Assembly (NCBI GenBank): GCA_964534185.1
Contig: CAZHOH010000004.1
Span: forward strand, 17,438-81,437
Origin: Candidatus Woesearchaeota archaeon
GTDB lineage: Archaea > Nanobdellota > Nanobdellia > Pacearchaeales > GW2011-AR1
Reading direction: 5' to 3'
DNA length: 64,000 nucleotides
The notes under the pieces were generated by a model. That model was not told the origin of the DNA. It worked only from the letters and a program-made list of their open reading frames with translations, and did no database searches. Shown one piece after another: positions 1 through 64,000 of this stretch. The stretch's first letter is position 1, and each line of letters opens with the position of its first letter. The position numbers were made by a program, and so were the translations under genes.

Positions 1-689
1 TTAAATCGCTTATTTATTTCTATTTTAGTTTCTTCCCAACTTGGACAGCAAATAACATTAGGATTATCTTGATAACCAGTGCTATGAGAATATAAAAAAA
101 TTAATCCTTTATAATTTTGAGGAAGATTTCTTACAACGTCAGGATTATCATCTATCGTTCCTACGACTTCTGGAAATAAAAATTCAAGAAGTTTTGCTTT
201 CCATTCGTCGCTATCGTTAATACATAACTCCTCAAGAAGGTTTTGTTCTGGTTCCATAATGATCTTTCTTTTAGGAAACTTATGCCTTTCTAACCACGCA
301 CTAGTAGATTGATGAAATCCGGATGGTCTTCCAGTTAAGTAAGCTACAATTGGAATTGTTTTGTCTATCTCAAATACTGCTTCTCTCGCTCTTGGTACAG
401 GAGGATATAAATTAATATAATCTCCTGATCTGAAACATTCTTCTATTACTTGCTGTTTGTGGGGATCTTGCCAATAAGGAACATTCCTAACATAACGATA
501 TTTTGCAATGATCTCTCCTGGGAACAACCCTTCAGGATTACTAAAGAGTATGTGAAATCTTTCTGCGAAAAAAAGATTAGCGGTTGTTATTGTGTCATCT
601 ATATCTAAACAAATTCCAGTTGTGCCGGATTTGATCAAGGACTCTTTTAGTTCTCTGTAATGTTCTTCAAGTTTCTTATGGTCTGCCAT
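1..689 (-). CDS. HAD-superfamily hydrolase (possible 5'(3')-nucleotidase-like), 3' end beyond window start
   Basis: Minus-strand ORF starting at the ATG complementary to 687-689 (MADHKKLEEHYRELKESLIKSGTTGICLDIDDTITTANLFF...). It carries HAD motif I, DxDxT (LDIDDTI). It is not in the ORF track because it runs off the window edge; I translated it by hand. Confidence 0.55.
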   Translation of the reverse strand, partial: MADHKKLEEHYRELKESLIKSGTTGICLDIDDTITTANLFFAERFHILFSNPEGLFPGEIIAKYRYVRNVPYWQDPHKQQVIEECFRSGDYINLYPPVPRAREAVFEIDKTIPIVAYLTGRPSGFHQSTSAWLERHKFPKRKIIMEPEQNLLEELCINDSDEWKAKLLEFLFPEVVGTIDDNPDVVRNLPQNYKGLIFLYSHSTGYQDNPNVICCPSWEETKIEINKRF

Positions 690-853
690 TCTATTCAATT
701 ATACTTCTTCTTATAATTTCTTGTTGCTATCTCATTAAAGAGTGCTTGTTTTTAAGTTTTACTATTCTATAGTTAAAACATATTTTCATCTATAAGATTA
801 AATAAACCAAATTTACCAACCGCTAACTTTACAATGTCAGGTGATGTAAAGAT

Positions 854-1876
854 ATGATTGAAAAGGTTAAAATAATCTTAGTTTCTTATTTTTTTATGTA
901 TAATGATGCTGGTTTAACACCTGTGCAATATTTTGCTATGAAGAAAAGTATTGAGTTGGGAAGAATTTTACAGAGAGAGCATCCAGAGATAGCAGAATTA
1001 TTTCGAAGGGGTAATACTTTGGTAGAAATTGTAGAAGAGTTATCCCTTGAATCAAAATATGGTGTGAATCAAAATGCAGCAAGTGCTGCAGTTCAAAGGG
1101 CTATTTCAGGTTATGCAGGCAATTATTCTGGTATTGATTTTGAATATGAAGGACTTATAGAAGAAGATGAAAGAATTAGGATTGGAAAAGAACATAAGTT
1201 AAAAAGTAGTTTTGAAAATGCGCATATATTAATGGAAGAAAAAAGAGGGATATTTGGAAAGACTTTAGAACAACGTGCAGAAGAGGGACGTAGGAATTAT
1301 CATAGAAGTTTGGGGAAATTAACAACAGAACAACGCAGAGCATTTGGTAAAGGGGCTTATCAAAAAGGGTTAGCTAAAAGAACGACAGAACAACGCAGAG
1401 CAGATGCCCATAAAGGAGGTATTGTACAAGGGAATATGCCTTGGACTGATGAGGAAAAGGAATATGTCTATCAATTATCTTTAGATCCGAAATACCAATA
1501 TTCTGAAGGCCCAAATAAAGGTAAAAATGATAGATGGAAAATTATGTCGGAAGTAAATCAAAAATTTCATAGAGGTAATGAAGTTAGAAGTTTGAATTCT
1601 GTAAGTTTGATGATTTCTTATTTAAGAAAAAATTGCGGGGATAAAATTTATACTGTTCCAAAGTGGACAGATGAAGAAAGAGAGCTTATTCGCCAATTAT
1701 CTTTAGATCCGAAATACCAATATTCTGAAGGAAAATTAAAAGGAAAAGTTAATAGGGATTTGGTCTTAGGAGAAATTAATAAGATTTTTCATGGTGGAGA
1801 GGAAGTTAGGACTATCAATGCTTTGAGTGCTGCTCTTTGTGCAATTAGAAAACAGAATAGAATGAAGTCTGATTGA
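854..1876 (+). CDS. hypothetical protein with internally duplicated modules
   Basis: 340-aa ORF. TTEQRRAFGKGAYQKG/TTEQRRADAHKGG and QLSLDPKYQYSEG..(K/N)G modules each occur twice. The DNA repeats ~40 nt near 1470 and 1692, and 18 nt at 1326 and 1386. Confidence 0.5.
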   Translation: MIEKVKIILVSYFFMYNDAGLTPVQYFAMKKSIELGRILQREHPEIAELFRRGNTLVEIVEELSLESKYGVNQNAASAAVQRAISGYAGNYSGIDFEYEGLIEEDERIRIGKEHKLKSSFENAHILMEEKRGIFGKTLEQRAEEGRRNYHRSLGKLTTEQRRAFGKGAYQKGLAKRTTEQRRADAHKGGIVQGNMPWTDEEKEYVYQLSLDPKYQYSEGPNKGKNDRWKIMSEVNQKFHRGNEVRSLNSVSLMISYLRKNCGDKIYTVPKWTDEERELIRQLSLDPKYQYSEGKLKGKVNRDLVLGEINKIFHGGEEVRTINALSAALCAIRKQNRMKSD

Positions 1877-1910
1877 AAAGGTTTTTAACTGAATTTCCTG
1901 TCTGATAGTT

Positions 1911-3632
1911 ATGGCAATTCGACAGCCGATTGTGACAGTTGCAGGACATGTTGATCATGGAAAGACTAGTATTCTTGATTATCTTAGACGGAGTACTATT
2001 GCAGATTATGAAGCAGGGAATATTACACAGAAGATTTCTTTTACGCTTTTTCCTGCAAGATATATCTATGAGAGTTGTCCTTTGATTGACAAGCGTGGGA
2101 TTAATCTTGAGATTCCTGGATTTTTGTTTATTGATACACCGGGGCATGCAGCGTTTAATAATTTAAGGAGGCGGGGCGGGAGTTTGGCTGATTTGGCGAT
2201 TTTGGTTATTGATATTAATGAAGGGATTAAACCGCAAACTGCTGAGGTTTTGCAGTTGTTGAAGCAGAATAAGACTCCATTTATTATTGCTTTGAATAAG
2301 ATTGATAGGATTGGTGGGTGGAATAAACATAGTGATGATTTGAAAGAGAGTATTGAGAAACAGCCACAACATGTTCGCGAAGAATTTGAAGAGAAGTTTT
2401 ATACTTTGGTTGGTGCGTTGAGTAATTATGGTTTTGAGGCAGAGTTGTATTATAAGATAGATGATTTTACTAAGAAGCTTTCTTTGGTTCCGTGTTCTGC
2501 AAAGACGGGTGAGGGAATTCCTGAATTGATGATGGTACTTTGTGGTTTGTCGCAGAAGTTTTTGAAAGAGAGATTGAAGTTAGGAGATAATGCGAAAGGT
2601 GTTGTGCTTGAGGTTAAGAAGGAGAGGGCTATGAATTATATTGAAGCAATTTTGTATGATGGAGTTTTGAAGACAGGTGATGAGATTGCTGTTGCGAGTT
2701 TTGATAATCCTGTTTTTACAAAAGTGAAAGCGATTGAAGAGATTCAGCCGGTTTCTAATAAGTTTAAGGGAGTTAAGGAAAGTTTTGCTGCCTCAGGTAT
2801 TAGGATTCAGACAACGATTCGTGAGAGTTTGTTGCCAGGAATGCCTTTTACGACTTTTGATTCTGTTGATGAGGTTAAAGATATTGGAAAAGAAGTTTCT
2901 CAAAGTGTTAGGTGTGATAAAAAAGGGATTATAGTTAAAGCAGATTCACTTGGGAGTTTAGAGGCGATGATTACACTTTTGAAAGAGAAAAATGTTAAGA
3001 TTGTTAAGGCAGGGATTGGAGATATTAATAAGTCTGATATTTTAAGTGCAAAGGCTAATCTTGATATTGAACCTGTTGATTCTATTGTGTTAGGTTTTAA
3101 TGTTGATGTTGATGATGAAGTAAAAAATATGTCTGGGGTGAGGGTGATAATTGGAGATGTTGTTTACAAACTTATTGATGAGCTTGAAGAATTTCGGCAG
3201 GAGAAGAGCAAAGAAATTGAAAGGCAGAGATTAATGGGGTTGGCTACTGTTGGGAAATTTGAGATTTTGCACGAGTATGTTTTTAGGAATACAAGTCCTG
3301 CGATTTTTGGGGTGAGAGTTGTTGGAGGGAAATTGAAGTCTGGTTTGGAATTGATTGATGAAAATGGCGAAAGTGTTGGGAAGGTTAAAAATATTCAGGC
3401 TGAGAAAAAGAGTGTTAATGAAGTTAATGAGAGTATGGAGGTTGCGATTTCTGTTCCTGGGATTAATTTTGAGAGGAAGATGAAAGAGAAGAGGTTTTTG
3501 TATTCTAATTTGTCTGAAAAAGAGTTTAAGAAGTTTAGAGATAATCGTGATTTGCTTTCTTCTTCAGAGATTTCTGTTTTGCAGGAAATCAAGAGGGTAA
3601 AGCAGAAGGTGGAGGAGGGGTGGGGTGGTTGA
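1911..3632 (+). CDS. infB: translation initiation factor aIF5B (IF-2 family GTPase)
   Basis: G1 motif AGHVDHGKTS, G3 DTPGH and G4 NKID are present. Domain order and length (573 aa) are consistent with archaeal aIF5B. Confidence 0.9.
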   Translation: MAIRQPIVTVAGHVDHGKTSILDYLRRSTIADYEAGNITQKISFTLFPARYIYESCPLIDKRGINLEIPGFLFIDTPGHAAFNNLRRRGGSLADLAILVIDINEGIKPQTAEVLQLLKQNKTPFIIALNKIDRIGGWNKHSDDLKESIEKQPQHVREEFEEKFYTLVGALSNYGFEAELYYKIDDFTKKLSLVPCSAKTGEGIPELMMVLCGLSQKFLKERLKLGDNAKGVVLEVKKERAMNYIEAILYDGVLKTGDEIAVASFDNPVFTKVKAIEEIQPVSNKFKGVKESFAASGIRIQTTIRESLLPGMPFTTFDSVDEVKDIGKEVSQSVRCDKKGIIVKADSLGSLEAMITLLKEKNVKIVKAGIGDINKSDILSAKANLDIEPVDSIVLGFNVDVDDEVKNMSGVRVIIGDVVYKLIDELEEFRQEKSKEIERQRLMGLATVGKFEILHEYVFRNTSPAIFGVRVVGGKLKSGLELIDENGESVGKVKNIQAEKKSVNEVNESMEVAISVPGINFERKMKEKRFLYSNLSEKEFKKFRDNRDLLSSSEISVLQEIKRVKQKVEEGWGG

Positions 3633-3671
3633 TTTTTTTAGTATAGTAATTTTTATAAATGATGGGTTTTC

Positions 3672-4265
3672 TTGGGTTTGATGGATGAGAACAATATTCG
3701 ATTTGAGCTTGTTAATGGAGATGAGAATTGTCCTGTTAATCTTTCAGTTATGTATGTTCCTGTTATGAGTAGTGAGGGTTTAAAATTCAGATATTTGCTG
3801 GGATATGTTGACTTGGATAATCCCTCTCTTGATGTTGATAATCCTGATTCTTTTGATATTTCTAGGCTGGATTTTTATGCAGATAGGGAAAGTTATTTTG
3901 CAAGACTTGGTAATCTGGATGTTTATAAATCTGAAAATCCTGTTTTAGAACACGCGAGATTGAGAGATATTGATGGATGGTTAACTGAATCTATGGGGTT
4001 GGTTCTTAGAGATGTTTTAGAAAGTGAGGCTTGTCATGAATTTCCTACTGATGATGAAGTTTTGGACGTTTTTTATTATGTTGAGCATATTAAAGGTGAG
4101 GGGCATGCTATTTCCCTTTATAATGTTATGTCTGAAGTAATGCCTTCTGAGATTGCTCCTAAAGTTGTTGAGAGGAAGCTGGAAAGAATGGTGAAAGAGG
4201 GTAAATTGGAATGGAATTGGGAAGGAAAATTGAAATTATCAGATGATTATTTTAGTCTTTTTTAA
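3672..4265 (+). CDS. hypothetical protein
   Basis: 197-aa acidic ORF with no recognisable motif. It is tightly packed after infB. Confidence 0.4.
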   Translation: MGLMDENNIRFELVNGDENCPVNLSVMYVPVMSSEGLKFRYLLGYVDLDNPSLDVDNPDSFDISRLDFYADRESYFARLGNLDVYKSENPVLEHARLRDIDGWLTESMGLVLRDVLESEACHEFPTDDEVLDVFYYVEHIKGEGHAISLYNVMSEVMPSEIAPKVVERKLERMVKEGKLEWNWEGKLKLSDDYFSLF

Positions 4266-4886
4266 TTAGTTCCCCATGTAGAGAGTTTCCCATCTTCTGA
4301 TCATGTGTTCTGGGACTTCGATTTTGTTTTTGTCTTTTTTTATTTTTTGTTGGTTGAATCTGAAGATTATTCCGAAGATTGCGCCGAATGCGATTCCTGA
4401 AAGGTGTGCGATGTGTCCTGTGTTGTCTGGGATGAAAATTCCTACTGCGTCGATGATTATCCAGATAACTGCTGCAACTGCCATTGGGACTATCATGCCG
4501 AATGCCCATACCATCATTGTTGGGCGGATTATTGCTAAAGCTCCGATTATTCCCATTATTGCCCCTGATGCTCCTAAGGATGAAGGGTAGAAATTGAATG
4601 CTATGAAATTTGCCAGAATTCCAGAGATTAAGAAAATTCCGAGGAATTTTTCACTGCCGACTGTTTTTTCTAAAATGAAACCGAAAAGTATTAGTGCGAA
4701 TAGGTTTGAGAGGATGTGTGAAAGACTTCCGTGAAGGAAAATTGCTGATATGAATCTCCAAGGTTGTGTTATTGATAGTTGGTTTAGAACTAAGGATTCT
4801 GTGAATCCATTGATAACTTGTTGTAGTATGAAGACTGCGATGAGGATTAGTGCAATCCAGAGGGTGTAATATTTTTCTTTTGCCAT
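4266..4886 (-). CDS. rhomboid-family intramembrane serine protease
   Basis: Multi-TM protein with the GASG catalytic-serine motif (LGASGAIMGIIG) and a downstream His in AHLSGIAFG. Size fits a 6-TM rhomboid. Confidence 0.8.
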   Translation of the reverse strand: MAKEKYYTLWIALILIAVFILQQVINGFTESLVLNQLSITQPWRFISAIFLHGSLSHILSNLFALILFGFILEKTVGSEKFLGIFLISGILANFIAFNFYPSSLGASGAIMGIIGALAIIRPTMMVWAFGMIVPMAVAAVIWIIIDAVGIFIPDNTGHIAHLSGIAFGAIFGIIFRFNQQKIKKDKNKIEVPEHMIRRWETLYMGN

Positions 4887-4928
4887 TTAGATTATTGTTT
4901 TTGATGGTATAAAAAGTTTCTTGAAAAA

Positions 4929-5210
4929 CTACATAAATTTCCTTTTTATGGGGTCATTTAATCGTTCTTCAAATTTAGATAATGGATATTCTTCAATAAC
5001 ATCTCTTATACTTTCAAATGCAGCACTACTTTTTGGATGATATCCTATTCCACTAGCTTCAAAAAGAGTTTCTAACACTTCGGGAGTTAATCTTAATCTA
5101 TTTATTATATCTTCATTATTGCCGTCGTAATTTAATGCAGCATCAGGATCATTAATGAACCAAGAGCTAGCCCATCCATTGATTCTTCCGCGCCTGTATA
5201 GTCTTACCAT
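4929..5210 (-). CDS. hypothetical protein
   Basis: 93-aa ORF with no recognisable motif, located immediately upstream of tRNA-His. Confidence 0.35.
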   Translation of the reverse strand: MVRLYRRGRINGWASSWFINDPDAALNYDGNNEDIINRLRLTPEVLETLFEASGIGYHPKSSAAFESIRDVIEEYPLSKFEERLNDPIKRKFM

Positions 5211-5297
5211 AGGGTTTAGGTTTTTTTTTGTTTTATAAATCTTATTATTTTGCTGTGCTCGTTAAGTTTTTATAAGGTGATTTTGTGATATTTCTAT

Positions 5298-5370
5298 GGC
5301 GGTCGTAGTTTAGTGGCAGAACGCACGGTTGTGGTCCGTGAAACGAGAGTTCGATTCTCTCCTTCCGTCC
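5298..5370 (+). tRNA. tRNA-His (anticodon GTG) with extra 5' G(-1); acceptor stem imperfect
   Basis: Read by eye. G-1 is followed by GCGGTCG, U8 A9, D-stem GTTT/GAAC with loop AGTGGCA, and anticodon stem CACGG/CCGTG with loop TTGTGGT (anticodon GTG, U33, G37). The T-arm is GAGAG-TTCGATT-CTCTC and the 3' strand is CTTCCGT-C73. Acceptor pairing is 5 of 7 (G1.U72 wobble; U5:U68 and C6:U67 mismatches). G-1:C73 is as expected for His. Confidence 0.6.
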
Positions 5371-5419
5371 TTTTGTTAATTATATAAATCCTTATTAATC
5401 TGTTATTAATTATCGGTTT

Positions 5420-6586
5420 ATGATATTTGACGATTTGGTAAATTTATTGAGGGATAATTTTGGGCATATTGAAAGGGGAGATAAAAGGCATGTAGGACTT
5501 TTAGAGAGGCTTGAAGATACTAGAAGGTTAGCTGATGAAAGTGGAAATCCCGAAAAGTTTTATGAAGAAGTAAAAAATTATTTAGATAGTTCTCTATTCA
5601 GAGAATTTATATTAGACCAATATGGCTTAATTACTACTGGTGCTTTATTAACAGAGTTAGAAAGAGAGTCAAAATTATTTCTTTTGGATTATCCTATTGT
5701 TGATTCTTTATATGGTGAACCTCATGGAAATTTAAACTATGCAGATTCTATTCGATTGCCTTTTCCTTCAATGTTTTTTGAATTTGAAGAGCCTTTACGA
5801 GTAAGTAGGTTTAATCATGAAGAAGGAGATCTTGCTGCAATGATATTTAGGAACGGACAAGATTCACAAAAGTTTTTATGGAGGTCTTCAAGGAAACTGC
5901 AGAGAAATATTTCCTTTTTGGATGATTTTTTTAGAACCAATATTGATGATGCTGGTTCTCCAGACGAAGAAGAATATGATATAGATGCTATTTACACTAA
6001 AAATGGGAGATTGATTCCAAATATGGATAGGATTGTATTCGATAGAAATCGTTTGCCTAGTTTCCAGATTTATTTAGGTAATGGTGCTTATTGTTATGAT
6101 AGCTCTTCAGGAACTATTGAGCATAGGTTAATGAATAGGAACATGTTAGCGTTTGAAAAAGATGGAAATATAAAAATAATGAGAGAATTTGAATCTGATG
6201 ACTCTGGCCATGATTTTAGTTCTCCATTGAAAATAATTGATTTAGTCTTGAATACTATAAATTATGTTAATGCCCAAAATATCATTATTCAATCTGATAG
6301 GGGGAAAAGAAAAGTTGGTAGGGGCAGACAACCTCCCTCTTCAAAGAAACCTTATTATTGGGTTGAAGTAAAAAAGACCTATGTGCAACCAGAAGAATTC
6401 ACTGGAAAATCTTGGCAGTTAAATTATAGGGTTTGGGTTAGAGGGCATTTTAGACATTATCAAAATGGGAATTGTAGTTGGATACAACCTTATGTTAAAG
6501 GTCCTGAAAATGCTCCGTGGAAACACAATAGATATAAGTTATTATATGAAAAAACTATTCAACCTTTTAGAGAAGGAAAGGAATAA
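5420..6586 (+). CDS. hypothetical protein
   Basis: 388-aa ORF of unknown function with a basic, W/Y-rich C-terminus. It lies directly downstream of tRNA-His. Confidence 0.4.
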   Translation: MIFDDLVNLLRDNFGHIERGDKRHVGLLERLEDTRRLADESGNPEKFYEEVKNYLDSSLFREFILDQYGLITTGALLTELERESKLFLLDYPIVDSLYGEPHGNLNYADSIRLPFPSMFFEFEEPLRVSRFNHEEGDLAAMIFRNGQDSQKFLWRSSRKLQRNISFLDDFFRTNIDDAGSPDEEEYDIDAIYTKNGRLIPNMDRIVFDRNRLPSFQIYLGNGAYCYDSSSGTIEHRLMNRNMLAFEKDGNIKIMREFESDDSGHDFSSPLKIIDLVLNTINYVNAQNIIIQSDRGKRKVGRGRQPPSSKKPYYWVEVKKTYVQPEEFTGKSWQLNYRVWVRGHFRHYQNGNCSWIQPYVKGPENAPWKHNRYKLLYEKTIQPFREGKE

Positions 6587-6593
6587 AAGGAGG

Positions 6594-7316
6594 TTATTCT
6601 CCTTTTGGTGGCTGGACTGACTGCATTTTGATTTCTTCTATTATTGCGTCGTCTGGGAGTTTTAGTAAGAATGCAATTGTGTCTGCGATGTTTTCTGGTT
6701 TGATTGCTTTTGAGGTGTTTGTTTTCCAATCTGTTTTGTCAAAGAAAGGAGTGTCTACTGTGCCTGGCATGAAGTTTGTTACTCCAACTTTGTATTTTCT
6801 TGCTTCTTCTCTTAGTGAGTTTGTGAATCCTCTTACTCCGTATTTTGCAGCTGTGTATCCTGAACATTTTGCACAGAATTTTTCTGCCCAGAGTGATGTG
6901 AGATTTACTATGCGTCCCTGCTTGTTTTTGTAAATGTGTGGGAGAGAGTATTTTGTCAGAAGGAAAGTTCCTTTTAACATTACGTCTATGTGCTTGTCAA
7001 AGTCTTCGGGTTTCATATCTTCGACGTTTTCAAATATTCCGAGCCCTGCGACGTTGATTAGGATGTTTACTGTTTTGTATTTTTTTATTGTTTCTTTTAC
7101 TGCATTTTCAATGTCTTTTTGTTTTGTTACGTCTGTTTCTACTACAAGTGCTTCGCCTCCTGTTGTTTCAATTGCCTCTTCTAATTCTTTTAATTTTTCT
7201 TTTGAACGTGCTAATAAGACGACTTTTGCCTCTTCTTCTGCGAGTTTTATTGCTATTTGTTTTCCTATTCCAGAACTGGCACCTGTAACAATCACGACTT
7301 TGTTTTTTAGTTCCAT
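6594..7316 (-). CDS. short-chain dehydrogenase/reductase (SDR) family oxidoreductase
   Basis: N-terminal TGASSGIG Rossmann motif, NVAG, and the YxxxK active site (YTAAK). Length is 240 aa. Confidence 0.85.
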   Translation of the reverse strand: MELKNKVVIVTGASSGIGKQIAIKLAEEEAKVVLLARSKEKLKELEEAIETTGGEALVVETDVTKQKDIENAVKETIKKYKTVNILINVAGLGIFENVEDMKPEDFDKHIDVMLKGTFLLTKYSLPHIYKNKQGRIVNLTSLWAEKFCAKCSGYTAAKYGVRGFTNSLREEARKYKVGVTNFMPGTVDTPFFDKTDWKTNTSKAIKPENIADTIAFLLKLPDDAIIEEIKMQSVQPPKGE

Positions 7317-7876
7317 ATAAGTTTTTAGTGTTTAAGTTATATAAGTGTTTTGGAAAGTTATTTAAAATCTTTTTGTTGATTAGTTTAATGAAAAGATAAA
7401 CTAAGGAAAATTTAAATTTAGTTTCTTTAGTTGCAGGGATTGTTTTGATAATAACTGGTTTAGGAGGTTTTGCAATTACTATTCCTACAAAAGAGGTTAT
7501 TGTTATGGTTCCTGTAATTTCTTTGATTGTTGGGGCGGTGTTGGCTTTAATGGGCGGACTTCGAAAATGGGGCTAAGTGAGAAGGAGATTATTTTATTAA
7601 ATTTTAGACACTAAACTTATCTTACTTATATAAGTGTAATTTGGACTGTTGCTATTTCTTTATTTGTTGGCATTATCTCTTATATTTTTGTGTCTATTAA
7701 AACTTTACTTATGGATTTATACTTTCTTGTAATTTTGGTATCAATTTTAATTTTTATAGAGATAGCTTTTATTTCTGTTTATTTCTGGATTAATAGTAAA
7801 AAAGATAATTTGGAAAACTTGGTGAGAATTAAATTTAACTAGAAAGTTATTTAAGTTTTGAATTTGTGATTTTTTT

Positions 7877-8230
7877 ATGGATAGGAAAATTAGGAATGTT
7901 TTTTTAACTTTGATTTTGATGATTGCTGGACTTGTTTTTTTAAAATTTATCCCAATGGAAGTTTATGGTTATGATATTTTGTTTGATGCTTCTGCGCATT
8001 TTGTTATTGTTGCTTTTGTTCTTTATGCAATTTATTTTTTTATTGACCAGAATAAATCTTGGAGGATTCCTTATTTTGTTTTTGCTTTTGTTGTTTTGGG
8101 AGTTGTTTCTATTCAGAGGATTAATATAAATGCGCATAATGATATTGGGTTGTTATTGGGTTTGCTGATTGTTGTTTTTTCTATTGGGATTTCGCATTGG
8201 ATGGATATTAGGGGGAAGATTGATTTTTGA
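7877..8230 (+). CDS. hypothetical membrane protein
   Basis: 117-aa ORF with 3-4 hydrophobic segments. Confidence 0.4.
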   Translation: MDRKIRNVFLTLILMIAGLVFLKFIPMEVYGYDILFDASAHFVIVAFVLYAIYFFIDQNKSWRIPYFVFAFVVLGVVSIQRININAHNDIGLLLGLLIVVFSIGISHWMDIRGKIDF

Positions 8231-8550
8231 ATGGGAAGTTATTTATAGTTTCAAGTGTTTTAGTTAAGATGGTTGATATGTTGGAGATTATTGCTAGGAG
8301 ACCAAAATTTGAAGAAATAAGAAATTATAAATCTATAGAAATTTTAGATAGTTCTGTTGAAGTTTGTCCGAATGATGGTGCGAGATTGGTGTATTTTGGT
8401 ATGGGAAAGCATTCTGGTTCATTAGGTTTTCGAGAAGAATATTTTTGTGAAAGATGTGGGTATCGAGCTTTGGTAAAACCTTCTGAAGAAGCTATGATAA
8501 AATATGAAGAAGAAAATAGCCATATGAAGTTTAAGTCTGCGGATGTTTAA
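8227..8550 (+). CDS. hypothetical zinc-ribbon protein
   Basis: 107-aa ORF with two Cys pairs (CPNDG...CERCG). Its start overlaps the stop of the upstream ORF. Confidence 0.4.
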   Translation: MNGKLFIVSSVLVKMVDMLEIIARRPKFEEIRNYKSIEILDSSVEVCPNDGARLVYFGMGKHSGSLGFREEYFCERCGYRALVKPSEEAMIKYEEENSHMKFKSADV

Positions 8551-8591
8551 TTTTAACATAATTTTTTAAAGTATTTTGTATTTGGTTATTT

Positions 8592-9740
8592 ATGGAAACT
8601 GTGAAAGGATTTAAGGATTATGACGGCGAGGAAGCTTTAAAGCGGGCGAAGATTCGTGAAATTGTAGTTGGGACTTTTGAAGAGTTTGGTTTTGAACCTG
8701 CTGAAACTCCTGTGATTGAGGATGAGGAATTTGTTAAGGGAGACAATGAAAAGGACGAGGCTGTGAGTGATGTTTATCGTTTGGGTGATAAGGGAGGAAG
8801 GAAACTTGCTTTGAGGTATGAATTTACTTTTCAGTTAAAGAGGCTTGCTAAGAATAAGAAGCTGCCTTATCGTCGGTATCAAATTGGAGTTGTTTTTAGG
8901 GATGAGCCTGCGACTGGGAATCGTTCAAGACAGTTTGTTTCTTGCGATGTTGATGTGATTGGGGCAAGTGTTAAAAACGAAGCTGAAGTTTTGAGTGCTG
9001 CTAGTGTTTTGTTAAAGAAATTGGGAATTAAAGGAATAATTTATGTTAATAATCGGAAATTGATTAATGAAATTTTAGATAGTGAAGGGGTTAAAGATAA
9101 GGGGGCGGTTATTCGTGAGATTGATAAGCTAGACAAGATTTCTGAGAAAGAAGTTAAGGCGAATTTGAAAAAGTATGGTGCTGAAAGTGTTGTTGGGATT
9201 TTTAAAAAACCTGAGAGTTATTTTAAGAAGTATGAAAGTTATAATGAGATTGAAGAGTTGAAAAAGTATTGTGGTTATTTTGGTGTTAAGGTTGAGTTTT
9301 TGCCGAGTCTTGCACGGGGTTTGAGTTATTATAATGGGACGATTTTTGAGATAAAGGTGGGAGGGATTCGCGAGACGATTTTTGGGGGTGGTGCTTATAA
9401 TTTTAATAATGTGCAGGGTTTTGGTTTTGGAGTTAGTCTTGAAAGGCTGAGTATTGTTGCTAAGATTAAGATTGAGAATGAAAGTGTTTTAGTTATTTCT
9501 ATTGATAAAGATAAAGAAGCGATTAAATTGGCTAGTGATTTGCGGGGGAAGGGGGTTGGATGTTTTGTTTATTATGGAAAGAGTGGAAAGGGTTTGGATT
9601 ATGCAAATGCAAAGAAAATGAAGTATGTTGTTTTTGTCGGTGAGCGTGAAGTTAAAAGTGGGAAGTTTACTTTGAAGGATTTGAATTCTGGAAAAGAGTT
9701 TAAAGTGGATGTTAAAGAGATTGTTAAGAAGTTGAGTTAA
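8592..9740 (+). CDS. hisS: histidyl-tRNA synthetase (class II)
   Basis: Class II HisRS motif 2 region (LRYEFTFQLKRL...YRRYQIGVVFRDEPATGNRSRQFVSCDVDVIG). The C-terminus looks like an anticodon-binding domain (VISIDKD...VFVGEREVKSGKFTLKDL). At 382 aa it is somewhat short. Confidence 0.8.
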   Translation: METVKGFKDYDGEEALKRAKIREIVVGTFEEFGFEPAETPVIEDEEFVKGDNEKDEAVSDVYRLGDKGGRKLALRYEFTFQLKRLAKNKKLPYRRYQIGVVFRDEPATGNRSRQFVSCDVDVIGASVKNEAEVLSAASVLLKKLGIKGIIYVNNRKLINEILDSEGVKDKGAVIREIDKLDKISEKEVKANLKKYGAESVVGIFKKPESYFKKYESYNEIEELKKYCGYFGVKVEFLPSLARGLSYYNGTIFEIKVGGIRETIFGGGAYNFNNVQGFGFGVSLERLSIVAKIKIENESVLVISIDKDKEAIKLASDLRGKGVGCFVYYGKSGKGLDYANAKKMKYVVFVGEREVKSGKFTLKDLNSGKEFKVDVKEIVKKLS

Positions 9741-10536
9741 GTTTATCTTCGAATTTTGATTCTATTTTGTTTGTGATTATATCGTCGTATTGTTGGAATT
9801 TTTTTGTATCTTTGTGAATCCATATTTCTTCCAGATGATTTTCTTGATGTAGCCAGAGTTTGTTTGTGTTGTCTAGGTGAAGAAGAGGTATGAATGTTTC
9901 TATTTTTTCTTCTCTTTTTTGTCCTGCGAATTCGCTGAATTTTATTTTTTCGTTTGTTTCAAAGAGTGATTTTATTCTTGTGTGGATGTGTTTTATTCTT
10001 TCTGCGATGTTGATTGTTTTTTTTGGAATGAATAATTTTGTTTTTTCGATTTGTTCTTTTTCTATGCGTTTCTTTATTAGTCTTCTGTTTTCTGTTGTCA
10101 TTGCTTTGCTTAGCGCTGACATTAGTTCGTTAAGGCTGACTTTTTTGTATCTTGGGAGAGGGGTTCTCGGCATGAGTTCTGGAATGTCTTCGTCTTCTAT
10201 TTCAGATATGTCTAGTTTTTGTTGAATTTCTTTTTTGTTGTTGAATAAGACGTCATCTAAGTCTTTTATGTAACGATTCATCAAGAGTTCTGATTTGATT
10301 CTTAATAGAAGGGAGCAGACTAACAGGACTTTGCTGCTTAGTGAGAAATTTGCTTCTTCGAGAATTCTTATTTTTTCAAGGTATTTTTGGGCGAGAAATG
10401 AGAGGTTGATGTCCCAAGGGTCAAGTTGTTCTGTGTTGATTAAATCGTAGATTATTTCCTGCCATGTTATTTCTTTTTCGAATAAAAATGATTGGAATTC
10501 TTCTTGTCCTATTTTTTGGGGCTTGTTTTCTTGCAT
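9724..10536 (-). CDS. scpA: segregation and condensation protein A (ScpA/kleisin)-like
   Basis: N-terminal region EITWQEIIYDLINTEQLDPWDINLSFLAQKYLEKIRILEE resembles the ScpA N-terminal helix motif. The rest is acidic coiled-coil. Confidence 0.5.
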   Translation of the reverse strand: MQENKPQKIGQEEFQSFLFEKEITWQEIIYDLINTEQLDPWDINLSFLAQKYLEKIRILEEANFSLSSKVLLVCSLLLRIKSELLMNRYIKDLDDVLFNNKKEIQQKLDISEIEDEDIPELMPRTPLPRYKKVSLNELMSALSKAMTTENRRLIKKRIEKEQIEKTKLFIPKKTINIAERIKHIHTRIKSLFETNEKIKFSEFAGQKREEKIETFIPLLHLDNTNKLWLHQENHLEEIWIHKDTKKFQQYDDIITNKIESKFEDKLNSTS

Positions 10537-10567
10537 AATAGGAATTAAGGAAAAGGAGTTTATAAGA

Positions 10568-10744
10568 TTAGTTGTCTCTGTTGATTAATGCACCGTTGCT
10601 TTTTATTGGGACTTGGAAAACTGTTTTGCATTTTTCACATTGTGCTGTTACTATGATTGTTATTGCTGTGAGGACTTTGCAGCCTTTTGTCATGAGTTTT
10701 GAGCCCATTTTTATTTCTATTTCGTTTCCGCACTGACATTTCAT
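10568..10744 (-). CDS. small zinc-ribbon protein (58 aa)
   Basis: Hand-translated ORF MKCQCGNEIEIKMGSKLMTKGCKVLTAITIIVTAQCEKCKTVFQVPIKSNGALINRDN with CxC...CxxC. It is below the 60-aa cutoff of the ORF track. Confidence 0.3.
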   Translation of the reverse strand: MKCQCGNEIEIKMGSKLMTKGCKVLTAITIIVTAQCEKCKTVFQVPIKSNGALINRDN

Positions 10745-11112
10745 AGAATTAGTTGAATAGGGAGGGTTTTAAAGATTTTGATTATTTAGATAGATTTTTT
10801 ATGAAATTGCCTGAAATGGCATTAGTCATTTTCAAAGGGTAACATAATCGAAAGGTTTAAATAGTAGTGGAATGTGGTATTATTAATCACCTCTTTTTCC
10901 CCATTAGAGGCAATCCAACACTCTTTTTGAACGTTGGGTTTCCTCTTCTCGGGGTTATGTTCTTAAGTTAATACTGAACTCTTGGATGATAAAAATGTAG
11001 AGTTTACTTAAATGGACTACAATCAAGAGAAAAAGAGGTATTGACTTATATTAATTATTGTATGGTGATAACAAATAGAAAGGTTTAAAAGTTAGTATTT
11101 TATTGATATTTT

Positions 11113-12816
11113 ATGATTCGCAATGGAAGAAATTTTGTTGTAAGAGAAAATCCTGAATCTAAGCAGGTTATTGTTTATAGTGGTAATACTCAGAGATTTC
11201 TTTCTTCTGAAGAGTTTGAAGAATTAAAATTCCAGATTAAGGATGTTAGGATTTTGGCAGGAAAAACATTGGGTTCAAGAAGTGGATATCTTTATTCTAA
11301 TGATAGAGAAGATATGGAAGAGTTTTATGGGCTTCCTGATGAAGTGATTATAGGGCAAGTTATTTTTGGAGAAAGAGATTTGGAAGAGAATTCTCAAGAA
11401 TTTGAAAAAGCTTCTACTCGTGCTAATGTTTTTGCAAAAAGGATTCCACCTATTTTTGACAGAGATTCTGAATCATTCAAAGAATACGAAGATGAAGAAG
11501 GGAAATCTTATAGGAGATTTCCAACAGTTGATGCTATAATTAATATTTTTGCAGGTAGTAAACCTTTTAGAAGTTTTGTAGATAAATCAGAGCTTGAAGA
11601 TATTTTAATGTTTGCAGATTTGGGTACAAAGGGATTTTCAGAACAAACTAAAAAACAAGTTTTAGACAAAGTTGCTCGACATTATCATTTCAAAGATACA
11701 GAATCCAGAGAATATGTTTTAGAAAAAGCTTCTGAAGCTTTTGATATGTTACAGAAGGAACTTCCACCAGTATCAAGAGATGGGCTTGTTCTTGTTTATG
11801 GAGGAGAAGATACAGCAGAAATTGTTAATCGACCTTTTTGGTATTTGCATTATAGTCCTCAATCAGTTGATAAAGTTCTTGAAAGTTATTGGCAAGAATT
11901 GGGCAGAAAAATTGAAACTCATGAACCTGTTGATAAAAAGGATATAGATACTGCTATTAGAAATTTAGAATTATTTCCTGAGAATGTTCCTGCGAATGTT
12001 TATGGATATTTTGAGTATGCTCAGGAGAGAGGAATTTCTCCTCAGATACTATTTGCAGCCAATAGTAAAGCTAATGAAATAGTTGAAACTCAAAATTATT
12101 CTGTTTTATCAAGGTCAACATTAAATCATTGCTCTGATGAATTGAGAGAAAGTTTATTGTCAGGATTAGAAGAATTTGTTGTTCATAGAATGGCCCCGGA
12201 GATATTGGGTTCTAATTCTCTTGGGAATGCGATTAAACAATTAGGACTTCCCAATATTGAGGGATTGGGAGAGACTTATGAAAATGTTGTTGGCAGGGCA
12301 ATTGATGATTATTTACAAAATCCTTTTGAATATATGGATTTTGGGAAGTTTATTGGAGTTGTAAATAGAACTCTTGGAGGGCATTTTATTGGAACAAAAG
12401 TTGCACAGAGTGTTGAAAGAATGAAATCTGAACCTGATTTTTATAAGAGGTTTGTTGAATATATTGATAGTTCTGTTCAACTTGAAAGTATGAGATTACC
12501 TTTATCTGAAGTAAGAACTTTGGTAGGGGTTTCTTCACAAAAACTTAAAGATGTTGCTAATCAGGCAATTGATGGAGCTCATAAGATGAAACTTCAAGGA
12601 CTTAATGATGCGGAATTTGCTAAATATGTCTCTAATGTTTCTTTATCTTCAGGAAAAGTTCAGACACAAGATTATGTTTTAAGAAGAGTTCATGGAATGG
12701 TTTCAGAGGATTTAGAAAAGGGTGTTTCTTTTCGGCAAGCCCTTAGAAATGTAGGTATTACAAAAGCTCCGGCAATAGTGAGAAATTCTTTTGAAGCTCA
12801 ATATAGTTTTAATTAA
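11113..12816 (+). CDS. hypothetical protein (567 aa)
   Basis: Long ORF with no recognisable catalytic motif, flanked by ORF-poor DNA. Confidence 0.45.
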   Translation: MIRNGRNFVVRENPESKQVIVYSGNTQRFLSSEEFEELKFQIKDVRILAGKTLGSRSGYLYSNDREDMEEFYGLPDEVIIGQVIFGERDLEENSQEFEKASTRANVFAKRIPPIFDRDSESFKEYEDEEGKSYRRFPTVDAIINIFAGSKPFRSFVDKSELEDILMFADLGTKGFSEQTKKQVLDKVARHYHFKDTESREYVLEKASEAFDMLQKELPPVSRDGLVLVYGGEDTAEIVNRPFWYLHYSPQSVDKVLESYWQELGRKIETHEPVDKKDIDTAIRNLELFPENVPANVYGYFEYAQERGISPQILFAANSKANEIVETQNYSVLSRSTLNHCSDELRESLLSGLEEFVVHRMAPEILGSNSLGNAIKQLGLPNIEGLGETYENVVGRAIDDYLQNPFEYMDFGKFIGVVNRTLGGHFIGTKVAQSVERMKSEPDFYKRFVEYIDSSVQLESMRLPLSEVRTLVGVSSQKLKDVANQAIDGAHKMKLQGLNDAEFAKYVSNVSLSSGKVQTQDYVLRRVHGMVSEDLEKGVSFRQALRNVGITKAPAIVRNSFEAQYSFN

Positions 12817-12819
12817 TAA

Positions 12820-13056
12820 TTATTCTTTCTTTTCTTGTTCTTTCTTTCCAACAGATTTGAATTCTGTGTAATGACAGTTTCCGCAGTATTGGCGATTGCT
12901 AGAATCTAGAAGAAATATTCCTGGACCGCATCTTGGGCAAGAAGGTGCTCTTTTTATTTTGTCGCCTTCTATTGTGTATTTTGTATATTTTTTACTAGTC
13001 TTTTTATTTCTGTGGGGTTTTTTTCCTTTTTTTTCTACTTTCTTTTTCTTTGCCAT
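12820..13056 (-). CDS. rps27ae: ribosomal protein S27ae (eS31)
   Basis: C4 zinc ribbon CPRCGPG...CGNCHYTEF. A basic KKKK N-terminus is typical of eS31. Confidence 0.85.
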   Translation of the reverse strand: MAKKKKVEKKGKKPHRNKKTSKKYTKYTIEGDKIKRAPSCPRCGPGIFLLDSSNRQYCGNCHYTEFKSVGKKEQEKKE

Positions 13057-13075
13057 TTGTAATTTTCAACTTTCT

Positions 13076-13501
13076 TTATTGAGGGTTTTCCTCTTGTTTA
13101 GGTTCTGATTCAGCATTTTGTTCTTGGTTTTCTTTTGGTGTTTCTGTTTGTTCTGCCGGTTGTTCTTGTTCTGCTTTTTGTTTTGCCTCTTCTTCAGCTT
13201 TCTTTTTTTCTTCTTCAGCTTTTTTAGCTTCTTCAATTTTCTGTTTTCTTTGTTTTCGCGTTATTGTTTCATATTTTGTTTTGTTTTCTGTTGAGTCGTA
13301 GATTTTTGCTTTTATCCAGAATTTTTTTTGTCCGAATTCACCTTTAATTGACTCTATTACTATGCTGTCTTCAGATGAGCTTTCTTGTTCTGCTATTTGT
13401 TTTGCTATGTCTTGTGTTGAAGGAGCTGAAGCTGACTCTAAGACCAAGGTTATTTCTTTTCTTTTTAATAGGGGGTTTTGTTTTTCCTGAATTAGTTTCA
13501 T
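13076..13501 (-). CDS. rps24e: ribosomal protein S24e (eS24) with K/E-rich C-terminal extension
   Basis: N-terminal ~95 aa match S24e (NPLLKRKEI...FGQKKFWIKAKIYDS). They are followed by a ~45-aa lysine/glutamate-rich tail. Confidence 0.8.
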   Translation of the reverse strand: MKLIQEKQNPLLKRKEITLVLESASAPSTQDIAKQIAEQESSSEDSIVIESIKGEFGQKKFWIKAKIYDSTENKTKYETITRKQRKQKIEEAKKAEEEKKKAEEEAKQKAEQEQPAEQTETPKENQEQNAESEPKQEENPQ

Positions 13502-13725
13502 TTTTGTTTTTGGAAATAATCTGCTTTTTTATCAAGGTTTAGGTTTTTTGCAAATTCTGATTGTTCTGCGTTGAATATAATAACTCTTCCTCTGATTTTG
13601 TCGCTTTGGATTTTTTCAAGTTTTTCAGGCTTCTTTTTTTCCTCTGGTTTTTCTTCTGTTTGTTGTTCCTGAGTATTCTCTTGTGTTCCTGTTTGTTCTA
13701 TAGGGTTTTTATTTTGTTCTTCCAT
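13498..13725 (-). CDS. spt4: Spt4/RpoE''-like transcription elongation factor lacking the zinc ribbon
   Basis: C-terminal GRVIIFNAEQSEFAKNLNL matches the Spt4 NGN-binding core. The N-terminal ~45 aa are Q/E/K low complexity with no Cys. The gene sits between rpoE and S24e, as in the canonical archaeal operon. Confidence 0.55.
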   Translation of the reverse strand: MEEQNKNPIEQTGTQENTQEQQTEEKPEEKKKPEKLEKIQSDKIRGRVIIFNAEQSEFAKNLNLDKKADYFQKQK

Positions 13726-13726
13726 T

Positions 13727-14329
13727 TTATTTTTTCTTTGTAGGTTTTGCAGATTTTTCTTCTGCTTTTAGTGCCTGCTTTGCCGCTTTTTTAGATTGCT
13801 TTTTTTCTTCGATTATCCATTCTATTTTTCCTAATCCTGGTTGTCTCATTGTGAGTCCAATTTTTGCTTCGCCCATTTTGTGGCTTATTGCAACTATTCT
13901 TGCTATACAGTTGTCTCCTTTTTTTAGAGACTTTTTGTTTGTCTTTCCTGTTAAGGTGTTTGTTTTTGAGAAACTTACGTAGTCATCCATTGTTTGGCTG
14001 ATATGAATCATTCCTTGCGCTGCACCTAAATCAATGAACGCTCCGAAGTTTGTTATTTCTGCGATTGTTCCGTATACTAATTCTTGTAATTCGGGTTTCC
14101 ATACAACTATTTTAAAGTTTGATTTGTAATATGCTGCTCCGTCGCCAGGAATTATTACTCCTTCTTCTATATCTCCTACTTCTGCTACTGCGATTACAGA
14201 GCCGAGTTCTTTGTCAAAATATTCTGCGTAGGTTTCCTTTAGCTGGGTTTTAACAGCTTCCTGAGTAGGCAATCCGAATAATTTCGGTTCTACCCTTATG
14301 TAATCCTCTACGTCAACTAAATAGAACAT
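13727..14329 (-). CDS. rpoE: DNA-directed RNA polymerase subunit E (Rpo7/RpoE')
   Basis: N-terminal MFYLVDVEDYIRVEPKLFG and an S1-like domain (GTIAEITNFGAFIDLGAAQGMIHISQ). The C-terminus has a K-rich tail. Confidence 0.85.
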   Translation of the reverse strand: MFYLVDVEDYIRVEPKLFGLPTQEAVKTQLKETYAEYFDKELGSVIAVAEVGDIEEGVIIPGDGAAYYKSNFKIVVWKPELQELVYGTIAEITNFGAFIDLGAAQGMIHISQTMDDYVSFSKTNTLTGKTNKKSLKKGDNCIARIVAISHKMGEAKIGLTMRQPGLGKIEWIIEEKKQSKKAAKQALKAEEKSAKPTKKK

Positions 14330-14419
14330 TTTATATAAAATGAGGTAAATTGAGGTTTATAAAGTTTGTGAGTAGTGAAAATTGCAAAGTTATTTTAATT
14401 ATTCTTATTTAAGGTTTTT

Positions 14420-14680
14420 ATGGTAAATATTCTTTATTTGACATTATTTAGGAAATGGTTTGATGAGGTTTTGCAGGGAAAGAAGAAGATTGAGTTTAGA
14501 GAGATAAAACCTTATTGGACTAAAAGATTGGATGGGAGGCAGTATGATTATGTTATTTTTAAAAATGGATATTCAAAAGAGGCTCCTATGATGAAAGTTG
14601 AATGTCTTGGAATTAGAAAAAAGGAGAGGTATGAGATTTTACTTGGCAGGATTTTGGAAACTGCTAATTTGAAATTATGA
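14420..14680 (+). CDS. ASCH/PUA-like domain protein
   Basis: 86 aa. The FRKWFDEVLQGKKKIEFREIKPYW pattern resembles the ASCH-domain N-terminus (GKKTxExR). Confidence 0.45.
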   Translation: MVNILYLTLFRKWFDEVLQGKKKIEFREIKPYWTKRLDGRQYDYVIFKNGYSKEAPMMKVECLGIRKKERYEILLGRILETANLKL

Positions 14681-15070
14681 AAATTTAATCTGTGTTTTTT
14701 GACGGATTGTTAGGAACTGAGTTTGGGGTGCTTTATTTTTTATTTTTTGTTTTAGGTTTCTGTCAAGGGTTGCTATTGTTACTTTATTTTTTATTGTAAA
14801 TGCGATCATGCCTGCGTCAACATCGGGAGTTTTTATTGAAGGGGTTTTTATTTCAGAGGGGTTTTTTTGAATTATTAGTATTGCGAGTTGTGCTGCCTGC
14901 TTTTCTGTTGTTTTTGTTTCTTTGCTTGATTGGAGCTTTTTTATTTCGTTTATTACTTCAAGGGGAATTATTATTTCTGGATTGTCAATTAGATTTTTTA
15001 TTTGTTCTAGTAAATCTATTTTTTGTTTTAATGCCGTTATGATAAAGTTTGTGTCTAGCAGGACTTTCAT
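14675..15070 (-). CDS. PIN-domain nuclease
   Basis: N-terminal acidic motif LLDTNFII, a later DVDAG...ATLD and 131 aa are typical of the PIN fold. The start overlaps the stop of the upstream small membrane ORF (ATGA). Confidence 0.7.
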   Translation of the reverse strand: MKVLLDTNFIITALKQKIDLLEQIKNLIDNPEIIIPLEVINEIKKLQSSKETKTTEKQAAQLAILIIQKNPSEIKTPSIKTPDVDAGMIAFTIKNKVTIATLDRNLKQKIKNKAPQTQFLTIRQKTQIKFS

Positions 15071-15303
15071 TTTTTTTTACCTGAATATTTTTTAAAATCA
15101 TCGGCTAAATGGTAAAAACTTTTTTCTAGATTGGCTAATCTTGTTTCGGTTCTTGTTATTTTTACTGCGATTCCGAAAACGATTGTTAAGATGAACATAA
15201 GGATTGTTTGTTCAAATGTTGGTGAATTGCCGAATAAGTACCATGTCCCTGTTGCTATTGAAAGGATTATTAGAATCCATAAAATTATATCATACCATTC
15301 CAT
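15067..15303 (-). CDS. small membrane-anchored protein co-transcribed with PIN nuclease
   Basis: 78 aa with one N-terminal TM helix and a charged C-terminal helix. There is a 4-nt overlap with the PIN gene. Confidence 0.4.
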   Translation of the reverse strand: MEWYDIILWILIILSIATGTWYLFGNSPTFEQTILMFILTIVFGIAVKITRTETRLANLEKSFYHLADDFKKYSGKKK

Positions 15304-15452
15304 TTATACTCCTTTGAAAAAGGAGATGATTAGTATTATGAAAGCAATTGCTATTAAAACCCAAATAACAATGTCTCTCCAGTCAAGAGATTTATTTTTC
15401 ATTTTGTTTTATAGGAAAAAATGTTTAAATAGTCTTTGTTATTTGTTTTTGT

Positions 15453-16010
15453 ATGAAAGAGGTTGAACATGTTGTTTCTTTGTTGATTGATGCGAAGAAA
15501 GCTGTGCAAGAAGGAGATGTTGTTAAATTACGCGACTTGAGTAATCAGACTGTTCATACTTCTTCTATTTATCAGGATGAAGATAATGTTCTTGTTGCGG
15601 TTTTTATTTATGCTCTTTCAAAAATTATTGAAAAAGGCGAAAAATATTATAAGCAGGATTATCAGAAGTATGTTGGCTTGTATGTTAAAGTAATTGAAAA
15701 ATCTGTTCGGCATTTGAATAATGGAGATGAAAAGGGCTTTAGGAAAGATATTAGTTTTGTTTTGAAATCTAAGGAGGCGAAAGGTGACTTGAAAAAGTAT
15801 TTACAGGATATTTTGAGAAAAGCGAGGATAAATAAAGCTTCACATGTTTATGAGCATGGGATTTCTATGAAAAAAACTGCTCGCCTTTTGGATATTTCTC
15901 TTTGGGAGCTTGCAGAGTATGCAGGACAGAAAGGGGTTTCTGATTCTAATTATAATTTTACTAAAAGTGTTAAAGATAGAATTAAAATTGCTGTGGAGCT
16001 GTTTAAATGA
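15453..16010 (+). CDS. hypothetical protein with C-terminal HTH-like segment
   Basis: 185 aa. GISMKKTARLLDISLWELAEY resembles a helix-turn-helix. A 4-nt ATGA overlap couples it to the downstream gene. Confidence 0.4.
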   Translation: MKEVEHVVSLLIDAKKAVQEGDVVKLRDLSNQTVHTSSIYQDEDNVLVAVFIYALSKIIEKGEKYYKQDYQKYVGLYVKVIEKSVRHLNNGDEKGFRKDISFVLKSKEAKGDLKKYLQDILRKARINKASHVYEHGISMKKTARLLDISLWELAEYAGQKGVSDSNYNFTKSVKDRIKIAVELFK

Positions 16011-16690
16011 AAATCTTGATTTTTGATTCAGGGACTTTGATTACTTTATCTATGAATTGTATGCTCGGAATTTTGCATAAGTTGAAAGAGGATTTTGATG
16101 GAAAGTTTGTTATTCCTGAAGAGGTTAAAGAAGAGATTGTTGATCGTCCTATGAATATTCCGAAATATAAACTTGGTGCAATGAGGCTTAAAGTTTTGAT
16201 TGATAGGGGTGTTTTGGAATTTCCAGATAGTTTGGGTGTTGATAAAGCAAGGATTAAGAAAAGAAGTAAAGAGATTTTGAATTCGGCTAATGCGTTTTTG
16301 TATGCTGATGGAAAATCAGTTCATTTAATTGATGATGGTGAGGCTGCAGTGATTGCTTTAAGTAATCTGCTTGATGAAAAGGGGATTGAGAATGTTGTTG
16401 CTATGGATGAGAGAACGACAAGGGTTTTGTGTGAGAAGCCAGAGAATTTGAAAAAACTTTTAGAGAATAAACTCCATACAAAAGTCATTATTAAGAAAAA
16501 AAATTATGAGACGAAATTTTTTGGTAATGTAAGATTTATTCGTTCGCCTGAACTGATTTATGTTGCGTTTAAGAAGGATTTTATCGAAGATAAATCTAAG
16601 GATATGCTTGATGCTATGTTGTATGGGGCAAAGTATAAAGGGGCTGCAATTTCAAGTTCTGAGATAAAAGCGATTGAAAGGATGGTTTAG
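16007..16690 (+). CDS. hypothetical protein, possible PIN-like N-terminal domain
   Basis: 227 aa. N-terminal KILIFDSGTLITL resembles PIN motif I (xLDTSALI). Confidence 0.35.
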   Translation: MKILIFDSGTLITLSMNCMLGILHKLKEDFDGKFVIPEEVKEEIVDRPMNIPKYKLGAMRLKVLIDRGVLEFPDSLGVDKARIKKRSKEILNSANAFLYADGKSVHLIDDGEAAVIALSNLLDEKGIENVVAMDERTTRVLCEKPENLKKLLENKLHTKVIIKKKNYETKFFGNVRFIRSPELIYVAFKKDFIEDKSKDMLDAMLYGAKYKGAAISSSEIKAIERMV

Positions 16691-16725
16691 AAATATTTAT
16701 AAAGTTTAATTTTTTTAAAGTAAAA

Positions 16726-17613
16726 ATGAGGTGGAAAATAACTTTAGTTTTTGGGTTGATGCTTTTACTTGTTCTTACAGTGAGTGCGCGGGAAGTTAAT
16801 TACGAAGTTAATACTTTGGAGGGAGTTGAGGTTTATCTTGCTACACTTAATGCTGATGCGGTTTATTCTTCTATTGATTCTAAGTTAATAAAACCTAATG
16901 AGACGATGGATGGAACTTTTAAGACTGTTCTTGAGAGTGATGATATGATTGATTTGTATACTTTAGTTAAGAAACATGATGTTAAAATATTTATGAAAAG
17001 GTTCGAAGATTTTCAAATTACAGGCAATACTGTTTATTTGAATTTAGAGGATGATGATAAAGCTCAGATAAGTAATGAACCTCTTGTTGAAGGGGCTGTT
17101 GAAACTGGGGAAGAGGTTGAGGTAGAGGGTAATGATTCGGTTGAAGGTAATGAGAGTGAGGAAGTTGTGGTGTTAGATTCTGAAAATGAAGAGGTTGAGA
17201 GTGAGGAGGAAGTAGAAAATTCTTCTGCTGAAAATTCTCAAGTTACTGGATTGGCTGCTTTGGGCGATGCTACTGGGAATGTTACCTCTTTTATTATGGA
17301 GGTTAAGTATTATTTGTTATCTGGAATTGTTTTGATTATTGCTGGTTTGCTTGTTTTTAGATACAGAAATAAGTTAGGTTCGGGAAGAGGAAAAAGTAAG
17401 GAGAATGAAAGTGATGACAGACCGCCGAGTGTTTTTGGAGCTCAGATAAGTGATGCTGAAAAGAATTTGATTAGGGCTAAAAAAGAGTTGGCTGAGGTTG
17501 AGGCAGAGTTTGGAAAGGTTAAAGATAAAGAGGGAAGATTAGAAGTTGCTCGACGGAAACTTGAAGAGGATAAAGCTGAACTTGATAGGTTGCAGAAAGG
17601 CGAAGAACGATAA
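16726..17613 (+). CDS. membrane/surface protein with acidic E/V-rich region and coiled coil
   Basis: N-terminal signal/TM segment, an E/V/S acidic stretch, a second TM helix (SGIVLIIAGLLVF), then a coiled-coil C-terminus. Confidence 0.45.
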   Translation: MRWKITLVFGLMLLLVLTVSAREVNYEVNTLEGVEVYLATLNADAVYSSIDSKLIKPNETMDGTFKTVLESDDMIDLYTLVKKHDVKIFMKRFEDFQITGNTVYLNLEDDDKAQISNEPLVEGAVETGEEVEVEGNDSVEGNESEEVVVLDSENEEVESEEEVENSSAENSQVTGLAALGDATGNVTSFIMEVKYYLLSGIVLIIAGLLVFRYRNKLGSGRGKSKENESDDRPPSVFGAQISDAEKNLIRAKKELAEVEAEFGKVKDKEGRLEVARRKLEEDKAELDRLQKGEER

Positions 17614-17664
17614 TTCTTTATTATTAGATAGTCTTATAAAGTAAGAAAAATATTTTTAGTTATA

Positions 17665-17809
17665 GGGTGCATAGTTTAATGGTAAAATAGGCGGCTCCAG
17701 ATGAAGGAAACCTAAGTTTCCTCTCACACACCTTAAAGGGTGTTTGTTAATGTAAGTTGTGAGAATATGGAGTGACCGCCGGCTGGGGGTTCGATTCCTC
17801 CTGCACCCA
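17665..17809 (+). tRNA. tRNA-Trp (anticodon CCA) containing a 74-nt intron after position 37
   Basis: Acceptor GGGTGCA/TGCACCC with discriminator A, D-arm GTTT-AATGGTA-AAAT, anticodon stem GGCGG (17690-94) with loop CTCCAG. The intron spans 17701-17774, then A38 and CCGCC (17776-80). Variable region GGCT and T-arm GGGGG-TTCGATT-CCTCC follow. Exon CTCCA pairs with intron-end TGGAG, consistent with a BHB motif. The intron has the hairpin GGAAAC-CTAA-GTTTCC. Confidence 0.8.
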
Positions 17810-17815
17810 TTTTTT

Positions 17816-19225
17816 ATGAAGGAAAAAATTAAAAAAAAGGAAAGAGGAAAAGTTGAGAAGTCTTTGAAGTATTCTATAAAAGAGGGAAGTGCGACTTCTT
17901 TTATGTCAGGAGCTGGAGAATCTTATATAGTTCCTTTTGCTCTTGCATTAAATGCTTCGAATGCGCAGATTGGTTACTTAACAAGTTTTGTTGGTTTGTT
18001 CCGTTCTTTTTCACAAATTTTTGGGAGTCGGGCAGTTTATAATGTCAGTCGTAAAAAAATTGTTTTAGTTTCTGTTTTTTCTCAGGCGCTTATTTGGGTT
18101 TTGATTTCTCTTCTTGGTTTTCTTGTTTGGAAAGGAGTTGTTAATGCTTATGCTGCGATTTTTTTAATTATTATTTATAGTATTTATGGAATTGTTGCAA
18201 GTTTTCCAGGACCTGCCTGGTTTTCATGGACGGGTGATTTAGTTCCGAATGAAAGACGGGGTGATTATTTTGCGAACAGGAATAAAATTGTAGGGATTGT
18301 TTCTATGACTGTTACACTTATTGCTGCGTTTTTTCTTGACTATAGTGAGGGTAGTGGTTTTTTACTTCTTGGGTTTATTGTATTGTTTTTGATTGCAGCT
18401 TCGGGAAGATTTGTTTCTGGTTATTATTTTACAAAACATTATGAACCAAATGCAGAGTTTAATCGAGAAGGTTATTTTACCCTTTTGCAATTTATTAAGA
18501 AAGCTCCTTTTAATAATTTCGGGACTTTTGTGATTTTTGTTGCTTTGATAAATATGGCGACGAATTTTGCTGCACCTTTTTTTGCAGTTTATATGTTGAA
18601 GGAGCTTGGATTTAATTATTTTTGGTTTATTGTTGTTGGAATTTCAGGAACTTTATTTACGATTATTGCTATGCCGATGTGGGGAAAAGTTGGTGATGCT
18701 TATGGGAACAGGACTTTATTGAAGATTGGAAGTTTTCTGATTGTTTTGCCTCCTTTTCTTTGGTTATTTGTTGACAAACCTTTGGAGATAATTTTTAGTG
18801 TGAGTGTTTTTGGGGGTTTTGGGTGGGCGGCTTTTAATCTTGCTGCTTCTAATTTTATTTATGATGCTGTTACTCCTCAAAGAAGGGCTATTTGTGTTGC
18901 TTATCATACTGTTTTTTCAGGAATTGGTGTTTTTGTTGGGGCTTTGCTTGGAGGTTTGTTTGTTGAATATGTTTCTTTAAGTTTTACAAATATTTTCTTT
19001 GCAGTGTTTTTTATTTCTAGTTTTTTGAGAGGAGTTTTTGGATTGATATTTATTCCTAGGATAAAAGAAGTTAGGAATTTTCCGAGTTTTGAAAAAAGAA
19101 TTGGGGCTTTGACTTATGCGACTCTTTTGATACCTGGGCCGTTTTATAGTTTGTTTCGTGGCGTGCGGGGGGCGTTTGGTTCTGTCGGCGAGCACGCTAA
19201 GAATGTTGTAAAGAGGAAAAGTTAG
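17816..19225 (+). CDS. MFS-type transporter
   Basis: About 12 hydrophobic helices in two halves, typical of the major facilitator superfamily. Start moved to ATG 17816 because the tracked start at 17759 lies inside the tRNA-Trp. Confidence 0.65.
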   Translation: MKEKIKKKERGKVEKSLKYSIKEGSATSFMSGAGESYIVPFALALNASNAQIGYLTSFVGLFRSFSQIFGSRAVYNVSRKKIVLVSVFSQALIWVLISLLGFLVWKGVVNAYAAIFLIIIYSIYGIVASFPGPAWFSWTGDLVPNERRGDYFANRNKIVGIVSMTVTLIAAFFLDYSEGSGFLLLGFIVLFLIAASGRFVSGYYFTKHYEPNAEFNREGYFTLLQFIKKAPFNNFGTFVIFVALINMATNFAAPFFAVYMLKELGFNYFWFIVVGISGTLFTIIAMPMWGKVGDAYGNRTLLKIGSFLIVLPPFLWLFVDKPLEIIFSVSVFGGFGWAAFNLAASNFIYDAVTPQRRAICVAYHTVFSGIGVFVGALLGGLFVEYVSLSFTNIFFAVFFISSFLRGVFGLIFIPRIKEVRNFPSFEKRIGALTYATLLIPGPFYSLFRGVRGAFGSVGEHAKNVVKRKS

Positions 19226-19446
19226 AGATCTCTATAATGTCTTCTTAATCTGTTTCTAAGTTTTATTCCATCTGATTCAATTTTTTCAAAAGTATCATAG
19301 CACGGAGAATAAAGAGGATGTTCTTGTAGTTCTTCTCTCTGTTTGCCTAATTTATTAGTTTGTTGTAAATCGGATTCTAGTGGATAATATTCTTGTTTTT
19401 GGATGTCGGAAGTTTTTGTTGAAGGATTTATGTGTTGAGATTTCAT
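19222..19446 (-). CDS. hypothetical protein
   Basis: 74-aa Q/E-rich ORF at the end of the tandem small-gene array. Confidence 0.3.
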   Translation of the reverse strand: MKSQHINPSTKTSDIQKQEYYPLESDLQQTNKLGKQREELQEHPLYSPCYDTFEKIESDGIKLRNRLRRHYRDL

Positions 19447-19465
19447 TTTATGATTTTATCTCCAG

Positions 19466-19722
19466 TCATGAAGATAGTTTGAATCTATCTGGGGGTGTGA
19501 ATTCAGAAAGAGTATCTGACGGCCACGGATCTTCAAAATTTTCTTGGAAATATTCTCTTTGTCTTTTTCGTAATTCTAAAAATTCCCCCCAAGATAATTC
19601 GCGATTTGGAATTCCATTTAATTCTAATGGAGTTTCTTGTTGTTGATAAGGTTGTTGATTAATAGAATTATATAATTCAAATAATTCTTGTGCTTGTTGT
19701 TGGGAGGCTTCATATTGTTTCA
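19466..19722 (-). CDS. hypothetical protein, member of tandem paralog array (MKQY.. N-terminus)
   Basis: Start set at MKQYEASQQQ (ATG complement at 19722). The upstream extension in the track is the out-of-frame image of the neighbour's conserved 3' end. It shares its N-terminus with the 19725-20150 gene. Confidence 0.4.
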
Positions 19723-19724
19723 TT

Positions 19725-20150
19725 TTATGAGGTATGTAGAACTCCGCATCCCATAACATCGCCTGGGGCAAGTACTACACTATCATCAAAAAGGACGTCA
19801 TCGACGCGTTTCATTAATTTATATAAATCTTCTTCAGTTGAGTGATGATTATCTATTGCATCCTGTAGGCTTTTGACAGCACAAGTAAGAACTGGACCTC
19901 TTACTGTGAATAAATTTTCTTCAATTCTTTTGTCTATTTCCCATTCTATAAGGATACTAGTTGTATGGGGACTTATTTTGCCTTCATAAAGAGAAGGTAT
20001 CCTTCCATATACTCTCATTCTATTTATTGTTCTGAGAGCTTGATTTAATTCTTCATTCTGATAAGAAGGTTGTCTTACTGACTGATTGTATAATTTAGGA
20101 TTGTCAAACATTTTTGTTTCTTGTTTTTGGGTTGCTCTGTATTGTTTCAT
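19725..20150 (-). CDS. hypothetical protein, tandem paralog (MKQY... start, ...GCGVLHTS end)
   Basis: 141 aa. The C-terminal ~60 aa (GPVL..VK.LQ..I.N......EDL.K.VD..LF......L..G.V.GCGVLHTS) is conserved with the next gene. Confidence 0.5.
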   Translation of the reverse strand: MKQYRATQKQETKMFDNPKLYNQSVRQPSYQNEELNQALRTINRMRVYGRIPSLYEGKISPHTTSILIEWEIDKRIEENLFTVRGPVLTCAVKSLQDAIDNHHSTEEDLYKLMKRVDDVLFDDSVVLAPGDVMGCGVLHTS

Positions 20151-20151
20151 T

Positions 20152-20478
20152 TTATGATGTATGTAGAACTCCGCATCCTTGAACTTCTCCTACGGTAAGT
20201 ATTATATTTTCTCCGAATAGAATCTCATCCACGCGTTTTGCAAGGTCTTCTATTCTTGAGGAATTTTGAGGATCATTTCTAATTGTATGTTGTAATTGTT
20301 TTACGGTACTTTCAAGAACAGGTCCTTTTTCTTTAAATAATGCCTCTCTAATTGTATGATTCATTTCCCAATATGCTACAATATCTATTGTTTCTGGATG
20401 TATTTCTCCATTATACTCTTGTAATCTTTGTTTGTATTCTGATTGGGGATTAAATATTCTTGAGATTATATTGTACAT
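20152..20478 (-). CDS. hypothetical protein, tandem paralog (...GCGVLHTS end)
   Basis: 108 aa. The C-terminal domain is paralogous to the 19725-20150 gene and ends in the identical GCGVLHTS. Confidence 0.5.
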   Translation of the reverse strand: MYNIISRIFNPQSEYKQRLQEYNGEIHPETIDIVAYWEMNHTIREALFKEKGPVLESTVKQLQHTIRNDPQNSSRIEDLAKRVDEILFGENIILTVGEVQGCGVLHTS

Positions 20479-20704
20479 TTTTATATTAATATTTGGAGGT
20501 TTATAATATTTATTATATTAGAAGGAAAAGTTTATAATTGCTGAAAGAGTTTTTTTCAAATGGTAGTTGGATGGATGATATTTGTGCTTGCGATTGTTGC
20601 GTTTATTATTGGGTGGCAGTCGCTTAGAGTTTATCGGAGAAGGAAAGAGGCGCAACTTGGACAGCAGTTTGACAAGAAAGATTTTATGTTTAATTAGTTT
20701 GAAA

Positions 20705-21289
20705 ATGCCTCGGGATAATTTTGTTTTTAGAAAGAATAATCAGCTTGGAAAGGCCGATAAAAGTATTCGGCAGGAGTGGGATGAGAGGATTGCTGGGTTG
20801 TGTGAGCTGATTAATTGTTTTGATAATTATTATACTACTTCGAGTTGTTCTGGGCGTGTGTTGTTGTTGTTTGATTCACGAGAGAAAAGAGATGATTTAT
20901 TTTTGAAAGTTTGGCATGATGAAATTGATTTTGAGGATTTGAAAAAGGTTTTAGGAGGGATTGATTCTTTGCAGATGATTTATTTTAAACAAGAGCCGTG
21001 TATTCTGCATGTTGCGTGCCGGAGTTTGGAGGATGCACAGAAAATGCATGATTTGGGGAAGGCGGCTGGTTGGAAGAGGTGCGGGATTATTGCAAGTGAT
21101 AAAAGGTATGTTGTTGAGCTGAATGCAAGTGAGAAATTAGAGTTCCCTGTTTTTGCTGATTTTAAGGTTTTGGTTAGTGATGAATTTTTGAAAGTTGTTG
21201 TTTCTGAGGCGAATAAGAAATTGGAGAGGAGTTGGGAGAGGATTTCTAAATTGAAAGAGTTGATTCAGCCGCTGAAAGGGCTGTCGTGA
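20705..21289 (+). CDS. taw3: tRNA wyosine-derivative biosynthesis protein Taw3 (TYW3 family methyltransferase)
   Basis: Signature YYTTSSCSGRV of the TYW3/DUF207 family. Start set at the ATG at 20705 (MPRDNF...); the tracked upstream part begins at a TTG. Confidence 0.7.
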   Translation: MPRDNFVFRKNNQLGKADKSIRQEWDERIAGLCELINCFDNYYTTSSCSGRVLLLFDSREKRDDLFLKVWHDEIDFEDLKKVLGGIDSLQMIYFKQEPCILHVACRSLEDAQKMHDLGKAAGWKRCGIIASDKRYVVELNASEKLEFPVFADFKVLVSDEFLKVVVSEANKKLERSWERISKLKELIQPLKGLS

Positions 21290-22800
21290 GAGGCCATTCC
21301 ATGAGCTTTTTTGTATACGTCGAAAATTGTAAAGCATGTTTCTGATGCAGTGTTTGCTGCTATTTTTCTTACTAGTTTTTCTCCATAACTGTCTTTTTTT
21401 ATGTTGTCTGCCGAGTTTATTTCTTTGTCTTTTTTTGAGTTTTTGCTTTTGAATAAGTCTGTGAAGCCACTGAAAAGTGCTGAAAAAGGATTTGTGTCTT
21501 CTTGATTTTGTTCTTCCTGGTTTTTTTCTTCTGGTTTTTCTTTTCCTTGCAGGTAGTGGTCTATGTCGCTTTGCAGTTCGTCTATGCTTTCTGTTGTTAT
21601 GCCTTCAATTAATTTGAATGCGTCGTTTACGTCTGAATTTTCCATTTCTTTTTTTAGTAGCTTTAGTTCATCTTCGTTTAGTGCATAAGCCTGAAAGTTT
21701 ACTGTTGCTTTTCCACCAAATAAATAGTGCTGTCCTGCTTTTTGAGGTATTCCTCTGAAATGAAAGTCTACTACAACAATTGAATAGTATTCTCTTTTTG
21801 GAATTGATAATCCGCCTGGGAGATTTGTTTTGCCTATTTCTTTTTCTACGTCTACTTTATTTTTTCCGAATAGTGCTAATTCAAGGACGATTGTGTTGAA
21901 GTTTGTTACAATTTCTGGAGATGATTCGTTTGAGAGTTTTTCATTTTCTTCTAATTTTGTTGCTGCTTTGAGATATGGTTTTACCCATCTTGAATAGAGT
22001 TTTAAACTATTGACTTGGCTTTTTAGGTAGTTTCTTTCTATGTTGAATCTTTTTTGTAGTTCTTGTTTGCTTTGTTTTGTCCATTCTTCGAATTCTATGA
22101 ATCTTGGTTTTAGGATTCTTTTTACCCTGTCGTTTAAGTCCATTTTTTCAATGTGTGAGACTGATTTTGCTGCCATGAATCCATCTCTTAGTGTTATGAA
22201 CTGGAGGTTTCCTGATGCTAGTGCGTTTATACTTCCTTGTCCTCTTTTTATGTCTACGTTGTCCATCCAGATTTGTTTTAGTGCGAGCATGCCTGCTTCT
22301 TTTCTGTCTTTGTCGCTTGATTCTAATGCTTTGTAGTGGTCGAGTCTTATTTCAAATTCTTTTAAGTCATATATGATGTTGATTATGCTTTTGATTACTG
22401 TGTTGATTGTTCCCATTGTTTCTGTTACGTTTTTCTGCATTAAGGATTTTCTCTGTCCCATTTCTGAAAAGTGTCCTGAGCCTGGGGAGGATGAGAAGTT
22501 GTCTATTAGTTTTTCGACTTTTCCGCCGAAGAAATTGTTCATCATGTCAAGTATCCAGAAGTAGATTGGTTCGAGTGTTTCTGATGAGGAGTCGTATACT
22601 ATTTTGTGTGCTCTGACTGGTTTTGCCCTTGCCTTTTCTGCAGCGTGGGTTGTTCCCTTTTCTTTTATTAGTTCTTTAAACTCTTTTAGCTTTTGAGGTG
22701 ACCCACCATAATCATGATAAAGTTTTGGATTTGTTGTTGCGATTATTTGAGCTATGCTTGCCATGTTCTTTTTTAATATATTTTGAATTATATAAAACAT
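21265..22800 (-). CDS. hypothetical protein (511 aa)
   Basis: Large soluble ORF with an acidic KEKPEEKNQEEQNQED segment. No motif recognised. Confidence 0.45.
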   Translation of the reverse strand: MFYIIQNILKKNMASIAQIIATTNPKLYHDYGGSPQKLKEFKELIKEKGTTHAAEKARAKPVRAHKIVYDSSSETLEPIYFWILDMMNNFFGGKVEKLIDNFSSSPGSGHFSEMGQRKSLMQKNVTETMGTINTVIKSIINIIYDLKEFEIRLDHYKALESSDKDRKEAGMLALKQIWMDNVDIKRGQGSINALASGNLQFITLRDGFMAAKSVSHIEKMDLNDRVKRILKPRFIEFEEWTKQSKQELQKRFNIERNYLKSQVNSLKLYSRWVKPYLKAATKLEENEKLSNESSPEIVTNFNTIVLELALFGKNKVDVEKEIGKTNLPGGLSIPKREYYSIVVVDFHFRGIPQKAGQHYLFGGKATVNFQAYALNEDELKLLKKEMENSDVNDAFKLIEGITTESIDELQSDIDHYLQGKEKPEEKNQEEQNQEDTNPFSALFSGFTDLFKSKNSKKDKEINSADNIKKDSYGEKLVRKIAANTASETCFTIFDVYKKAHGMASHDSPFSG

Positions 22801-22829
22801 TATAAATGTTGTAATTCCACTATAAAAAT

Positions 22830-23954
22830 ATGTCGCTTACTGTGATAGTAAAACCAACTCACGATTGCAATATTTCTTGCAGACATTGTTATATTGATGA
22901 AGCTGCTGAAAGTGGGACTATGACTGAATCTACTTTGTATAATACTCTTTTTCAATCTTCACAAAATGCTAAGGATGGTTCTGTTCAGTTTATTTGGCAT
23001 GGTGGAGAACCTCTTCTTATGGGGTTAGGTTTTTATCAAAAAGTTTCGGAGATGTCTGATGAACTTAGAGCTAAAGGATATAATATTGGAAATTCTATTC
23101 AAACTAATGGAATTTTGATTACTGATGAGTGGCTTGATTTTATTGAAGAAGAAAGAGATTTTAGATTGGGGCTTAGTTTAGATGGTCCTAAAGAGATTAG
23201 CGATGCTACAAGGGTTTATTGTGATGGAACTAGTGCATTTGATGATATATTAAGAGGTATTAGAAAAGTTAAATCAAGAAAACAGGGAGATAAAGTAAGG
23301 AAGGGAGCATTTGGTGGAGGGGCTATTGTTACTTTGAACAGACATCATCTTGGAAGAATAAAAGAGACATATGATTTTTTTAAGTCTGAGGAAATAAATA
23401 TGAAAGTTAATCCCCTTGTCAATTGCGGAAGAGCCAGTTTGAATGAAGATTTGAGGATAACCCCAAAAAATTATGGAGATTCTATGGTGGAACTATTTGA
23501 TTTGTGGGTTGAAGATTATGAAACTATTGATATAGAACCTTTTACAATGATTATGGGAAATTTGTTGACAGGTAAACCTGTTGGTTGTAATTATTCAACT
23601 TCCTGTAGAGAGAATTACGTTTCTATAGGACCAAATGGAGAAGTATATCCTTGTGGGAGATTTAATGGGAATTTGGATTTTTTAATGGGGAATGTGAATG
23701 ATGAGAATGGTTTGACAAATGCTTTGAATTCTCAGGTTAGTCAAAACTTGTTTGAGATGAGACAAGAATCTTCTCTTGGTTGTGGCAATTGTGATTATAT
23801 TGCTGTTTGTAATGGGGGATGTATGCATAATGCTTTTGTTGCTGGGGATATTAGAGGTAAAGATGAATACTGTTTTGCATACAAAAAGATTTTTAACCAT
23901 GTGGCCCAATTTTTAGATGATGAGTTAAGTAAAGCGGAGGTAACAGATGACTAG
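22830..23954 (+). CDS. radical SAM / SPASM-domain protein (COG0641 AslB-like peptide or protein maturase)
   Basis: N-terminal CNISCRHC (CxxxCxxC) radical-SAM cluster motif preceded by VKPTHD. The C-terminus has the SPASM-type Cys cluster CGNCDYIAVCNGGCMHNA plus further Cys. Confidence 0.8.
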   Translation: MSLTVIVKPTHDCNISCRHCYIDEAAESGTMTESTLYNTLFQSSQNAKDGSVQFIWHGGEPLLMGLGFYQKVSEMSDELRAKGYNIGNSIQTNGILITDEWLDFIEEERDFRLGLSLDGPKEISDATRVYCDGTSAFDDILRGIRKVKSRKQGDKVRKGAFGGGAIVTLNRHHLGRIKETYDFFKSEEINMKVNPLVNCGRASLNEDLRITPKNYGDSMVELFDLWVEDYETIDIEPFTMIMGNLLTGKPVGCNYSTSCRENYVSIGPNGEVYPCGRFNGNLDFLMGNVNDENGLTNALNSQVSQNLFEMRQESSLGCGNCDYIAVCNGGCMHNAFVAGDIRGKDEYCFAYKKIFNHVAQFLDDELSKAEVTDD

Positions 23955-24255
23955 CTTAGTTGATTTAATGGGGAGAACTGTAGATTTAGATCTAATTGAA
24001 AATCCTCATTTGAGAAGAGCTATTCGTGAAAGACTTGGAGATTTTTTATTTTTTTATAGAGATCATACTGATCACAGCGAATATGGAGATCATACAGAAA
24101 AATATTCTGAAAAATATGGTGATTATTATGATCATACTGATAGCAATAAGCGACATGATGATGACGGCAATCCTGTGGAGGAAGTAAGAGGTCATTGGAA
24201 AAAAGACAGGAATGTTGGAGTAAGGAAGTATAGCGATGAATGGTATGATTATTAA
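23947..24255 (+). CDS. His/Asp/Tyr-rich small protein translationally coupled to the radical SAM gene
   Basis: 102 aa. Its start overlaps the rSAM stop (gATGACTAG). The central region HTDHSEYGDHTEKYSEKYGDYYDHTDSNKRHDDDG has repeated DHTD/EKY elements; the DNA shows gatcatac(t/a)ga three times. Confidence 0.5.
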   Translation: MTSLVDLMGRTVDLDLIENPHLRRAIRERLGDFLFFYRDHTDHSEYGDHTEKYSEKYGDYYDHTDSNKRHDDDGNPVEEVRGHWKKDRNVGVRKYSDEWYDY

Positions 24256-24287
24256 TTCATAGCAAATTTTAAAAGAAAAGGATTCTT

Positions 24288-24740
24288 TTGGGAAGTATGG
24301 TTTTTGGGTTTAAGAAAAAGAGGACGATTGATTTTACAAAACTGCCTGCTGATGCACGGCGGGTCCCTGTTAAGCGGGACTTTAAGACGCAGGGAGATTT
24401 TGTTGATTTAAGTGATGAGGACATGGCTAAAGTTCAGAATGATTTGAATTCTTCTGGAGGTTCTGTTAGTTCTTCTAATGTTTCTTCTAGTTCGTCTGGC
24501 GGAGATTCTTCTGGGGGTTTTGGGTTTTTGAATTCTTTGGCTTCTTCTGGAAGTTCTTCACCGGATGTTTCAAGTTACGGGCATTCTGAAAATAGCCCGG
24601 ATGTTTTAGATATTAAGAGGAAGATGAGAGATATGACAAGCAAGATTGAAGATTCTTCGAATGAAGTTTATAGACTGACGCAGAAGATTGAACTGCTTGA
24701 AAAAAAGATTGAGAGGTTGGAAGGGGGGAGAGGATATTGA
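24288..24740 (+). CDS. Ser-rich / coiled-coil hypothetical protein
   Basis: 150 aa. A poly-Ser/Gly low-complexity middle is followed by a C-terminal heptad coiled coil (KIELLEKKIERLEG). Confidence 0.4.
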   Translation: MGSMVFGFKKKRTIDFTKLPADARRVPVKRDFKTQGDFVDLSDEDMAKVQNDLNSSGGSVSSSNVSSSSSGGDSSGGFGFLNSLASSGSSSPDVSSYGHSENSPDVLDIKRKMRDMTSKIEDSSNEVYRLTQKIELLEKKIERLEGGRGY

Positions 24741-24774
24741 TAAGATTTATTAATGATTTTTGGTTTTAGTTTTT

Positions 24775-26439
24775 ATGAAAAAAGAATTTTCTGATGAGAT
24801 TTATGCTTATGCACTTGAAAATGCGATGCATTATGGCAAGGCAAAGGAGGGGGCTGTTTTGCCGAAGCTGTTTCAGCATGGGCTTGAGAAGGGTGAGATT
24901 AAAGATGTAATGCCTGAAATTTCTAAGGTTGTTAAAGAGGTTAATGGCTTTGATAAGGATAAGGCTGAGAAAGAGTTTGAGAAATATAAAGAGTATCTTA
25001 AAGAGAGGGTTAAGGAGGAAAAGGGTTTGAAGGAGCTTAATAATGTTAAAGGGAAGCAGGTTTTTCGGATGGCGCCTTTTCCGTCTGGGAGTCTGCATTT
25101 GGGAAATATGAAAACTTATATGCTTAATGCACTTTATGCTGAGAAATACAAAGGAAAAGTTCTTTTGGTTATTGACGACACGATTGGGAGTGAGGCAAAG
25201 CCGATTACGCCTGAGGCTTATGATTTGATTCCTGAGGCGTTTGATTTGTTAAAGGTTAAGTATTCTAAACCTGTTAAGTATAAATCTGATAGGCTTGATA
25301 TTTATTATAGATATGCTGAGAAGTTGATTAAGAAAGATAAGGCGTATGTTTGCTCTTGTAATGCTGAGGAGTTGCGTGAGAATCGGGTTAAGATGAAAGA
25401 GTGTTCGTGTCGGCAGTTTCCTGTTGAAGAGCAGATTAAAAGGTGGAAGAAGATGTTTAAGGCGCGAGAGGGAGATTATACTTTGAGGATAAAGACGTCG
25501 ATGCAGCATCCGAATCCTGCTTTTCGTGATAGGGTTATTTTTCGAATTTCTGAGAGGAAGCATGCTCGGGTTGGGAAAAAGTATAAAGTGTGGCCTTTGT
25601 TAGAGTTTTCATGGGCTATTGATGATCATTTGTTCAAAGTTACGCATGTTATTCGCGGTAAAGAGTTGATGATTGAAGGTGAGATGCAGAAGTATATCTG
25701 GGATATTTTTGGGTGGGAGCATCCTGAATTGATTTATGTTGGATTGGTTAAGATTGATGGTATTGGGGGGAAGCTGAGCAAGAGTAAGTCGCAGAAAGAG
25801 GTTAAGAGTGGGGAGTATAGTGGGTGGGATGACCCGCGGACTTGGAGTGTGCAAAGTTTGTTTCGGCGGGGGATTTTAGCTGAAAGTCTTAGAGAGTTTG
25901 TTGAGAAAATTGGTTTGAATCAGAAGGAGATAACTGTGCCTATTGATGATTTGTATGCGATTAATCGACGGAATATTGATGATAAAGCTGACAGGTATTT
26001 TTTTGTTGCAAATCCGATTAAGGTGAAAATTGAGAATGCGCCTGAGATTTTTGAAGTTAAGGCAAAGGTTCATCCTGAGCGTAAAAAGATGAAGACGTTG
26101 AAAGCTGGTAGTGAGATTTTTGTGAGTTCTAAAGACTTGGCAGAACTTGGGGGGGAAAAGGTGAGGTTGATGCATTTGTATAATATCAAACTTGGGCGGC
26201 GGGCAAAATTTGTTGATATGGAGAAGGGTTTAAAGTTGAGGAAAATTCATTGGGTTTGTGGAGGGGTTAAGGTGCGGGTGATGGGGGTTGATGGGAAATA
26301 TATTCGTGGAATTGCTGAAGATAATATTAAGAATTTGAAAAAAGGTGATGTTGTGCAGTTTGAAAGATTTGGATTTTGTCGTTTTGATAATTATGATAAA
26401 AAAGAGGAGGAGTATGAATTTTGGTATACTCATGACTGA
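24775..26439 (+). CDS. gltX: glutamyl-tRNA synthetase (class I, Glu/Gln family, archaeal type)
   Basis: PSGSLHLGN is a HIGH-like motif and KLSKSKS a KMSKS motif. LLVIDDT resembles the GluRS (L/I)RxDDT(D/N) motif. N-terminal YAYALENAMHYGKA resembles archaeal GluRS starts. ATG at 24775; the tracked start at 24760 is TTG. Confidence 0.75.
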   Translation: MKKEFSDEIYAYALENAMHYGKAKEGAVLPKLFQHGLEKGEIKDVMPEISKVVKEVNGFDKDKAEKEFEKYKEYLKERVKEEKGLKELNNVKGKQVFRMAPFPSGSLHLGNMKTYMLNALYAEKYKGKVLLVIDDTIGSEAKPITPEAYDLIPEAFDLLKVKYSKPVKYKSDRLDIYYRYAEKLIKKDKAYVCSCNAEELRENRVKMKECSCRQFPVEEQIKRWKKMFKAREGDYTLRIKTSMQHPNPAFRDRVIFRISERKHARVGKKYKVWPLLEFSWAIDDHLFKVTHVIRGKELMIEGEMQKYIWDIFGWEHPELIYVGLVKIDGIGGKLSKSKSQKEVKSGEYSGWDDPRTWSVQSLFRRGILAESLREFVEKIGLNQKEITVPIDDLYAINRRNIDDKADRYFFVANPIKVKIENAPEIFEVKAKVHPERKKMKTLKAGSEIFVSSKDLAELGGEKVRLMHLYNIKLGRRAKFVDMEKGLKLRKIHWVCGGVKVRVMGVDGKYIRGIAEDNIKNLKKGDVVQFERFGFCRFDNYDKKEEEYEFWYTHD

Positions 26440-26960
26440 TGGTTGATGTTTATGTGATTTCTGGTGGACCTGGAACTGGAAAGACTACTACTGTGAATGC
26501 TATTGAAAAAAAAGGATATAAAGTTATGAAAGAGGTTGCTCGGAAACTTGCTGGTGTGGAATTCAAGGGGAAGTCTATTAAAGAGATTGATATGAAAGTT
26601 TTTCAGTCTAAGATTTTTGATTATCAGATTAATCGGTTGAAGAAATTGAAAAGTGAGAAAGCGGTTTTTTCTGATAGGGGGTTAGGAGATACTTTGGCTT
26701 ATTCTGAATTTCATGGAGTTAAACCTGATAAAGAAGATATTTCTTTTGCTAAGTCTTTTAAGTATAAAGGAATTTTTATTCTTGATTTTTTAGATGATTA
26801 TGCTAAGGATGAGTTGAGGCAGGAGAGTGAGGCAGAGCAGAAGAAGATTCATAAGTTGATTATCAAAGAGTATAAGAAGCTTGGGTATAAAGTTGTGATT
26901 GTTCCTGTTATGGGTGTTGAGGAGAGAGTTGATTTTATTTTGTCGAGGATTAGACGTTAG
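26439..26960 (+). CDS. P-loop NTPase / small kinase-like ATPase
   Basis: Walker A ISGGPGTGKTT at the N-terminus. At 173 aa it is nucleoside/nucleotide-kinase-like in size. Confidence 0.55.
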   Translation: MVDVYVISGGPGTGKTTTVNAIEKKGYKVMKEVARKLAGVEFKGKSIKEIDMKVFQSKIFDYQINRLKKLKSEKAVFSDRGLGDTLAYSEFHGVKPDKEDISFAKSFKYKGIFILDFLDDYAKDELRQESEAEQKKIHKLIIKEYKKLGYKVVIVPVMGVEERVDFILSRIRR

Positions 26961-26990
26961 ATTTATAAAGAGGAGAGTTGTATTATTGTT

Positions 26991-27452
26991 ATGAAATTAA
27001 ATAACAAAAGAGGTGTTTCAGGTGTTATTGTTGCTGTTTTAATGATTCTTATTGTTATTGCAGCGATAGTGATTCTTTGGGCTGTCTTGCAACCTTTTAT
27101 CAGTTCAAGTCTTGAAGAGGGTATTGACACTACTGAATGTATCGACGTTAGTTTTGAGATGAGTGATGTGGATTATGCAAATACTCAAGGCGGGCCTGAG
27201 TCTGACATTACTTTTACTGTAACACATACTTCAGGAGATACTGAGTTTGATGGACTTAAGATACTTCTTGATGGACAAGAAAAACCTGTCGATAGTGAAA
27301 GTGTTTTTGGTTCTACAGAAGTAAAGGGTGTTGGTGAAAGTCAGGGATATACTATCTTAGACGTCGCAGATGCTTCTGGATCTGAGATACAATATGTTGC
27401 TTTGAAAGGTGACAATGTTTGTGGAATACCTGCAACTGGAACTGTACCTTAA
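26991..27452 (+). CDS. archaeal type IV pilin-like protein (class III signal peptide)
   Basis: N-terminus MKLNNKRG|VSGVIVAVLMILIVIAAIVILW matches the prepilin-peptidase (PibD/FlaK) site, K/R-G followed by a hydrophobic helix. The rest is a secreted Thr/Ser-rich domain. Confidence 0.65.
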   Translation: MKLNNKRGVSGVIVAVLMILIVIAAIVILWAVLQPFISSSLEEGIDTTECIDVSFEMSDVDYANTQGGPESDITFTVTHTSGDTEFDGLKILLDGQEKPVDSESVFGSTEVKGVGESQGYTILDVADASGSEIQYVALKGDNVCGIPATGTVP

Positions 27453-27564
27453 ATTTTTTAGAATCTTTTATCTGCTTTTTCTTATTTTTTTAATTTGTTT
27501 TAGTTTTGAATCTAATAAAATTTAAAACAAATATATTTAAAAACTCGTTTTAATCTCTAATTAT

Positions 27565-27915
27565 ATGGATGTAATAGATGGATTAGTTGAATATACTGAG
27601 CACCCTCTTAATAAGATTGTTGAGGCAATGGCAACTAATAATCTGGGATTTAACCCAAATAGAGATAGACATTGTAATGAAGGTGTTTGTTTTAATTATG
27701 TTGATTGTAGAGGGTTGTCTTATGAGGAATCACAAGATGTTGATCCGAATGATACTCTATGTCCAATCATTCAAACTGATGATGCTGATATCTCGAATTT
27801 ACATTGGCACCTTCATAGAATGGATTATGAACGAGTACTTCCTTGGTTTCGAGAAGGTGATGGGGAAATACCAAAATATTCTAAATTTGAATATAGTCTT
27901 ATTACGTTTCCTTAA
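27565..27915 (+). CDS. hypothetical protein
   Basis: 116-aa ORF with several Cys/His. No defined motif. Confidence 0.35.
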   Translation: MDVIDGLVEYTEHPLNKIVEAMATNNLGFNPNRDRHCNEGVCFNYVDCRGLSYEESQDVDPNDTLCPIIQTDDADISNLHWHLHRMDYERVLPWFREGDGEIPKYSKFEYSLITFP

Positions 27916-29333
27916 CCAATATCTTTAATCATATAATCGCCTTGTAATTTGTATCCTAATTTTTTGTAATATTCTCTGACGCCGATTCCAGATATTACTG
28001 CGAGCTTTTTTAGTTCTGGATGGTTTTTTGCTTTTTGTTCTTTTATTATTTGTTCTGCTTTTTGCATTAGTTGTTTTCCTATTCCAAGATGTTGTCCGCC
28101 GCTTGTGTTTTTTGCGCCGATATCAAGGGCTTGTCCGTAAACATGCAGTTCTCTTACAATTGCCGAGTTGTTTAGTTCTTTTATGAAGTGTTTTTTGTAG
28201 TTGCTGGGGATTCTTAGTCTTAAAAGTCCGAAAAGGATGTTGTCTTTGTTTACTGCTTGGATGAAGAATTCTTTTCCTTTGCTTGCGTTGTATTCTAGGG
28301 TTTTTATTTTGTATTCTGGGCTGATTTTTTTCTGATATTGTTTTGCGAATCCTATTTCTCTGAATCTTATTTCTTTTATTTTTTCTTTTTGTTCTCTTAG
28401 TCCTTCTTCGACGTCTTTTCTTAATGATATTCTTGTTGTTCCTGCGATTATGTGTTCTGGTGTGAACTGGCGCATTACTCTCATTGTTCTGCAGTATTCG
28501 GGTATTTCTTTGAACATTCTTATTAGTAGTTTTTGTGTTTGTTCTAGTGTGTAGGGTTTGTATTTTCCTTTTAGGTAGTCTTTTTCTATTCCTGTGTTTT
28601 TTATGACTTGTGTTGGGTATATTTTTAGCTGGTCTGGTTTGAATTCGTTTTCTTTGAATACTTTTTTGAAAAGTTTCAAGTCTTTTTCAGGATTTGATTT
28701 TGGAAGTCCTGGCATTATGTGGTATCCGAGTTTGAAGCCGGCGTCTTTTAGAGTTTGAGTTGCGTTAATTACGTCCTGAACTGTGTGTGCTCTGTTAATG
28801 TGCTTGTATATTTCGTCATCTAGAATTTGGACTCCGACTTCCATTCTTGTGCAGCCAAATTCTAGTGCTCTTTTTATTTCTTTTTCGCCTGCGAAGTCTG
28901 GACGGGTTTCTATGCAAAGTGCGACGCATCGATGTTCTGCTGTTTCATTGAATTTTTTTGCTTGTTCTAAGGATTCTGAAACAAATCCGTTTAGTCCGTC
29001 GTAGCATCCTTTTATGAATTCGTACTGGTATTTTACTGGGTAGGAAAGGAAAGTTCCGCCGAGAATTATGAGTTCGATTTTTTGGGTTGGGTGGTGCATA
29101 AGTTCAAATGCTTTTATTCTTGATTCAATTTGTCTTTTTGCGTCGTATTTGTTTCTTTCTGCCCTTAGGACTGAAGGGGATGAGGGGGTATAAGATTGGG
29201 GGACGTTGAAGACTGGACAGTATCTGCAGACTCCGTGGGAGCAGGGGCGGGGTTTTACCATTACTGCAATTGGAGTTACGCCTGATAATGATTTTGTTGG
29301 CTTTCTAACTTCACCGATTTCTGGTAGTTTCAT
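27912..29333 (-). CDS. elp3: elongator complex protein 3 homolog (tRNA uridine-34 carboxymethyl modification radical SAM / GNAT)
   Basis: N-terminal radical-SAM motif region TPIAVMVKPRPCSHGVCRYCP. The C-terminal GNAT acetyl-CoA motif QHLGIGKQLM and the 473-aa length match archaeal Elp3. Confidence 0.85.
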   Translation of the reverse strand: MKLPEIGEVRKPTKSLSGVTPIAVMVKPRPCSHGVCRYCPVFNVPQSYTPSSPSVLRAERNKYDAKRQIESRIKAFELMHHPTQKIELIILGGTFLSYPVKYQYEFIKGCYDGLNGFVSESLEQAKKFNETAEHRCVALCIETRPDFAGEKEIKRALEFGCTRMEVGVQILDDEIYKHINRAHTVQDVINATQTLKDAGFKLGYHIMPGLPKSNPEKDLKLFKKVFKENEFKPDQLKIYPTQVIKNTGIEKDYLKGKYKPYTLEQTQKLLIRMFKEIPEYCRTMRVMRQFTPEHIIAGTTRISLRKDVEEGLREQKEKIKEIRFREIGFAKQYQKKISPEYKIKTLEYNASKGKEFFIQAVNKDNILFGLLRLRIPSNYKKHFIKELNNSAIVRELHVYGQALDIGAKNTSGGQHLGIGKQLMQKAEQIIKEQKAKNHPELKKLAVISGIGVREYYKKLGYKLQGDYMIKDIG

Positions 29334-29401
29334 AACAATAGTTAAGATAGGGTGTTTAAAATGTTTTCTGATGCAATAATTTTTATAAAGTAGAGTTTAG
29401 T

Positions 29402-29905
29402 TTGTTTGGGATGGCGACGCATCTGGGATATCAAATTCATCATCCTTCTGAATTGGCAAATGACGGGATAAGGAGACATAATATTGGAGGGTTTTTTGAT
29501 AGTCCTCAAGAGGTTTTTAGAACATTAGTCTTTGATTATAATCTTGGTTCTTATTGTGGCACTAATATAGGAATGCCTTTTGGGAGTTATTCTAAAGGAA
29601 AAAGTCTTGTTATTTCTGAAATTGAAGAGGGTTTTGGAATGGGGAATCTTGAAGAATTAATAAAAAGTGGCAGGCTTGACGAATTTCGTTGTGAAAGGCG
29701 GCTTTCAGATAAAGAAAAAGCAGAAATTGCAGTAGGTATTGGAAATATTTTTAGTTTTGGAAATGTTGGAGTTTCTGATACTGAAAATTATGTTTTTATT
29801 TTGAATGTTTTGGGATATCCTAAATCTTATGAAGATTTGCGTGCGCTTATTCCTTTTCCTGAACCTATTGAAGGAGGGTTGAAGCACTTGCCTCAAAATC
29901 CTTAA
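29402..29905 (+). CDS. hypothetical protein
   Basis: 167-aa Gly-rich ORF, unrecognised. Confidence 0.35.
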   Translation: MFGMATHLGYQIHHPSELANDGIRRHNIGGFFDSPQEVFRTLVFDYNLGSYCGTNIGMPFGSYSKGKSLVISEIEEGFGMGNLEELIKSGRLDEFRCERRLSDKEKAEIAVGIGNIFSFGNVGVSDTENYVFILNVLGYPKSYEDLRALIPFPEPIEGGLKHLPQNP

Positions 29906-29906
29906 A

Positions 29907-30101
29907 ATGAAACACCTAAGAAGATTGTCAAAGATTGTTAAAGAAGGGACGTTGTGTAAAATTGGGATTCATAATAAAGAGCAAGTTGGTTCTGTTCTTG
30001 TTTATCGTCCTTCTCCTGAAAGTCCGATATATGAAATGGTTAAGGAGTATAGATTTCAGTGCGCTAATTGTGGACATGAAAAGAATTATGTTCAGAGATA
30101 G
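29907..30101 (+). CDS. small zinc-finger protein
   Basis: 64 aa with a C-terminal CANCGHEK plus an upstream Cys. It lies 2 nt after the previous ORF. Confidence 0.35.
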   Translation: MKHLRRLSKIVKEGTLCKIGIHNKEQVGSVLVYRPSPESPIYEMVKEYRFQCANCGHEKNYVQR

Positions 30102-30111
30102 TTTTAGGTTT

Positions 30112-31050
30112 TTACAATCCTAAGATTATTCTTGCGATTTTATCAGCGTCGTGTCTTGCTGTTATGAATCCTCCGATTTCCTGTTCTATTAAAAATTCGT
30201 CCTTGATTATGTTTTCTTTATCTATGTCAGGTTCTACAAAAAAACTTTCTTCCTGCTGGTATTTATCTACGATTTTTGCTGAAGGTTTTTTGGTGTTGCA
30301 GATAACATAGTCGACTTTTTTTCCTAAGTATTTTTCTATTGTTTTTAGAAAATCACTTGCTTTGAACCCGAAAGTGCCTTGTTTTGTGACTAGGTTGCAT
30401 ATGTAGACTATTTTTGCATTTGATTCATTTAGTGCTTCTTTGAATCCGTTTACTAAGAAATTTGGAATGATGCTTCCGTATGTTTCTCCTGGTGAGATTA
30501 TGATTAAGTCAGCTTTTCTTATGAGGTTTGCAGACTCGTTGTATATGAATGCGTTTGGTTCGAGCCATAATTTTTCTATGTCTCTTGCTTGTTTTGAATG
30601 GTTTACTTCTGATTCTCCTTTTAGGATTTGTCCTTGTTTTGTTTTTGCGTAAAGTATTGAATTGTTCAATGATACGGGTAGGACTTTTGCTTTTAGGTTT
30701 AATATTCTTGAGACTGCTTTTACAGCGTCGCCCATGTTTCCGTATTTTTTATTTAAGGCTGTTAGTATTAAGTTTCCGAGGCTGTGGTTTGATAAGTTTT
30801 TTGATTCGTTTGAAAATCGATATTCGAAAATGTCTTTTAGGTCTGCTGTTTTTGAATCATCTGTGAGTGCAAGGAGGCAGTTTCTTAAATCTCCTGGCGG
30901 GAGGATTCCGAATTCTGCTCTTAATTTTCCAGAAGAGCCTCCATCATCAATGACATTAACAATTGCTCCGAGTTCGATGTCGTATTTTTTTAATCCTCTT
31001 AGAAGAGTGTATTGCCCTGTTCCTCCTCCGATTGTAACTATTTTTTTCAT
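30112..31050 (-). CDS. YvcK/UPF0052 (CofD-like) family protein
   Basis: N-terminal IGGGTGQYTLLRGLK and DDGGSSGKLR..GILPPGDLRNCLLAL are diagnostic of the YvcK/CofD-related family. Confidence 0.8.
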   Translation of the reverse strand: MKKIVTIGGGTGQYTLLRGLKKYDIELGAIVNVIDDGGSSGKLRAEFGILPPGDLRNCLLALTDDSKTADLKDIFEYRFSNESKNLSNHSLGNLILTALNKKYGNMGDAVKAVSRILNLKAKVLPVSLNNSILYAKTKQGQILKGESEVNHSKQARDIEKLWLEPNAFIYNESANLIRKADLIIISPGETYGSIIPNFLVNGFKEALNESNAKIVYICNLVTKQGTFGFKASDFLKTIEKYLGKKVDYVICNTKKPSAKIVDKYQQEESFFVEPDIDKENIIKDEFLIEQEIGGFITARHDADKIARIILGL

Positions 31051-31086
31051 GGAAAAAGATAAATAGTGTAGTATAAAAAATTAATT

Positions 31087-31707
31087 ATGGAGCAGGAAAA
31101 AGTTTGGGATGAAATTGCAGGATTGTGGAATGAGTATAAGCAAAAGCCGTTTGGAGTAGAAGGGGATTTAGTTGAAGGTTTTATTGAGAAGGGTGATAGG
31201 GTGTTGGATTTGGGGTGTGGAAGCGGGCGGAATTTTTTTAAGTTTGGGGGAGAATTGTATGGGGTTGATTTTTCTTCTGAAATGTTAAAGTATGCGCGTG
31301 CGAATGCTGACGCGTTTGGTATTGATGTTAAATTGTTTAAAAGTAATTTTTGGGAATTGGATTTTTCTGAGGGGTTTTTTGATAAGGTTGTTTTTGTTGC
31401 CTCATTTCATTGTGTTGAAGGCAAAGAAAAAAGAATTGAAAGTTTGAAAGAGATTTATCGGGTTTTGCGTTCTGGAGGTAAATTGCTTTTGACTGTTTGG
31501 AATAAGAATTCTGATAGGTGGAAAAATAAGCCGAAAGAGAAAATGGTTTCGTGGGAGGTTGGGGACAAAAAGGTTATGAGGTATTATTATTTGTATGATT
31601 ATGGGGAGTTGGTTTCTGAATTGGAGGGTGTGGGGTTTAGGGTTTTGGATAGGAGGGGTGGAGATGGTTCGAGGAATATTGTTTTAGTTTGTGGTAAGTT
31701 AACTTAA
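31087..31707 (+). CDS. class I SAM-dependent methyltransferase
   Basis: Motif I VLDLGCGSGRN and a post-I acidic residue. Length is 206 aa. Confidence 0.75.
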   Translation: MEQEKVWDEIAGLWNEYKQKPFGVEGDLVEGFIEKGDRVLDLGCGSGRNFFKFGGELYGVDFSSEMLKYARANADAFGIDVKLFKSNFWELDFSEGFFDKVVFVASFHCVEGKEKRIESLKEIYRVLRSGGKLLLTVWNKNSDRWKNKPKEKMVSWEVGDKKVMRYYYLYDYGELVSELEGVGFRVLDRRGGDGSRNIVLVCGKLT

Positions 31708-31727
31708 GATAACAAGATTTTTTACAA

Positions 31728-32435
31728 TTAATCGTATTTATGTTGAATATCCTTAACAAATGATTGGATTTCTGAATTTTTCTGCTTCTTAAAGAAATCT
31801 TTAGCAACCCCGTAATCAAGAATACGCCCCCCTTTCAAAAAGAGAACTTTATCAGCAATAGATTTTGCAAAAGAGACGTGATGAGTAACAACTAACATTG
31901 TATATCCTTCATCGGCTAATTCGTGAATTAAATCCAAAACACTTTTAGTAAGTTCAGGGTCAAGTGATGAAGTTATCTCATCAAGAAGCAATATATCTGG
32001 CTTAATCATTAATGAACGAATCAAAGCCACTCTTTGTTTTTGTCCTCCTGATAATTCATGAGGGTATGTTTCTATATACTTCTCTAATTCAAATTTTTTA
32101 AGTAGTTTTATGGCTTCTTTCTTTATGGTTGTTTTGTTAGTCGGATTTTTTAATTCTGGGGCTAGTGTTAAATTTTCTAAAACATTTAGGTGAGGCCATA
32201 AAGTATATTCCTGAGAAACATAACCTATTTTTGCTTCATCTCCAAACGAGTAAGACCCACCATCTTGTTTCTTTAATCCAGCAAGTAATTTTAATAATGT
32301 TGATTTGCCAGAACCACTTGGGCCTATAACAGCGACTACCTCTCCTTTTCTCACTTTAAAAGACACGCCTATTATTCCCTCTTTTGAGTTTTCAAAATTG
32401 GAGTATCTTTTTGTTAGATGGTTTACTTTAATCAT
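31728..32435 (-). CDS. amino-acid ABC transporter ATP-binding protein
   Basis: Walker A GPSGSGKST, ABC signature LSGGQKQRVAL and Walker B ILLLDE. Confidence 0.85.
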   Translation of the reverse strand: MIKVNHLTKRYSNFENSKEGIIGVSFKVRKGEVVAVIGPSGSGKSTLLKLLAGLKKQDGGSYSFGDEAKIGYVSQEYTLWPHLNVLENLTLAPELKNPTNKTTIKKEAIKLLKKFELEKYIETYPHELSGGQKQRVALIRSLMIKPDILLLDEITSSLDPELTKSVLDLIHELADEGYTMLVVTHHVSFAKSIADKVLFLKGGRILDYGVAKDFFKKQKNSEIQSFVKDIQHKYD

Positions 32436-33090
32436 ATTCGATCACACTCCTTTTTTTATACCATGTGATGAATAAATGAAGGGGAGCAAGAATTATTACA
32501 AAGAATAAAACTAGAAGAGAATATATAGAGACTGGGTCATACACCATTGCGTTTATAGATTGAGCAACTCTGAATAACTCTGGTACAGAGATTAGGCTAG
32601 CGAAAAGAGTATATTCCAACATTGTTGCTTGATTTAATGAAACGCTTGGTAAAACCCTTTTCATCAAAATCGGTAATTCTATATGTCTAATGATCTGGCT
32701 CTTGCTCAGCCCCAAAGTTATACCTGCTTCGCTATAGGCAACAGGAAGTAATCTTAATTCTGATTGGATAATAAATGCTACAGCAACAAGATTTACAAAA
32801 CCAAGAGCAATTATTGTAGTCCAAAATGGATTAATGACCACTCCAAGAAGTGCTTGAAATGGGAAATGTAACCAAAACAAAAGAACAAGAACAGGGATAA
32901 CCTTTGTTACAAATTTTAAACTAGAAATTAATCTAAAAATTGTCTTTGAATATCTGCCTCCAATTACGCCAAAAAAAACTCCAAGAGGAACACCAACGAG
33001 AATTATTAAAGCCCATAATTCAATTGTTTTTAAAAAACCAGCAAAAAATAAATGTCTATACTGGATTAAGACTTCAAACATTGCGACCAT
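32428..33090 (-). CDS. amino-acid ABC transporter permease (polar amino acid family)
   Basis: 220-aa multi-TM protein. The EAA-like loop EAGITLGLSKSQIIRHIELP is typical of HisM/GlnP-type permeases. It overlaps the ATPase gene. Confidence 0.8.
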   Translation of the reverse strand: MVAMFEVLIQYRHLFFAGFLKTIELWALIILVGVPLGVFFGVIGGRYSKTIFRLISSLKFVTKVIPVLVLLFWLHFPFQALLGVVINPFWTTIIALGFVNLVAVAFIIQSELRLLPVAYSEAGITLGLSKSQIIRHIELPILMKRVLPSVSLNQATMLEYTLFASLISVPELFRVAQSINAMVYDPVSIYSLLVLFFVIILAPLHLFITWYKKRSVIEYD

Positions 33091-33091
33091 A

Positions 33092-33907
33092 TTACTCTAT
33101 CCTATAATAATTTTCTACATTATGTTTCTCTAATATTCTTTGGATTTCTTCGCTATCAATTAGTTCTTGAATTGCTTTATCCCATTTTTCTCTTAATTCT
33201 GCATCTTCTTTATTGAAAGCAAAACTATTTCCAAAAGATCTGACAGGTTCATCATTAACTCTATCTAAACTATTTGGATGAGATTTAAGAAAATCTTCTG
33301 TTGCGGAAGGTTCTGCAAATGTTATATCGGCTTTGTCTTGAACTATATTGAGAAATACATCAGCATATGAAGATAATTGTGGAAGAGCCACAAGTTGTGC
33401 ATTTGGATAATCTTCTTGGGCTATAAACATAGCCATCTCCCCATCAAGAGAAGTTATTTTATACTGGTTTGAATTAAGCACAGATAAATCATCAGTAAAT
33501 CTAGTATCGCCTTTTTTAACATACCCATATATAACACTATCCATCGGAGCAATTGAAAATGAAACAACCTTTTCTCGTTCTGCATTAGGCCACATTTGAG
33601 TTCCCAATATATCATATCTATTTGTTTTCAATCCCTCTAAGGATGTTCCCCAACCCACTTCTTCGGTCCATTTAGTTTCAATCCCCATTTTTTCAGCAAC
33701 GGCTTCAACAATATCATAAGAAACCCCCTGAAATTGTCCAGTATTGGCATTTTTTTCCAATAAGGGGGGATAAATTATGTACCCTATTCGAAGAGTGTTA
33801 TTCTTTAATGAGTTATCATTTTTGCTTATTGAAAATAATCCAATTGCCATAACCAGAATGGTAATAATTCCTATTGCTAAATAAATCTTATTTTGTTTGT
33901 TCATCAT
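33092..33907 (-). CDS. amino-acid ABC transporter substrate-binding protein (SBP family 3)
   Basis: N-terminal TM/signal anchor, then the pattern LRIGY...FQGVSYDI...A..MG of family-3 solute-binding proteins. First gene of a 3-gene operon. Confidence 0.75.
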   Translation of the reverse strand: MMNKQNKIYLAIGIITILVMAIGLFSISKNDNSLKNNTLRIGYIIYPPLLEKNANTGQFQGVSYDIVEAVAEKMGIETKWTEEVGWGTSLEGLKTNRYDILGTQMWPNAEREKVVSFSIAPMDSVIYGYVKKGDTRFTDDLSVLNSNQYKITSLDGEMAMFIAQEDYPNAQLVALPQLSSYADVFLNIVQDKADITFAEPSATEDFLKSHPNSLDRVNDEPVRSFGNSFAFNKEDAELREKWDKAIQELIDSEEIQRILEKHNVENYYRIE

Positions 33908-34186
33908 AAGCTTCTCATTAGTTTATTATATAATACACTAACTAACTTTTAAATGTTTGTTTATTTTTTCGGGGAAAAAGATTAAATGTCTGAAGGACTA
34001 GGGAATTCCTATATTAATCCAAAAACGAATTTGTGCATGTCTATCCTGTTGGGTGGGAGAAAAAAGATTGTTTCCTATTTCTTGGTATTAACTTATCATC
34101 TTAGGGGTTCTGTTGAGATTTTCAATATAGTAAGATTTATATATTTTAAATATATTACATATAATAAATAAATTTGGAGATATAAA

Positions 34187-34417
34187 ATGCCGATAATAAC
34201 TTTGTCAATTCCAGAGGATTTGAAAGCAGAAATGGATAAAACTAAGTTCATAAACTGGTCTGAAGTTGCAAGAGAAGCTATAAGAGAAAGAGTATCTCAG
34301 TTAACAGTTTTGAATGCAGTTGCTGCAAAATCTCAACTTACTGAAAAGGATGCTTTGGAAATTGGGCGGAAAATTAAAAAAGCTATGTGGAAAAAATACC
34401 AGAATAAAGGCTGGTAA
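34187..34417 (+). CDS. ribbon-helix-helix (CopG/VapB-like) antitoxin
   Basis: 76 aa. N-terminal beta-strand ITLSIPEDL followed by helices. The stop overlaps the start of the downstream PIN fragment. Confidence 0.55.
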   Translation: MPIITLSIPEDLKAEMDKTKFINWSEVAREAIRERVSQLTVLNAVAAKSQLTEKDALEIGRKIKKAMWKKYQNKGW

Positions 34418-34662
34418 TGAAAATGGAGTTAGTTATTGATACAAATTGTTTGATTTCTGCGTTGATTCTTCCTGGAAAATCAAGAGAACTTATTACTTCC
34501 TTTAAATTATCTTTGTTTGCTCCAGAGGAAATAATTAAAGAAACTTTTGCTCATAAAAAAGAAATTCTGGATAAGTCAAAAATTAGTGAAGAAGATTTTG
34601 ATTTGTTGTTTAATATTCTCTTTTCAAGAATAGAAATAATTTCTCATGAAAGTTTCTGTTAA
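34417..34662 (+). pseudogene. truncated PIN-domain (VapC-like) toxin fragment
   Basis: 81 aa beginning MELVIDTNCLISAL (PIN motif I). It stops after about half of a normal PIN domain and lacks the C-terminal acidic residues. Confidence 0.45.
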
Positions 34663-34722
34663 AGTTATTTTAACTTCTGAGTTAATTGAATTGGTAAAAT
34701 CTTTCTAAAAATATTGTTTATT

Positions 34723-35145
34723 TTAAAGTGAATTATTAACAATCTCTAGAGATTTTTTTTGATTGTCCCAAGTTAGAAATTCGCGGGCTTTTTTGAAGTC
34801 GAGCCATTTGTAACTTGAATGCTCTCGTTTGTCGATTATGACTTTTTGGTTTTGAACTTTGACTGAGTAAAGTGTAAAAGTTTGTCCGATGTATGGGCGT
34901 TCGATTTTGTTTGTATATTTGTATTTTCCTTTTAGATTGTGTTTGTTTATTTTTATGGGGTTTAGGTTTGTCTCTTCTTTTAGTTCTCTGTGTATTGTTT
35001 CTAGGTTTGATTCTTTTGGTTCTTTTCCGCCTTTTGGGAATTCCCAGCCTTTCCAGTGGAGTTTTCTTTTTAGAAGGAGATATTTTGGTTTGTTTTTTAT
35101 TATTTTATATGCGACTATGAAAACCCCTTTTCGATATTTTTTCAT
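34723..35145 (-). CDS. Nudix hydrolase
   Basis: Nudix box GGKEPKESNLETIHRELKEETNL (Gx5Ex7REUxEExGU). Confidence 0.85.
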   Translation of the reverse strand: MKKYRKGVFIVAYKIIKNKPKYLLLKRKLHWKGWEFPKGGKEPKESNLETIHRELKEETNLNPIKINKHNLKGKYKYTNKIERPYIGQTFTLYSVKVQNQKVIIDKREHSSYKWLDFKKAREFLTWDNQKKSLEIVNNSL

Positions 35146-35195
35146 GTTTTGAGAAATGTGGCAAGATTTATAAAAGTTCGGCTTGAGTTTATTTT

Positions 35196-35792
35196 ATGGA
35201 TTTTGAGAATTTGGGGGGAAGAATTGAAAGAGCAAAGATAGTTGAAGCTAAAAATTCTATTTATGGTCTTGGTGAGCTTAGAGGGGTTAATGAGGGTATT
35301 TATATTAAGAATGCTGTAGATTTTGTAGGCCAGGAGGTTCTTGTCAAAATTGCTATGCATACTAATATGTCTTATTGTTTTCCGCGTGTTAATTTTTTGG
35401 CTAGACATATTCCTGAAGATTTTCCTCAGGAAGGGATACGTGATAGGGAAGCTGTTTTGTATGGGAGGTGGATTGGTAATTCTGTTCCTTCATTGGATGA
35501 GTTAAATAAAAAGTATGATCCTGGACACATAGGAGCTTTTTTATATGTTGGAAAGGATAGGTTTTTTATTGAGGAGAATGAAGGGGAAATCTCTTCTCCA
35601 GATTTTTGGGATTTGGCAGGACAATATTTTGATAAGATGCCAACTAAGCCAGGGGTTGTTATTTTTGAAGGCAAAAATAATGATTATCGTCCTTTATTTC
35701 TTAATCATGTTTTGGAAAAAAAGGGTCGATTTCCTATTAGAATGGATGAGCTTGACAGAACTAAATCTTCTTTACAATATCAAACAAATTAA
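35196..35792 (+). CDS. hypothetical protein
   Basis: 198 aa. Unrecognised. Confidence 0.35.
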   Translation: MDFENLGGRIERAKIVEAKNSIYGLGELRGVNEGIYIKNAVDFVGQEVLVKIAMHTNMSYCFPRVNFLARHIPEDFPQEGIRDREAVLYGRWIGNSVPSLDELNKKYDPGHIGAFLYVGKDRFFIEENEGEISSPDFWDLAGQYFDKMPTKPGVVIFEGKNNDYRPLFLNHVLEKKGRFPIRMDELDRTKSSLQYQTN

Positions 35793-36252
35793 CTTTTTCG
35801 AATTTCAGTATTGAATGTGTTTTGTCATCTATGTGGACTTTTATTATTCCCATGTCTGTTGTTATACAGTTAAGATTCCATACAAGTTTTCCGTCTACTT
35901 TTTGAACTATTGCAATTATTTTTTGAAGTTTTGAAGTGATAGTGTTGTTTTTCATTTCGTCTTGAACAAGTCCTTTGAGTGTATCTAAGTCAAGATTGAT
36001 TTCTTCAGTTATTTGTTCTGGTATTTTTTTGTTCTGAGGTTGTGCCTTTTTCATTTCGATTTTGCTATCAAGTGCAAATGTTGCCATGTCTTTTGATTTT
36101 GGATTGTAATAGTCTATTTGGTGAAGGTGTTTCTTTTCTGCGAAATCTAAAACGAAAAATCCTGCAGACATATATGCCTCTGGATTTTTGCTTTTGAAAT
36201 TCTGGAATTCTTTTGAATTATTCAATTTGTCTAGATAAGGCTGGATTTTCAT
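35761..36252 (-). CDS. hypothetical protein
   Basis: 163 aa. Unrecognised. Its start overlaps the thrS stop. Confidence 0.35.
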   Translation of the reverse strand: MKIQPYLDKLNNSKEFQNFKSKNPEAYMSAGFFVLDFAEKKHLHQIDYYNPKSKDMATFALDSKIEMKKAQPQNKKIPEQITEEINLDLDTLKGLVQDEMKNNTITSKLQKIIAIVQKVDGKLVWNLNCITTDMGIIKVHIDDKTHSILKFEKVNLFDIVKKI

Positions 36253-37937
36253 TTTCTCTTTTTTATTTCATCCTGAATGTTTTTAATAAATGTTTCTATT
36301 GATTGTTGTTTGATTTTTTTTACTCCTCTTTGTCTTAATGCGATTTTTTTTGCTTTTTGTTCTTTGTCGCCGACGACAATTATGTAGGGAATTTTCATTA
36401 GTTCTGCGTTTCGTATTTTTGTTCCTAATGGGGCTGATTCTAAGTCTGTGCCTATTCTTAGTTGCGGAAATTCTTTTTTTATTTGTTTGAAGATTTTTTC
36501 TGCGTATTTGTTGTTTCTGTCTGTGTAGTTTATTACTCTTGCCTGTATTGGCGAAAGCCATGTCGGGAGTGCGCCTTTGTAGTGTTCTAAAAGGATTCCG
36601 ATGAATCTTTCTATGCTTCCGTAGATAACTCTGTGAAGCATGACTGGGCGTTGTTCTTGAGATTTGTTGTCAATATATTTTAAGTCAAATCTTTTAGGCA
36701 TTGCAAAGTCTAATTGGATTGTTGCACATTGCCATGTTCTTTCTAAAGAGTCTTTTATATGGAAATCTATTTTTGGACCGTAGAACGCTCCGTCGCCTTT
36801 GTTTATTTTGTATTTTATTTTATTTTTTTTCAAAGTTTTTTCTAAAGTGTTTTCTGCTATGTCCCATATTTTTTCATCTCCGATTCTTTTTTCCGGACGT
36901 GTTGAAAGTTCGACGTGATAATCAAAGTTGAATATTTTGTAAGTGTTGTCAATCATTTCAATTATTTTTTTTATTTCTTCTTCTATTTGGGATTCTGTGC
37001 AGAAAATGTGGGCGTCGTCTTGTGTAAATTGGATAACTCTGAATAATCCGCCGAGAACTCCTGAAAGCTCCTGCCTGTGGACAACCCCTAATTCTGCAAC
37101 TCTTAATGGTAAGTCTTTGTAAGATTTTGGAGTTGCTTTAAAGACGAGCATTCCACCAGGACAGTTCATTGGTTTTACTGCCATTTCTTTTTTTTCATAA
37201 TTTGTTAAGAAGATATTGTCTTTGTATTTTTCCCAGTGTCCTGAAATCTGCCAGAGTTTTTTGTCTAGGATTTGAGGGGTTTTTATTTCTTGATAATCTG
37301 CTTGTTTGTGAATTTCTCTCCAGTATTTTATTAATTCGTTGAAAATTATTAGTCCGTTGTTGTGCCAGAAAACCATTCCCGGGGCGACTTCGTTGAATGA
37401 GAATAAGTCTAGTTTTTGTCCTATGATTCTGTGGTCGTTGTCTTTTAGTTTTGAAGTGTCGAGTTTTGTTTTTGAAATTTCTCTTAAAAGTTGTTTGTAG
37501 TCGTATGATTCTTCTTTTGATCTTGGTTCTATATTTCTTGAAAGTTCTGAAAGTGGGTGTCCTTTTACTTTTAGTTCAAATTCTTTGTAGTAGCCGAAAG
37601 GTGCTTTTTCTACTATTTTGAACTCCTTTTTTAATTTTGTTTTTGCGTCAGCGAGAGTTTTTTGTGCTGTGTCTGGTGATGATAGGTTTGAGCTTAAGTG
37701 AGCATAAGGATATAAGACTATGTTTTCTGCCTTGACTTGTTTTGCTATTTCTTTTACGTTTTGTATTAAGACTTTTGTTGATTCTTCGTTGTCTCCTTTT
37801 TCTACTGCGATTAGAACTACAAGAGGTTCTTTGATGTGTTTTTCTTCTTCTTCACCTTTTTCAAGTTCAATTGAGCTTAATGCTTTTTTTAGTGGTTTGA
37901 ATTTTATGTAGTCGCTGTGCAATGTTAGGATTTTCAT
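36249..37937 (-). CDS. thrS: threonyl-tRNA synthetase, archaeal type with N-terminal editing domain
   Basis: Class II catalytic core (HRIIGQKLDLF..., FRVIQFTQDDAHIFC, motif 3 region) and a C-terminal anticodon-binding domain. The N-terminal ~140 aa are the archaea-specific editing domain. Confidence 0.9.
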   Translation of the reverse strand: MKILTLHSDYIKFKPLKKALSSIELEKGEEEEKHIKEPLVVLIAVEKGDNEESTKVLIQNVKEIAKQVKAENIVLYPYAHLSSNLSSPDTAQKTLADAKTKLKKEFKIVEKAPFGYYKEFELKVKGHPLSELSRNIEPRSKEESYDYKQLLREISKTKLDTSKLKDNDHRIIGQKLDLFSFNEVAPGMVFWHNNGLIIFNELIKYWREIHKQADYQEIKTPQILDKKLWQISGHWEKYKDNIFLTNYEKKEMAVKPMNCPGGMLVFKATPKSYKDLPLRVAELGVVHRQELSGVLGGLFRVIQFTQDDAHIFCTESQIEEEIKKIIEMIDNTYKIFNFDYHVELSTRPEKRIGDEKIWDIAENTLEKTLKKNKIKYKINKGDGAFYGPKIDFHIKDSLERTWQCATIQLDFAMPKRFDLKYIDNKSQEQRPVMLHRVIYGSIERFIGILLEHYKGALPTWLSPIQARVINYTDRNNKYAEKIFKQIKKEFPQLRIGTDLESAPLGTKIRNAELMKIPYIIVVGDKEQKAKKIALRQRGVKKIKQQSIETFIKNIQDEIKKRK

Positions 37938-37986
37938 ATTTTTTATAGGAAGGAGTTGTTTTTAAAAGTTCTCAATTTTTCCAGAA

Positions 37987-38469
37987 TTATCTTAGTTTTA
38001 ATTTTGAAATGTAGTATGGTTTTTGAAATGTAATGTTGGCTCCTGTTTTTTCCTGCATTCTTATGCTTGAAAGGTTTTCTGGGGAAATGGTTGCCATAAT
38101 TTCATCACATCCAAGAGCTTTTGCAAGTTCTATTTGAGCTTTTTTTAATGCTGAACCAATGCCTTGGTTCCTGAATTCTGGTGCGACGTAAATTCCTTCA
38201 CCCCTGTAAATTTCTTTTGATTCAAGTCTTTCTTCTTTAGGAAATCCTATCCCTTGTACAATTCCTGAGGCATACCCAATAACTTGGGATTTTAGTCTTG
38301 CAATCCATAAGTCATAGAGATGATTCCTTAGGCTGATTAATTTCTCTAATGCTTCGTCTTCTGTAACTGGGCGTTTTAGATATATTTCATCATCTGCTTG
38401 TTTTAATGGAATAATGTCTAATAAGTCCTCATCATTTTCTACTAATCTGACAGTTAAGTCTTGAACCAT
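37987..38469 (-). CDS. GNAT family N-acetyltransferase
   Basis: Acetyl-CoA binding motif RNQGIGSALKKAQIELAK (Q/RxxGxG/A). 160 aa. Confidence 0.75.
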   Translation of the reverse strand: MVQDLTVRLVENDEDLLDIIPLKQADDEIYLKRPVTEDEALEKLISLRNHLYDLWIARLKSQVIGYASGIVQGIGFPKEERLESKEIYRGEGIYVAPEFRNQGIGSALKKAQIELAKALGCDEIMATISPENLSSIRMQEKTGANITFQKPYYISKLKLR

Positions 38470-38498
38470 AATTTTTATTTTATTAAGTACTTTATAAA

Positions 38499-38879
38499 TT
38501 ATTTGGAATATTTCTTTAGTGCTTGTTCTATTGTATGATATATTTGCTGTGTTGTTGTTATTATGAGTCCGTCTATTTCTCCATTTAATGATAAAGAGTA
38601 TGTATTGAATCTTCCTAATTCTTCTTCATCGTCTTCTTTTGTTAAGTCTATGAACTTTCCTGTTATTTCTGTTTTTTCCATGTTGGCTGAAACTTTGTCT
38701 TCTTTAGGATTGTATGTGAGAAATTCTCCTATTGTTTTTGTATTGCATTCGACAGAGGCATTGAACTTTTCTCCTAAAACCTGCACCATTCTGTTTAATG
38801 GGCCTGTTTTTGTTTGTTCTAATGTCAGGCGATTTTTGAAATCTATTTTGTGTGTTTGGAGTGTTTGTTCTAGGTCCAT
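38499..38879 (-). CDS. hypothetical protein
   Basis: 126 aa. Unrecognised. Confidence 0.35.
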   Translation of the reverse strand: MDLEQTLQTHKIDFKNRLTLEQTKTGPLNRMVQVLGEKFNASVECNTKTIGEFLTYNPKEDKVSANMEKTEITGKFIDLTKEDDEEELGRFNTYSLSLNGEIDGLIITTTQQIYHTIEQALKKYSK

Positions 38880-38953
38880 ACCCTTTTTTGCAACTATAGT
38901 TATTTAAATTTTAGTATAGAAATTTTTATTAAGTAAATATTGCTTTTTTTATT

Positions 38954-39127
38954 ATGAGTGAAGTTAATAATTATGAAATTCGAATAACAGGTAATGATAA
39001 TTTTTATGGGCAATATTTGCCTTCTGGTGAGAGATTTTTAGGGCCTGGACTTTTTGATAGTCAAGGAAAGAGGGTTATTGATGATGATTTTAGTTTTGAT
39101 GAAGTAGGGGAAGATATTGTCTTTTGA
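38954..39127 (+). CDS. small hypothetical protein (57 aa)
   Basis: Hand-translated MSEVNNYEIRITGNDNFYGQYLPSGERFLGPGLFDSQGKRVIDDDFSFDEVGEDIVF. It is below the track size cutoff and speculative. Confidence 0.2.
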   Translation: MSEVNNYEIRITGNDNFYGQYLPSGERFLGPGLFDSQGKRVIDDDFSFDEVGEDIVF

Positions 39128-39130
39128 ATT

Positions 39131-40240
39131 TTATTTGTTTTGTCTTAATCTTTCTGCATATTGTCTTATTAGTTGTTGGGTTTGCTCCCAAGATATGCAG
39201 GCGTCTGTTATTGATACTCCATATTGTAGGTTTTGTATTTGTTCTGGTGTTTTGGGAAAGTCTTGTTTTCCTTGATTTAGATTTGATTCTAACATGATTC
39301 CTGTTATGCTGTTGTTTCCTTGGGTTATTTGGTTTAATACATTTTCCGCTACTTGAATTTGTTTTTCGTGAGTTTTGTAGGAGTTAGCGTGGCTACAGTC
39401 GATGACTATGTTTTCTGGAAGTCCTGCTTTTTTTATTAGTTCGAGTGTTTCGCTTAGTTTTTCTGGATAGTAATTTGGTTCTCCGTTGCCGCCTCTTAGT
39501 ACTACGTGGCAGTATTTGTTTCCTTTTGTTTGTATGTTTGTGATTTTTCCGTTTGCGTTGATTCCTGGGAATTTGTGAGGATGTTCTGCAGTTACACAGC
39601 TGTCAATTGCTACTTTTATGTCGCCTGAAGTGTTGTTCTTAAACCCTACTGGCATTGATAGTCCTGAGGCTAGTTCTCTGTGTATTTGAGATTCTGTTGT
39701 TCTTGCGCCGATTGCTGCCCATGAAATTAAGTCGGCCAAGTATTGGGGTAAATCAGTTCTTAAAAATTCGTTTCCACATGGCACCCCCAGTTCATTAATA
39801 TCTAATAAGAATTGTCTGCTTGTTTCAATTCCCTTTTTTAAGTCTTGAGTGTTGTCTAAGTCTGGGTCGTATAAAATTCCTTTCCATCCTATTGTTGTCC
39901 TGGGTTTTTCTAAGTATGTTCTCATAACTATATATAATACGTCGCTGACTTCGTCTGCAAGAGATTTTAGGTTTTTTACATATTTCAGGCTTTGTTCTGG
40001 TGAGTGGATTGAGCATGGGCCACATAGGATGAGTTTTCTTTTGTCTTTTTTATCTAAAATGTTTTTTATTGTTCTCCTTGATTCTAGAACTGTTTGTTTT
40101 GCTTTTTCTGTTAAGGGGTAGGAGTTTTTTATTTCTCTAGGAGTAGGGAAATCTTCGTAGTTTTCTATATTTGCGTCTTCTAAAATTTCTTCCATACCTT
40201 TATTTTTTGAACCTAACATTTTTAAACTTATGCAGGACAT
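39131..40240 (-). CDS. aroG: 3-deoxy-7-phosphoheptulonate (DAHP) synthase, class I alpha (AroG/AroF/AroH type)
   Basis: Near-colinear with E. coli AroG: LILCGPCSIHSPEQ, KPRTTIGWKG, WAAIGARTTESQIHRELASGLSMPVGFKN, CHVVLRGG..PNY, IDCSHANS, GVSITDACI. The true start is possibly the internal Met at 40195. Confidence 0.9.
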   Translation of the reverse strand: MSCISLKMLGSKNKGMEEILEDANIENYEDFPTPREIKNSYPLTEKAKQTVLESRRTIKNILDKKDKRKLILCGPCSIHSPEQSLKYVKNLKSLADEVSDVLYIVMRTYLEKPRTTIGWKGILYDPDLDNTQDLKKGIETSRQFLLDINELGVPCGNEFLRTDLPQYLADLISWAAIGARTTESQIHRELASGLSMPVGFKNNTSGDIKVAIDSCVTAEHPHKFPGINANGKITNIQTKGNKYCHVVLRGGNGEPNYYPEKLSETLELIKKAGLPENIVIDCSHANSYKTHEKQIQVAENVLNQITQGNNSITGIMLESNLNQGKQDFPKTPEQIQNLQYGVSITDACISWEQTQQLIRQYAERLRQNK

Positions 40241-40462
40241 CCAGAAATCTAAAAGAGAATAAAGTCTTCAAGAACCTGGAGTGTCCAGACTCTTATTTAA
40301 AATAAAAGAAGTTGAAACTAGAGAAATTCCAAGTTGTTAAAGCTCTAGTCTTTTTCATGGGTTTTTTATGGTGTCGGGGTATATAAAGTTTTTTGGTGGT
40401 AGAAAAGTTTATAAATTAAGTAAATTGTAGTTTAGCGTGATTTTCTTTTATATGATAACTAC

Positions 40463-41251
40463 TTGAAAGAGGTTACAATTAATAAAATGGAATTTAAATA
40501 TAAGAAACTGAGTGAGAAATTTGCGAATCGTCTAGCTTTGGCTTCGCTTCTTGGTTTTGGAGCTTTGGTAGGTTATGATTCTATTGCTGAGCCAGAGGCT
40601 CGTGGGTTTGGTGCATATGTTTATGAAAGGGATTTAGAGGATATGGAGGGTAGTGAGGATTTAGAGGATAGAGTTGGAAGTGAGGATTGGGAAGAGAGGA
40701 TTTTTAATTTAGATATGATGCTTGGAGCTGTTGATGATTTAGAAGACTATACTGAAAAGTATTTGCTTCCTGAAGAACAAAGGAATGAAGATAATGTTAA
40801 GATTATTGCTGAGGCGCTTTATGCTGAGGCGCGGGGACTGTATCAGAATGAAGATTATCTTAAGAATGTTGGGAGTAGTGTGATAACTCGTGCTATGGAG
40901 AGAAATGAAAGGGTTAGTGATGTTTTGTATAATGGAGAGTATAGCTATGCAAATTCAGGGGATCCAAATAAGAAGATTGTGGGGATGGCAGAAGAGCATG
41001 CTTCTCAAAATTATAAAGATGAAAAAGCATATGAAGTTTGTTTGAAGGTTGCAAGTGACTTGGTTTATAATGGAGCTGATAAATTGCTGACTCATTATTT
41101 TGTTCGTAAGAAAAATAGTGATAATTTTCCTTCTTGGGCAAAGGGCGAGCCAGATGCTGTGATTGAACATGGCGATAGAGTAACAAGATTTTATTACTTG
41201 TCAGATAACGCTGCTAATGAGAAAGGGCAAGTTTTTAGTGGGAAAGTTTAG
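40463..41251 (+). CDS. SleB/CwlJ-like cell-wall hydrolase domain protein with N-terminal membrane anchor
   Basis: N-terminal TM helix (LALASLLGFGALVG). The C-terminal domain has the Hydrolase_2 pattern (AEALYAEARG...VITRAMERN...VSDVLYNGEYSYANSGDPN). Confidence 0.6.
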   Translation: MKEVTINKMEFKYKKLSEKFANRLALASLLGFGALVGYDSIAEPEARGFGAYVYERDLEDMEGSEDLEDRVGSEDWEERIFNLDMMLGAVDDLEDYTEKYLLPEEQRNEDNVKIIAEALYAEARGLYQNEDYLKNVGSSVITRAMERNERVSDVLYNGEYSYANSGDPNKKIVGMAEEHASQNYKDEKAYEVCLKVASDLVYNGADKLLTHYFVRKKNSDNFPSWAKGEPDAVIEHGDRVTRFYYLSDNAANEKGQVFSGKV

Positions 41252-41664
41252 GCAGCTTTTTTTCTGAAGAAGTTTGAAACTTTTGAATATGCGCTTTTTA
41301 TTTTACTTTCTTTTGAATCATTGTATTTTTTCATAGCTTTAAGGGTTTGGTTCTTTTCTTGTTTTTTGTCAAGCCTTTGTTTTTCTTTAGCTAAATAACT
41401 TTTTGCTTCTTCTAAATCTGTTCTATTTCCTTTGTAATTTTCTTCTACGCTATTTATTTGTTTTTGGACAAATTCATAACCTTGTTTACTTAATTGTCTT
41501 CCCTCTTTTTGATATCTTGTTAAATGGTAAATCATTTGGTTAGCGGTTTTTTCTTTTGTAGAATTATCTTTTAATTTTGATTCGATTGTTGCTCTGTCGT
41601 TTTGTCTGTTTCTTATTCTTGTTTCATCATTTTTTCTATAGATATAATAATTGTTTGTGTTCAT
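41248..41664 (-). CDS. coiled-coil hypothetical protein
   Basis: 138 aa, K/E/Q-rich helical. Confidence 0.35.
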   Translation of the reverse strand: MNTNNYYIYRKNDETRIRNRQNDRATIESKLKDNSTKEKTANQMIYHLTRYQKEGRQLSKQGYEFVQKQINSVEENYKGNRTDLEEAKSYLAKEKQRLDKKQEKNQTLKAMKKYNDSKESKIKSAYSKVSNFFRKKAA

Positions 41665-41755
41665 AAAAAACGCAGAATATTGGTGTTTTTAAAATTAATT
41701 GTTTTAGTAATTTTTTAGAAAAAGGTTTTATAAAGTGTGGAGTATCTTATTAATT

Positions 41756-42820
41756 ATGGGAAATGTATTAATGGTAGATAATGAGAAACTTGTGAAGGAT
41801 TTTGGAGCTAGTCGTATCTTTCAGTTAAAAGATTTACCTGACTTTTATACGTTTAAGAAAGGGTTAATATACTCACATAGAGATTTTGATAAGTTTTTTA
41901 GAGCTTTGAAAAAAGGGGAAAAGTGTGCGATTGTTTCTGGGGCTAATGCTTCTGGGACACTTCATTTAGGACATAAAGTTGTTTTTGATACAAATCTTTA
42001 TTTTCAAAAAAAATATGGTGTGCCAGTATTTGTTCCTATTTCTGATGATGAAGCTTATGTTGCTGGGAAAGTTAAAACCCAGGAAGAGGCTTTAAAAAAT
42101 TCTAAAGAACTGGCAAGGCAGTTTTTGGCATATGGTTTTGATCCGCATAAAACTTATTTTATTATAGACCAGGTTTATACTAATATTTATAATTTGGCTA
42201 TAAAATTGTCTAAAAAAATAAATTATTCTGAGATTAAGGCAACTTATGGTTATTCTCCTGAAAATAATATTGGATTGCATTTTTATCCTGCTGTTCAATC
42301 TGCCCATATTCTTTTTCCTCAAGAGAAATTAGGCATAAAGCATGTATTGGTTCCGATAGGTCCTGATGAAGATGCCCATATTAGAATTTGTAGGGATATT
42401 GCTGGAAGAATTGGTTGTGAGAAACCTTCAATATTGCATCTAGCTTTTATGCCAGGAATAGACGGAACTAAAATGTCTAAATCAAAGAATAATGCTATTT
42501 TTCTAAATGAAGATAGTAAATTAGTAACTAAAAAAATTAATCGGGCTTTTTCTGGTGGGCAAAAGACGATTGAAGAACATAGAAAATTAGGGGGCAATCC
42601 TGACGTTGACATATCCTGTCAATACTTATCAAAATTGTTTTTAGATGAGAAAGAAGGAAAGAAATTATTTGAAGATTATAAGGAAGGGAAGTTGTCGAGT
42701 GGGGATGTGAAGAAAATGCTTTCTGAGAAATTAGTTAAAATGCTTGAAGGATTTCAAAAGAATGTTAAAAAGGTTAAAGATTCTGATTTGAATAAAAGTA
42801 TTATGAAAAATGAATTTTGA
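41756..42820 (+). CDS. trpS: tryptophanyl-tRNA synthetase (class I, Trp/Tyr family)
   Basis: HIGH-like motif TLHLGH and the KMSKS motif as KMSKSK. Length fits archaeal TrpRS. Start chosen at ATG 41756; the tracked start at 41735 is GTG. Confidence 0.7.
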   Translation: MGNVLMVDNEKLVKDFGASRIFQLKDLPDFYTFKKGLIYSHRDFDKFFRALKKGEKCAIVSGANASGTLHLGHKVVFDTNLYFQKKYGVPVFVPISDDEAYVAGKVKTQEEALKNSKELARQFLAYGFDPHKTYFIIDQVYTNIYNLAIKLSKKINYSEIKATYGYSPENNIGLHFYPAVQSAHILFPQEKLGIKHVLVPIGPDEDAHIRICRDIAGRIGCEKPSILHLAFMPGIDGTKMSKSKNNAIFLNEDSKLVTKKINRAFSGGQKTIEEHRKLGGNPDVDISCQYLSKLFLDEKEGKKLFEDYKEGKLSSGDVKKMLSEKLVKMLEGFQKNVKKVKDSDLNKSIMKNEF

Positions 42821-42873
42821 TTGTTGAATTTTCATTGAGAAATATTTAAATATAGAGTTAATGTTATTCTATT

Positions 42874-44952
42874 ATGGATAGAAAATTGGTGATTTTGGGG
42901 TTTGCTTTTGTATTTGGATTTTTGCTTTTTTCTTCGATTAATGTAAGTGCTAATGTTTATTTTACAGGACAGCCACAGGAAGTTTATAATCTTGGTGATA
43001 GAATTGACGTCGGTTTTGGGACTGATGGGACTCCGGGTTGGTTGCAGATAGATTTGATGTGTGGGAATTTGAGTCGGATGGTGGATTTTAGATATTTGGA
43101 TGAAGAGGAGGTGGAGTCTTCGCTTAATATTCCTCTTACAAATAATTTTCTTAGGAATTTGAAAGGTGATTGTTCTTTGAAAATGACTTTTGAGGATGAG
43201 GTCAAAGAGAGTTTAGGATTTAAGATTTCTAATGAAGTGATTACTGAGATAAGTTTTAATCAGAATAGTTTTAATCCGAATGAGACTCTGATTTATACTG
43301 GTAGTGTTCGAAAGCCTAATGGAGAGGATGTTGTAGGATTTGCTGAGGTTTCTTTTAATGGTGTTGAGTTGGAAAGTGTGGTTCCTGTTAATGGTGATTC
43401 TTTTTCTGGAGAGATTTTTATTCCAGGGAATATTGCTTCTGGAAATTATGCTGTTGAGACTTTTGTTTATGAAAAGGACAAGAATGAGGAAGTGACTAAT
43501 TTTGGTTTTTCTAATGCTAGTGTTACTGTTTTACAGCAGCCAAAAAGTTTAGAGGTTGAAGTTTCTAATAGCATTACTCCTGGGGAGAATCTGGAGTTTA
43601 GTGCGATTCTTTTTGATCAGGCAGGCTATAATATTGATGCTGTTCCTGTTGAGTTTGAGATTTATAATGTTGAGGGTGAAAGAGTGTTGAATGTTTTGGG
43701 TGAGACAGGAACTTCAAGTTCTTATAGTATTAGAAAAAATGCTCCTTATGGTTATTGGAATGTAAGTGCAAATGCTAAAGAGTTATCTGATTTGAAGAAT
43801 TTTTATGTTGATAAGTATCAGGAGGCGGAGTTTGAGTTGGTTAATAATACATTGAAAATTACGAATATTGGGAATATTAATTATGATAAGCATGTTGAGA
43901 TTGGTGTTGGTAATCAGACAGAGGTTAAGAATTTGAACTTGAGTTTGGGAGAGAGTGCTGAATTTAAGCTTTCTGCTCCTGATGGGGAGTATGAAATTAA
44001 TGTTAAGGATGGAGTTTCGAGTATTACTGGGAATGTTGTTTTGACTGGAGATGCGATTTCAATTGAACCTGTTCGGCGAGGGGTTTTGGGATGGTTGAGT
44101 GGCAATTTCTTTGCTTGGATTTTTATTATTTTAGTTTTTGGTTTGTTTATCTTGCTTACCTATCGGAAAGTTGTTCAGAAAAAATTTGTTTTGAATTTTG
44201 ATAGTTTGAAATTTGGAAAGAAAAATAAAGAGGAAGGTAAACCAACTTCTATGAAAGTTAGTAAAGGAGGGGTTTTGAAAGTTGGAAGTGATGGCAAAAA
44301 GTCAAGTGTTGATAATGTAGGTTATGAAGCGAGTTCTTCACTTGTTATTGATGGACAGAAGCAGAATGCAGGGATTCTTGCTTTGAAAATTAAAAATCAT
44401 TCTGAATTGGATAAGGTGAAGGGTTCGAATGCTCATGAAGCAATTAATAAGGTTGTCGATAAGATTTCGCATAATGGGGGAAAGGTTTATCGGGCGAATG
44501 ATTATATTGTGGGGATTTTCAGTCCCAGCATTACAAAGACTTTTGATAATAGTTTGAATGCTATTAAGACTGGGAAAGAGATTTCAGATATTTTTGCAGA
44601 GCATAATAAAAAGTATAGTCATAAGATTAAGTATGGAATTGGGGTTAATGAGGGGGAAATTGTTACTAAAAAAGATAATGGGAAGTTTTTGTTTACTCCT
44701 TTGAGAAATGTTTTGTCTCAAAGCAAAATGATTGCAGATATTTCTGAGGGTGGTGTTTTGATGAGTGAGAGTTCTCAGAAAAAAGTTATGTCTAAAGTGA
44801 AGGCAATTCCTAATCAGTCTCAGAGAGGTATTAAGACTTTTGCTATTGGAGAGATTAATGATAATAGGGAGAATCAACAGTTTATTGAAGAGTTTTTGAA
44901 AAGGAATAAGGGTGATTTTAAACAATTGAGTGATTATAGGTTGAGGAAATAG
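42874..44952 (+). CDS. large membrane protein: signal peptide, extracellular beta-sandwich-like repeats, single TM, cytoplasmic nucleotidyl-cyclase-like (degenerate) domain
   Basis: N-terminal signal/TM and an internal TM (WIFIILVFGLFILLTY). The C-terminal ~170 aa resemble a class III cyclase fold (ILALKIK...NDYIVGIF...KIKYGIGVNEGEIV) but the first metal-binding Asp is replaced by Lys. Confidence 0.45.
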   Translation: MDRKLVILGFAFVFGFLLFSSINVSANVYFTGQPQEVYNLGDRIDVGFGTDGTPGWLQIDLMCGNLSRMVDFRYLDEEEVESSLNIPLTNNFLRNLKGDCSLKMTFEDEVKESLGFKISNEVITEISFNQNSFNPNETLIYTGSVRKPNGEDVVGFAEVSFNGVELESVVPVNGDSFSGEIFIPGNIASGNYAVETFVYEKDKNEEVTNFGFSNASVTVLQQPKSLEVEVSNSITPGENLEFSAILFDQAGYNIDAVPVEFEIYNVEGERVLNVLGETGTSSSYSIRKNAPYGYWNVSANAKELSDLKNFYVDKYQEAEFELVNNTLKITNIGNINYDKHVEIGVGNQTEVKNLNLSLGESAEFKLSAPDGEYEINVKDGVSSITGNVVLTGDAISIEPVRRGVLGWLSGNFFAWIFIILVFGLFILLTYRKVVQKKFVLNFDSLKFGKKNKEEGKPTSMKVSKGGVLKVGSDGKKSSVDNVGYEASSSLVIDGQKQNAGILALKIKNHSELDKVKGSNAHEAINKVVDKISHNGGKVYRANDYIVGIFSPSITKTFDNSLNAIKTGKEISDIFAEHNKKYSHKIKYGIGVNEGEIVTKKDNGKFLFTPLRNVLSQSKMIADISEGGVLMSESSQKKVMSKVKAIPNQSQRGIKTFAIGEINDNRENQQFIEEFLKRNKGDFKQLSDYRLRK

Positions 44953-44985
44953 TAAAATTTAAATTGGGAGTTCTTTCTGAATTGT

Positions 44986-45285
44986 ATGGTAAAATTAGAA
45001 ATGTTAATCGATAATATTGTAGGACCTGGAGCTTTTGGGTGGATTTATCCTTATATGGCTCGCACTTCTATTAGGAAAGTATGTGAGGATATGAGTAATT
45101 CTGTTATTTCTATTAATCTTCCAGTTTATGTAACCTCTCTTTATACAGGAATGATTGCAAGTTCTGGATATATTTTATATAATGTGATAAATTCTGATTT
45201 TCCTTTAAGAGAGATGGGATTTTTAGCTGCGACAAATCTGGCTTCTTTGGGTTATGAAAAATTTGCGAGAAGAAATTCACCATAG
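44986..45285 (+). CDS. hypothetical small membrane protein
   Basis: 99 aa, hydrophobic. Confidence 0.3.
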   Translation: MVKLEMLIDNIVGPGAFGWIYPYMARTSIRKVCEDMSNSVISINLPVYVTSLYTGMIASSGYILYNVINSDFPLREMGFLAATNLASLGYEKFARRNSP

Positions 45286-45334
45286 TTAATTTTATAAAGA
45301 ATTTGTACGATATTATTGGATAGTTGGAGAAGTT

Positions 45335-45835
45335 ATGGAAAATAGAAAACTTGGAGGTTTGTTGATTGTAATTGCTCTTTTGGTAGGAGGAATTCTTATT
45401 TATTATAATTCACAATTAACAGGAGAGGCAGTTGCAATAGGATGTTATTCTTCAGATAGTGATTGTTTGCCGATTGAGAAAAGTTTATCTTTGAGTCATT
45501 TTGCAATTGGGGTATTTTCTTTTATCCTTGCACTTGGGTTTTACCTTTTATTTTTTAATAAAACAGAGCAGGCGATTTTGAAAAGACTTGAAGATGATAA
45601 AAATCAGAAGGTTACTGGTGAAATGTTTAAATGGGTTTTGATGGCTCTTGATTCTTATGAAAAGAGGGTTATGGAAGAGGTTAAGAAGCAGGAGGGGATA
45701 ACTCAGAATACTTTGAGATTAAGGACAAATATGTCTAAAGCAAAATTGTCTTATGTTTTACAAGAACTTGAAAAAAGGAATCTTATTAAAAGAGTTAGTA
45801 AAGGTAAGACTCTTCAGGTGTTTTTGAAAATTTAA
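45335..45835 (+). CDS. membrane-anchored winged-helix (MarR/PadR-like) transcriptional regulator
   Basis: Two N-terminal TM helices, then GITQNTLRLRTNMSKAKLSYVLQELEKRNLIKRVSKGK (wHTH). Confidence 0.5.
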   Translation: MENRKLGGLLIVIALLVGGILIYYNSQLTGEAVAIGCYSSDSDCLPIEKSLSLSHFAIGVFSFILALGFYLLFFNKTEQAILKRLEDDKNQKVTGEMFKWVLMALDSYEKRVMEEVKKQEGITQNTLRLRTNMSKAKLSYVLQELEKRNLIKRVSKGKTLQVFLKI

Positions 45836-45918
45836 AAAGGGTTTTGAACGTTCTATTGCTTAAATTTAAAGGTTTCAGGCTTTTTTAACGGTGTTGTTCA
45901 TACCCTAAGATATATAAT

Positions 45919-46704
45919 ATGGACTATTTTAAAATAGTGATGAAAAATTTGAAAGGAGGTTTTATGAGTGAAGGAAATCAAGAAAGTCAAGGTGAAGGTT
46001 TTACAGTTAAGAAGCTTACACTTTGGAAAGGTCTAACAGGACTTTTTGCTGTGCTCTTTGTTGTCTCGTTGATGACTGGAGGATTTAATTTGTCTGGTAG
46101 TGGTACTGGTGCTGTTGTTGCAGATGCTGGAAATAATCCTAATCCCCCTGCTGTTAATGGCAATACTGAAGTTTCTATTAGCGATGATGACCCTATTTTA
46201 GGTGATAAAGATGCCGAGATATCAATTGTAGAGTTTTCTGATTTTCAGTGTCCGTTCTGTGAAAGGGCTTATTCAGGGGCTTTGGCTCAGTTTAAGCAGA
46301 GTGATTATTTTGAGAATGGCGAAGTGAATCTGGTTTACAAGCACTTTCCTTTAAGGAGTATTCATCCTGATGCTCAAAAGGCAGGAGAAGCTGCTGAGTG
46401 TGCAAGGAGACAAGGAAAGTTTTGGGAATACCATGATACTTTATTTGAGAATCAGAGAGCATTAGATGGTGCAAGTTTGAAGTCTTATGCTTCGCAGTTA
46501 GGACTTGATACATCTAAATTTAATTCATGTCTTGACAATGGAGAGGCAACTGCAAAAGTTAATGCAGATTTAGATGAAGCAACTGCAGCAGGTGGTAGAG
46601 GAACTCCATACTTTGTTTTGATAAACAGTGATGGAGAGACTCAGACAGTTTCAGGAGCTGTTCCTTGGAGCAACTTTGAATCTGCAATAAAGGCTTTGCA
46701 ATAA
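45919..46704 (+). CDS. DsbA-like thiol:disulfide oxidoreductase, membrane anchored
   Basis: TM anchor, then a thioredoxin fold with active site CPFC (FSDFQCPFCERAY) and a downstream cis-Pro region. Confidence 0.8.
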   Translation: MDYFKIVMKNLKGGFMSEGNQESQGEGFTVKKLTLWKGLTGLFAVLFVVSLMTGGFNLSGSGTGAVVADAGNNPNPPAVNGNTEVSISDDDPILGDKDAEISIVEFSDFQCPFCERAYSGALAQFKQSDYFENGEVNLVYKHFPLRSIHPDAQKAGEAAECARRQGKFWEYHDTLFENQRALDGASLKSYASQLGLDTSKFNSCLDNGEATAKVNADLDEATAAGGRGTPYFVLINSDGETQTVSGAVPWSNFESAIKALQ

Positions 46705-46748
46705 TTTTGTTTTTTTTATTTTTGCTTCCTTTATTTTTTTAAAATGGA

Positions 46749-47261
46749 ATGTTTAAAATGGAATGGGAAAATCGTAAGAAGAAAATAAAGAAGGCGCTTC
46801 TTGAAAAGCCGTATGTTTTTATTTTTTTAATTGTGTTTATAGGCTATCTTGGTTTGAATGCATGGATTAATGACTTTGAGGTTACTTCAGGTGTTTTATT
46901 TACTAATTATTATACCGGTTTTATTGTGCCTTTTTTGATTTTGATGGTTTTGGTTGGGGGTTTGACTGCTTTGACTGTTAATCTTGTATTGGTTAAATAT
47001 GTTGAGTTGAAAATGTTGGCAGGTGTGAGTGGTTTTGCAGGGGTAGGGGTTTTTGTTGGTTTGTTGGGAGGAGCGTGTCCGGGGTGTTTTGCTGGATTGT
47101 TTCCTGCTTTTGTTGGTTTATTTGGAGTGAGTGCAACACTTGGAAATCTTCCTTTGTATGGTTTGGAGATTCAGATTTTATCGATAGGTTTATTAATGAT
47201 TTCTGTATTTTTTTTAACAAGCGAAACTAAATGTAAGGTGAAATATAAGAAAAATGGCTGA
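46749..47261 (+). CDS. membrane protein with CPGC motif (possible disulfide relay component)
   Basis: 170-aa polytopic protein. CxxC (GGACPGCFAG) lies within a hydrophobic segment. Confidence 0.4.
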   Translation: MFKMEWENRKKKIKKALLEKPYVFIFLIVFIGYLGLNAWINDFEVTSGVLFTNYYTGFIVPFLILMVLVGGLTALTVNLVLVKYVELKMLAGVSGFAGVGVFVGLLGGACPGCFAGLFPAFVGLFGVSATLGNLPLYGLEIQILSIGLLMISVFFLTSETKCKVKYKKNG

Positions 47262-47736
47262 GTTTAAATGTGTTGAATGTGAGAAAGAGTTTTTATCTAA
47301 GGATGCTTTGGATATGCATAATAATTCAAAACATTATACTGCTCCTAAGTTTAATTTTGATAAACGGAAAGTTCGAAATTGGGGAATTTTTGTTTTCATT
47401 GTTATTGTGATTATTTCTGGAGGTTATGCTATGACTGTTGTTGATTTAGAAGGAGAGCATGATGAATTTGCGCAGTGTATGACTGAAGCTGGTGTGAAAA
47501 TGTATGGGGCTTATTGGTGTTCAAATTGTGCTACTCAGAAAAACATGTTTGGAAGGAGCTGGGAGCATGTTGAGCATATTGAATGTGCTTTTCCTAATAA
47601 TGCTCAAGGGCAGAAACAGATTTGTGTGGATGAAAGTATTGAGGCTTATCCGACTTGGGAGTTTTCAGATGGTTCTCGGGTTGAAGGTGTTATAAGTCTT
47701 GAGAGACTTTCTGTATTAAGTGGCTGTGAATTGTAA
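47254..47736 (+). CDS. C2H2 zinc-finger / TM / thioredoxin-like fusion protein
   Basis: N-terminal CVECEKEF...H..SKH (C2H2), one TM helix, then the thioredoxin-like WCSNC active site and AYPTW cis-Pro motif. Confidence 0.55.
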   Translation: MAEFKCVECEKEFLSKDALDMHNNSKHYTAPKFNFDKRKVRNWGIFVFIVIVIISGGYAMTVVDLEGEHDEFAQCMTEAGVKMYGAYWCSNCATQKNMFGRSWEHVEHIECAFPNNAQGQKQICVDESIEAYPTWEFSDGSRVEGVISLERLSVLSGCEL

Positions 47737-48298
47737 GATGGAAGAGTTTATCAATAATGTTGTGGGGCTTGGAGTTTTTTTAATGCAAATTGCTTTTTTA
47801 GTTGGGGTTGGGGTTTTTATTTATGTTAAGAAAACTGGGAAGGTTGTTCCTTCTTATTTTAGATGGGTTTGGTATTTTGTAAAGGATAATTCTCTTTTAT
47901 TGGCTTTGGTTATTGTTACAGGAAGTACTATTGGAAGTTTATATTATTCTTATGGTTTGGGATATGCGTCTTGTGATTTGTGCTGGTTTCAGAGGGCTAT
48001 GATTTATCCCCAGGTTGTTATTTTGGGTGTTGCATTTTTGAAAAAGAATAAAGAAATTTTTGATTATGTTATTGGGTTGAATGTTGTTGGATTTATTATT
48101 GGGGCTTATCAGTATTATTTTCAAATGTTTGGTAATGCAGAAGCTTGCCCTATTGGAGAGGTTTCTTGCTTTTCGATTTATGTTCTTGAAATGAATTATA
48201 TTACAATTCCGATGATGTCGCTGAGTGTTTTTGTTTTGGTAGGGGTTTTAACTTATATCTGGAAGTATTATGATGAAGAGAATCCGAGGATTGAATAG
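47720..48298 (+). CDS. dsbB: disulfide bond formation protein B (DsbB/BdbC family)
   Basis: 4-TM protein. CDLCWFQRAMIYP closely matches the BdbC/DsbB first-loop CxxC-W-QR..YP motif. A second Cys pair lies in the later loop (CPIGEVSC). Confidence 0.75.
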   Translation: MAVNCKMEEFINNVVGLGVFLMQIAFLVGVGVFIYVKKTGKVVPSYFRWVWYFVKDNSLLLALVIVTGSTIGSLYYSYGLGYASCDLCWFQRAMIYPQVVILGVAFLKKNKEIFDYVIGLNVVGFIIGAYQYYFQMFGNAEACPIGEVSCFSIYVLEMNYITIPMMSLSVFVLVGVLTYIWKYYDEENPRIE

Positions 48299-48332
48299 TT
48301 AGTTTTAAATATAGTATGATTTCTTTAGGAAT

Positions 48333-49049
48333 ATGGACGGAACTTATTCGCCCCAGGATTTGAGAAGATTGTTTAGGGGAGTTAGAGCTGGAAAATCCTT
48401 ATTAGATTTAGCAGTAGCTCTTGGGCGTAGTGAAATTGGGGTTGGAGCTCATCTTGAAAAACTTTCCAGACAATCTCTTTATTGGCAATCTGTAGGGGCT
48501 GGGCGAGTATTAAAAGAATATGGCAGTTTGAAATGGAGAAGACCTCGAGATAGTTCTGAAAAAGTTGAAAAAAGTAGAGAAGAAGTCAGCAAATATTTGA
48601 GAGAACATCCTAGTGCGACTGTTAAAGATTTAGAAGAGGCTGGTTTAAGCTATCATTTGTCTGTTGGATATGATAATCGGCTTAATGATGCCCGGAGAGA
48701 AGTTGGAATTGAGGAATCTCCTAAGGGAAAACAGCCTCTAAAGAGTAGAAGAGAGTATAGAGAAGATGCTTTGGATTTTATTAGGGATAATCCTGATGCA
48801 ATATTTGAAGATGTTAAAAATGTTGGCTATTATTCTGATTTATGGTGCGAGGGTGAAAGTATAACGCAACTTAGAATTGATGCAGGAGTTATTCCTGAAG
48901 ATTCTATTAAAGCTGTAGAAGCAGCGCAGATTTTGGGAGTGAGCAAGACAACAATAACTAATAGAATAAAAGCAGGAAAACTTTCAGGATTTAAAAGAGG
49001 TGTTAATCTTTACCTTTCACGTTCAGAAGTTGAAAAATATTCCCGATAG
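48333..49049 (+). CDS. DNA-binding protein with C-terminal excisionase/MerR-type HTH
   Basis: C-terminal AAQILGVSKTTITNRIKAGKLSGFKRGVNLYLSRSEVEKY matches the Xis/MerR-family HTH. The gene is visibly more G+C-rich than its surroundings. Confidence 0.5.
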   Translation: MDGTYSPQDLRRLFRGVRAGKSLLDLAVALGRSEIGVGAHLEKLSRQSLYWQSVGAGRVLKEYGSLKWRRPRDSSEKVEKSREEVSKYLREHPSATVKDLEEAGLSYHLSVGYDNRLNDARREVGIEESPKGKQPLKSRREYREDALDFIRDNPDAIFEDVKNVGYYSDLWCEGESITQLRIDAGVIPEDSIKAVEAAQILGVSKTTITNRIKAGKLSGFKRGVNLYLSRSEVEKYSR

Positions 49050-49315
49050 TTTTACAATTATTTACACTTTTATCTTCTTTATCTATGTATTCTCCTTTTA
49101 ATCTTGGTAATCTTATAGGTACTCTCTCTATTGGTTTCTCCCAAACTACTTTTCTTTGATCTTCTTTGGCTCCCAATCCTTATTGTAATTATTACTACTG
49201 CTAATGCTTGTCCTACTAATTTTGGTTCCACCACTTATCTTATTCGTGGATATCTTTAAACTTTCTGGAATTTCGCAAAATCTTTAATAGTTAATTATAT
49301 AAATCTAAAAGACTA

Positions 49316-49519
49316 ATGACAATTATGACATCAGTAATTGTTCCTACAGATAAATTGGACAAAGTTCTTAGAGATATGGAAATGTTGGTAGAAGATGTAG
49401 CTTTGCTTATGAATCAGGAAGAAGTAGTCAAGAAGAGGATTTCAGATATTAAAGTTAATCCTTCAATTGCACTTTCTGAAAAAGAGCTTGAGGATTACAT
49501 TCATAAAAGAGGATTGTAA
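49316..49519 (+). CDS. putative antitoxin of RelE/ParE system
   Basis: 67-aa ORF located 2 nt upstream of the RelE/ParE-like toxin, in typical TA arrangement. Confidence 0.45.
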   Translation: MTIMTSVIVPTDKLDKVLRDMEMLVEDVALLMNQEEVVKKRISDIKVNPSIALSEKELEDYIHKRGL

Positions 49520-49521
49520 AA

Positions 49522-49830
49522 TTGGAATGGGTGATTAAATTACATCCCGATTTTTTGAAAGATTTAGATAAATTAGACAATAAAAATTTAGAAATATTTT
49601 ATAAGAAAAAAGCAAAAATTAAAAAGAATCCTTTAAGGTTGAAGCATTTAAGCGGAGGAGAAAATTGTTATAGAGAAGAAATAACTCAGAACATAAGATT
49701 AGTTTATTATATTGAAGGAAATATCATTTGGTTTCTTACAGTTGGAAAGCATGATAAATCTTATAATGAATATTTGATTAGATTGCGCAATCTTAGACAA
49801 AAATTAAATAAGGGAGATTTTTATGAATAA
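49522..49830 (+). CDS. RelE/ParE-family toxin
   Basis: 102 aa. KDLDKLD....I..KI.K...NP, then RLVYYIEGNIIWFLTVGKHDKSY, matches the RelE/ParE C-terminal core. Confidence 0.65.
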   Translation: MEWVIKLHPDFLKDLDKLDNKNLEIFYKKKAKIKKNPLRLKHLSGGENCYREEITQNIRLVYYIEGNIIWFLTVGKHDKSYNEYLIRLRNLRQKLNKGDFYE

Positions 49831-50122
49831 AGAGGAAATTTATTTTAGGTTGAAACAAGTTCCTAAAGGCAAAGTTATTACTTATCGTGATTTGGCGAGG
49901 AGTTTTGGTTCTCGGGCAGCGCGTTTTATTGGAAAGTGCATGAAAGAAAATTCGAATCCTGATGATGTGCCGTGTTTTAAAGTTATTCGGAGTGATGGTT
50001 TTGTGGGGGAGTATTCTGGTGGGGGGCGGGATGAGAAAGTTAGGCGGCTTCGAGCGGAGGGGATTGGGGTTGTTGAGGGGCGGGTGGATTTGGGGCGGTT
50101 TGGATTTAAGTTCAGGATATAA
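49823..50122 (+). CDS. methylated-DNA-protein-cysteine methyltransferase C-terminal domain protein (mini-MGMT / ATL-like)
   Basis: 99 aa. VITYRDLA..GSRAARFIGK...NP..VPCFKVIRSDG..GEYSGG matches the MGMT DNA-binding/active-site domain (PCHR equivalent PCFK; Cys retained). There is no N-terminal domain. Confidence 0.6.
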   Translation: MNKEEIYFRLKQVPKGKVITYRDLARSFGSRAARFIGKCMKENSNPDDVPCFKVIRSDGFVGEYSGGGRDEKVRRLRAEGIGVVEGRVDLGRFGFKFRI

Positions 50123-50154
50123 ATCTTTAAATAATCTGGATTGATAGTTTTGAT

Positions 50155-50511
50155 ATGGTAAAAGAAGTTGGACGTTCTGAAAGAGAAATTGCAAATGAAA
50201 GTTTTGTTGATAGATTGGAAACAATTGCTAGAGAGACGTTTCCAAATGTTGATGTCAGTAAATCGTCATTTTATCTTCATGTTCCTTTTGATATTGAAGG
50301 TGTTAGACATTTCCTTCAAGTTTCTACCTTAGGTCTTCCTGGTCGTCCTCAATATGAAATCTATGTTCCTGAACCCGGATTGATGGATGCTGCTTATAAA
50401 TTAGCAGAAGCTTATGAAAACGATTCTGAAGTAAGAGAGAGGATGGCTAGGGAAGGTGTTACAGATATTATTGTCAAAAGAAATTATCCTGATAGAGTTT
50501 CAATTCAGTAA
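50155..50511 (+). CDS. hypothetical protein
   Basis: 118 aa. Unrecognised. Confidence 0.35.
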   Translation: MVKEVGRSEREIANESFVDRLETIARETFPNVDVSKSSFYLHVPFDIEGVRHFLQVSTLGLPGRPQYEIYVPEPGLMDAAYKLAEAYENDSEVRERMAREGVTDIIVKRNYPDRVSIQ

Positions 50512-50517
50512 AATTAA

Positions 50518-51255
50518 TTAATCTTGTTCTACCCATCCATATCCTTTTTCTTCTAATTGATTTACAAGTTCTGCTGTTCCTTCTTGGGCAATTTTTCCAT
50601 TTATGATTATTGAAAGTTTGTCCGGGTTTATGTATTCGAGTATTCTTTTGTAGTGAGTTATGATTAGTATTGCTTTGTCTTTTGACATGATTTTGTTTAT
50701 TCCGTTTGCGACAATTCTTAATGAGTCGATATCAAGTCCTGAGTCTGTTTCGTCGAGGATTATTAATTCTGGATTGAGGACTGCCATTTGCAATATTTCT
50801 GATTTCTTTTTTTCTCCGCCTGAGAATCCTTGGTTAAGATAACGCTGTGCAAATGATTCTGGGAGTCCTAGAAGGGAGAGTTTTTCGTTTAGTAGTTTTC
50901 TGAATTGGATTAGTGATAAGTCTTCTTGTTTTAAGGAATTTAGCGAGGTTCTAAGGAAGTTTGAAATTGTGACTCCTGAAATTTCTGTTGGATATTGGAA
51001 AGATAGGAAGATTCCTTTTTTTGCTCTTTCATTTGGTTCTATTTCTGTTATGTCTTCGCCTTTGTATAGAATTTGCCCTTTTGTTATTTTGTATTTCGGG
51101 TTTCCTGCTAAAACATTTGCGAGTGTTGATTTTCCTGAGCCGTTTGGACCCATGAGTGCGTGGATTTGTCCTTTTTCGACTTCTAAGTTTAGTCCTTTTA
51201 GGATTTCTTCTCCTTCTATTTCAACATGGAGGTTTTTAATTTCTAGGAGTTTCAT
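50518..51255 (-). CDS. sufC: Fe-S cluster assembly ATPase SufC
   Basis: LEIKNLHV...GPNGSGKSTL Walker A, ABC signature FSGGEKKKSEIL and Walker B ILDE. At 245 aa with no permease partner, it is typical of SufC. Confidence 0.85.
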   Translation of the reverse strand: MKLLEIKNLHVEIEGEEILKGLNLEVEKGQIHALMGPNGSGKSTLANVLAGNPKYKITKGQILYKGEDITEIEPNERAKKGIFLSFQYPTEISGVTISNFLRTSLNSLKQEDLSLIQFRKLLNEKLSLLGLPESFAQRYLNQGFSGGEKKKSEILQMAVLNPELIILDETDSGLDIDSLRIVANGINKIMSKDKAILIITHYKRILEYINPDKLSIIINGKIAQEGTAELVNQLEEKGYGWVEQD

Positions 51256-51613
51256 TTTGGATTGCGATTTTTAGCGTTTTGAAACAAAGCAGGGCGCATT
51301 TTAGTCTTGCAGGACTTATTTCTATTTTGAGCATTTCTAAAAGGTCTTCTGGTTTTAGGGCTTTTACTTTTTGTAGGGGCATGTTTTTTATTTTGTCTGT
51401 TAGAATTGAAGTTGAGGCGATGCTTATTGCACATCCGTTTCCTGTGAATTTTACGTCGGTAATTTTGTTGCTTTCTATTTTTAGGTTGATGGTTATTTCG
51501 TCTCCGCATAAAGGATTTAGTTCTTTAGCGCTGTGGGTTGGGTTTTTTAGGTTTCCGAAATTGTGTGGGCGCTTGTATAAATCTATTATTTCTTCTCGGT
51601 AGATGTTGCTCAT
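51236..51613 (-). CDS. sufU: SufU/IscU-like Fe-S scaffold (NifU N-terminal family)
   Basis: NPLCGDEITI...GNGCAISIASTSIL pattern with the conserved Cys. Start placed at MSNIYREEIIDLYKRPHNFG (ATG 51613), which overlaps the upstream gene's stop. Confidence 0.7.
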   Translation of the reverse strand: MSNIYREEIIDLYKRPHNFGNLKNPTHSAKELNPLCGDEITINLKIESNKITDVKFTGNGCAISIASTSILTDKIKNMPLQKVKALKPEDLLEMLKIEISPARLKCALLCFKTLKIAIQNETPRN

Positions 51614-52254
51614 TTGAAAACCTCTGCTAAAATTTCGAGTGTTTGGTCCCATTTATAGGGTTTTTTTATTTTATTAGGAGGTATGTCTTTTATCTGCATG
51701 TTGGCTAAGTTTCTTAATATCTGTTCTGATTTTTTTCTTCCTGCATGGACGTATCTTTTTTGAGCTTCCAAATATAAATCTTCAGAAGTCCATGTTCCAA
51801 ATGGCTGGAATGCCTGAAGCATTTGTGCCCTGTCTAAGTAAATTATTGCAGTTAGTTCTCCTATTAGTTCTCTAATTACGTGAGGTTTGACTGCTCCATT
51901 TAGATTTCGGTTATAAAATTCTGGTTGTGTTTTTGAATGGAGGTAATGTCCTAATTCATGCGCCAAGCTGAAAGTTGTTGTCATATTCCAATCTGCTTGT
52001 TCATATTCTCCTCCATTAAGATGATTTTTGCTAGGAGTTTCTAGAACTATTTTTTTATCCTCTATAAAAAAATTGGCTTTTGTGTTCTTAAGTGGCTTAC
52101 CTATTTCTACTCTTAGATTTTTTGGAGGTCTTTGAAGTCCAAAGTATGGATGCATTTCCACTAAAAAATCTCTTTGGAATTTTGGTATTAGAGATTCTAT
52201 AGGGCCTTTTACTAGTGAGTTTATTGTTTCTGTGCTTTGTTTTCTTGGACTCAT
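51610..52254 (-). CDS. HExxH-motif protein (putative zinc metallopeptidase) embedded in suf operon
   Basis: 214 aa with LAHELGHYLH (HExxH). It is otherwise unrecognised and overlaps both neighbours. Confidence 0.45.
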   Translation of the reverse strand: MSPRKQSTETINSLVKGPIESLIPKFQRDFLVEMHPYFGLQRPPKNLRVEIGKPLKNTKANFFIEDKKIVLETPSKNHLNGGEYEQADWNMTTTFSLAHELGHYLHSKTQPEFYNRNLNGAVKPHVIRELIGELTAIIYLDRAQMLQAFQPFGTWTSEDLYLEAQKRYVHAGRKKSEQILRNLANMQIKDIPPNKIKKPYKWDQTLEILAEVFK

Positions 52255-53462
52255 TTGAAAATTTCCTGTGTGTGTTTAAGTGCTTGGATTGTTTTGTCGA
52301 TGTCTTGTTTTGTATTGTAAATTGAAAGTGATATTCTTGCTGTGCCTGCGATTTTTAATTTTGACATTAATGGCATGCAACAGTGATGTCCTGCGCGGAT
52401 GCATATTTTGTAATCGTTTAGTATTTGTGCGACGTCGTGTGGGTGGATGTTTTTTAGGTTGAATGAGATGATTGGTGCTGAATTTTTTGAGCTGTAGATT
52501 GTTATGTCTTTTAATTTTTTTAATTCTTTGATAGTGTATTTTGTTAATGCTTTTTCCTGACGTTCTATGTTTCTTAATCCTATTTGATTTATGAATTTTA
52601 TTGACTGTCCTAGTGCTATTGCGCCTGATATGTTTTGAGTTCCTGCTTCGAATTTTTGAGGAGGGTTTTGGAAAGTTGATTCTTTAAATGAGACTGAGTT
52701 AATCATGTCGCCGCCGAATTTAACTGGAGGGATTTTTTGTAATAGAGAGTATTTTCCGTATAAAACTCCGATTCCTGTTGGTGCAAAGGTTTTGTGTCCT
52801 GAAAATACTAGGAAATCGCATCTGAGTTTTCTTACATCAACTTTTGTTTTTCCGACTGACTGCGCTGCGTCTAGGATTAAGATTGCGTTGTGTTTTTTTG
52901 CTAATTGGGATATTTTTTTTATATTGTTGATTGTTCCTAATGAATTTGAGATATGACAGAGTGAGATGATTGCTGTGTTTTTGTTTATTATTTTTTCTGC
53001 GTGTTTGTAGTCGAGGGTTAAATCTTGTTTTATTTTTATGAATTTTATTTTCATGTTGTGTTTTTTTGCTGCTTCCTGCCATGGGACAATGTTTGAATGA
53101 TGCTCCATTTCTGTTAATATGATTTCTTTTTTGTTTTTGAAAATTTGTGGCAGGGAATTTGTTAAAATATTTAATGAGTCTGTTGTTCCTGATGTGAAGA
53201 TTATTTCTTTTGGTGAAGCGTTTATGAAGTCTGCGATTATTTTTCTTGAGTTTTCGTATTCTTGTGTTGCTTTCTCACTTAAATCGTAAATTCCGCGATG
53301 GATGTTTGCGTTGGTATTTGTATAGAAATTGTTTATTGCGGTTATGGCTTGTTCTGGTTTTTGAGTTGTTGCAGCGTTGTCTAGGTAAATTGTTTCTGGG
53401 TTCTTTTTGAAAAATGGGAAGTTTTGTTTCATTTTTGTTGTTAGTTGTTTATTTTTTAACAT
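52251..53462 (-). CDS. sufS: cysteine desulfurase SufS (class V aminotransferase)
   Basis: PLP-lysine region SGHKTFAPTGIGVLYGK, the HHSN motif, and the C-terminal active-site Cys region (HHCCMP). 403 aa. Confidence 0.85.
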   Translation of the reverse strand: MLKNKQLTTKMKQNFPFFKKNPETIYLDNAATTQKPEQAITAINNFYTNTNANIHRGIYDLSEKATQEYENSRKIIADFINASPKEIIFTSGTTDSLNILTNSLPQIFKNKKEIILTEMEHHSNIVPWQEAAKKHNMKIKFIKIKQDLTLDYKHAEKIINKNTAIISLCHISNSLGTINNIKKISQLAKKHNAILILDAAQSVGKTKVDVRKLRCDFLVFSGHKTFAPTGIGVLYGKYSLLQKIPPVKFGGDMINSVSFKESTFQNPPQKFEAGTQNISGAIALGQSIKFINQIGLRNIERQEKALTKYTIKELKKLKDITIYSSKNSAPIISFNLKNIHPHDVAQILNDYKICIRAGHHCCMPLMSKLKIAGTARISLSIYNTKQDIDKTIQALKHTQEIFK

Positions 53463-54862
53463 ACAGAATTCTCGATTTCAAGTTCTATTAGTCTATTGAG
53501 TTCGACTGCGTATTCAAGAGGAAGTTCTTTTATTATAGGTTCTATGTATCCTGCAACTATCATCTGAGTTGCTTCTTGTTCTGTTAATCCTCGGGACATT
53601 AGATAAAATAGTTGTTCTTCGCCGACTTTTCCAACTGCTGCTTCGTGTGCGACTTTTACGTCGTGTTCGTGGACGTCCATACTTGGGAATGTTAGTGCCT
53701 TGCTTTTGTTGTCAATCATTAATCCGTCGCAGGCAACACTTGATTTTACTCCTTTGCATCCTTTTTTTATTTGAATTAAACCTCTGTATGAACTTATTCC
53801 TCCGTCTTTGCTGATTCCTTTGCTTAAGATGTTTGAGGAAGTGTTTGGGGCGAAGTGGTGGACTTTGCATCCTGTGTCTTGATATTGTCCTTGTCCTGCG
53901 TATGCGATTCCTATGTAGTCTGATTTTGCGTTTTCGCCTACTAAGACTGAGCAAGGGTAGAGCATTGTAATTTTTGAACCCATGTTTCCATTTATCCATT
54001 CAATTATTCCATTTTCTTGAACAACTGCTCTTTTTGTGTTTAAGTTGTAAGTGTTTTTGCTCCAGTTTTCAATGCTTGAGTATCTTGCTCTTGCGTTTTT
54101 CATGACGTGAATTTCTACACATCCAGCGTGGAGTGAGTTTTCAGTGTATTGGGGCGCTGAGCATCCTTCTATGTAATGAATTTCTGCGTTTTCATCTACG
54201 ATGATTAATGTGTGTTCGAATTGTCCACCTTTTTTTGCATTCATTCTGAAGTATGCTTGTAATGGGATGTTTACTTTGACGTTTTTAGGTACGTAAATGA
54301 AAGTTCCACCTGACCATACTGCTGCGTGGAGTGCTGAGAATTTGTGGAGTTTTATTGGGACGCAGTTTGTCATAAAGTATTTTTTTACAAGTTCTGGGTG
54401 TTCCTGAACTGCTTCGTCCATGTCTAAGAATACGACTCCTTTGTCTTCCCATTCTTTTTTTAGGTTGTGGTAGATTGTTTCTGATTCGTATTGTGCACCG
54501 ACTCCGCCTAATGATTTTTTTTCTGCTTCTGGGATTCCTAATTTGTCGTAGGTGTTTCTTATATCTTCTGGGACATCTTCCCATGAATGGGATTTTTTTG
54601 CGTCAGGTCTTAGATAGTAATGGATTTTTGTTAAGTCTAAGTCTGATAGGTCTGGACCCCATGTTGGGATTTTTAGTTCTTTGAATGCTTTTAATCCTAG
54701 AAGACGTTTTTTTAGCATCCATTCTGGTTCGTTTTTGTCTTTTGATATTTGTCTTACTAAGTCTTCTGTGATGCCTTCGTCTGCTTTGAAAATTAGTCTT
54801 TCTTCGTTAAAAGAGTCATAGTTTTCTCTGTTTATTTCTATATTTTGTTCTTGCTGGCTCAT
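53456..54862 (-). CDS. sufB: Fe-S cluster assembly protein SufB
   Basis: 468 aa with a SufB-like beta-helix core (LIYVPKNVKVNIPLQAYFRMN..., EGCSAP..., HVMKNARARYSSIENW). Confidence 0.8.
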   Translation of the reverse strand: MSQQEQNIEINRENYDSFNEERLIFKADEGITEDLVRQISKDKNEPEWMLKKRLLGLKAFKELKIPTWGPDLSDLDLTKIHYYLRPDAKKSHSWEDVPEDIRNTYDKLGIPEAEKKSLGGVGAQYESETIYHNLKKEWEDKGVVFLDMDEAVQEHPELVKKYFMTNCVPIKLHKFSALHAAVWSGGTFIYVPKNVKVNIPLQAYFRMNAKKGGQFEHTLIIVDENAEIHYIEGCSAPQYTENSLHAGCVEIHVMKNARARYSSIENWSKNTYNLNTKRAVVQENGIIEWINGNMGSKITMLYPCSVLVGENAKSDYIGIAYAGQGQYQDTGCKVHHFAPNTSSNILSKGISKDGGISSYRGLIQIKKGCKGVKSSVACDGLMIDNKSKALTFPSMDVHEHDVKVAHEAAVGKVGEEQLFYLMSRGLTEQEATQMIVAGYIEPIIKELPLEYAVELNRLIELEIENSVC

Positions 54863-54919
54863 GGAAAATTAACTATTGTTAAGTATAAAAGGTTTTTGGG
54901 TTAAAGGTTTTTTATAGGA

Positions 54920-55261
54920 TTAAATTCCGCTACCTTGTTCTTGGTTTGAGTAGTCGGCTTGTATTGTTAAAATTCTTTGAACGTAGTCATGGCTTACTGG
55001 CTGTTTTATTAAGCTTTCTGATGGAAGTTCTAGAGGAATTCGAGATTCTAATCTAAAATTTGATTTTGGATCTCCATTTGAATAAAAAGGTTCTGAAACA
55101 ATGTGGGGCTTTATGTAAGCAGTGCCTTCTTCTATGTTTTCTATTTGCCCTAATAACTCTCCTCCACCCCCTGGAACAATTAATCTGTACCATCCAGTGT
55201 ATTCACTAGGTTTACTGGGGGTATTTCCATTTGTAAATCCAATTTGTCTTCTTCTTTCCAT
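54920..55261 (-). CDS. hypothetical protein
   Basis: 113 aa. Unrecognised. Confidence 0.35.
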   Translation of the reverse strand: MERRRQIGFTNGNTPSKPSEYTGWYRLIVPGGGGELLGQIENIEEGTAYIKPHIVSEPFYSNGDPKSNFRLESRIPLELPSESLIKQPVSHDYVQRILTIQADYSNQEQGSGI

Positions 55262-55332
55262 AATTTTTCAAGTTAGAGGGGTTTTATAAAACTTTCGATT
55301 AAGTATTTCTTTCAAGTAGTAACATAATAGAA

Positions 55333-56019
55333 TTAGTCGTATTTTTCAAAATGTATGTTTTCTTTTTGTATGTTGTTTTTTTCTAGGAGGGTTTTTACTT
55401 CATTTACCATTTCTTTTAATCCGCAGATGTAGAATTCAGTTTCAGGATTTAAGTGATTTTTCAATAGTGTTTGGACTCTGCCTTTGTGTCCTTTGAAGTT
55501 TTTTGATGGGCGGCTGATTATTGGCAGGTAGATAAAATTTGCGTGTTTTAGTTGGAGTTCTTTGAATTCTTTGTCATATAGGATTTCGTTTTCGTATCTG
55601 TAGCCTGCTATTAGGATTATTTGTTTTTTGAAATTGTTTTTTAGTAGGTGATTGATTGCTGATTTGAAAGGTGCTACGCCTGTTCCATTTGATATGAAAA
55701 CTGCTGGATTTTCTGGCTGGATTTTGAAATGTCCTAACGGGCCTAGGAGGTTTATTGTGTCTTTGGGCTTTAGGTTTTTTAGTGTTGAGGTGAATATTCC
55801 GTTTTTGACTATTTTGATGCAAAGTTCTAAATCTTGATTTTGTTGGGAGGCGATTGAGTAAGGGCGGATGATTTTTTTATTGTTTGATTCTGAGATTATT
55901 GAAACGTATTGTCCTGGAATAAATTCAAAGTCTTTTGGTGTTTTTAGAACGAGGTTTATTGTATCTTTTGTCAGATTTTGTACTTGTTTTATTTCTGTTT
56001 GAAATTTTTTTGGTTTCAT
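55333..56019 (-). CDS. ferredoxin-NADP reductase-like FAD/NAD(P)-binding oxidoreductase
   Basis: FAD motif RPYSIAS and NAD(P) motif GTGVAPF. 228 aa, with no Fe-S Cys cluster. Confidence 0.7.
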   Translation of the reverse strand: MKPKKFQTEIKQVQNLTKDTINLVLKTPKDFEFIPGQYVSIISESNNKKIIRPYSIASQQNQDLELCIKIVKNGIFTSTLKNLKPKDTINLLGPLGHFKIQPENPAVFISNGTGVAPFKSAINHLLKNNFKKQIILIAGYRYENEILYDKEFKELQLKHANFIYLPIISRPSKNFKGHKGRVQTLLKNHLNPETEFYICGLKEMVNEVKTLLEKNNIQKENIHFEKYD

Positions 56020-56056
56020 AGATAAGACTTAAATAGTTAACACTCTTAAAGATTTT

Positions 56057-56422
56057 ATGGTTAAGTTAATGCCGCAGGAATTAGAAGTTTGGTATCTTTT
56101 GCCTGCTCTTCGAAAGAATTTGTCAAGGATACTTATAGAAAAGCATGGATTAAAACAAAAACAAGTTGCTAGTTTGCTTGGAGTTACAGAGTCTGCTGTT
56201 TCGCAGTATTTGAAATCTAAAAGGGCGAATGAATTGAAGTTTACAAAAGATGAGATGAAAGAGATTGAAAGATTTTCTGATGAAATTGTGAAAGGTAAGG
56301 ATGTTTCTGAGGAGGTTTATAGATTGTCTTTGAAATTAAGAGGGACGAAAAGTTTGTGTGAGTGGCATAAAAAACATGATAAGTCTGTGCCGCATGATTG
56401 TAAGATTTGTAATGGGAGTTAA
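56057..56422 (+). CDS. HTH (XRE-like) transcriptional regulator with C-terminal Cys/His metal site
   Basis: QVASLLGVTESAVSQYLKSKR HTH. The C-terminus is C..H..C.IC. Confidence 0.55.
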   Translation: MVKLMPQELEVWYLLPALRKNLSRILIEKHGLKQKQVASLLGVTESAVSQYLKSKRANELKFTKDEMKEIERFSDEIVKGKDVSEEVYRLSLKLRGTKSLCEWHKKHDKSVPHDCKICNGS

Positions 56423-56751
56423 TTTTTCATATCATCTATTTTTGCAGCTTCTATAAAATCATTTTTGCTGAGTCCGCCTATTGCGTGTGTTGAGAGTGTG
56501 ATTGTGACTTTTTTGTAATCGTGGAGGTGGATGTCTGGGTGGTGGTCTTCTGATTCTGCGATTTCTCCGACGCGATTTATGAATTCTAAAGCTTCTAAGA
56601 AATTATTAAGTATGAATTCTTTTTTTATTGAGCTGTTATCAGGTGTTACCTGCCAGTCTTTAATCTGTTTCAAATGTTCTTCTATTTCTTCTTTTTCAAA
56701 AGGTCTTTCATAACCTTCGCATGCTTCGCATTTTTTATCTTTTAAGTTCAT
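56419..56751 (-). CDS. pterin-4a-carbinolamine dehydratase (PCD/DCoH)
   Basis: Signature EDHHPDIHL (E-x-HHP) plus KVTITLSTH. 110 aa. Confidence 0.75.
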   Translation of the reverse strand: MNLKDKKCEACEGYERPFEKEEIEEHLKQIKDWQVTPDNSSIKKEFILNNFLEALEFINRVGEIAESEDHHPDIHLHDYKKVTITLSTHAIGGLSKNDFIEAAKIDDMKN

Positions 56752-56785
56752 AGTGTAGGAAATGAGGGGTTTTATTTATAATTTG

Positions 56786-57826
56786 TTATTCGTTAGGCAA
56801 CATTTTTCTTGAGCAATAATCTCCTGAGGTGTAATCTTGATTTTTTGTTGCTAGTTCGAAGAATTTTGGAAAGTCGATGAAAGATTTCTTTTTTAATGAT
56901 TTTTTCATTAATAGGAAAGCCCTTGAAGGGATGTGCTGTCGGACGTATTCGTATTCTGGAAGGTGTTTTAAAAGTTTGTCTGAGAATTCTTTCATTTCTT
57001 TCATGCCAGGCATGTTATCTCTTTTATAATACTTTTGACTTGCACCCACCCACATATAGGATTTTAGTTCTAAAAAATCTGGCTCGCCTCTTTTTATTAA
57101 TTCTGCATATTCTTTAAACTTTGACATATTTTCTTTTTTAATTAATGAAAGTCTTATGCAAGTTCTGTATTTTCTTGTTTTTAGTAAGTCAAGTGCTTTG
57201 AGCATTCTTTCCCAGTAATCGTCGAATAATGGACGGTCGATTTTTTTGAGGAGAGGTTTTGTTGGGGCGTCTATGCTTAAATATAATTGGGTTACGTGAT
57301 TTATTTTTTCAATTTGCTCTGGGAATTGAGCGTTTGTTACAAGGAAAGTTGAGATTTTGTTTTTGTGAAAATCATTAAGTATTTCATTTATTTTTGGGTA
57401 GGTGATTGGTTCGCCTGTTAGTGAAAGTGCGACGTGTCTTACGTTTTTCATTTCTTTTACTTTTTCTTTGTCGTGGTTTTCATACCCTTTTCCTTTGAAG
57501 CCTTGTAATAAGTCTTGGTGGGCTTTTAGTGAGCCTTTTATTATGTCTTTTGGAGAATCTGTTTTTCCGTACCATGTTTTTGATACCGGGGCTTTTAGTC
57601 CGCGCCAACAGAAAGTACAACGTGATGCGCAATACATTGAAGTTGTCATCTGCATGCATTGGTGACTTCTTATTCCGTAGAAAACATATTTGTAACATCC
57701 ACCTCTTCCGCGAATCATATTTTTTGTCCAGCCGCAGGTTTTTACAGATGAATGACTTCCAACCATTCTATAGCCCTGTTTTTCTAAAAGTTTTTTCTGT
57801 CCACTTAACAATTGTTCATTTTTCAT
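56786..57826 (-). CDS. taw1: 4-demethylwyosine synthase Taw1 (TYW1 radical SAM)
   Basis: HQCMQMTTSMYCASRCTFCWR carries the radical-SAM CxxxCxxC motif and upstream auxiliary-cluster Cys. Length of 346 aa is typical of archaeal Taw1. Confidence 0.7.
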   Translation of the reverse strand: MKNEQLLSGQKKLLEKQGYRMVGSHSSVKTCGWTKNMIRGRGGCYKYVFYGIRSHQCMQMTTSMYCASRCTFCWRGLKAPVSKTWYGKTDSPKDIIKGSLKAHQDLLQGFKGKGYENHDKEKVKEMKNVRHVALSLTGEPITYPKINEILNDFHKNKISTFLVTNAQFPEQIEKINHVTQLYLSIDAPTKPLLKKIDRPLFDDYWERMLKALDLLKTRKYRTCIRLSLIKKENMSKFKEYAELIKRGEPDFLELKSYMWVGASQKYYKRDNMPGMKEMKEFSDKLLKHLPEYEYVRQHIPSRAFLLMKKSLKKKSFIDFPKFFELATKNQDYTSGDYCSRKMLPNE

Positions 57827-57905
57827 AAGTTTTTGAAGGGGCGGGGTTTTATAATGTTTTTGTTATTACATAAATATTTAAAAATGCTTATTTTCTTGAG
57901 AGATT

Positions 57906-58175
57906 ATGATGGATGAACGAGAATATGTTGGATTATATATTGCTGGTGAAAGTGAGCCAGTTGGAATTATAAGAAAAGACTATAGGGTTAAAGTAATAGA
58001 TCCAGGTATTTTTCCAGGGACTCAATGGACAAGAGAATTAACACCCGAGCAAAAACAACAAATTGGAAGAGATTTGATGAATAGTCAAAGAGGAATTGAA
58101 GAAGTTTCTGGAAATTATAATATTAGATTGCGTCCTCATACAGGAGCACCAATAATTATAAGGGAAAATGATTGA
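57906..58175 (+). CDS. hypothetical protein
   Basis: 89 aa. Unrecognised. Confidence 0.3.
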   Translation: MMDEREYVGLYIAGESEPVGIIRKDYRVKVIDPGIFPGTQWTRELTPEQKQQIGRDLMNSQRGIEEVSGNYNIRLRPHTGAPIIIREND

Positions 58176-58285
58176 ACTATAATTTAATGCAAGAATTCTA
58201 AAATATCACTTACTGTTGAAATTGTGTGTGTTGGCATTCCTGTTTGTTCGTTTGGAGCTTCATGAGAGTATTCTCCTCTGTTAAT

Positions 58286-58507
58286 CTAATATGTTTCGCA
58301 GCCTAAGATGTTTCCTGCTTGTATTCCTCTTATTGTTCTGTCATCGACAATTGCTATTTGCTCTGGTTTTAACCCTCTTTCTTCTAAAAAATCTTCATAA
58401 TCTTGGATTCTTTTTGTCCTTGATATTTTTATTGCACTAAAGTAATGCATGACTCCTGAATCTCTAATTTCTTCATATCTTTTCTCAGAATTTGCAAGGC
58501 TGAGCAA
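58286..58507 (-). pseudogene. HAD-hydrolase C-terminal fragment (likely gene remnant)
   Basis: IAIVDDRTIRGIQAGNILG resembles HAD motif IV. There is no N-terminal DxD motif. The in-frame upstream sequence hits a stop beside an inverted repeat. The tracked start is TTG. Confidence 0.35.
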
Positions 58508-58567
58508 TGTAGATTTACAATCTCTGTTTTGAAGTTCAATTAATGTTTGTAAAGAATCAGAGAACAG

Positions 58568-58590
58568 CCCTATATTTTTTTAGTATAGGG
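58568..58590. repeat. inverted repeat / hairpin CCCTATA-(9 nt)-TATAGGG
   Basis: Read directly from the sequence: 7-bp perfect stem around a T-rich loop, immediately upstream of the HAD fragment. Confidence 0.4.
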
Positions 58591-58705
58591 TTCCTGTCTA
58601 ATCAAATAAGACTTCTTTTATTTTATTTTGTCTTTGAATTATCACTTTATTTAGAGTATTGTTTATTTAATAAAGATTTTTATAGTCTTGATTTTTATTT
58701 GATGT

Positions 58706-59497
58706 ATGTTTGAACTTAATCGTGATGTTCGCATGGCGAGGCGGGCGTTTAAGAAAGGTGATGTGAAAGAGATGATTGCAGCTCATGAAGGTTATAATAA
58801 ACATAATCACCATAAGACAGGGGGGAAGTATGTTAAGAGTATTGTTTATGGAGGGTTGGATGGAATTATTACTACCTTTGCAGTTGTTGCAGGTGTTGCA
58901 GGGGCAGGGCTTGCTGCAGGTATTGTTTTAATTCTTGGTTTTGCGAATCTGATTGCCGACGGTATTTCAATGGCTGTGGGAGATTATTTGAGTTCAAAAT
59001 CTGAGAAAGAGTATTATGATGCTGAGCGTGAGAGGGAGAAGTGGGAAGTTGATAATTATCCAAAAGGTGAAGAGAAAGAAATGATTGAATTGTACACAAG
59101 GCAAGGTTTGAGTGAAAAAGATGCGAAGTGTATGGTTGAGGTTTTGAAAAAGAATAAAGATGTTTGGATTGATACTATGATGGTTGAAGAATTGAATTTG
59201 ATAAAGAGTGATGAGTCGCCTGTTATGAATGGGATTGTGACTTTTTTTTCATTTGCTTTTTTTGGATTGATTCCTTTACTTGTTTATATTTATTCTTGGT
59301 TTTTTCCAGGAGTTATTTCGAATAATTTTTTGGCGGCGATTGTTTTAACTGGAGTTGCATTGCTTGGTCTTGGGTTTGCAAAAGTTAAGGTTACTGAAAA
59401 GAGCTGGTGGCGGAGTGGGATTGAAACTTTGCTGATTGGTGGAGTGGCGGCTGGGGCTGCTTATTTTGTAGGTTATTTGCTTGGTGGGATTGTGTAG
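58706..59497 (+). CDS. VIT1/CCC1-family iron/manganese transporter
   Basis: GGLDGIITTFAVVAGVAGAG and a second TM cluster at the C-terminus. An N-terminal His-rich cytoplasmic segment is typical of the family. Confidence 0.75.
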   Translation: MFELNRDVRMARRAFKKGDVKEMIAAHEGYNKHNHHKTGGKYVKSIVYGGLDGIITTFAVVAGVAGAGLAAGIVLILGFANLIADGISMAVGDYLSSKSEKEYYDAEREREKWEVDNYPKGEEKEMIELYTRQGLSEKDAKCMVEVLKKNKDVWIDTMMVEELNLIKSDESPVMNGIVTFFSFAFFGLIPLLVYIYSWFFPGVISNNFLAAIVLTGVALLGLGFAKVKVTEKSWWRSGIETLLIGGVAAGAAYFVGYLLGGIV

Positions 59498-59527
59498 TAT
59501 AGAAATATTTATATAAATGGCAAGTGA

Positions 59528-59764
59528 TTGTTTTGTTATATGGAATCATTGAGATTTCCTTTAGAAAATTGTGATGATACTCGAGATCCTTCTATTATTC
59601 TAAATACTTCTGAAGAATTAAGAGATAGTGTTTTTGATTATAAATTAAGACTTAAGGAAATGGAAATGAATGGACCTTCTTTAAGACATTGGGGAGAGAG
59701 GGTTTATGACCAAATTGGAGTTGATTTTATGATAAATCAGCCCCATTATCATTTGAGAAGTTAA
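59528..59764 (+). CDS. hypothetical protein
   Basis: 78 aa. Unrecognised. Confidence 0.3.
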   Translation: MFCYMESLRFPLENCDDTRDPSIILNTSEELRDSVFDYKLRLKEMEMNGPSLRHWGERVYDQIGVDFMINQPHYHLRS

Positions 59765-59812
59765 TTAATCTATTTGGGAAACTTTAATATATTTGTGATG
59801 CTTTAGTTTTTT

Positions 59813-60124
59813 ATGATAAGTAGTTCAATTTTTGATAAGGTGGGGAATTCTGAAGATGGAGAAAAAATTAGAAATATGGCTTTGAGAGAATTAACTTATG
59901 TGCATAATAAGATGAGCAATATTAGAGGTTATATAGGAGTTCCAGGAGATATGTGGTTTAAAGAAGCAAGTAGTTATATGTCAAGACATGATTGGGAATT
60001 AAGTGTGGGGATTTTGGTTAGTACTGGAGAGGTGAGGGTTAAGGAAGATTTGGGAGTTAAGGGATATAAAGGGCGCAAAATTGGTAAAGCTCATTTTAAA
60101 CCTTCATCTAAGAATCTTCATTAA
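59813..60124 (+). CDS. hypothetical protein
   Basis: 103 aa. Unrecognised. Confidence 0.3.
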   Translation: MISSSIFDKVGNSEDGEKIRNMALRELTYVHNKMSNIRGYIGVPGDMWFKEASSYMSRHDWELSVGILVSTGEVRVKEDLGVKGYKGRKIGKAHFKPSSKNLH

Positions 60125-60147
60125 TTCGCAAGTTTTAAAAGTATTCT

Positions 60148-60432
60148 TTGAGAAGTTTAGTTATGGCAAAGCTTACTCGGGTTGATGAGGATGGAAGTGA
60201 AGAAAGTGTTGAGATTGTTGAGGGTGATGAAGTTATAGATGGGGCTGAGGAGTTGGGGGTGCCGTTTGGATGTCAAGATGGGCGGTGTGGTTCTTGTCTT
60301 GCAGAAGTGACTGAAGGCTATGATAACTTATCTGAGATGACTCAGGAAGAATTGGATATGGAGCTTGAAAAGCCGCATAGGTTAATGTGTCAGTGTAAGA
60401 TAAAGAATGGAGAAGTTAAGATTCGATTTTAG
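60148..60432 (+). CDS. [2Fe-2S] ferredoxin-like protein
   Basis: CQDGRCGSC (Cx4Cx2C) plus a downstream Cys pair (LMCQC). 94 aa. Confidence 0.6.
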   Translation: MRSLVMAKLTRVDEDGSEESVEIVEGDEVIDGAEELGVPFGCQDGRCGSCLAEVTEGYDNLSEMTQEELDMELEKPHRLMCQCKIKNGEVKIRF

Positions 60433-60466
60433 AAAAATATAAAAGTGGTGAGATATTAGGTTTTTT

Positions 60467-60697
60467 ATGGAAAAAGACATTGGAAAATTAAGGAAGAATG
60501 AGAATACTGAGATTGTGGTTCGGGTTGATGACTTTGGAGGTAAGCCAGGTTTGACGATTCGGGAGTTTGTTACAGGTGACAGGTATACTGGTTTTACAAA
60601 AGCTGGGACACGAATTGCGAAGGAAAATTTTGAGCAGTTTAAAGAGATGATCAATTCTATTGAAGAGGGTGATTTTGAAAGTGAAGAATCTTCTTAA
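60467..60697 (+). CDS. PC4/YdbC-like ssDNA-binding transcriptional coactivator
   Basis: 76 aa. IVVRVDDFGGKPGLTIREFVTGDRYTGFTKAGTRIAKENFEQF matches the PC4-fold pattern. Confidence 0.5.
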   Translation: MEKDIGKLRKNENTEIVVRVDDFGGKPGLTIREFVTGDRYTGFTKAGTRIAKENFEQFKEMINSIEEGDFESEESS

Positions 60698-61151
60698 AGA
60701 TATGAGGGAGAATTGGGAAGTTTTGGCTGGTTCGTTTATTGTGGTTTATTTTACTGCTTTTGTAGGTAGTTTGTTTACTGATATTGGTAATTGGTATGAA
60801 AGTGTGCGTCCTGCGATAACTCCGCCCAATTATGTTTTTCCGGTTGTTTGGAATATCTTGTTTTTTATGATTGCTTTATCTTTGTTTTTTGCTTATATTT
60901 CTGGGAAGAAGAGAAAGTTAGTGGTTTTAGTTTATGGGATTAACTTGGTTTTGAATGGGTTTTGGAGTTATCTGTTTTTTGGTTTACAAAAGCCAGGTTT
61001 GGCTTTTTATGGGCTGATTGCTTTATGGTTTTCAATTTTGTGGATGATTTTTGTTGTGTGGAGGATTGATAAGAAATTTGTATGGCTTCTTGTGCCTTAT
61101 TTGTTGTGGGTTGGTTTTGCAGGATATCTTAATTATTTAATTGCTTTCTAA
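60660..61151 (+). CDS. tspO: TspO/MBR family (tryptophan-rich sensory protein)
   Basis: Five TM helices with Trp-rich motifs (PPNYVFPVVWNILFFMIAL, NGFWSYLFFGLQKPGLAF). Confidence 0.75.
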   Translation: MKRVILKVKNLLKDMRENWEVLAGSFIVVYFTAFVGSLFTDIGNWYESVRPAITPPNYVFPVVWNILFFMIALSLFFAYISGKKRKLVVLVYGINLVLNGFWSYLFFGLQKPGLAFYGLIALWFSILWMIFVVWRIDKKFVWLLVPYLLWVGFAGYLNYLIAF

Positions 61152-61883
61152 TTCTTCTAAGGCTTTTGTTGGGTTGGATGCTTCTTTTATGTTGATTAAA
61201 GGCTGGTTTATTGAAGTTATGTCATCTGTTCCTATTCGCGGGCAGGATGTGTTAACCCAGGCTTTTATGAAAGGATAGTTTTCTAAAAGTGATAAGTCTA
61301 AAGTGTCGTCTATGAAAATGTATGCTTTTTTGTTTTGTTTTTGTAAATGTTTTTTTAGGTTTTTTGCTGTGTTGAGATATTGCTGTCCGGGTTTTGTTGT
61401 TACTAAAATTCCGATTGTGTCTGCGTTTATGAACATTTTTAGATTTCTTTTCATTTTTTGGATTTGTGCTTGGATTGTTGATTTGTCTATGATTGACATT
61501 TGTTTTGATATTGGGTCGTAGATTAGGATTGGTTTCACGGTTCTGTTTTTTGATTGTGCTAATAGGAGTGCTTTTGGGTGGAATAATCCGTCCCCTATGT
61601 AAATTGTTAAGTCTGAAGCTGTTATTATGTCGTCTTCAAAAGAATCGTGATAGGCGTCGCATCCAAGGATTTGCATTTCATTGCTTGTTCGTTTTGCTTT
61701 TGTTGTCTTTAGTTCTATTTTTAGTTCTTCAAGTTGTTTTTTTATTTCTTTGATTTCTGTGAATTGAGTTGCTGCGAAAATTGCGATTGATTTTATTTTA
61801 TTTTTTTTTAGGTAGTTTAGGACTTCGTCTGTGAATTTTATTTCTCCTAAGTATTTTGCGTCGATGAAAATTTGTCGTGTCAT
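61137..61883 (-). CDS. dph2: diphthamide synthesis protein Dph2, C-terminal two domains (split gene, part 2)
   Basis: Aligns by eye to domains 2-3 of P. horikoshii Dph2: ILGCDAY (2nd cluster Cys), IYIGDGLFHP, ILVTTKPGQ, and WVNTSCPRIGTDD (3rd cluster Cys, the ACPR motif). Confidence 0.7.
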   Translation of the reverse strand: MTRQIFIDAKYLGEIKFTDEVLNYLKKNKIKSIAIFAATQFTEIKEIKKQLEELKIELKTTKAKRTSNEMQILGCDAYHDSFEDDIITASDLTIYIGDGLFHPKALLLAQSKNRTVKPILIYDPISKQMSIIDKSTIQAQIQKMKRNLKMFINADTIGILVTTKPGQQYLNTAKNLKKHLQKQNKKAYIFIDDTLDLSLLENYPFIKAWVNTSCPRIGTDDITSINQPLINIKEASNPTKALEELESN

Positions 61884-62176
61884 TATAAGTACACTCCTTG
61901 AAGTTTGTTTATTAATGTAAGTGTCATTTCTTCTCTTTGAGATTTAAGTCCTTCTAAAGTTGCATTTTCTATATCTACATTTCCATATTCTTCTATATGT
62001 TCTTCAAAATGTTCTATTAAGAGGGTTGTTTTTCTGTATATTTCTAAGTAAAGTTCATAATTTAATTGAGATGGTTTTCCTATTTCTGGATTCATTAATT
62101 GAGTAAACAAAAATAGTCTATCTAAGTCTTCGGTTATTTTTTCAATTTTTTCTTTTGATTCTTGTTCTGTTTTCAT
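61883..62176 (-). CDS. hypothetical protein (97 aa) inserted between dph2 halves
   Basis: Start MKTEQESKEK overlaps the LMW-PTP stop (ATGA). Its stop overlaps the dph2-C start by 1 nt. Confidence 0.45.
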   Translation of the reverse strand: MKTEQESKEKIEKITEDLDRLFLFTQLMNPEIGKPSQLNYELYLEIYRKTTLLIEHFEEHIEEYGNVDIENATLEGLKSQREEMTLTLINKLQGVYL

Positions 62177-62589
62177 TTTTCTGAAAATTCTGATAAAATT
62201 TTTTGTTTTATTTGTTCTCTTATTTGTTTTGTTCTTTCTAAATCTGCAGTTTTTGGATCTTCTATTTCCCAATAAATTGCTTTTGATGAATTTTTTAAGT
62301 AATTGGGTATTGTTTCTGGCTCTGCCATTACAATTATTTTATCATATTCGGTTATCATGTTTTCAGTTAATTGTTGGGGCATATTTTTTGATAAGTTAAT
62401 TCCTTCTTCAGCCATGGCTTCTAGAAGTATCTCTGTTCCTTTTATTTGGCCTAATGTTGATTTACTTCTTTCTTTAGTTACTTTTGTTCCTACTGAATCT
62501 GCTTGATTAGGATAAAAGCTATTATGATATGCTTCTGCCATCTGACTTCTTCCTATGTTTGCCCTACATACATATAATATTTTTACCAT
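62173..62589 (-). CDS. low-molecular-weight protein-tyrosine phosphatase / ArsC-like (CX5R P-loop)
   Basis: ILYVCRANIGRSQMAEAY is the LMW-PTP/ArsC P-loop. Start placed at ATG 62589, overlapping the stop of the dph2-N fragment (gaATGgtaa). The longer tracked ORF (62697) would overlap dph2-N. Confidence 0.7.
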   Translation of the reverse strand: MVKILYVCRANIGRSQMAEAYHNSFYPNQADSVGTKVTKERSKSTLGQIKGTEILLEAMAEEGINLSKNMPQQLTENMITEYDKIIVMAEPETIPNYLKNSSKAIYWEIEDPKTADLERTKQIREQIKQKILSEFSEK

Positions 62590-62846
62590 TCTTTTGTTTT
62601 CCAGTATCGGTTGTGTCCGAATTGGATTGCTAAGTCGATTTTTAGGTTGCTGAGTCCGAGGGGGAGGTCGCATGCACCAAAGCAACTTCCGAACCAAAGA
62701 AATGCTTGTGCGGATGTTTCTTTTTCTATTTTGTCGATAACTTTGTCTGCTTGGTTTTTTAGGCCGTCAGGTAGCTGGATTAAAACTTGCTTTGCGCCTT
62801 GTTTTTTTATTTCGCTTACAACTTTATCTAATTCTAAATCATACAT
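62583..62846 (-). CDS. dph2: Dph2 N-terminal domain (split gene, part 1)
   Basis: KQGAKQVLIQLPDGLK and GSCFGACD (first cluster Cys) followed by IQFGH match Dph2 domain 1. The ORF stops right at the domain 1/2 boundary. Confidence 0.7.
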   Translation of the reverse strand: MYDLELDKVVSEIKKQGAKQVLIQLPDGLKNQADKVIDKIEKETSAQAFLWFGSCFGACDLPLGLSNLKIDLAIQFGHNRYWKTKEW

Positions 62847-62926
62847 GTTATTACTCTTTATTGAGGATTTTAAAATGTTTTGATAAGAAGAATAATCTTT
62901 AAATTTAGTCTTTTATAGTTTATTTT

Positions 62927-63295
62927 ATGTTATCAGAAGGAGATATATTAAGAATAACGCTTCAAGAAGCTGTTGGTGAAGGGAGAAGGATATTTAATGA
63001 AGGTCTTAATTTAATGAATGAAGGAGATAAAGAGCTTGCAGAAGCAAGATTTCTAACTTGTTTTGGAATTTATAAAACTGCGAATTATGGTGAAGGACTA
63101 AATTATTGTGAAAAGGTCTTAGAAAAATTAGGAGTTTCGATTTATCAAGAGATTAGAAAACATTCTTATTATAGTGATTTTATGAAGAGGACATCTGATA
63201 AAGTAATTGATGTATGTGAAGATAATATTCGAAATGGAAGGAATCAAGAGGTAGTGTCTATAGGAGATATGGTTTTTGTTCGGGAAGTTATTTGA
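62927..63295 (+). CDS. hypothetical protein
   Basis: 122 aa. Unrecognised. Confidence 0.35.
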   Translation: MLSEGDILRITLQEAVGEGRRIFNEGLNLMNEGDKELAEARFLTCFGIYKTANYGEGLNYCEKVLEKLGVSIYQEIRKHSYYSDFMKRTSDKVIDVCEDNIRNGRNQEVVSIGDMVFVREVI

Positions 63296-63375
63296 AGAGA
63301 TTGTTTAATTCTTTAGATTTTATTTCAAGATAAATTTATAATGTTTAATGTTTTATTATAAGAAATTAGGATTAA

Positions 63376-63897
63376 ATGAAGAAACCAAATAGGATTTATA
63401 TTATTGGCACTGCAGGTTCTGGGAAGAGTTGGTTAGCTGGTGTTTTGTCTGAGAAACTTAGTATTTCTAATTATGATTTGGATGATGTTTATTGGATTAG
63501 GAAATATACTAAAAAAAGAAGTGAGAATAGTAGATTGAACAAAATTAAATTGTTGATTGGAAAAAGAAAATGGATTTTAGAGGGAGTTTATGGTTCTTGG
63601 ATTGATGAAGCTATTAAAAAAGCTGATTTAGTTATTTGGTTAGACCCTCCATTTAGGGTTTTGTCTTGGAGGATTTTTCTTCGACATTTGAAAAGAAAAA
63701 TTAATGGAGGATCTGGAGATACGTTGAAAGGAACTTTTGGACTTGTTAAATATGCCGGACGTTATAAAAAGAAAAGTAATGAAGAGACTTCAAGTTATAA
63801 AGGCCATAAAGCAATAATTGAAAAACATAAAGTCAATTTTGTGGTGATTCGAAATAAGAAGCAAATGAAGAAATTTTTAGGTAGCTTTTCTGATTAA
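63376..63897 (+). CDS. P-loop kinase-like ATPase (topology-modulation protein FlaR / adenylate-kinase-related family)
   Basis: IYIIGTAGSGKSWLAGVLSEKLSI..YDLDDVYW closely matches FlaR-type small kinases. Confidence 0.6.
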   Translation: MKKPNRIYIIGTAGSGKSWLAGVLSEKLSISNYDLDDVYWIRKYTKKRSENSRLNKIKLLIGKRKWILEGVYGSWIDEAIKKADLVIWLDPPFRVLSWRIFLRHLKRKINGGSGDTLKGTFGLVKYAGRYKKKSNEETSSYKGHKAIIEKHKVNFVVIRNKKQMKKFLGSFSD

Positions 63898-64000
63898 TTG
63901 AATAACTGATTTAACTCTTCTATGCTTTGGCATTGCATGATTTGTTTTCTTAATTGCGGTGCGCCTTGAATTCCTTTTGTGAATGAGACCGCATGATTTT
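63898..64000 (-). CDS. 3' end of a minus-strand gene continuing beyond the window
   Basis: Minus-strand frame reads ...NHAVSFTKGIQGAPQLRKQIMQCQSIEELNQLFN-stop, ending at ~63898. The 5' part lies outside the window. Confidence 0.25.

Follow-up and report, generated by a model that had tools for sequence, protein, structure and literature searches.

Hybrid genes are known from classical bacterial genetics to form at the join point of tandem segmental duplications. In such cases, a direct repeat has a period equal to the length of the duplicated unit, and the gene in the middle carries the 5' part of its downstream neighbour followed by the body of its upstream neighbour, with both flanking genes left intact. 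Most tandem duplications observed in the laboratory are unstable and recent. Three other kinds of system contain small genes of a comparable appearance: orphan toxin-CT/immunity arrays of the CDI/Rhs type, in which short conserved junctions are repeated between successive small genes; RiPP precursors (Nif11/NHLP), which are tandem small paralogues that are helical in their N-terminal part, have a short conserved C-terminal segment with Cys, and are encoded near a peptide-maturase-like radical SAM gene; and type II antitoxins, in which a folded N-terminal part is followed by a C-terminal tail that is both disordered and conserved, and whose genes directly precede that of a larger conserved partner, in a context of mobile or defence type.

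The run of four small genes analysed here (G1 to G4), which is located in a 64-kb stretch of archaeal DNA (the window), resembles each of these systems in the features just listed; the radical SAM gene lies within 2.5 kb of the run, and the larger partner and the mobile or defence-like context are those of homologue contigs. The best explanation of its structure, to which we assign a probability of about 0.7, is one old, out-of-register tandem duplication of 427 bp that would have created G2 as a chimeric gene. What the encoded proteins may do is graded separately below and is a far more tentative matter.

Gene Organization and Setting

The four open reading frames (ORFs) are arranged head to tail on the minus strand (Table 1). 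Stop and start codons are separated by 1, 1, and 19 nt for G1/G2, G2/G3, and G3/G4, respectively, and a common start context of 13-14 nt, ATCATAAAATGAAA, is present at each internal start; because of this tight spacing and the shared context, the genes, whose products are taken to be cytoplasmic, probably constitute one operon. The 13-mer of this context occurs three times in the 64 kb, exactly at the starts of G2, G3, and G4, and the ATCATAA of the third copy is non-coding because G3 stops 19 nt upstream. The A/T-rich stretch 5' of G1 is a putative archaeal promoter, from which a leaderless G1-G4 transcript would be produced. In each of the four genes, codon usage fits the annotated frame better than any of the other five. 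Since every gene is in the +1 frame relative to the previous one, a programmed +1 frameshift at the junctions was also considered, and it was rejected because neither a slippery site nor other supporting evidence was found.

Table 1. Features of the gene run and its repeats (positions in the 64-kb window).
Feature	Position	Strand	Description
G1	20152-20478	-	ORF, 108 aa; predicted helical domain and C-terminal tail ...VQGCGVLHTS
G2	19725-20150	-	ORF, 141 aa; apparently chimeric; C-terminus ...VMGCGVLHTS
G3	19466-19723	-	ORF, 85 aa from the MKQY ATG; MKQY... N-terminus
G4	19222-19446	-	ORF, 74 aa; hydrophilic, last in the run
A/T-rich stretch 5' of G1	20479-20525	-	TATA-like TTATAAA about 21-28 nt before the ATG, read from the sequence
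Junction 1	20139-20178	-	GGATGCGGAGTTCTACATACATCA-TAA-A-ATGAAACAATAC; last 8 codons of G1, stop, 1 nt, first 4 codons of G2
Junction 2	19712-19751	-	The 40 nt of junction 1 with 2 differences; end of G2, stop, 1 nt, start of G3
Third copy of start context	19441-19454	-	ATCATAAAATGAAA at the G4 start
Nominal copy 1 of 427-nt unit	20052-20478	-	G1, 1-nt spacer, and G2 codons 1-33
Nominal copy 2 of 427-nt unit	19625-20051	-	G2 codons 34-141, 1-nt spacer, and G3 codons 1-33

All four proteins are hydrophilic (GRAVY -0.5 to -1.4; highest 19-residue Kyte-Doolittle mean, 1.24), and no signal peptide or membrane segment was found by a simple hydropathy test, which is not a dedicated predictor. None of the four, G3 included, had a significant match in Pfam, NCBIfam, PADLOC, or PHROGs, and Rfam gave no match in the locus. 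G3 is acidic (pI 4.5) and Q/E-rich, and is the sole member of its 90% cluster besides a longer start-codon variant; no homologues at 90% identity or more were found for either G3 or G4.

The window contains genes of archaeal type (TYW3, Rpb7, S24e, and S27e) and is low in GC, in keeping with a genome of 34% GC. An MFS transporter gene and TYW3 are the neighbours of the run, and a gene for a 511-aa protein is also near. Two toxin-antitoxin-like pairs are located a few kb from G1-G4.

Repeated Junctions and Shared Modules

An earlier note on this DNA, made from the sequence alone, had reported the same ORFs and coordinates and had described consecutive minus-strand genes that share modules, together with a repeated stop-to-start junction. 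The junction is confirmed by a self dot-plot of positions 19100-20600, which has a single outlying diagonal at an offset of exactly 427 nt. On this diagonal, the two junctions are identical at 38 of 40 nt, both differences being synonymous, while the next best offset reaches 26/40 and the best of 100 shuffles 29/40. Over 397 nt (19655-20051), the diagonal is 57.9% identical, compared with 29 +/- 2.4% on other diagonals (z of about 12), and a repeat finder reported a 135-nt repeat of 76% identity with a spacing of 427. The sequences flanking the junction are about 55-60% identical. The duplicated junctions have no significant RNA structure (z = -0.6 and -0.85); the value for the G3/G4 junction is -2.2, and all three junctions share only a weak 4-bp UCAU/AUGA hairpin.

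The sharing of modules holds for the first three genes. A domain is shared by G1 and G2, with an identity of 46% over 87 aa (E = 2e-27) or of 42% over 102 aa, and GCGVLHTS is the C-terminus of each; the almost identical C-terminal domain of about 60 aa described before is thus longer and much more diverged, since only the last 8 residues are identical. The MKQY start attributed to two genes is indeed found in G2 and G3, which agree at 40% of about 55 N-terminal residues (E = 2e-6; the score was reached by none of 500 shuffles). G4 has in common with G2 and G3 only the start context, besides a marginal similarity to G3 that is possibly compositional (15 of 500 shuffles reach the score). The N-terminal 33-54 residues of G2 are therefore homologous to the N-terminus of G3 and the remainder (about 34-141) to G1, with residues 34-54 resembling both G1 1-21 (4/21, by eye) and G3 31-51 (7/22, by alignment). 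Beyond the two copies of each, no further copy of the domain or of the MKQY module was found in the window, and there is no domain relic within or after G3.

A Probable Single Old Duplication

According to the model that we prefer, the original pair would have been G1, carrying the domain, followed by G3, carrying the MKQY start. A single 427-bp tandem duplication, starting at or just inside G1 and ending about 33-54 codons into G3, would then have produced the order G1-G2-G3, in which G2 has the G3 N-terminus fused to the G1 domain. This one event accounts for both shared modules and for the repeated junction. The length of the unit is obtained from the coordinates as 327 + 1 + 99 = 427, and the breakpoint is placed between G2 codons of about 34 and 54, a range within which its exact position is ambiguous. 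Since relatives on other contigs have the G1 architecture without the MKQY extension, G1 is probably the ancestral and G2 the derived form.

Conserved residues away from the junction are encoded by identical codons in 18 of 35 cases, as against 15 expected from codon usage. Because codon identity outside the junction is no higher than codon usage predicts, we judge the duplication to be old. The G1/G2 core has a dN of 0.56 and a dS of 0.92 by the NG86 method, and the tail has a dS of 0.23; the resulting dN/dS, about 0.6, is a high value for which relaxed constraint or saturation may be responsible. Both copies are open and keep all 11 family-invariant residues, so that both are probably functional. 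Over 10-20 kb, the window is matched with 100% identity by contigs from two sequencing runs (SRR7048224 and SRR7048225), which may sample the same population. Extension of the contig past the window gained only about 2.5 kb.

The near-identity of the two junctions is mainly due to what this stretch encodes: the G-C-G-x-L-H-T tail, on which constraint in the family is strongest, and then the stop, the start, and a conserved N-terminus. There is some additional synonymous identity here (9 of 11 codons, against 4.7 expected; P of about 0.007, post hoc), which may reflect either selection for the coupling of termination and reinitiation or gene conversion over a short tract.

A Rare Protein Family with a Conserved Tail

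The domain shared by G1 and G2 defines a protein family of about 100 aa with a conserved Trp, a (K/R)GPxL motif, and a C-terminal G-x-G-x-L-x-T placed 0-4 residues from the end, and both proteins retain all of its invariant columns. Searches with the single sequences of G1 and G2 matched only themselves. A search of the conserved C-terminal domain against metagenome proteins had been proposed earlier. HMMER found five further members among 1.84 billion representatives (E-values 1e-10 to 4e-5), each ending in GCGCLHT(S) or GVGVLRTS, and a profile search of 5.8 billion proteins found one more. With G1 and G2, the family has eight sequences in collections of billions. The six homologues (P0003-P0007 and P0010) have the length and layout of G1, and the one with an organism label is from a Nitrospirales bacterium. 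The tail of P0006 is without both Cys and without the His, so that a Cys- or His-based chemistry is not universal in the family. Two weak HMMER matches to giant proteins, with LamG-like and HEAT-like repeats, are probably not homologues and were set aside.

For the homologues, no significant match was obtained in Pfam, NCBIfam, PADLOC, or PHROGs, and a PDB search with the profile of this small family gave nothing meaningful. A degenerate DNA pattern matched only the Nitrospirales MAG among genome contigs and none of the viral contigs; its single metagenome match, L009, falls by chance in an ABC-transporter region of high GC and was rejected as a family member. Nothing was found by blastn/tblastn against plasmid and phage collections, nor by literature searches for the tail motif and the run accessions.

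In the AlphaFold models, the domain is a five-helix bundle of about 80 aa with a disordered tail carrying the conserved G-x-G-x-L-x-T. For G1 (AF2, pLDDT 75), helices are predicted at 11-88 and disorder at 92-108, and for G2, residues 1-23 are predicted to be disordered and followed by helices. The small protein is acidic, and no DNA-binding fold was seen. The array flags an unannotated, extremely rare protein family with a striking conserved C-terminal tail.

Downstream Partner and Possible Function

A large conserved gene is located directly downstream of the small gene in all homologue contigs that extend far enough. This partner is present in L003/L004, L005/L008, L006, and L007, with 47-60% identity between distinct loci, and encodes a Cys/His-rich protein of about 500-630 aa (633 aa for the partner of P0007) with conserved CGHC and H-x-I-L-I-H motifs. 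Judged by eye, the stretches FGAxCGHC, HVILIH, and FSDxTD may resemble a Cys-His site of papain/C39 type. It has no recognisable domain according to Pfam, NCBIfam, PADLOC, and PHROGs and a profile search of PDB. The window does not contain it: with four partner sequences as tblastn queries, no match below E = 0.89 was obtained in the 64 kb, and the 511-aa neighbour of the array was examined as a candidate and rejected. Contig L003 also encodes LexA/S24-like repressors, a TIR protein, a caspase-like protease, and an overlapping HD-domain gene, and looks like a defence island; an excisionase-like gene is found near the Nitrospirales copy.

On the basis of this gene order and the predicted disorder of the tail, we tentatively propose, with low confidence, that the small protein binds a partner, the domain being a helix bundle whose flexible conserved tail would dock into the partner protein. 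In relatives on other contigs, the docking partner would be the large Cys/His-rich protein encoded downstream. In the archaeon, the fusion of the G3 N-terminus to a domain copy in G2 suggests G3 as the local interaction partner. A speculative extension is that the small tail protein and the large Cys/His-rich protein, with or without the overlapping HD-domain protein, form an undescribed and very rare two- or three-gene system, perhaps of defence or mobile-element type, in which the tail would be a substrate or an inhibitor of the large protein; the archaeal locus might then be a partner-less offshoot that recruited G3, as recorded by the G2 fusion. Should this pair turn out to work as a system, the fusion gene of the archaeon will provide a testable hint on what the domain binds.

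An antitoxin-like neutraliser is a related idea, which overlaps the functional part of our proposal; only the sign of the interaction is different. Here the disordered C-terminal tail would block a large downstream effector, and the archaeal copies would be duplicated orphan neutralisers, for example against incoming elements. The position of the small gene upstream of the large one in all long-enough homologue contigs, the conservation of its disordered tail, the repressor, TIR, caspase-like, and HD-domain genes of L003, and the excisionase-like gene would all fit such a role. We nevertheless regard it as unlikely, since neither the small protein nor the partner is matched by a known toxin, antitoxin, or defence model, the small protein is acidic with no DNA-binding fold, and the partner is missing from the window.

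Alternative Explanations of the Array

The earlier note had taken the array for a locally duplicating, recombining cassette family, either a variable surface or secreted family or a polymorphic toxin/immunity-like set. In such an array, the junction would be an active recombination site that shuffles modules and generates diversity. The contrast between the junction (38/40 nt) and its flanks, the third copy of the 14-mer at the G4 start, and the nearby toxin-antitoxin-like pairs can be cited for it, and the excess of identical synonymous codons at the junction is one hint of recombination. The conserved stretch is short, however, and coincides with the most conserved protein motif of the family. 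What survives of the proposal is the presence of local paralogues with shared modules and of the repeated junction: a single duplication event, and an old one, is sufficient for every shared module, the window has no more than two copies each of the domain and of the MKQY module, and two independently assembled samples, which may represent one population, are identical. As to function, a surface or secreted family is not supported by proteins so hydrophilic, in which the hydropathy test found no signal peptide or membrane segment, and a toxin/immunity set is not supported either, given the lack of any toxin, immunity, or defence match in Pfam, NCBIfam, PADLOC, and PHROGs and of a large toxin or delivery gene (CdiA, Rhs) next to the array. 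We therefore consider an active cassette array to be quite improbable; the locus is best regarded as a case of ordinary gene-family evolution and not as a shuffling cassette system, and an interpretation as a variable effector or toxin/immunity array is to be avoided.

Slightly more doubtful still is a RiPP-like reading, in which G1 and G2 would be precursors, with a helical leader and a Cys/Thr tail core, modified by the radical SAM/SPASM enzyme encoded at 22830-23954. The best-scoring models for this enzyme are those of peptide maturases (DynA, 281 bits; anaerobic sulfatase maturase, 228; TIGR04083, 197), and G1 and G2, as tandem paralogues whose conserved, disordered tail has Cys and Thr, would suit the role of precursors. 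A Cys-x4-Thr spacing recalls the thioether cross-links in SCIFF-type peptides. All of the maturase scores are below the curated cut-offs, however, and the gene is 2.3 kb from the array on the opposite strand, with TYW3 and the 511-aa gene between, and has an overlapping downstream candidate substrate of its own (102 aa, rich in His, Asp, and Tyr). Furthermore, no radical SAM gene was called in the retrieved homologue contigs, which have a different conserved partner, and P0006 has no Cys.

The least probable is decay, in which G2, left over from the duplication, would be on its way to becoming a pseudogene and G3 and G4 would be spurious ORFs. The dN/dS of about 0.6 and the lack of family matches and of homologues at 90% identity or more for G3 and G4 could be adduced for it, but all four frames are open despite saturated synonymous divergence in a genome of 34% GC, where stops arise easily, G2 keeps all 11 invariant residues, and codon usage fits the annotated frame of each ORF.

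Comparison with Known Systems

G1 and its homologues differ from type II antitoxins in having no antitoxin, toxin, or PADLOC match and no DNA-binding fold, and their partner is very large, unclassified, and missing in the archaeal window. Unlike CDI/Rhs arrays, G1-G4 have no large CdiA/Rhs gene, no toxin or immunity domains, a single duplication, and no variation between the two samples, which may come from one population; another difference is the place of the conserved block, which is at the C-terminus of a conserved domain in G1 and G2 and not ahead of a variable toxin tip. Unlike Nif11/NHLP precursors, G1 and G2 are neither adjacent to nor co-oriented with the maturase gene, match no Nif11 or NHLP model, and face a better candidate substrate of that maturase. 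The closest counterpart is the classical join-point hybrid, from which the G1-G3 duplication differs in being, as judged from its codons, old and fixed, with both copies retained. The array can be regarded as a clean natural example of how one out-of-register tandem duplication may give rise to a chimeric gene that is retained for a long time.

Gene array and its surroundings

The locus lies in an archaeal genome of 34% GC, among genes for TYW3, an Rpb7-type RNA polymerase subunit, ribosomal proteins S24e and S27e, and an MFS transporter, and nothing is unusual in the GC content over its four small genes (G1 to G4). A single base (TAA-A-ATG) separates both G1 from G2 and G2 from G3, and 19 bases separate G3 from G4.

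Features of the array and its surroundings (window positions)
Feature	Position	Strand	Product
G1	20152-20478	-	108 aa
G2	19725-20150	-	141 aa
G3	19466-19723	-	85 aa
G4	19222-19446	-	74 aa
ORF with hydrophobic segment	20560-20697	+	45 aa
MFS ORF, long GTG-start reading	17759-19225
tRNA	17665-17809	+	145 nt
Radical SAM/SPASM gene with 102-aa ORF	22830-24255	+
Large ORF	21265-22800	-	511 aa
Large ORF	11113-12816	+	567 aa
PIN_9 protein	14675-15070
UPF0175-like protein	15453-16010
DUF3368 (PIN-like) protein, faint	16007-16690

Several other features of this region have been recorded. The 45-aa ORF between G1 and TYW3, a called gene in the assembly annotation, has a single hydrophobic segment (MVVGWMIFVLAIVAFIIGWQ…). 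The tRNA was found by an Rfam match (45.8 bits), was not detected by ARAGORN, and is probably an intron-containing archaeal tRNA; as the MFS ORF in its long GTG-start reading would share its 5' end with this tRNA, the MFS gene must in truth start further in (469 aa as called on the retrieved locus L001). Two toxin-antitoxin-like pairs (14675-16690) lie a few kb from the array, one formed by the PIN_9 protein and a 78-aa gene called directly upstream on L001, and the other by the UPF0175-like and DUF3368 proteins. The 511-aa and 567-aa ORFs gave no meaningful Pfam or NCBIfam match, and the 511-aa ORF, the only one of them scanned against PADLOC and PHROGs, gave a best match at chance level (E=0.044). 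The plus-strand GC skew is strongly positive all through 14000-26000 (0.3-0.55 over genes of the plus strand; +0.01 to +0.13, so still above zero, over those of the minus strand), an asymmetry exceeding a coding-strand effect.

Shared modules and junction repeat

The sharing of modules by consecutive minus-strand genes, noticed in an earlier note from the sequence alone, has been confirmed. The C-terminal part of G2 matches G1 with 46% identity over 87 aa (E=2e-27), or 42% over 102 aa, and both proteins end in GCGVLHTS; the common C-terminal domain is thus real, while it is longer and far more diverged than the almost identical ~60-aa unit first described. G2 (MKQYRATQKQ…) and G3 (MKQYEASQQQ…) have a common N-terminus, as had also been noticed, with 40% identity over about 55 aa (E=2e-6) and an alignment score reached by none of 500 shuffles.

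The repeated junction was recovered in a dot-plot calculation for 19100-20600, where the offset of 427 is the sole outlying diagonal. Its best 40-nt window is identical at 38 positions (19712-19751 against 20139-20178), with at most 26/40 at all other offsets and 29/40 in 100 shuffles, and identity along the diagonal is 57.9% over 397 nt, against 29±2.4% on other diagonals. A repeat finder also reports this feature (135 nt, 76%, spacing 427). G4 shares with G2 and G3 only the 13-14-nt start context ATCATAAAATGAAA, and its similarity to G3 is marginal; exactly three copies of the 13-mer exist in the 64-kb window, one at each of these three gene starts.

One old tandem duplication

One tandem duplication explains both the shared modules and the junction repeat. 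The spacing of 427 is the sum of G1 including its stop codon (327), the 1-nt spacer and 33 codons (99), and the 141 residues of G2 are 33 plus 108. A duplicated segment extending from at or just inside G1 to 33-54 codons into G3 would give G1, a G3 N-terminus fused to the G1 domain, and G3, which is the arrangement observed. Because relatives on other contigs have the G1 layout without the MKQY extension, G1 is the ancestral form and G2 the derived chimera. The breakpoint is placed no finer than G2 codons ~34-54, and, as no related archaeal genome was found, the pre-duplication state is a reconstruction. There are no extra copies of the domain or of the MKQY module elsewhere in the window and no domain relic inside or after G3.

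The duplication is old, since codon identity outside the junction is near random (same codon at 18 of 35 identical residues of G1 and G2, against 15.0 expected if codons are drawn independently according to codon usage in the window, P=0.18) and the NG86 dS is 0.92, with dN 0.56. Decay of the four genes to pseudogenes is unlikely, because the G2 frame is still open in an A/T-rich genome, 11 of 11 family-invariant residues are kept in G2, and a codon model fits the coding frame of each gene better than all five alternative frames; judged from these sequence features, both domain copies are probably functional.

The 40-nt block largely codes for the C-terminal G-C-G-x-L-H-T motif, where conservation within the family is highest; after this come the stop and start codons and four conserved codons of the N-terminus. 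In this region, which was picked post hoc, 9 of 11 synonymous codons are identical against 4.7 expected (P about 0.007), and dS is 0.23 in the tail against 0.92 in the core. A short gene-conversion tract, or selection on nucleotides around the stop/start pair, would explain the excess. The 14-mer recurs at the start of G4, with its first half outside coding sequence there, and this favours selection on the start context, for which termination-reinitiation coupling in archaeal operons is a candidate mechanism. RNA structure is not significant at either duplicated junction (z = -0.6, -0.85) and has z = -2.2 at G3/G4; only a weak 4-bp UCAU/AUGA hairpin is common to all three, and Rfam gave no match within the locus.

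Protein family and homologue context

The four proteins gave no meaningful match in Pfam, NCBIfam, PADLOC or PHROG, and among 5.8 billion proteins, word-indexed searching with G1 or G2 as the query returned self-matches only. With a profile built from G1 and G2, full HMMER scanning of 1.84 billion cluster representatives detected five further proteins of 98-124 aa (E 1e-10 to 4e-5), and a profile search added one member. A conserved Trp, (K/R)GPxL and the C-terminus VGCGCLHT(S) are common to these added proteins; one variant (P0006) ends in GVGVLRTS, lacking both Cys and the His. AlphaFold2 predicts for G1 a five-helix bundle at residues 11-88 (mean pLDDT 75), with the motif in a disordered tail after it, and for G2 disorder at residues 1-23. 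For this small family, no match came from Foldseek (PDB, BFVD) or from searching PDB sequences with profiles. HEAT-like repeats at residues ~3700-4540 of a 4690-aa protein, P0009 (AVKMIQGLIEN…VVLALGEALGAG), weakly match helices 4-5 and the start of the tail, so that a HEAT-like helical hairpin may form the domain's C-terminal half; the weak match is probably not homology.

The homologous genes are on metagenome contigs of 45-60% GC, one being in a Nitrospirales MAG with an excisionase-like gene nearby. Wherever a contig is long enough, the small gene is followed within ~80-140 nt by a conserved large ORF of 496-633 aa (47-60% identity between distinct loci). The large protein has many conserved Cys/His residues, including FGAxCGHC and HVILIH, and no match in Pfam, NCBIfam, PADLOC, PHROGs, PDB, or plasmid and phage collections. 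The 64-kb window has no homologue of this partner; the neighbouring 511-aa ORF was considered and rejected as unrelated. On the longest contig (L003 1-11161; JGI 3300037692, Ga0395784_0007466), the stop codon of the 633-aa partner is overlapped by the gene for an 888-aa protein that weakly matches an HD domain. A LexA/S24-like repressor gene is divergent from the three genes for the small protein, the partner and the HD-domain protein, and a second is beside a TIR (ThsB-like) protein and a caspase-like (C14) peptidase.

Possible function

We tentatively propose, with a probability of about 0.2-0.3, that the domain would act as a small adaptor or regulator, docking by its flexible tail into a partner, namely the downstream large protein elsewhere and G3 in this archaeon. 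The partnership with G3 is suggested by the joining of its N-terminus to a copy of the domain, since fused proteins usually interact.

It is tempting to regard G1 and G2 as RiPP precursors, with a peptide-maturase-like radical SAM/SPASM gene 2.3 kb from the array; however, this gene is on the other strand with two genes between, has its own candidate substrate, and has no counterpart in the homologue contigs. Its protein scores 281 bits with DynA, 228 with anaerobic sulfatase maturase and 197 with TIGR04083, all below curated cut-offs. The stop of the radical SAM gene and the start of the 102-aa His/Asp/Tyr-rich ORF (…FYRDHTDHSEYGDHTEKYSEKYGDYYDHTD…) overlap, and the two may be an archaeal RiPP-type maturase-substrate pair; 29 nt separate the radical SAM gene from the divergent 511-aa gene. 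The locally recombining cassette family of the earlier note, secreted, surface-exposed or toxin/immunity-like, is not supported, as there was only one duplication event, two independent assemblies, which may sample the same population, are identical to the window, the proteins have no hydrophobic segment, and no toxin, immunity or defence model matches.

The locus is a real feature of ordinary evolutionary origin, in which one old tandem duplication gave a chimeric paralogue belonging to a very rare, unannotated small-protein family. The small protein and its large partner may constitute an undescribed system, and from the genes around the homologues we infer a context that looks like a defence island or a mobile one.

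What the first reader, a model, noticed from the sequence alone, without database searches (positions are those of the whole stretch)
40463..41251. SleB/CwlJ-type peptidoglycan hydrolase domain in an archaeal context
A membrane-anchored protein carries a bacterial spore-cortex-lytic-enzyme-like domain. Archaea have no murein. Such enzymes in DPANN or other episymbionts could act on a bacterial partner or prey, or be a remnant of HGT.
Basis: partly seen in the sequence, partly recalled or inferred. Interest (0 to 1): 0.55.

Follow-up and report, generated by a model that had tools for sequence, protein, structure and literature searches.

The report
Exported SleB-like wall-cutting enzyme in Pacearchaeota
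A tiny symbiotic-type archaeon (Pacearchaeota) carries an exported, highly diverged relative of the bacterial SleB/CwlJ cell-wall-cutting enzymes at a fixed chromosomal position, which suggests that cutting bacterial cell wall is a routine part of this lineage's life, though nobody has tested the activity.

Summary
The ORF is real (40463-41251; probable ATG start 40487, 254 aa). It sits in a Pacearchaeota (DPANN) chromosome.

**Domain identity.** Deeper tests overturn it:
- A family profile retrieves Pfam-valid Hydrolase_2 proteins (E to 6.6e-15).
- hhalign against six of them gives 99.3% probability, and their HMM scores this protein 66 bits.
- A 29-sequence archaeal profile hits only SleB among meaningful PDB matches (E 1.9e-4).
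- The catalytic Glu (E114) is conserved.
- Foldseek finds phage "cell wall hydrolase/SleB" models, but not SleB in the PDB.

**Synteny.** The gene lies near ThrRS and TrpRS in every related contig examined. In four genomes sampled through ThrRS alone, three slot genes match Hydrolase_2 (two above Pfam's cut-off). The fourth is an unrelated SLT (GH23) lytic transglycosylase.

**Reading.** This is a conserved, exported glycan-strand-cleaving enzyme, not an HGT remnant. The most likely target is bacterial peptidoglycan, but substrate and activity are untested. DPANN murein transglycosylases are already known, so I class it as a new member of a known kind.

The parts
40487..41251 (+). Gene for the exported Hydrolase_2-like protein. 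The probable ATG start gives 254 aa; the alternative TTG start at 40463 gives 262 aa. Stop codon at 41249-41251.
   Evidence: ORF list. P0001, 254 aa, is 100% identical; the 262-aa NCBI form is P0141. It is the only ORF in the window matched by the family HMMs.
40487..40588 (+). N-terminal export or anchor segment, residues 1-34 (254-aa numbering). It has a Lys-rich n-region (KYKKLSEK), a hydrophobic region L16-Y30, and a possible S-I-A/E cleavage site.
   Evidence: Hydrophobicity scan and family comparison: 9 of 32 relatives carry an RR-x-F-[LIV] twin-arginine motif at this position, while the window protein has lost the RR. AF2 predicts a helix at 10-25. The cleavage site is inferred by eye and was not computed.
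40589..40771 (+). Acidic, poorly conserved linker, residues 35-95 (34% Asp+Glu). It includes a duplicated GSEDLEDRV/GSEDWEERI motif.
   Evidence: Composition; low pLDDT; variable length and sequence in alignments A1 and A4.
40772..41221 (+). Catalytic Hydrolase_2 (SleB/CwlJ-type) domain, residues ~96-245. Family motifs are EAxYAEARG, VTRAxE, QYSY, THYFVR, PxWA and H..TRFYY.
   Evidence: hhalign against Pfam-valid Hydrolase_2 proteins gives 99.3% probability, E 7.6e-21, over residues 106-229 of the 262-aa form. Reciprocal HMM scores are 66.3 and 66.1 bits. The archaeal profile hits SleB 4fet_B at E 1.9e-4. The AF2 domain has pLDDT ~95. The top Foldseek BFVD hits are phage cell wall hydrolases.
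40826..40828 (+). Codon GAG for Glu114 (Glu122 in the 262-aa form), the predicted catalytic general acid.
   Evidence: It aligns with the first Glu of SleB's YGESRGE motif in 4f55_A and 4fet_B. It is invariant in A1, A4 and A5 and present in all 70 sequences inspected. Literature reports that the catalytic Glu is essential in SleB (PMC12331253) and in a SleB-like T6SS effector, where E108Q was tested (PMC11148199).
36249..37937 (-). Threonyl-tRNA synthetase with the archaea-specific editing domain. It is a syntenic anchor and a taxonomic marker.
   Evidence: Pfam. Best named relatives are Candidatus Pacearchaeota, 66-75% identity. It neighbours the hydrolase gene in L001-L005, L009, L010 and L012-L016.
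41735..42820 (+). Tryptophanyl-tRNA synthetase, the second syntenic anchor. It is inverted here relative to most related loci.
   Evidence: Pfam; synteny tables.
42874..44952 (+). A 692-aa surface/membrane protein with an MG2 domain. It is a conserved neighbour of the block, and no functional link is shown.
   Evidence: Pfam MG2, 36 bits. Homologues of 669-727 aa occur in L001, L005, L008, L009, L012, L013 and L015, with 37-45% identity in the four loci compared.

Best explanation
The gene encodes an exported enzyme of about 250 aa from a Pacearchaeota (DPANN) archaeon. It has an N-terminal Sec/Tat-type signal or anchor, an acidic flexible linker, and a C-terminal catalytic domain that is a strongly diverged member of the Hydrolase_2 (SleB/CwlJ) lytic-transglycosylase family. 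Shown: homology to Hydrolase_2, conservation of the catalytic Glu (E114), an archaeal chromosomal context, and vertical retention at a fixed position near ThrRS and TrpRS. Also shown: one lineage carries an SLT/GH23 lytic transglycosylase of the same size and layout at that position instead. Inferred: outside the cell, E114 acts as the general acid that cleaves the MurNAc-beta-1,4-GlcNAc bond of peptidoglycan glycan strands. Inferred: because these archaea are not known to make murein, the substrate is bacterial peptidoglycan. That could mean local breaching of a bacterial host or prey wall, or release of muropeptides from bacterial debris as food. Unlike true SleB, it has no PG_binding_1 domain and no spore context, so nothing suggests dependence on muramic delta-lactam.
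For: Homology:
- The profile of the 11 closest relatives finds 135 representative proteins.
- 72 of the 140 collected proteins match Pfam PF07486 at E<=1e-3, best 2.6e-23.
- Six checked proteins pass Pfam's cut-off at 43.7-64.8 bits against 27.
- hhalign of the family against those six gives 99.3% probability, E 7.6e-21.
- An HMM of those six scores the window protein 66 bits and nothing else in the window.
- The 29-sequence archaeal profile has SleB chains (4fet_B E 1.9e-4; 4f55_A 0.0099) as its only meaningful PDB matches.
- The bridge set hits SleB at 4.7e-11.
- The nine best Foldseek BFVD hits are all phage proteins. Those that carry a name are 'Cell wall hydrolase' or 'SleB' (probability 0.98-1.0), and the E-value then jumps to >1.6.

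Catalytic Glu: aligned and conserved.

Export: Tat motifs or signal-like N-termini occur across the family.

Positional orthology:
- The gene lies beside or near ThrRS and TrpRS in L001-L005 and L008-L010.
- In four genomes chosen only through ThrRS, the slot holds a Hydrolase_2 gene in three (26.0, 31.7 and 43.5 bits) and an SLT gene in one (37.2 bits against a cut-off of 21.3).

Constraint: the domain is 35-37% identical where TrpRS is 34-43%.

Literature: Pacearchaeota and Woesearchaeota carry extracellular murein transglycosylases thought to target bacteria (PMC8204110; PMC9723730). Archaeal peptidoglycan hydrolases do kill bacteria (PMC12352652). SleB-type domains serve outside sporulation, as a T6SS effector and in Zymomonas.
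Against: - The protein itself has no significant Pfam Hydrolase_2 hit.
- Foldseek against the PDB did not retrieve SleB with either model, including the one with domain pLDDT ~95. BFVD E-values (4e-3 to 5e-2) do not reach 1e-3.
- The Asn of the family's N-R motif is Thr here.
- No cell-wall-binding domain was detected.
- No bacterial host of Pacearchaeota is known.
- A core, syntenic, vertically inherited gene differs from the patchy, plasmid-biased pattern reported for weaponised archaeal PG hydrolases.
- No enzymatic data exist for any member.
- The six bridge proteins were chosen from hits of the query profile, so the hhalign and HMM E-values are somewhat optimistic.
Confidence: 0.6

Rival explanations
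1. It is a housekeeping autolysin for the archaeon's own envelope. Under this reading Pacearchaeota build a murein-like or other MurNAc/GlcNAc-type glycan layer, and this exported lytic transglycosylase remodels it during growth and division.
For: It behaves as a core gene at a fixed locus among housekeeping genes, is under purifying selection, and is functionally replaced in situ by SLT rather than lost. That is how bacterial housekeeping lytic transglycosylases behave, and it is unlike the patchy distribution of weapons. In Zymomonas a SleB homologue is a remodelling enzyme.
Against: None of the 40 window ORFs scanned hit a Mur ligase, MraY, MurG or PBP family, and none appears in the flanks of the related loci. 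The DPANN papers read describe murein-degrading enzymes and no murein synthesis. Only about 64 kb of the genome was seen.
Confidence: 0.07
2. The domain has been retargeted to a glycan other than peptidoglycan: chitin or chitooligosaccharides, pseudomurein, or surface glycans of an archaeal host. It would serve attachment to, or feeding on, an archaeal host or detrital polysaccharide.
For: The sequence is very diverged from canonical Hydrolase_2 (no Pfam hit; the N-R motif is T-R). Cultivated DPANN have archaeal hosts (abstracts listed). LysM and related modules can bind chitin.
Against: The slot is filled in other lineages by canonical Hydrolase_2 and by an SLT with its E-S, G-x-x-Q and S-Y-N-A-G motifs. 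Both families are known only as peptidoglycan-cleaving enzymes (family knowledge; PMC6403190).
Confidence: 0.15
3. It is a catalytically inactive derivative that serves only as a glycan-binding or adhesion module.
For: High divergence, loss of the Asn of the N-R motif, and the absence of any biochemical data.
Against: The catalytic Glu and six or more further positions (R116, R135, H203, P215, W217, T233) are invariant or nearly so across subfamilies that share only ~25% identity.
Confidence: 0.05
4. It is a recent horizontal acquisition, a decaying remnant, a prophage endolysin or bacterial contamination of the bin.
For: Hydrolase_2 is overwhelmingly a bacterial and phage family. Structural matches are phage proteins, and a relative hits the PHROG endolysin family phrog_938.
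Against: The gene is flanked on the same contig by archaeal core genes. Synteny is conserved in more than 10 independent contigs from marine, freshwater and subsurface samples. The ORF is intact with its catalytic residue. No phage genes lie nearby, and composition does not change at the gene.
Confidence: 0.03

Closest known systems
SleB / CwlJ spore cortex lytic enzymes of Bacillus (Pfam PF07486 Hydrolase_2; PDB 4F55, 4FET)
   Same: The catalytic domain is homologous and has the same motif order (Y-x-E-x-R-G helix, x-R, Q-[FY]-S, H-Y, P-x-W, H-x-F). The catalytic Glu aligns. These are the only meaningful PDB matches of the archaeal profile.
   Different: The window sequence is below Pfam detection. 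It has no PG_binding_1 N-terminal domain and no YpeB-type partner in the neighbourhood. There is no spore or muramic-delta-lactam context, and the host is an archaeon. Foldseek did not link the model to 4F55 or 4FET.
Non-sporulation Hydrolase_2 enzymes: phage virion-associated or endolysin 'cell wall hydrolase SleB' proteins, Rhs/T6SS SleB-like toxins, and Zymomonas SleB
   Same: These are its closest sequence and structure relatives (A3 set; BFVD hits; phrog_938). The domain is used as a stand-alone or C-terminal module that acts on ordinary peptidoglycan from outside or within the periplasm. In the T6SS effector, an E108Q mutant of the aligned Glu was tested.
   Different: Those are bacterial or phage proteins delivered by phage tails, Rhs tips (P0051, P0054, P0099) or T6SS. 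This one is a chromosomal core gene of an archaeon with its own signal sequence and no immunity gene.
Large extracellular murein lytic transglycosylase (SLT/GH23) proteins of Pacearchaeota and Woesearchaeota (Castelle et al. 2021, fam00969; Vigneron et al. 2022)
   Same: Same lineages, extracellular location and predicted bond cleaved. Both carry the same ecological inference of interaction with bacteria.
   Different: Those proteins reach up to ~3000 aa and carry an SLT domain. This one is ~250 aa with a Hydrolase_2-type domain that Pfam- and CAZy-based surveys would miss. A small 228-aa SLT protein does replace it at the same locus in L015/L016.
Modular archaeal peptidoglycan hydrolases that kill bacteria (Strock et al. 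2025, PMC12352652)
   Same: These are archaeal secreted enzymes (Sec or Tat signals) of bacterial ancestry aimed at peptidoglycan, and they are prominent in Nanoarchaeota.
   Different: Those were defined by a catalytic domain plus a cell-wall-binding domain, are patchily distributed and are plasmid-enriched. This protein has no recognisable binding domain and is a syntenic, vertically inherited gene. PF07486 does not appear in that paper's text or in the supplements held.

Membership tests
Pfam PF07486 Hydrolase_2 (SleB/CwlJ cell wall hydrolase) | The sequence scores at or above Pfam's gathering threshold (27 bits) against the family HMM. | tested here: not met
   The window protein has no Hydrolase_2 hit even at E<=10. 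Syntenic orthologues score 16.3, 22.8, 26.0, 31.7 and 43.5 bits.
Pfam PF07486 Hydrolase_2 (SleB/CwlJ cell wall hydrolase) | Homology to threshold-passing members can be demonstrated by profile methods. | tested here: met
   hhalign gives 99.3% probability, E 7.6e-21. An HMM of six threshold-passing members scores the protein 66 bits. The query-family profile hits P0033, a 49.5-bit Hydrolase_2 protein, at 6.6e-15 among 1.8 billion proteins.
Pfam PF07486 Hydrolase_2 (SleB/CwlJ cell wall hydrolase) | A catalytic glutamate lies in the N-terminal helix motif (Y-G-E-x-R-G-E in SleB). | tested here: met
   E114 (254-aa numbering) aligns with the first Glu of YGESRGE in 4f55_A and 4fet_B. It is invariant in the family. 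The statement that this Glu is the catalytic residue rests on the literature and on my own knowledge of Jing 2012 and Li 2012, which were not readable here.
Pfam PF07486 Hydrolase_2 (SleB/CwlJ cell wall hydrolase) | The fold matches the SleB catalytic domain (lysozyme/transglycosylase-like). | tested here: inconclusive
   Foldseek against the PDB gave no SleB hit with either model. Foldseek against BFVD gave nine top phage hits, the named ones being cell wall hydrolase or SleB models, at probability 0.98-1.0 but E only 4e-3 to 5e-2.
Pfam PF07486 Hydrolase_2 (SleB/CwlJ cell wall hydrolase) | Lytic transglycosylase or muramidase activity on peptidoglycan. | not testable with these tools
   This needs enzyme assays on sacculi and product analysis.
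SleB proper (germination-specific cortex lytic enzyme) | An N-terminal PG_binding_1 domain, a YpeB partner, and spore cortex (muramic delta-lactam) as substrate in an endospore former. | tested here: not met
   Pfam finds no PG_binding_1. No PepSY/YpeB-type neighbour is among the scanned ORFs. The organism is a Pacearchaeota archaeon.
DPANN large extracellular SLT/GH23 murein transglycosylases (fam00969 of Castelle et al. 2021) | An SLT (PF01464) domain in a very large extracellular protein. | tested here: not met
   The protein is 254 aa with no SLT hit. The SLT protein at the same slot in L015 shows no similarity to the Hydrolase_2-type HMMs (about 3 bits).
Modular archaeal peptidoglycan hydrolases (Strock et al. 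2025) | At least one catalytic domain plus one recognised cell-wall-binding domain. | tested here: not met
   Pfam finds no LysM, PG_binding, SH3 or other binding domain. The region before the catalytic domain is an acidic, low-confidence linker.
Tat- or Sec-exported protein | An N-terminal signal with a charged n-region and hydrophobic h-region; for Tat, an S/T-R-R-x-F-L motif. | tested here: inconclusive
   An n-region and a 15-residue h-region are present, but the RR motif is absent in the window protein. It is present in 9 of 32 relatives. No signal-peptide predictor was available.

The most novel reading that the evidence does not exclude
Pacearchaeota themselves possess a murein-like glycan layer, and the enzyme at this invariant housekeeping locus (Hydrolase_2-type, or SLT-type in some lineages) is their own growth and division autolysin rather than a tool against bacteria. 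The evidence does not exclude this. The gene behaves like a core housekeeping gene and is replaced rather than lost, and only 64 kb of the genome was visible.
Probability: 0.05. Interest if true: 0.9.

Novelty: new member of a known kind. Interest (0 to 1): 0.42.

Why it matters
The hosts and food sources of Pacearchaeota, among the most abundant uncultured DPANN archaea, are unknown. Published arguments for a bacterial association rest on large GH23 transglycosylases found in only some genomes. One study noted their absence in chimney Pacearchaeota (PMC11537232).

This family is largely invisible to Pfam- and CAZy-style annotation, yet it occupies a fixed chromosomal position in every related contig examined. 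If that holds genome-wide, the peptidoglycan-cleaving potential of Pacearchaeota has been under-counted, and cutting murein is an ancestral, constitutive trait of the lineage rather than an occasional acquisition.

The in-place swap between Hydrolase_2 and SLT enzymes gives a rare genomic argument for what activity is being selected. The enzyme is small and easy to express, so the hypothesis is directly testable. It would also add a new divergent clade to a lytic-transglycosylase family of interest for enzybiotics.

Tried and rejected
- **Direct single-sequence searches.** Pfam, NCBIfam and PDB phmmer gave no relevant hit. PHROGs gave nothing for the window protein, and only a relative (P0010) hit the endolysin phrog_938.
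- **First AF2 model.** Built from 11 sequences, it was poor (pLDDT 65), and Foldseek against the PDB returned noise.
- **Second AF2 model.** It was good (domain pLDDT ~95), but Foldseek against the PDB still returned only noise and not SleB. I could not superpose coordinates myself.
- **Genome-contig scans.** The distribution across GTDB species could therefore not be measured.
- **Other look-ups.** The listing of cluster members gave no organism names. The 262-aa form is not on record in the look-up of encoding contigs. The two SleB structure papers (PMC3621120, PMC3415495) are not held.
- **Arms-race hypothesis, tested and dropped.** I asked whether the gene evolves exceptionally fast. The domain's identity between loci is similar to that of TrpRS and the MG2 protein.
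- **Immunity or partner gene, considered and rejected.** The overlapping 138-aa ORF (41248-41664, minus strand) is not conserved in the related loci.
- **Window paralogues.** A search of the window for a second copy found none.
- **Murein synthesis genes.** I looked for them among 40 window ORFs and found none.
Full report

The coordinates 40463-41251 (+) match a 262-aa ORF with a TTG start. An in-frame ATG at 40487 gives 254 aa and matches a public gene call exactly (P0001). An NCBI call uses the longer form (P0141). I use 254-aa numbering below.

The N-terminus has a Lys-rich stretch followed by a 15-residue hydrophobic segment. Next comes a 61-residue acidic linker with 34% Asp+Glu. A C-terminal domain of about 150 residues follows.

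The window is archaeal:
- ThrRS carries the archaea-specific editing domain.
- aIF5B, Rpb7/RpoE, TYW3, wyosine and diphthamide synthesis genes are present.
- A 145-nt tRNA match, longer than the 71-position model and so consistent with an intron, lies at 17665-17809.
- The named best relatives of the ThrRS are all Candidatus Pacearchaeota/Nanoarchaeota, at 66-75% identity.

**2. Is the domain SleB/CwlJ-like?**

Direct searches say no. Pfam gives no Hydrolase_2 hit even at E<=10. NCBIfam gives nothing, and phmmer against the PDB gives nothing relevant.

Profile methods say yes.
- The 11 closest relatives (34-42% identity, none with a precomputed Pfam domain) were aligned as A1.
- The A1 profile ranks SleB structures 4fet and 4f55 first in the PDB, but only at E 0.26-0.5.
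- An exhaustive HMMER search of 1.84 billion representative proteins with A1 found 135 proteins at E<=1e-3.
- Of the 140 collected proteins, 72 match PF07486 at E<=1e-3, best 2.6e-23, and no other family recurs.
- Six that I checked individually pass Pfam's gathering score, at 43.7-64.8 bits against 27. Their E-values to the query-family profile range from 6.6e-15 to 4.7e-6.
- hhalign of A1 against an alignment of those six (A3) gives 99.3% probability and E 7.6e-21 over 121 columns.
- An HMM built only from those six scores the window protein 66 bits. Among 431 ORF segments of the window it picks this ORF alone, at 7.8e-20 with the next best at 0.12.
- A broader archaeal profile (A4, 29 sequences) has SleB chains as its only meaningful PDB matches: 4fet_B at E 1.9e-4 and 4f55_A at 0.0099. 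A3 hits SleB at 4.7e-11.

One caveat applies. The six bridge proteins were taken from the query profile's own hit list, so those E-values are somewhat optimistic. Their Pfam membership is independent of that choice.

**3. Structure**

The first AF2 model, from 11 sequences, was weak (pLDDT 65). The second, from 140 sequences, has pLDDT of about 95 over residues 90-245.

Foldseek against the PDB returned only noise for both models and did not find SleB. This is a real negative that I cannot explain.

Foldseek against BFVD gave nine top hits that are all phage proteins. Those that carry a name are 'Cell wall hydrolase' or 'Cell wall hydrolase, SleB' (probability 0.98-1.0, E 4e-3 to 5e-2). The E-value then jumps to >1.6. 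Structural support is therefore moderate rather than decisive.

**4. Catalytic residue**

The Glu of the family motif E-A-x-Y-A-E-A-R-G is E114, encoded by codon 40826-40828. It aligns with the first Glu of SleB's Y-G-E-S-R-G-E. It is invariant in the family alignments and present in all 70 sequences inspected.

The literature reports that the catalytic Glu is essential in SleB (PMC12331253). The aligned Glu was also tested by an E108Q mutation in a SleB-like T6SS effector (PMC11148199).

Other positions are invariant or nearly so: R116, R135, H203, P215, W217 and T233. The Asn of the canonical N-R motif is Thr here.

**5. Positional orthology: the strongest independent evidence**

Contigs carrying relatives show the same block: ThrRS, this gene, TrpRS and an MG2-domain membrane protein of about 690 aa. 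They include a Pacearchaeota MAG, TARA Oceans and other samples (L001-L005, L008, L009). L010, a short contig, shows only ThrRS beside the gene. This holds even for relatives at about 26-35% identity.

To remove selection bias I sampled four genomes through ThrRS homologues only. The results were:

| Locus | Slot gene length | Pfam family | Score (cut-off) |
|---|---|---|---|
| L012 | 240 aa | PF07486 Hydrolase_2 | 26.0 bits (27) |
| L013 | 201 aa | PF07486 Hydrolase_2 | 31.7 bits (27) |
| L014 | 224 aa | PF07486 Hydrolase_2 | 43.5 bits (27) |
| L015/L016 | 228 aa | PF01464 SLT | 37.2 bits (21.3) |

In L012 and L014 other genes lie between the slot gene and ThrRS, as they do in the window.

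The L015/L016 protein carries a signal-like N-terminus and the E-S, G-x-x-Q and S-Y-N-A-G motifs. It shows no similarity to the Hydrolase_2-type HMMs (about 3 bits).

So the slot holds a gradient from canonical to Pfam-invisible Hydrolase_2 proteins. In one lineage it holds a different lytic-transglycosylase family with the same architecture. That argues that selection maintains an exported glycan-strand-cleaving activity at this locus.

A second archaeal subfamily (P0022, P0026), with a Cys after the hydrophobic segment, sits next to rpL35Ae and a Na+/H+ exchanger.

**6. Evolutionary mode**

Between the window and L009, ThrRS is 75% identical, the hydrolase domain 35%, TrpRS 43% and the MG2 protein 37%. 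Against L001 the values are 50, 37, 34 and 45%.

The domain is thus about as constrained as a tRNA synthetase in these fast-evolving genomes. I found no sign of decay and no exceptional arms-race rate. 'Remnant of HGT' is not supported. The transfer from bacteria or phages must be old, predating the divergence of these Pacearchaeota.

**7. Export**

Nine of 32 relatives carry an RR-x-F-[LIV] twin-arginine motif, and others have Sec-like or lipobox-like N-termini. The window protein lacks the RR but keeps the charged and hydrophobic regions. I could not distinguish a cleaved signal from a signal anchor.

**8. Mechanism proposed**

*Shown:* the homology, the catalytic Glu, an export-type N-terminus, and conserved synteny with an SLT replacement.

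*Inferred:*
- The protein is exported and either stays tethered or is released.
- The acidic linker spaces the domain from the membrane.
- E114 protonates the glycosidic oxygen of the MurNAc-beta-1,4-GlcNAc bond.
- The substrate is bacterial peptidoglycan, either to breach the wall of a bacterial host or prey locally (as phage virion-associated SleB-type lysins do) or to release muropeptides from necromass.

No murein synthesis gene is among the 40 window ORFs scanned. I put about 0.95 on the domain identity and about 0.6 on the full functional statement.

**9. Rivals**

- **Own-envelope autolysin (0.07).** Its core-gene behaviour fits this reading. The lack of any sign of murein synthesis speaks against it.
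- **Retargeted to another glycan such as chitin, pseudomurein or host archaeal glycans (0.15).** Divergence allows it. The canonical Hydrolase_2 and SLT proteins at the same slot argue against it.
- **Inactive binding module (0.05).** The conserved Glu argues against it.
- **Recent HGT, prophage or contamination (0.03).** Synteny and archaeal flanks contradict it.

**10. Comparison with what is known**

DPANN murein lytic transglycosylases are already described, as large SLT/GH23 proteins in Pacearchaeota and Woesearchaeota. They are interpreted as evidence of interaction with bacteria (PMC8204110; PMC9723730). Archaeal modular PG hydrolases have been shown to kill bacteria (PMC12352652).

I found no paper in the library that links SleB or 'cell wall hydrolase' with DPANN or Pacearchaeota. 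PF07486 is absent from the Strock et al. text and the supplements held.

One study reports chimney Pacearchaeota that lack GH23 but are rich in muramoyltetrapeptide carboxypeptidase (PMC11537232). A Pfam-invisible glycan-cleaving enzyme would fit that gap, but I did not test it.

**Verdict**

This is a new, diverged member of a known kind: an exported murein-cleaving enzyme in DPANN archaea. The added observation is its fixed locus and the in-place swap of enzyme family. Interest is moderate.

Noticed in passing
window 1-64000 (whole window); also L001-L004, L009: Extreme strand compositional asymmetry. The + strand has G 21.9%, C 12.1%, T 38.8% and A 27.2% (GC skew +0.29, AT skew -0.18). At third codon positions the + strand GC skew is +0.75 in + strand genes and +0.55 in - strand genes, so it does not depend on the coding strand. 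Marine Pacearchaeota loci L001-L004 (0.25-0.38) and L009 (0.19) share it. L012-L016 do not (absolute skew below 0.07).
   Followed up: partly
L015:7214-7900 (-) and L016:2328-3014 (-): At the exact ThrRS/TrpRS slot that holds the Hydrolase_2-type gene elsewhere, this Pacearchaeota lineage has a 228-aa signal-bearing SLT (PF01464, 37.2 bits) lytic transglycosylase. It shows no sequence similarity to the Hydrolase_2-type profiles, so this is an in-place swap of enzyme family.
   Followed up: yes
window 42874-44952 (+): A conserved neighbour: a 692-aa protein with a signal sequence, an MG2 (alpha-2-macroglobulin-type) domain and one transmembrane segment. The only PDB matches of its ~240-aa cytoplasmic tail are class III adenylate cyclases, and they are weak (E 0.014 and 0.077). 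It is syntenic with the hydrolase in L001, L005, L008, L009, L012, L013 and L015.
   Followed up: partly
window 37987-40240 (-): Three genes lie between ThrRS and the hydrolase gene: a GNAT acetyltransferase, a 126-aa ORF, and a class-I (AroG-type) DAHP synthase (PF00793, 260 bits). Related loci have different content there: a 90-aa gene in L001, a 170-aa gene in L005, none in L009. A lone shikimate-pathway entry enzyme is unexpected in a genome-reduced DPANN archaeon.
   Followed up: no
window 17665-17809 (+): Rfam finds a tRNA match of 145 nt (45.8 bits) against a 71-position model, consistent with an intron. ARAGORN does not report it. It overlaps the mechanically listed GTG start of the MFS transporter ORF 17759-19225, whose true start is probably further downstream.
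   Followed up: no
L006:8001-9098 and L011:823-1821: A second archaeal subfamily of the same diverged Hydrolase_2-like domain (P0026 365 aa, P0022 332 aa) has a Cys directly after the hydrophobic segment, which looks like a lipobox. It has its own conserved neighbourhood of ribosomal protein L35Ae and a Na+/H+ exchanger with a TrkA_N domain.
   Followed up: partly
proteins P0051, P0054, P0099 (hits): Three of the closest sequence relatives have the domain directly after an Rhs/YD-repeat tip motif (NNPxxxxDPxG). P0051 and P0054 pass Pfam's Hydrolase_2 cut-off; P0099 was not checked individually. The layout is that of a C-terminal toxin of a bacterial polymorphic toxin system.
   Followed up: partly
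window 41248-41664 (-): A 138-aa Lys-rich ORF of low complexity lies convergent with the hydrolase gene and overlaps its stop codon by 4 nt. It has no Pfam hit and is not conserved at this position in L001 or L009. It may not be a real gene.
   Followed up: partly

What the first reader, a model, noticed from the sequence alone, without database searches (positions are those of the whole stretch)
45335..48298. Four-gene thiol-disulfide oxidoreductase cluster (DsbA-like, CPGC membrane protein, C2H2-thioredoxin fusion, BdbC-type DsbB) behind a membrane-anchored wHTH regulator
Consecutive same-strand genes encode a membrane-anchored CPFC thioredoxin-fold protein, a polytopic CPGC protein, a protein fusing a cytoplasmic C2H2 zinc finger to a TM helix and a WCSNC thioredoxin domain, and a DsbB with the Firmicute BdbC-like CDLCWFQR motif. 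An extracytoplasmic oxidative-folding pathway is unexpected in an AT-rich, presumably anaerobic, reduced-genome archaeon. It is probably a horizontally acquired module. The zinc-finger/thioredoxin fusion has no obvious described counterpart.
Basis: partly seen in the sequence, partly recalled or inferred. Interest (0 to 1): 0.6.

Follow-up and report, generated by a model that had tools for sequence, protein, structure and literature searches.

The report
Two-pair disulfide system in DPANN archaeon
A tiny symbiotic-type archaeon carries a conserved five-gene set for making and managing protein disulfide bonds outside the cell, and one gene encodes an uncharacterised membrane protein that almost always follows a DsbA-like gene and may be a new kind of redox partner.

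Summary
Five same-strand genes at 45335-48298 encode:
- A: a two-TM winged-helix regulator with an outside Cys pair.
- B: an anchored DsbA-like protein (CPFC).
- C: a 4-TM CPGC protein with no Pfam, NCBIfam or PDB match.
- D: a C2H2 finger + TM + thioredoxin (CSNC).
- E: a DsbB with an extra N-terminal TM.

Charge bias and natural fusions place the B, D and E active sites outside the cell.

Across about 160 related loci the cluster resolves into two gene pairs. D's thioredoxin is the VKOR-partner type (E=4e-17 to Synechococcus VKOR-Trx). Its relatives sit directly upstream of VKOR in bacteria (22 loci) or of E-type DsbB in DPANN-type loci (11 loci). B directly precedes C in 40 of 51 informative loci, and A often precedes B. 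C also occurs fused to VKOR and to DsbA.

My reading is that D-E is an oxidising pair. B-C is a second redox pair whose direction is unresolved; I favour a DsbD/ScsB-like reductive role. A is a candidate envelope redox sensor.

Recent horizontal transfer is not supported: GC content is normal and the module is widespread in DPANN archaea. The organisms labelled as carrying the closest homologues belong to a phylum reported to lack an electron transport chain, so how E is reoxidised is unknown.

The parts
45335..45835 (+). A: membrane-embedded winged-helix regulator. TM1 spans residues 6-24. An outside loop carries the Cys pair CYSSDSDC (nt 45443-45466). TM2 spans residues 56-74. The cytoplasmic wHTH lies at nt 45647-45814.
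   Evidence: Pfam MarR_2 and DUF7343 score above their cut-offs. Topology comes from hydropathy and charge. The loop Cys pair is conserved in 33 of 34 homologues. A homologues are found in 31 of 80 C-centred loci, usually directly upstream of B.
45919..46704 (+). B: N-terminally anchored DsbA-like oxidoreductase. The probable true start is 45964. The active site CPFC lies at nt 46249-46260, with a Thr-cisPro loop and an extra Cys pair C161/C204.
   Evidence: Thioredoxin_4 1.4e-23 and DSBA 2.5e-18. PDB relatives include DsbA-like 3gyk, the DsbA-named chains 4pwo/4pwp, BdbD and Scs-type copper-resistance proteins. A GGAGG precedes the ATG at 45964. CPFC occurs in 45 of 52 homologues and TP before the cis-Pro position in 39 of 52. 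The domain is acidic and predicted outside.
46749..47261 (+). C: 4-TM membrane protein of an uncharacterised family. CPGC (nt 47076-47087) sits at the centre of a 43-residue Gly-rich hydrophobic stretch. The motif LPxxGxE is invariant (E140, nt 47166-47168). A third Cys (C162, nt 47232-47234) lies at the cytoplasmic end of the last TM.
   Evidence: No Pfam, NCBIfam or PDB sequence hit. AF2 model: pLDDT 79, pTM 0.75. No Foldseek PDB match, best E 1.3. hhalign against DsbB 0.7% and against VKOR 0.4%. 763 representative clusters match the profile. B lies directly upstream in 40 of 51 loci. Fusions occur with VKOR (P0249) and DsbA (P0317).
47254..47736 (+). D: cytoplasmic C2H2 finger (C6, C9, H22, H27; nt 47269-47334), a TM helix (nt 47386-47442), and an outside VKOR-type thioredoxin-like domain (nt 47461-47733). 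The active site is CSNC (nt 47518-47529), and four further Cys are invariant.
   Evidence: phmmer E=4e-17 to Synechococcus VKOR-Trx 3kp9 residues 165-277. Six Cys are invariant and the ZnF occurs in the 13 closest homologues only. The downstream gene is VKOR in 22 loci or E-type DsbB in 11 loci.
47720..48298 (+). E: BdbC-like DsbB with an extra N-terminal TM helix (5 TM). The alternative ATG start is 47738. The first Cys pair is CDLC (nt 47972-47983), followed by WFQR. The second pair is CPIGEVSC (nt 48146-48169).
   Evidence: Pfam DsbB 35.2 bits (GA 22.1). NCBIfam PRK03113 scores 89.7 bits, below its cut-off of 124. Alignment shows C85, C88, C150 and R92 invariant and the roughly 50-aa N-terminal extension absent from Bacillota relatives. 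AF2 pLDDT 83.5. The top Foldseek PDB hits are E. coli DsbB 2zuq and 6wvf, probability 0.97, E 0.4-0.8.

Best explanation
The locus encodes a membrane-anchored system that handles protein thiols and disulfides on the outer face of the cell membrane. It consists of two conserved gene pairs and a sensor-regulator.

**Pair 1, D-E (oxidising).** D is an anchored thioredoxin-like protein of the kind that serves as the DsbA-equivalent of VKOR in bacteria. Its relatives mostly carry CPHC. D oxidises exported proteins and is reoxidised by E. E is a DsbB-family enzyme with four conserved outward-facing cysteines, and it passes the electrons to a membrane quinone. Here a DsbB occupies the position that VKOR holds in the bacterial relatives.

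**Pair 2, B-C.** B is an anchored DsbA-like protein (CPFC). It works with C, a new 4-TM protein. C's CPxC sits in the middle of a broken, Gly-rich transmembrane stretch, and its third cysteine sits at the cytoplasmic face. I propose that C relays redox equivalents across the membrane to or from B. I favour the DsbD/CcdA/ScsB-like direction, in which cytoplasmic reductant reaches B and B acts in isomerisation or repair. My reasons are the cytoplasm-facing cysteine and the fact that a thiol relay to the cytoplasm runs downhill in that direction.

**Regulator A.** A is a membrane-embedded winged-helix protein whose outside Cys pair would report the envelope redox state and control the operon.

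**Shown versus inferred.**
- Shown: gene content, motifs, family membership of A, B, D-Trx and E, conserved synteny, fusions.
- Inferred from charge bias and fusions: topology.
- Inferred only: all electron-flow steps, the quinone source, the role of the zinc finger and the sensor role of A.
For: **Families and motifs:**

**Outward topology**
- Positive-inside counts support it.
- C's C-terminus must be cytoplasmic. In natural fusions it is followed directly by VKOR TM1, or by a basic linker plus one TM before an outside DsbA domain.

**D-E pairing**
- The genes overlap or abut.
- E co-occurs with D in 14 of 14 loci.
- D-family genes lie immediately upstream of Pfam-verified VKOR in 22 loci and of E-type DsbB in 11 loci.
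- D relatives carry mostly CPHC, 64 of 97.
- D has four extra invariant Cys, consistent with structural disulfides in an oxidising compartment.

**B-C pairing**
- B is directly upstream of C in 40 of 51 loci, with gaps from -4 to 281 nt.
- C-DsbA and C-VKOR fusions exist.
- CPFC or CPYC occurs in 50 of 52 B homologues.
- CxxC, P135, G138 and E140 are invariant across the wide C family.

**E fold:** the model's best PDB match is E. coli DsbB.

**A:** the outside Cys pair is conserved in 33 of 34 homologues, and A is usually the gene before B.

**Scs-like parallel:** B's PDB relatives include Scs-type copper-resistance proteins. Elsewhere A-B-C is flanked by cupredoxin and DUF411/CopG genes.
Against: - No biochemical data exist for any member.
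- The direction of electron flow through C is not determined. A C-VKOR fusion fits an oxidative relay better than a reductive one.
- CPFC is, from my memory, also the motif of the strongly oxidising DsbL.
- The cytoplasmic Cys of C is missing in some distant family members.
- AF2 confidence is lowest (62-72) exactly around the CPGC stretch.
- C shows no detectable similarity to DsbD/CcdA, DsbB, VKOR or MauE. Any analogy is therefore functional only.
- Nanobdellota genomes are reported to have no electron transport chain (bioRxiv 10.64898/2026.05.13.725050). How quinol made by E would be reoxidised is therefore unexplained.
- Only 4 of 16 well-flanked B-C loci have E nearby. The two pairs are therefore separable, and their cooperation is assumed.
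Confidence: 0.6

Rival explanations
1. C is a new DsbB/VKOR/MauE-like oxidant generator or oxidative relay. It reoxidises B (DsbA-like), and all four proteins feed a single oxidative-folding pathway. In organisms without their own quinones, C may pass electrons to an acceptor other than a respiratory quinone pool.
For: - B-C is the conserved core, and most B-C loci have no DsbB or VKOR within 3-5 kb (E in 4 of 16, VKOR in 0 of 80).
- The C-VKOR fusion P0249 looks like a relay.
- The motif CxxC-F-x-G recalls the CXC-F-G active site reported for MauE. The same preprint says further DsbB-like pathways remain to be found (10.64898/2026.03.05.709764).
- Nanobdellota lack an electron transport chain, so a non-canonical route would make sense.
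Against: - C lacks a second outward-facing Cys pair like the ones DsbB and VKOR use to attack DsbA. Its only other conserved Cys is cytoplasmic.
- There is no sequence, profile or fold similarity to DsbB, VKOR or MauE.
- No cofactor-binding motif was identified.
- DsbB or VKOR could be encoded elsewhere in those genomes; this was not testable here.
Confidence: 0.25
2. The B-C(-A) module deals mainly with copper or another soft metal. In this reading C is a small metal permease, with a transmembrane CPxC as in CPx-type ATPases or MerC/MerT and a cytoplasmic hand-off Cys. B is a metal-binding or copper-damage-repair thioredoxin-fold protein, and A is a metal sensor.
For: - In other loci A-B-C is flanked on the same strand by Cupredoxin_1 (16 loci), DUF411/CopG (6 loci) and a Met-rich membrane protein with a CC motif (17 loci).
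- B's PDB relatives include proteins named copper or metal resistance protein and suppression of copper sensitivity protein.
- C's layout of a membrane CxxC plus a cytoplasmic Cys resembles the Mer permease logic (my knowledge).
Against: - None of the copper-type genes is present in this window.
- C gives no Pfam hit to MerC, MerT or any metal transporter.
- The Pro of CPxC is not conserved in the wider family.
- Fusions are to VKOR and DsbA, which are thiol-disulfide enzymes, not to metal-binding domains.
- Copper stress and disulfide repair are linked in Scs systems, so this reading overlaps with the best explanation rather than excluding it.
Confidence: 0.12
3. The cluster is a recent horizontal acquisition from a Firmicute-like bacterium. 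On this view it is a foreign island and not part of normal DPANN biology.
For: - E's nearest non-DPANN relatives are Bacillota BdbC-type proteins at 35-40% identity.
- An HTH_17 gene and a ParE toxin pair lie just downstream.
Against: - GC is normal, 0.348 against 0.340 +/- 0.014.
- Flanks are aminoacyl-tRNA synthetase and Suf genes.
- The best homologues of C, D and E (48-63% identity) are all DPANN-type, and the gene order is conserved across many DPANN lineages.
- The DPANN E proteins share a specific N-terminal TM that the Bacillota proteins lack.
Confidence: 0.05

Closest known systems
Bacillus subtilis BdbD-BdbC (DsbA-like / DsbB-like) with CcdA-ResA/StoA
   Same: - A membrane-side DsbA-like protein of the Thioredoxin_4 type; B hits BdbD 3eu3 at 1.4e-9.
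- A short BdbC-type DsbB; NCBIfam PRK03113 at 1.8e-25.
- A second branch made of a membrane Cys protein and an anchored thioredoxin-fold protein.
   Different: - E has a fifth, N-terminal TM helix and falls below the NCBIfam subfamily cut-off.
- Gene adjacency pairs E with the Trx-like D, not with the DsbA-like B.
- The second membrane protein C is unrelated to CcdA.
Cyanobacterial/plant VKOR-thioredoxin fusion (Synechococcus VKOR, PDB 3kp9/4nv5) and the split Trx + VKOR gene pairs of Acidobacteriota and CPR bacteria
   Same: D's TM helix and Trx-like domain align with residues 165-277 of 3kp9 (TM5 + Trx) at E=4e-17. D-family genes lie immediately upstream of VKOR in 22 loci.
   Different: In this window, and in 11 loci that are DPANN-labelled or DPANN-type, the partner gene is a DsbB-family protein and not VKOR. 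D also carries a cytoplasmic C2H2 finger and four extra invariant cysteines.
DsbD / CcdA / ScsB-ScsC reductive pathways
   Same: - A polytopic membrane protein with essential membrane-embedded cysteines is paired, and sometimes fused, with an outside thioredoxin-fold protein.
- B resembles Scs-type copper-resistance proteins in PDB searches.
- Related loci have copper-type neighbours.
   Different: - C has 4 TM helices with a single CxxC in one helix plus a cytoplasmic Cys. DsbD/CcdA has one Cys in each of two helices of a 6-8 TM protein.
- No sequence or fold similarity was found.
- The direction of electron flow is untested.
MauE, recently proposed third DsbB-like enzyme (bioRxiv 10.64898/2026.03.05.709764)
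   Same: Both are small polytopic membrane proteins with a vicinal Cys motif followed by Phe and Gly, implicated in disulfide formation where DsbB or VKOR may be missing.
   Different: MauE has CXC, while C has CxxC. No member of the C family hits the MauE Pfam model. The conserved K/E pair of MauE has no evident counterpart, apart from C's single invariant Glu.

Membership tests
DsbB family (gene E) | Match to Pfam PF02600 above the gathering score | tested here: met
   35.2 bits against GA 22.1, E=2e-8. All homologues carry PF02600.
DsbB family (gene E) | Two outward-facing Cys pairs (CxxC after TM1, second pair in the second outside loop) and a conserved Arg after the CxxC | tested here: met
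   C85/C88, C143/C150 and R92 in CDLCWFQR. C85, C88, C150 and R92 are invariant. The loops are predicted outside.
DsbB family (gene E) | Four-helix DsbB fold | tested here: inconclusive
   For the AF2 model (pLDDT 83.5), the top Foldseek PDB hits are E. coli DsbB 2zuq_A and 6wvf with probability 0.97, but E is 0.4-0.8 and TM-score 0.45-0.57.
DsbB family (gene E) | Quinone-dependent reoxidation of a DsbA-like partner | not testable with these tools
   This needs complementation or in vitro assays.
BdbC-type subfamily, NCBIfam PRK03113 (gene E) | Score above the curated cut-off | tested here: not met
   89.7 bits against cut-off 124. E also has an N-terminal TM that the 135-141 aa Bacillota proteins lack.
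DsbA-like thioredoxin fold (gene B) | Pfam DSBA/Thioredoxin_4 above the gathering score, CxxC, cis-Pro loop, extracytoplasmic location | tested here: met
   67 and 84.4 bits. CPFC and GTP are conserved. An N-in anchor is followed by an acidic outside domain.
VKOR-associated Trx-like domain (gene D) | Sequence homology to the TM5 + Trx-like part of bacterial VKOR-Trx, with a CxxC | tested here: met
   E=4e-17 to 3kp9 residues 165-277. The CxxC is invariant.
VKOR-associated Trx-like domain (gene D) | A VKOR partner, fused or adjacent | tested here: not met
   No VKOR lies in the cluster. The adjacent gene is a DsbB. VKOR adjacency holds for 22 related loci, 21 bacterial plus one labelled Woesearchaeota (L073), never for zinc-finger-bearing D.
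C2H2 zinc finger (N-terminus of D) | C-x2-C-x12-H-x3-5-H pattern; Pfam zf-C2H2-type models above threshold; zinc binding | tested here: inconclusive
   The pattern is present and conserved in 13 D homologues and 12 other ZnF-TM proteins. Pfam hits are below the gathering score, 19.8 against 22.6. Metal binding is not testable.
DsbD/CcdA family (gene C) | Pfam DsbD-type model match; one essential Cys in each of two TM helices | tested here: not met
   No Pfam hit for any of 31 members even at E<=10. Both Cys lie in one helix. No Foldseek PDB match.
DsbB or VKOR (gene C) | Profile or fold similarity; two outward Cys pairs | tested here: not met
   hhalign probability is 0.7% (DsbB) and 0.4% (VKOR). 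Foldseek's best E is 1.3 and neither is among the hits. Only one Cys pair is present.
MauE (gene C) | Pfam MauE match; CXC active site | tested here: not met
   No Pfam hit. The motif is CxxC.
MarR-type winged helix regulator (gene A) | wHTH domain above the Pfam threshold | tested here: met
   MarR_2 30.5 bits (GA 27), DUF7343 35.4 bits (GA 27.6), HTH_24 26 bits (GA 21.9). DNA binding and the sensor role are untested.

The most novel reading that the evidence does not exclude
Protein C founds a new class of membrane thiol-disulfide enzyme, the dedicated partner of a DsbA-like protein in DPANN archaea and CPR bacteria. On this reading it is neither DsbB, VKOR, MauE nor DsbD/CcdA. It would explain how cells with no respiratory chain and no quinone synthesis of their own run envelope disulfide chemistry, either as a quinone-independent oxidant route or as a minimal four-helix transmembrane reductant conduit.
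Probability: 0.4. Interest if true: 0.8.

Novelty: new variant of a known kind. Interest (0 to 1): 0.6.

Why it matters
- Disulfide-bond machinery is well mapped in model bacteria, but a 2026 preprint states that it still has gaps. I found no description of it for DPANN archaea.
- This locus shows that the reduced genomes of this group keep a conserved, regulated envelope redox module. It swaps a DsbB into the place of VKOR. It also includes a widespread membrane protein family (763 representative clusters) that is absent from Pfam and NCBIfam and is tied to DsbA by synteny and by fusion.
- The organisms labelled as carrying the closest homologues belong to a phylum reported to lack any electron transport chain. 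A DPANN symbiont has been shown to take menaquinones from its host. The system therefore poses a testable question: what accepts the electrons?
- All parts are small and could be tested by complementation in E. coli dsb mutants.

Tried and rejected
- **Sequence searches for C.** Pfam, NCBIfam and PDB sequence searches were all negative, including a scan of all 31 family members at E<=10.
- **Remote homology of C.** Profile-profile tests against DsbB and VKOR were negative, so I rejected the idea that C is a divergent DsbB or VKOR.
- **Operator search.** A search around the A and B starts found only short AT-rich palindromes that are uninformative at 34% GC. I make no operator claim.
- **Five-TM or re-entrant topology for C.** I rejected this because it would put the basic C-terminus outside. 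That contradicts the VKOR and DsbA fusions.
- **Extra domains fused to C.** I compared the C-terminal domains of P0310 and P0299 with a Cys-rich neighbour family (x8). Only weak collinear motif similarity appeared (E 0.34 and 0.007 in single comparisons), so it is recorded as a lead only.
- **Not possible.** Whole-genome presence or absence of DsbB, VKOR and quinone genes in B-C-only genomes could not be tested, because only +/-5-6 kb flanks are held. The organism name of the window contig could not be retrieved.


Full report
**1. What is in the sequence**

Five ORFs lie head to tail on the + strand:
- A, 45335-45835
- B, 45919-46704
- C, 46749-47261
- D, 47254-47736
- E, 47720-48298

B more likely starts at the ATG at 45964, which follows a GGAGG. 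E may start at the ATG at 47738, one base after D's stop. C and D overlap by 8 nt.

The contig is archaeal:
- Rfam finds a 145-nt intron-containing tRNA.
- The flanks hold a wyosine radical-SAM gene, aminoacyl-tRNA synthetases and a Suf operon.

The named homologues of the cluster genes are labelled Pacearchaeota, Woesearchaeota, Nanoarchaeota or Aenigmatarchaeota; one carries a Thermoplasmata label.

**2. Family assignments**

- **A:** scores above threshold for MarR_2, HTH_24 and DUF7343.
- **B:** is Thioredoxin_4/DSBA (1.4e-23 and 2.5e-18). Its PDB relatives include DsbA-like 3gyk, the DsbA-named chains 4pwo/4pwp, BdbD and Scs-type copper-resistance proteins.
- **E:** is a DsbB (35.2 bits, GA 22.1). 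It resembles the BdbC-type NCBIfam model but falls below its cut-off (89.7 against 124). Its AF2 model (pLDDT 83.5) finds E. coli DsbB as the top PDB match. Probability is 0.97 but E is only 0.4.
- **D:** the thioredoxin part is not generic. Together with the preceding TM helix it aligns with residues 165-277 of the Synechococcus VKOR-thioredoxin protein at E=4e-17. That region is TM5 plus the Trx-like domain.
- **C:** has no hit in Pfam, NCBIfam or PDB sequences.

**3. Topology**

Hydropathy and charge counts give the following layouts:
- **A:** N-in, two TM helices, an outside loop with CYSSDSDC, and a basic cytoplasmic wHTH.
- **B:** basic N-terminus in, one TM helix, and an acidic DsbA domain outside.
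- **D:** zinc finger and a basic stretch in, one TM helix, and an acidic Trx domain outside.
- **E:** N-terminus out, an extra TM0, a basic loop in, then the DsbB core with both Cys pairs outside.
- **C:** basic N- and C-termini inside and four membrane passes. The third pass is a 43-residue Gly-rich stretch with CPGC at its centre. AF2 breaks the helix there.

Natural fusions confirm independently that C's C-terminus, and so the conserved Cys162, is cytoplasmic:
- In P0249 it runs straight into VKOR TM1.
- In P0317 a basic linker and one more TM precede an outside DsbA domain.

**4. Comparative genomics**

*The D family*
- It has at least 589 relatives in species-representative genomes, from DPANN archaea, CPR bacteria and Acidobacteriota.
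- The gene directly downstream is VKOR in 22 loci. Three of these were verified with Pfam at 4e-27 to 5e-21.
- The gene directly downstream is an E-type DsbB in 11 loci, all DPANN-labelled or DPANN-type. Zinc-finger-bearing D occurs with E (8 loci) and never with VKOR.
- D's relatives carry mostly CPHC.
- D therefore belongs to the family that acts as the DsbA-equivalent of VKOR, and here a DsbB sits in VKOR's place.

*The E family*
- The close homologues of E (about 190 aa) share the extra N-terminal TM.
- The next relatives are 135-141 aa Bacillota proteins at 35-40% identity.

*The C family*
- It is large: 195 word-index hits and 763 representative clusters with the profile. All are unnamed.
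- The invariant residues are the CxxC, P135, G138 and E140. The cytoplasmic Cys is present in most members.
- A metagenome scan centred on C shows B directly upstream on the same strand in 40 of 51 loci with enough sequence.
- In that scan, A is found in 31 of 80 loci, D+E in 10 of 80, and VKOR in none.
- E never occurs without D.

The window's cluster is thus a junction of two conserved pairs, [A]-B-C and D-E. L015 has the same order A-B-C-D-E.

*The A family*

A homologues keep the outside Cys pair in 33 of 34 cases.

**5. What C is not, and what links it to disulfide chemistry**

Negative results:
- The AF2 model of C (pLDDT 79) has no PDB fold match; the best E is 1.3. A true DsbB homologue, E, did retrieve DsbB under the same conditions.
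- Profile-profile comparison gives 0.7% probability against DsbB and 0.4% against VKOR.
- No family member hits the MauE, DsbD or Mer models.

Positive links:
- C is fused to VKOR in a code-25 (UGA=Gly) bacterial contig.
- C is fused to a DsbA domain in another.
- C is almost always next to B.

These links make a thiol-disulfide role the best-supported reading.

**6. Mechanism**

D-E is the better-founded part: an outward CxxC thioredoxin is reoxidised by a DsbB that reduces a membrane quinone.

For B-C I propose direct exchange between B's CPFC and C's membrane CPxC, with C162 as the cytoplasmic contact. A thiol relay that reaches the cytoplasm would run downhill towards the outside, as in DsbD. 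This is established thermodynamics recalled from my own knowledge. For that reason I favour a reductive or isomerising role, by analogy with ScsB-ScsC.

The analogy draws on three observations:
- B's similarity to Scs-type copper-resistance proteins.
- The cupredoxin, DUF411/CopG and Met-rich membrane genes that flank A-B-C in other loci.
- None of those neighbour genes is present in this window, which weakens the analogy here.

The C-VKOR fusion and the many B-C loci without a nearby DsbB keep the oxidative rival alive. I rate the direction as unresolved.

A's position and its outside Cys pair suggest an envelope redox sensor. This is inference only.

**7. The zinc finger**

The pattern C-x2-C-x12-H-x4-H is conserved in the 13 closest D homologues. 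Pfam C2H2 models score just below threshold.

The same ZnF-TM anchor also heads 12 other proteins encoded right after B-C. These carry a different outside domain, a weak DUF3105 match. The finger is therefore a portable cytoplasmic module tied to this system and not a one-off fusion. Its role is unknown; it may dock to C, E or A.

**8. Horizontal transfer and 'unexpected'**

- Cluster GC is 0.348 against 0.340 +/- 0.014 for equal-sized windows.
- The flanks are housekeeping genes.
- The best homologues and the gene order are DPANN-wide.

Recent acquisition is therefore not supported. Old exchange with CPR bacteria or Bacillota is possible.

The system is still notable for two reasons:
- Nanobdellota genomes are reported to encode no electron transport chain (bioRxiv 10.64898/2026.05.13.725050).
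- A DPANN symbiont was shown to carry host-derived menaquinones (PMC11035636).

E's electron acceptor may therefore be scavenged, and its reoxidation is unexplained.

**9. Literature**

- Searches found no description of Dsb systems in DPANN or of the C family.
- The VKOR phylogeny paper lists only crenarchaeal VKORs among archaea (PMC4555120).
- A 2026 preprint adds MauE as a third DsbB-like enzyme and states that more pathways remain to be found.

**10. Verdict**

The known parts (DsbA-like, DsbB, VKOR-type Trx, wHTH) are new members or variants of known kinds in an undescribed arrangement. The CPxC protein C is the item that could be truly new. Interest 0.6.

Noticed in passing
L159:253-801, L106:3782-4366, L133:5452-6069, L089:631-1296 and 8 more: The C2H2 finger + TM anchor of D also heads 12 proteins encoded right after B-C in other loci. 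These carry a different outside domain (weak DUF3105 match, 3e-4, below threshold). The anchor is therefore a portable module linked to this system.
   Followed up: partly
e.g. L097, L121, L122 (x4 x4 A B C x5); L003:8495-9891; L129:638-1252: In other loci A-B-C is flanked on the same strand by Cupredoxin_1 (16 loci), DUF411/CopG (6 loci), a Met-rich membrane protein with a CC motif (17 loci), an exported rhodanese (5 loci) and a Peptidase_M50 protein. This hints at a link to copper or sulfur handling. None of these genes is in this window.
   Followed up: partly
L163:6001-6963: The C-VKOR fusion protein P0249 only reads through with genetic code 25 (UGA=Gly). It lies beside bacterial ribosomal protein S2 and EF-Ts genes, so the C family extends into recoded CPR-type bacteria.
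   Followed up: partly
P0310 (503 aa), P0299 (343 aa); L003:8495-9160: Two C-family proteins carry long C-terminal outside extensions with no Pfam match. One has a CCG...C-H motif collinear with a Cys-rich neighbour family (x8). Similarity is only weak (E 0.34 and 0.007 in pairwise comparisons).
   Followed up: partly
window 17665-17809 (+): Rfam calls a tRNA spanning 145 nt, which implies a long intron. ARAGORN did not report it. It overlaps the start of the GTG ORF at 17759-19225.
   Followed up: no
window 49316-50122 (+): A 67-aa ORF is followed by a ParE-family toxin (49522-49830), a likely toxin-antitoxin pair. A 99-aa ORF then consists only of the DNA-binding domain of O6-methylguanine methyltransferase. 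An HTH_17 protein (48333-49049) sits between these and the cluster.
   Followed up: no
window 1-64000: GC skew is positive in 31 of 32 two-kb windows, often 0.2-0.5. This includes stretches where the genes are on the minus strand, such as 50-56 kb. It indicates strong strand asymmetry across the whole window.
   Followed up: no
window 46705-46748: A long T-rich tract follows B's stop codon, before C. It could be an archaeal oligo-T terminator, so that C-D-E are partly transcribed apart from A-B. In other loci B and C overlap by 4 nt.
   Followed up: no
window 42874-44952 (+): The 692-aa protein just upstream has a signal or anchor sequence, an MG2 (alpha-2-macroglobulin-type) domain, a late TM helix and a cytoplasmic tail. 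It has only two cysteines (63, 100). It is a possible exported client but was not examined further.
   Followed up: no
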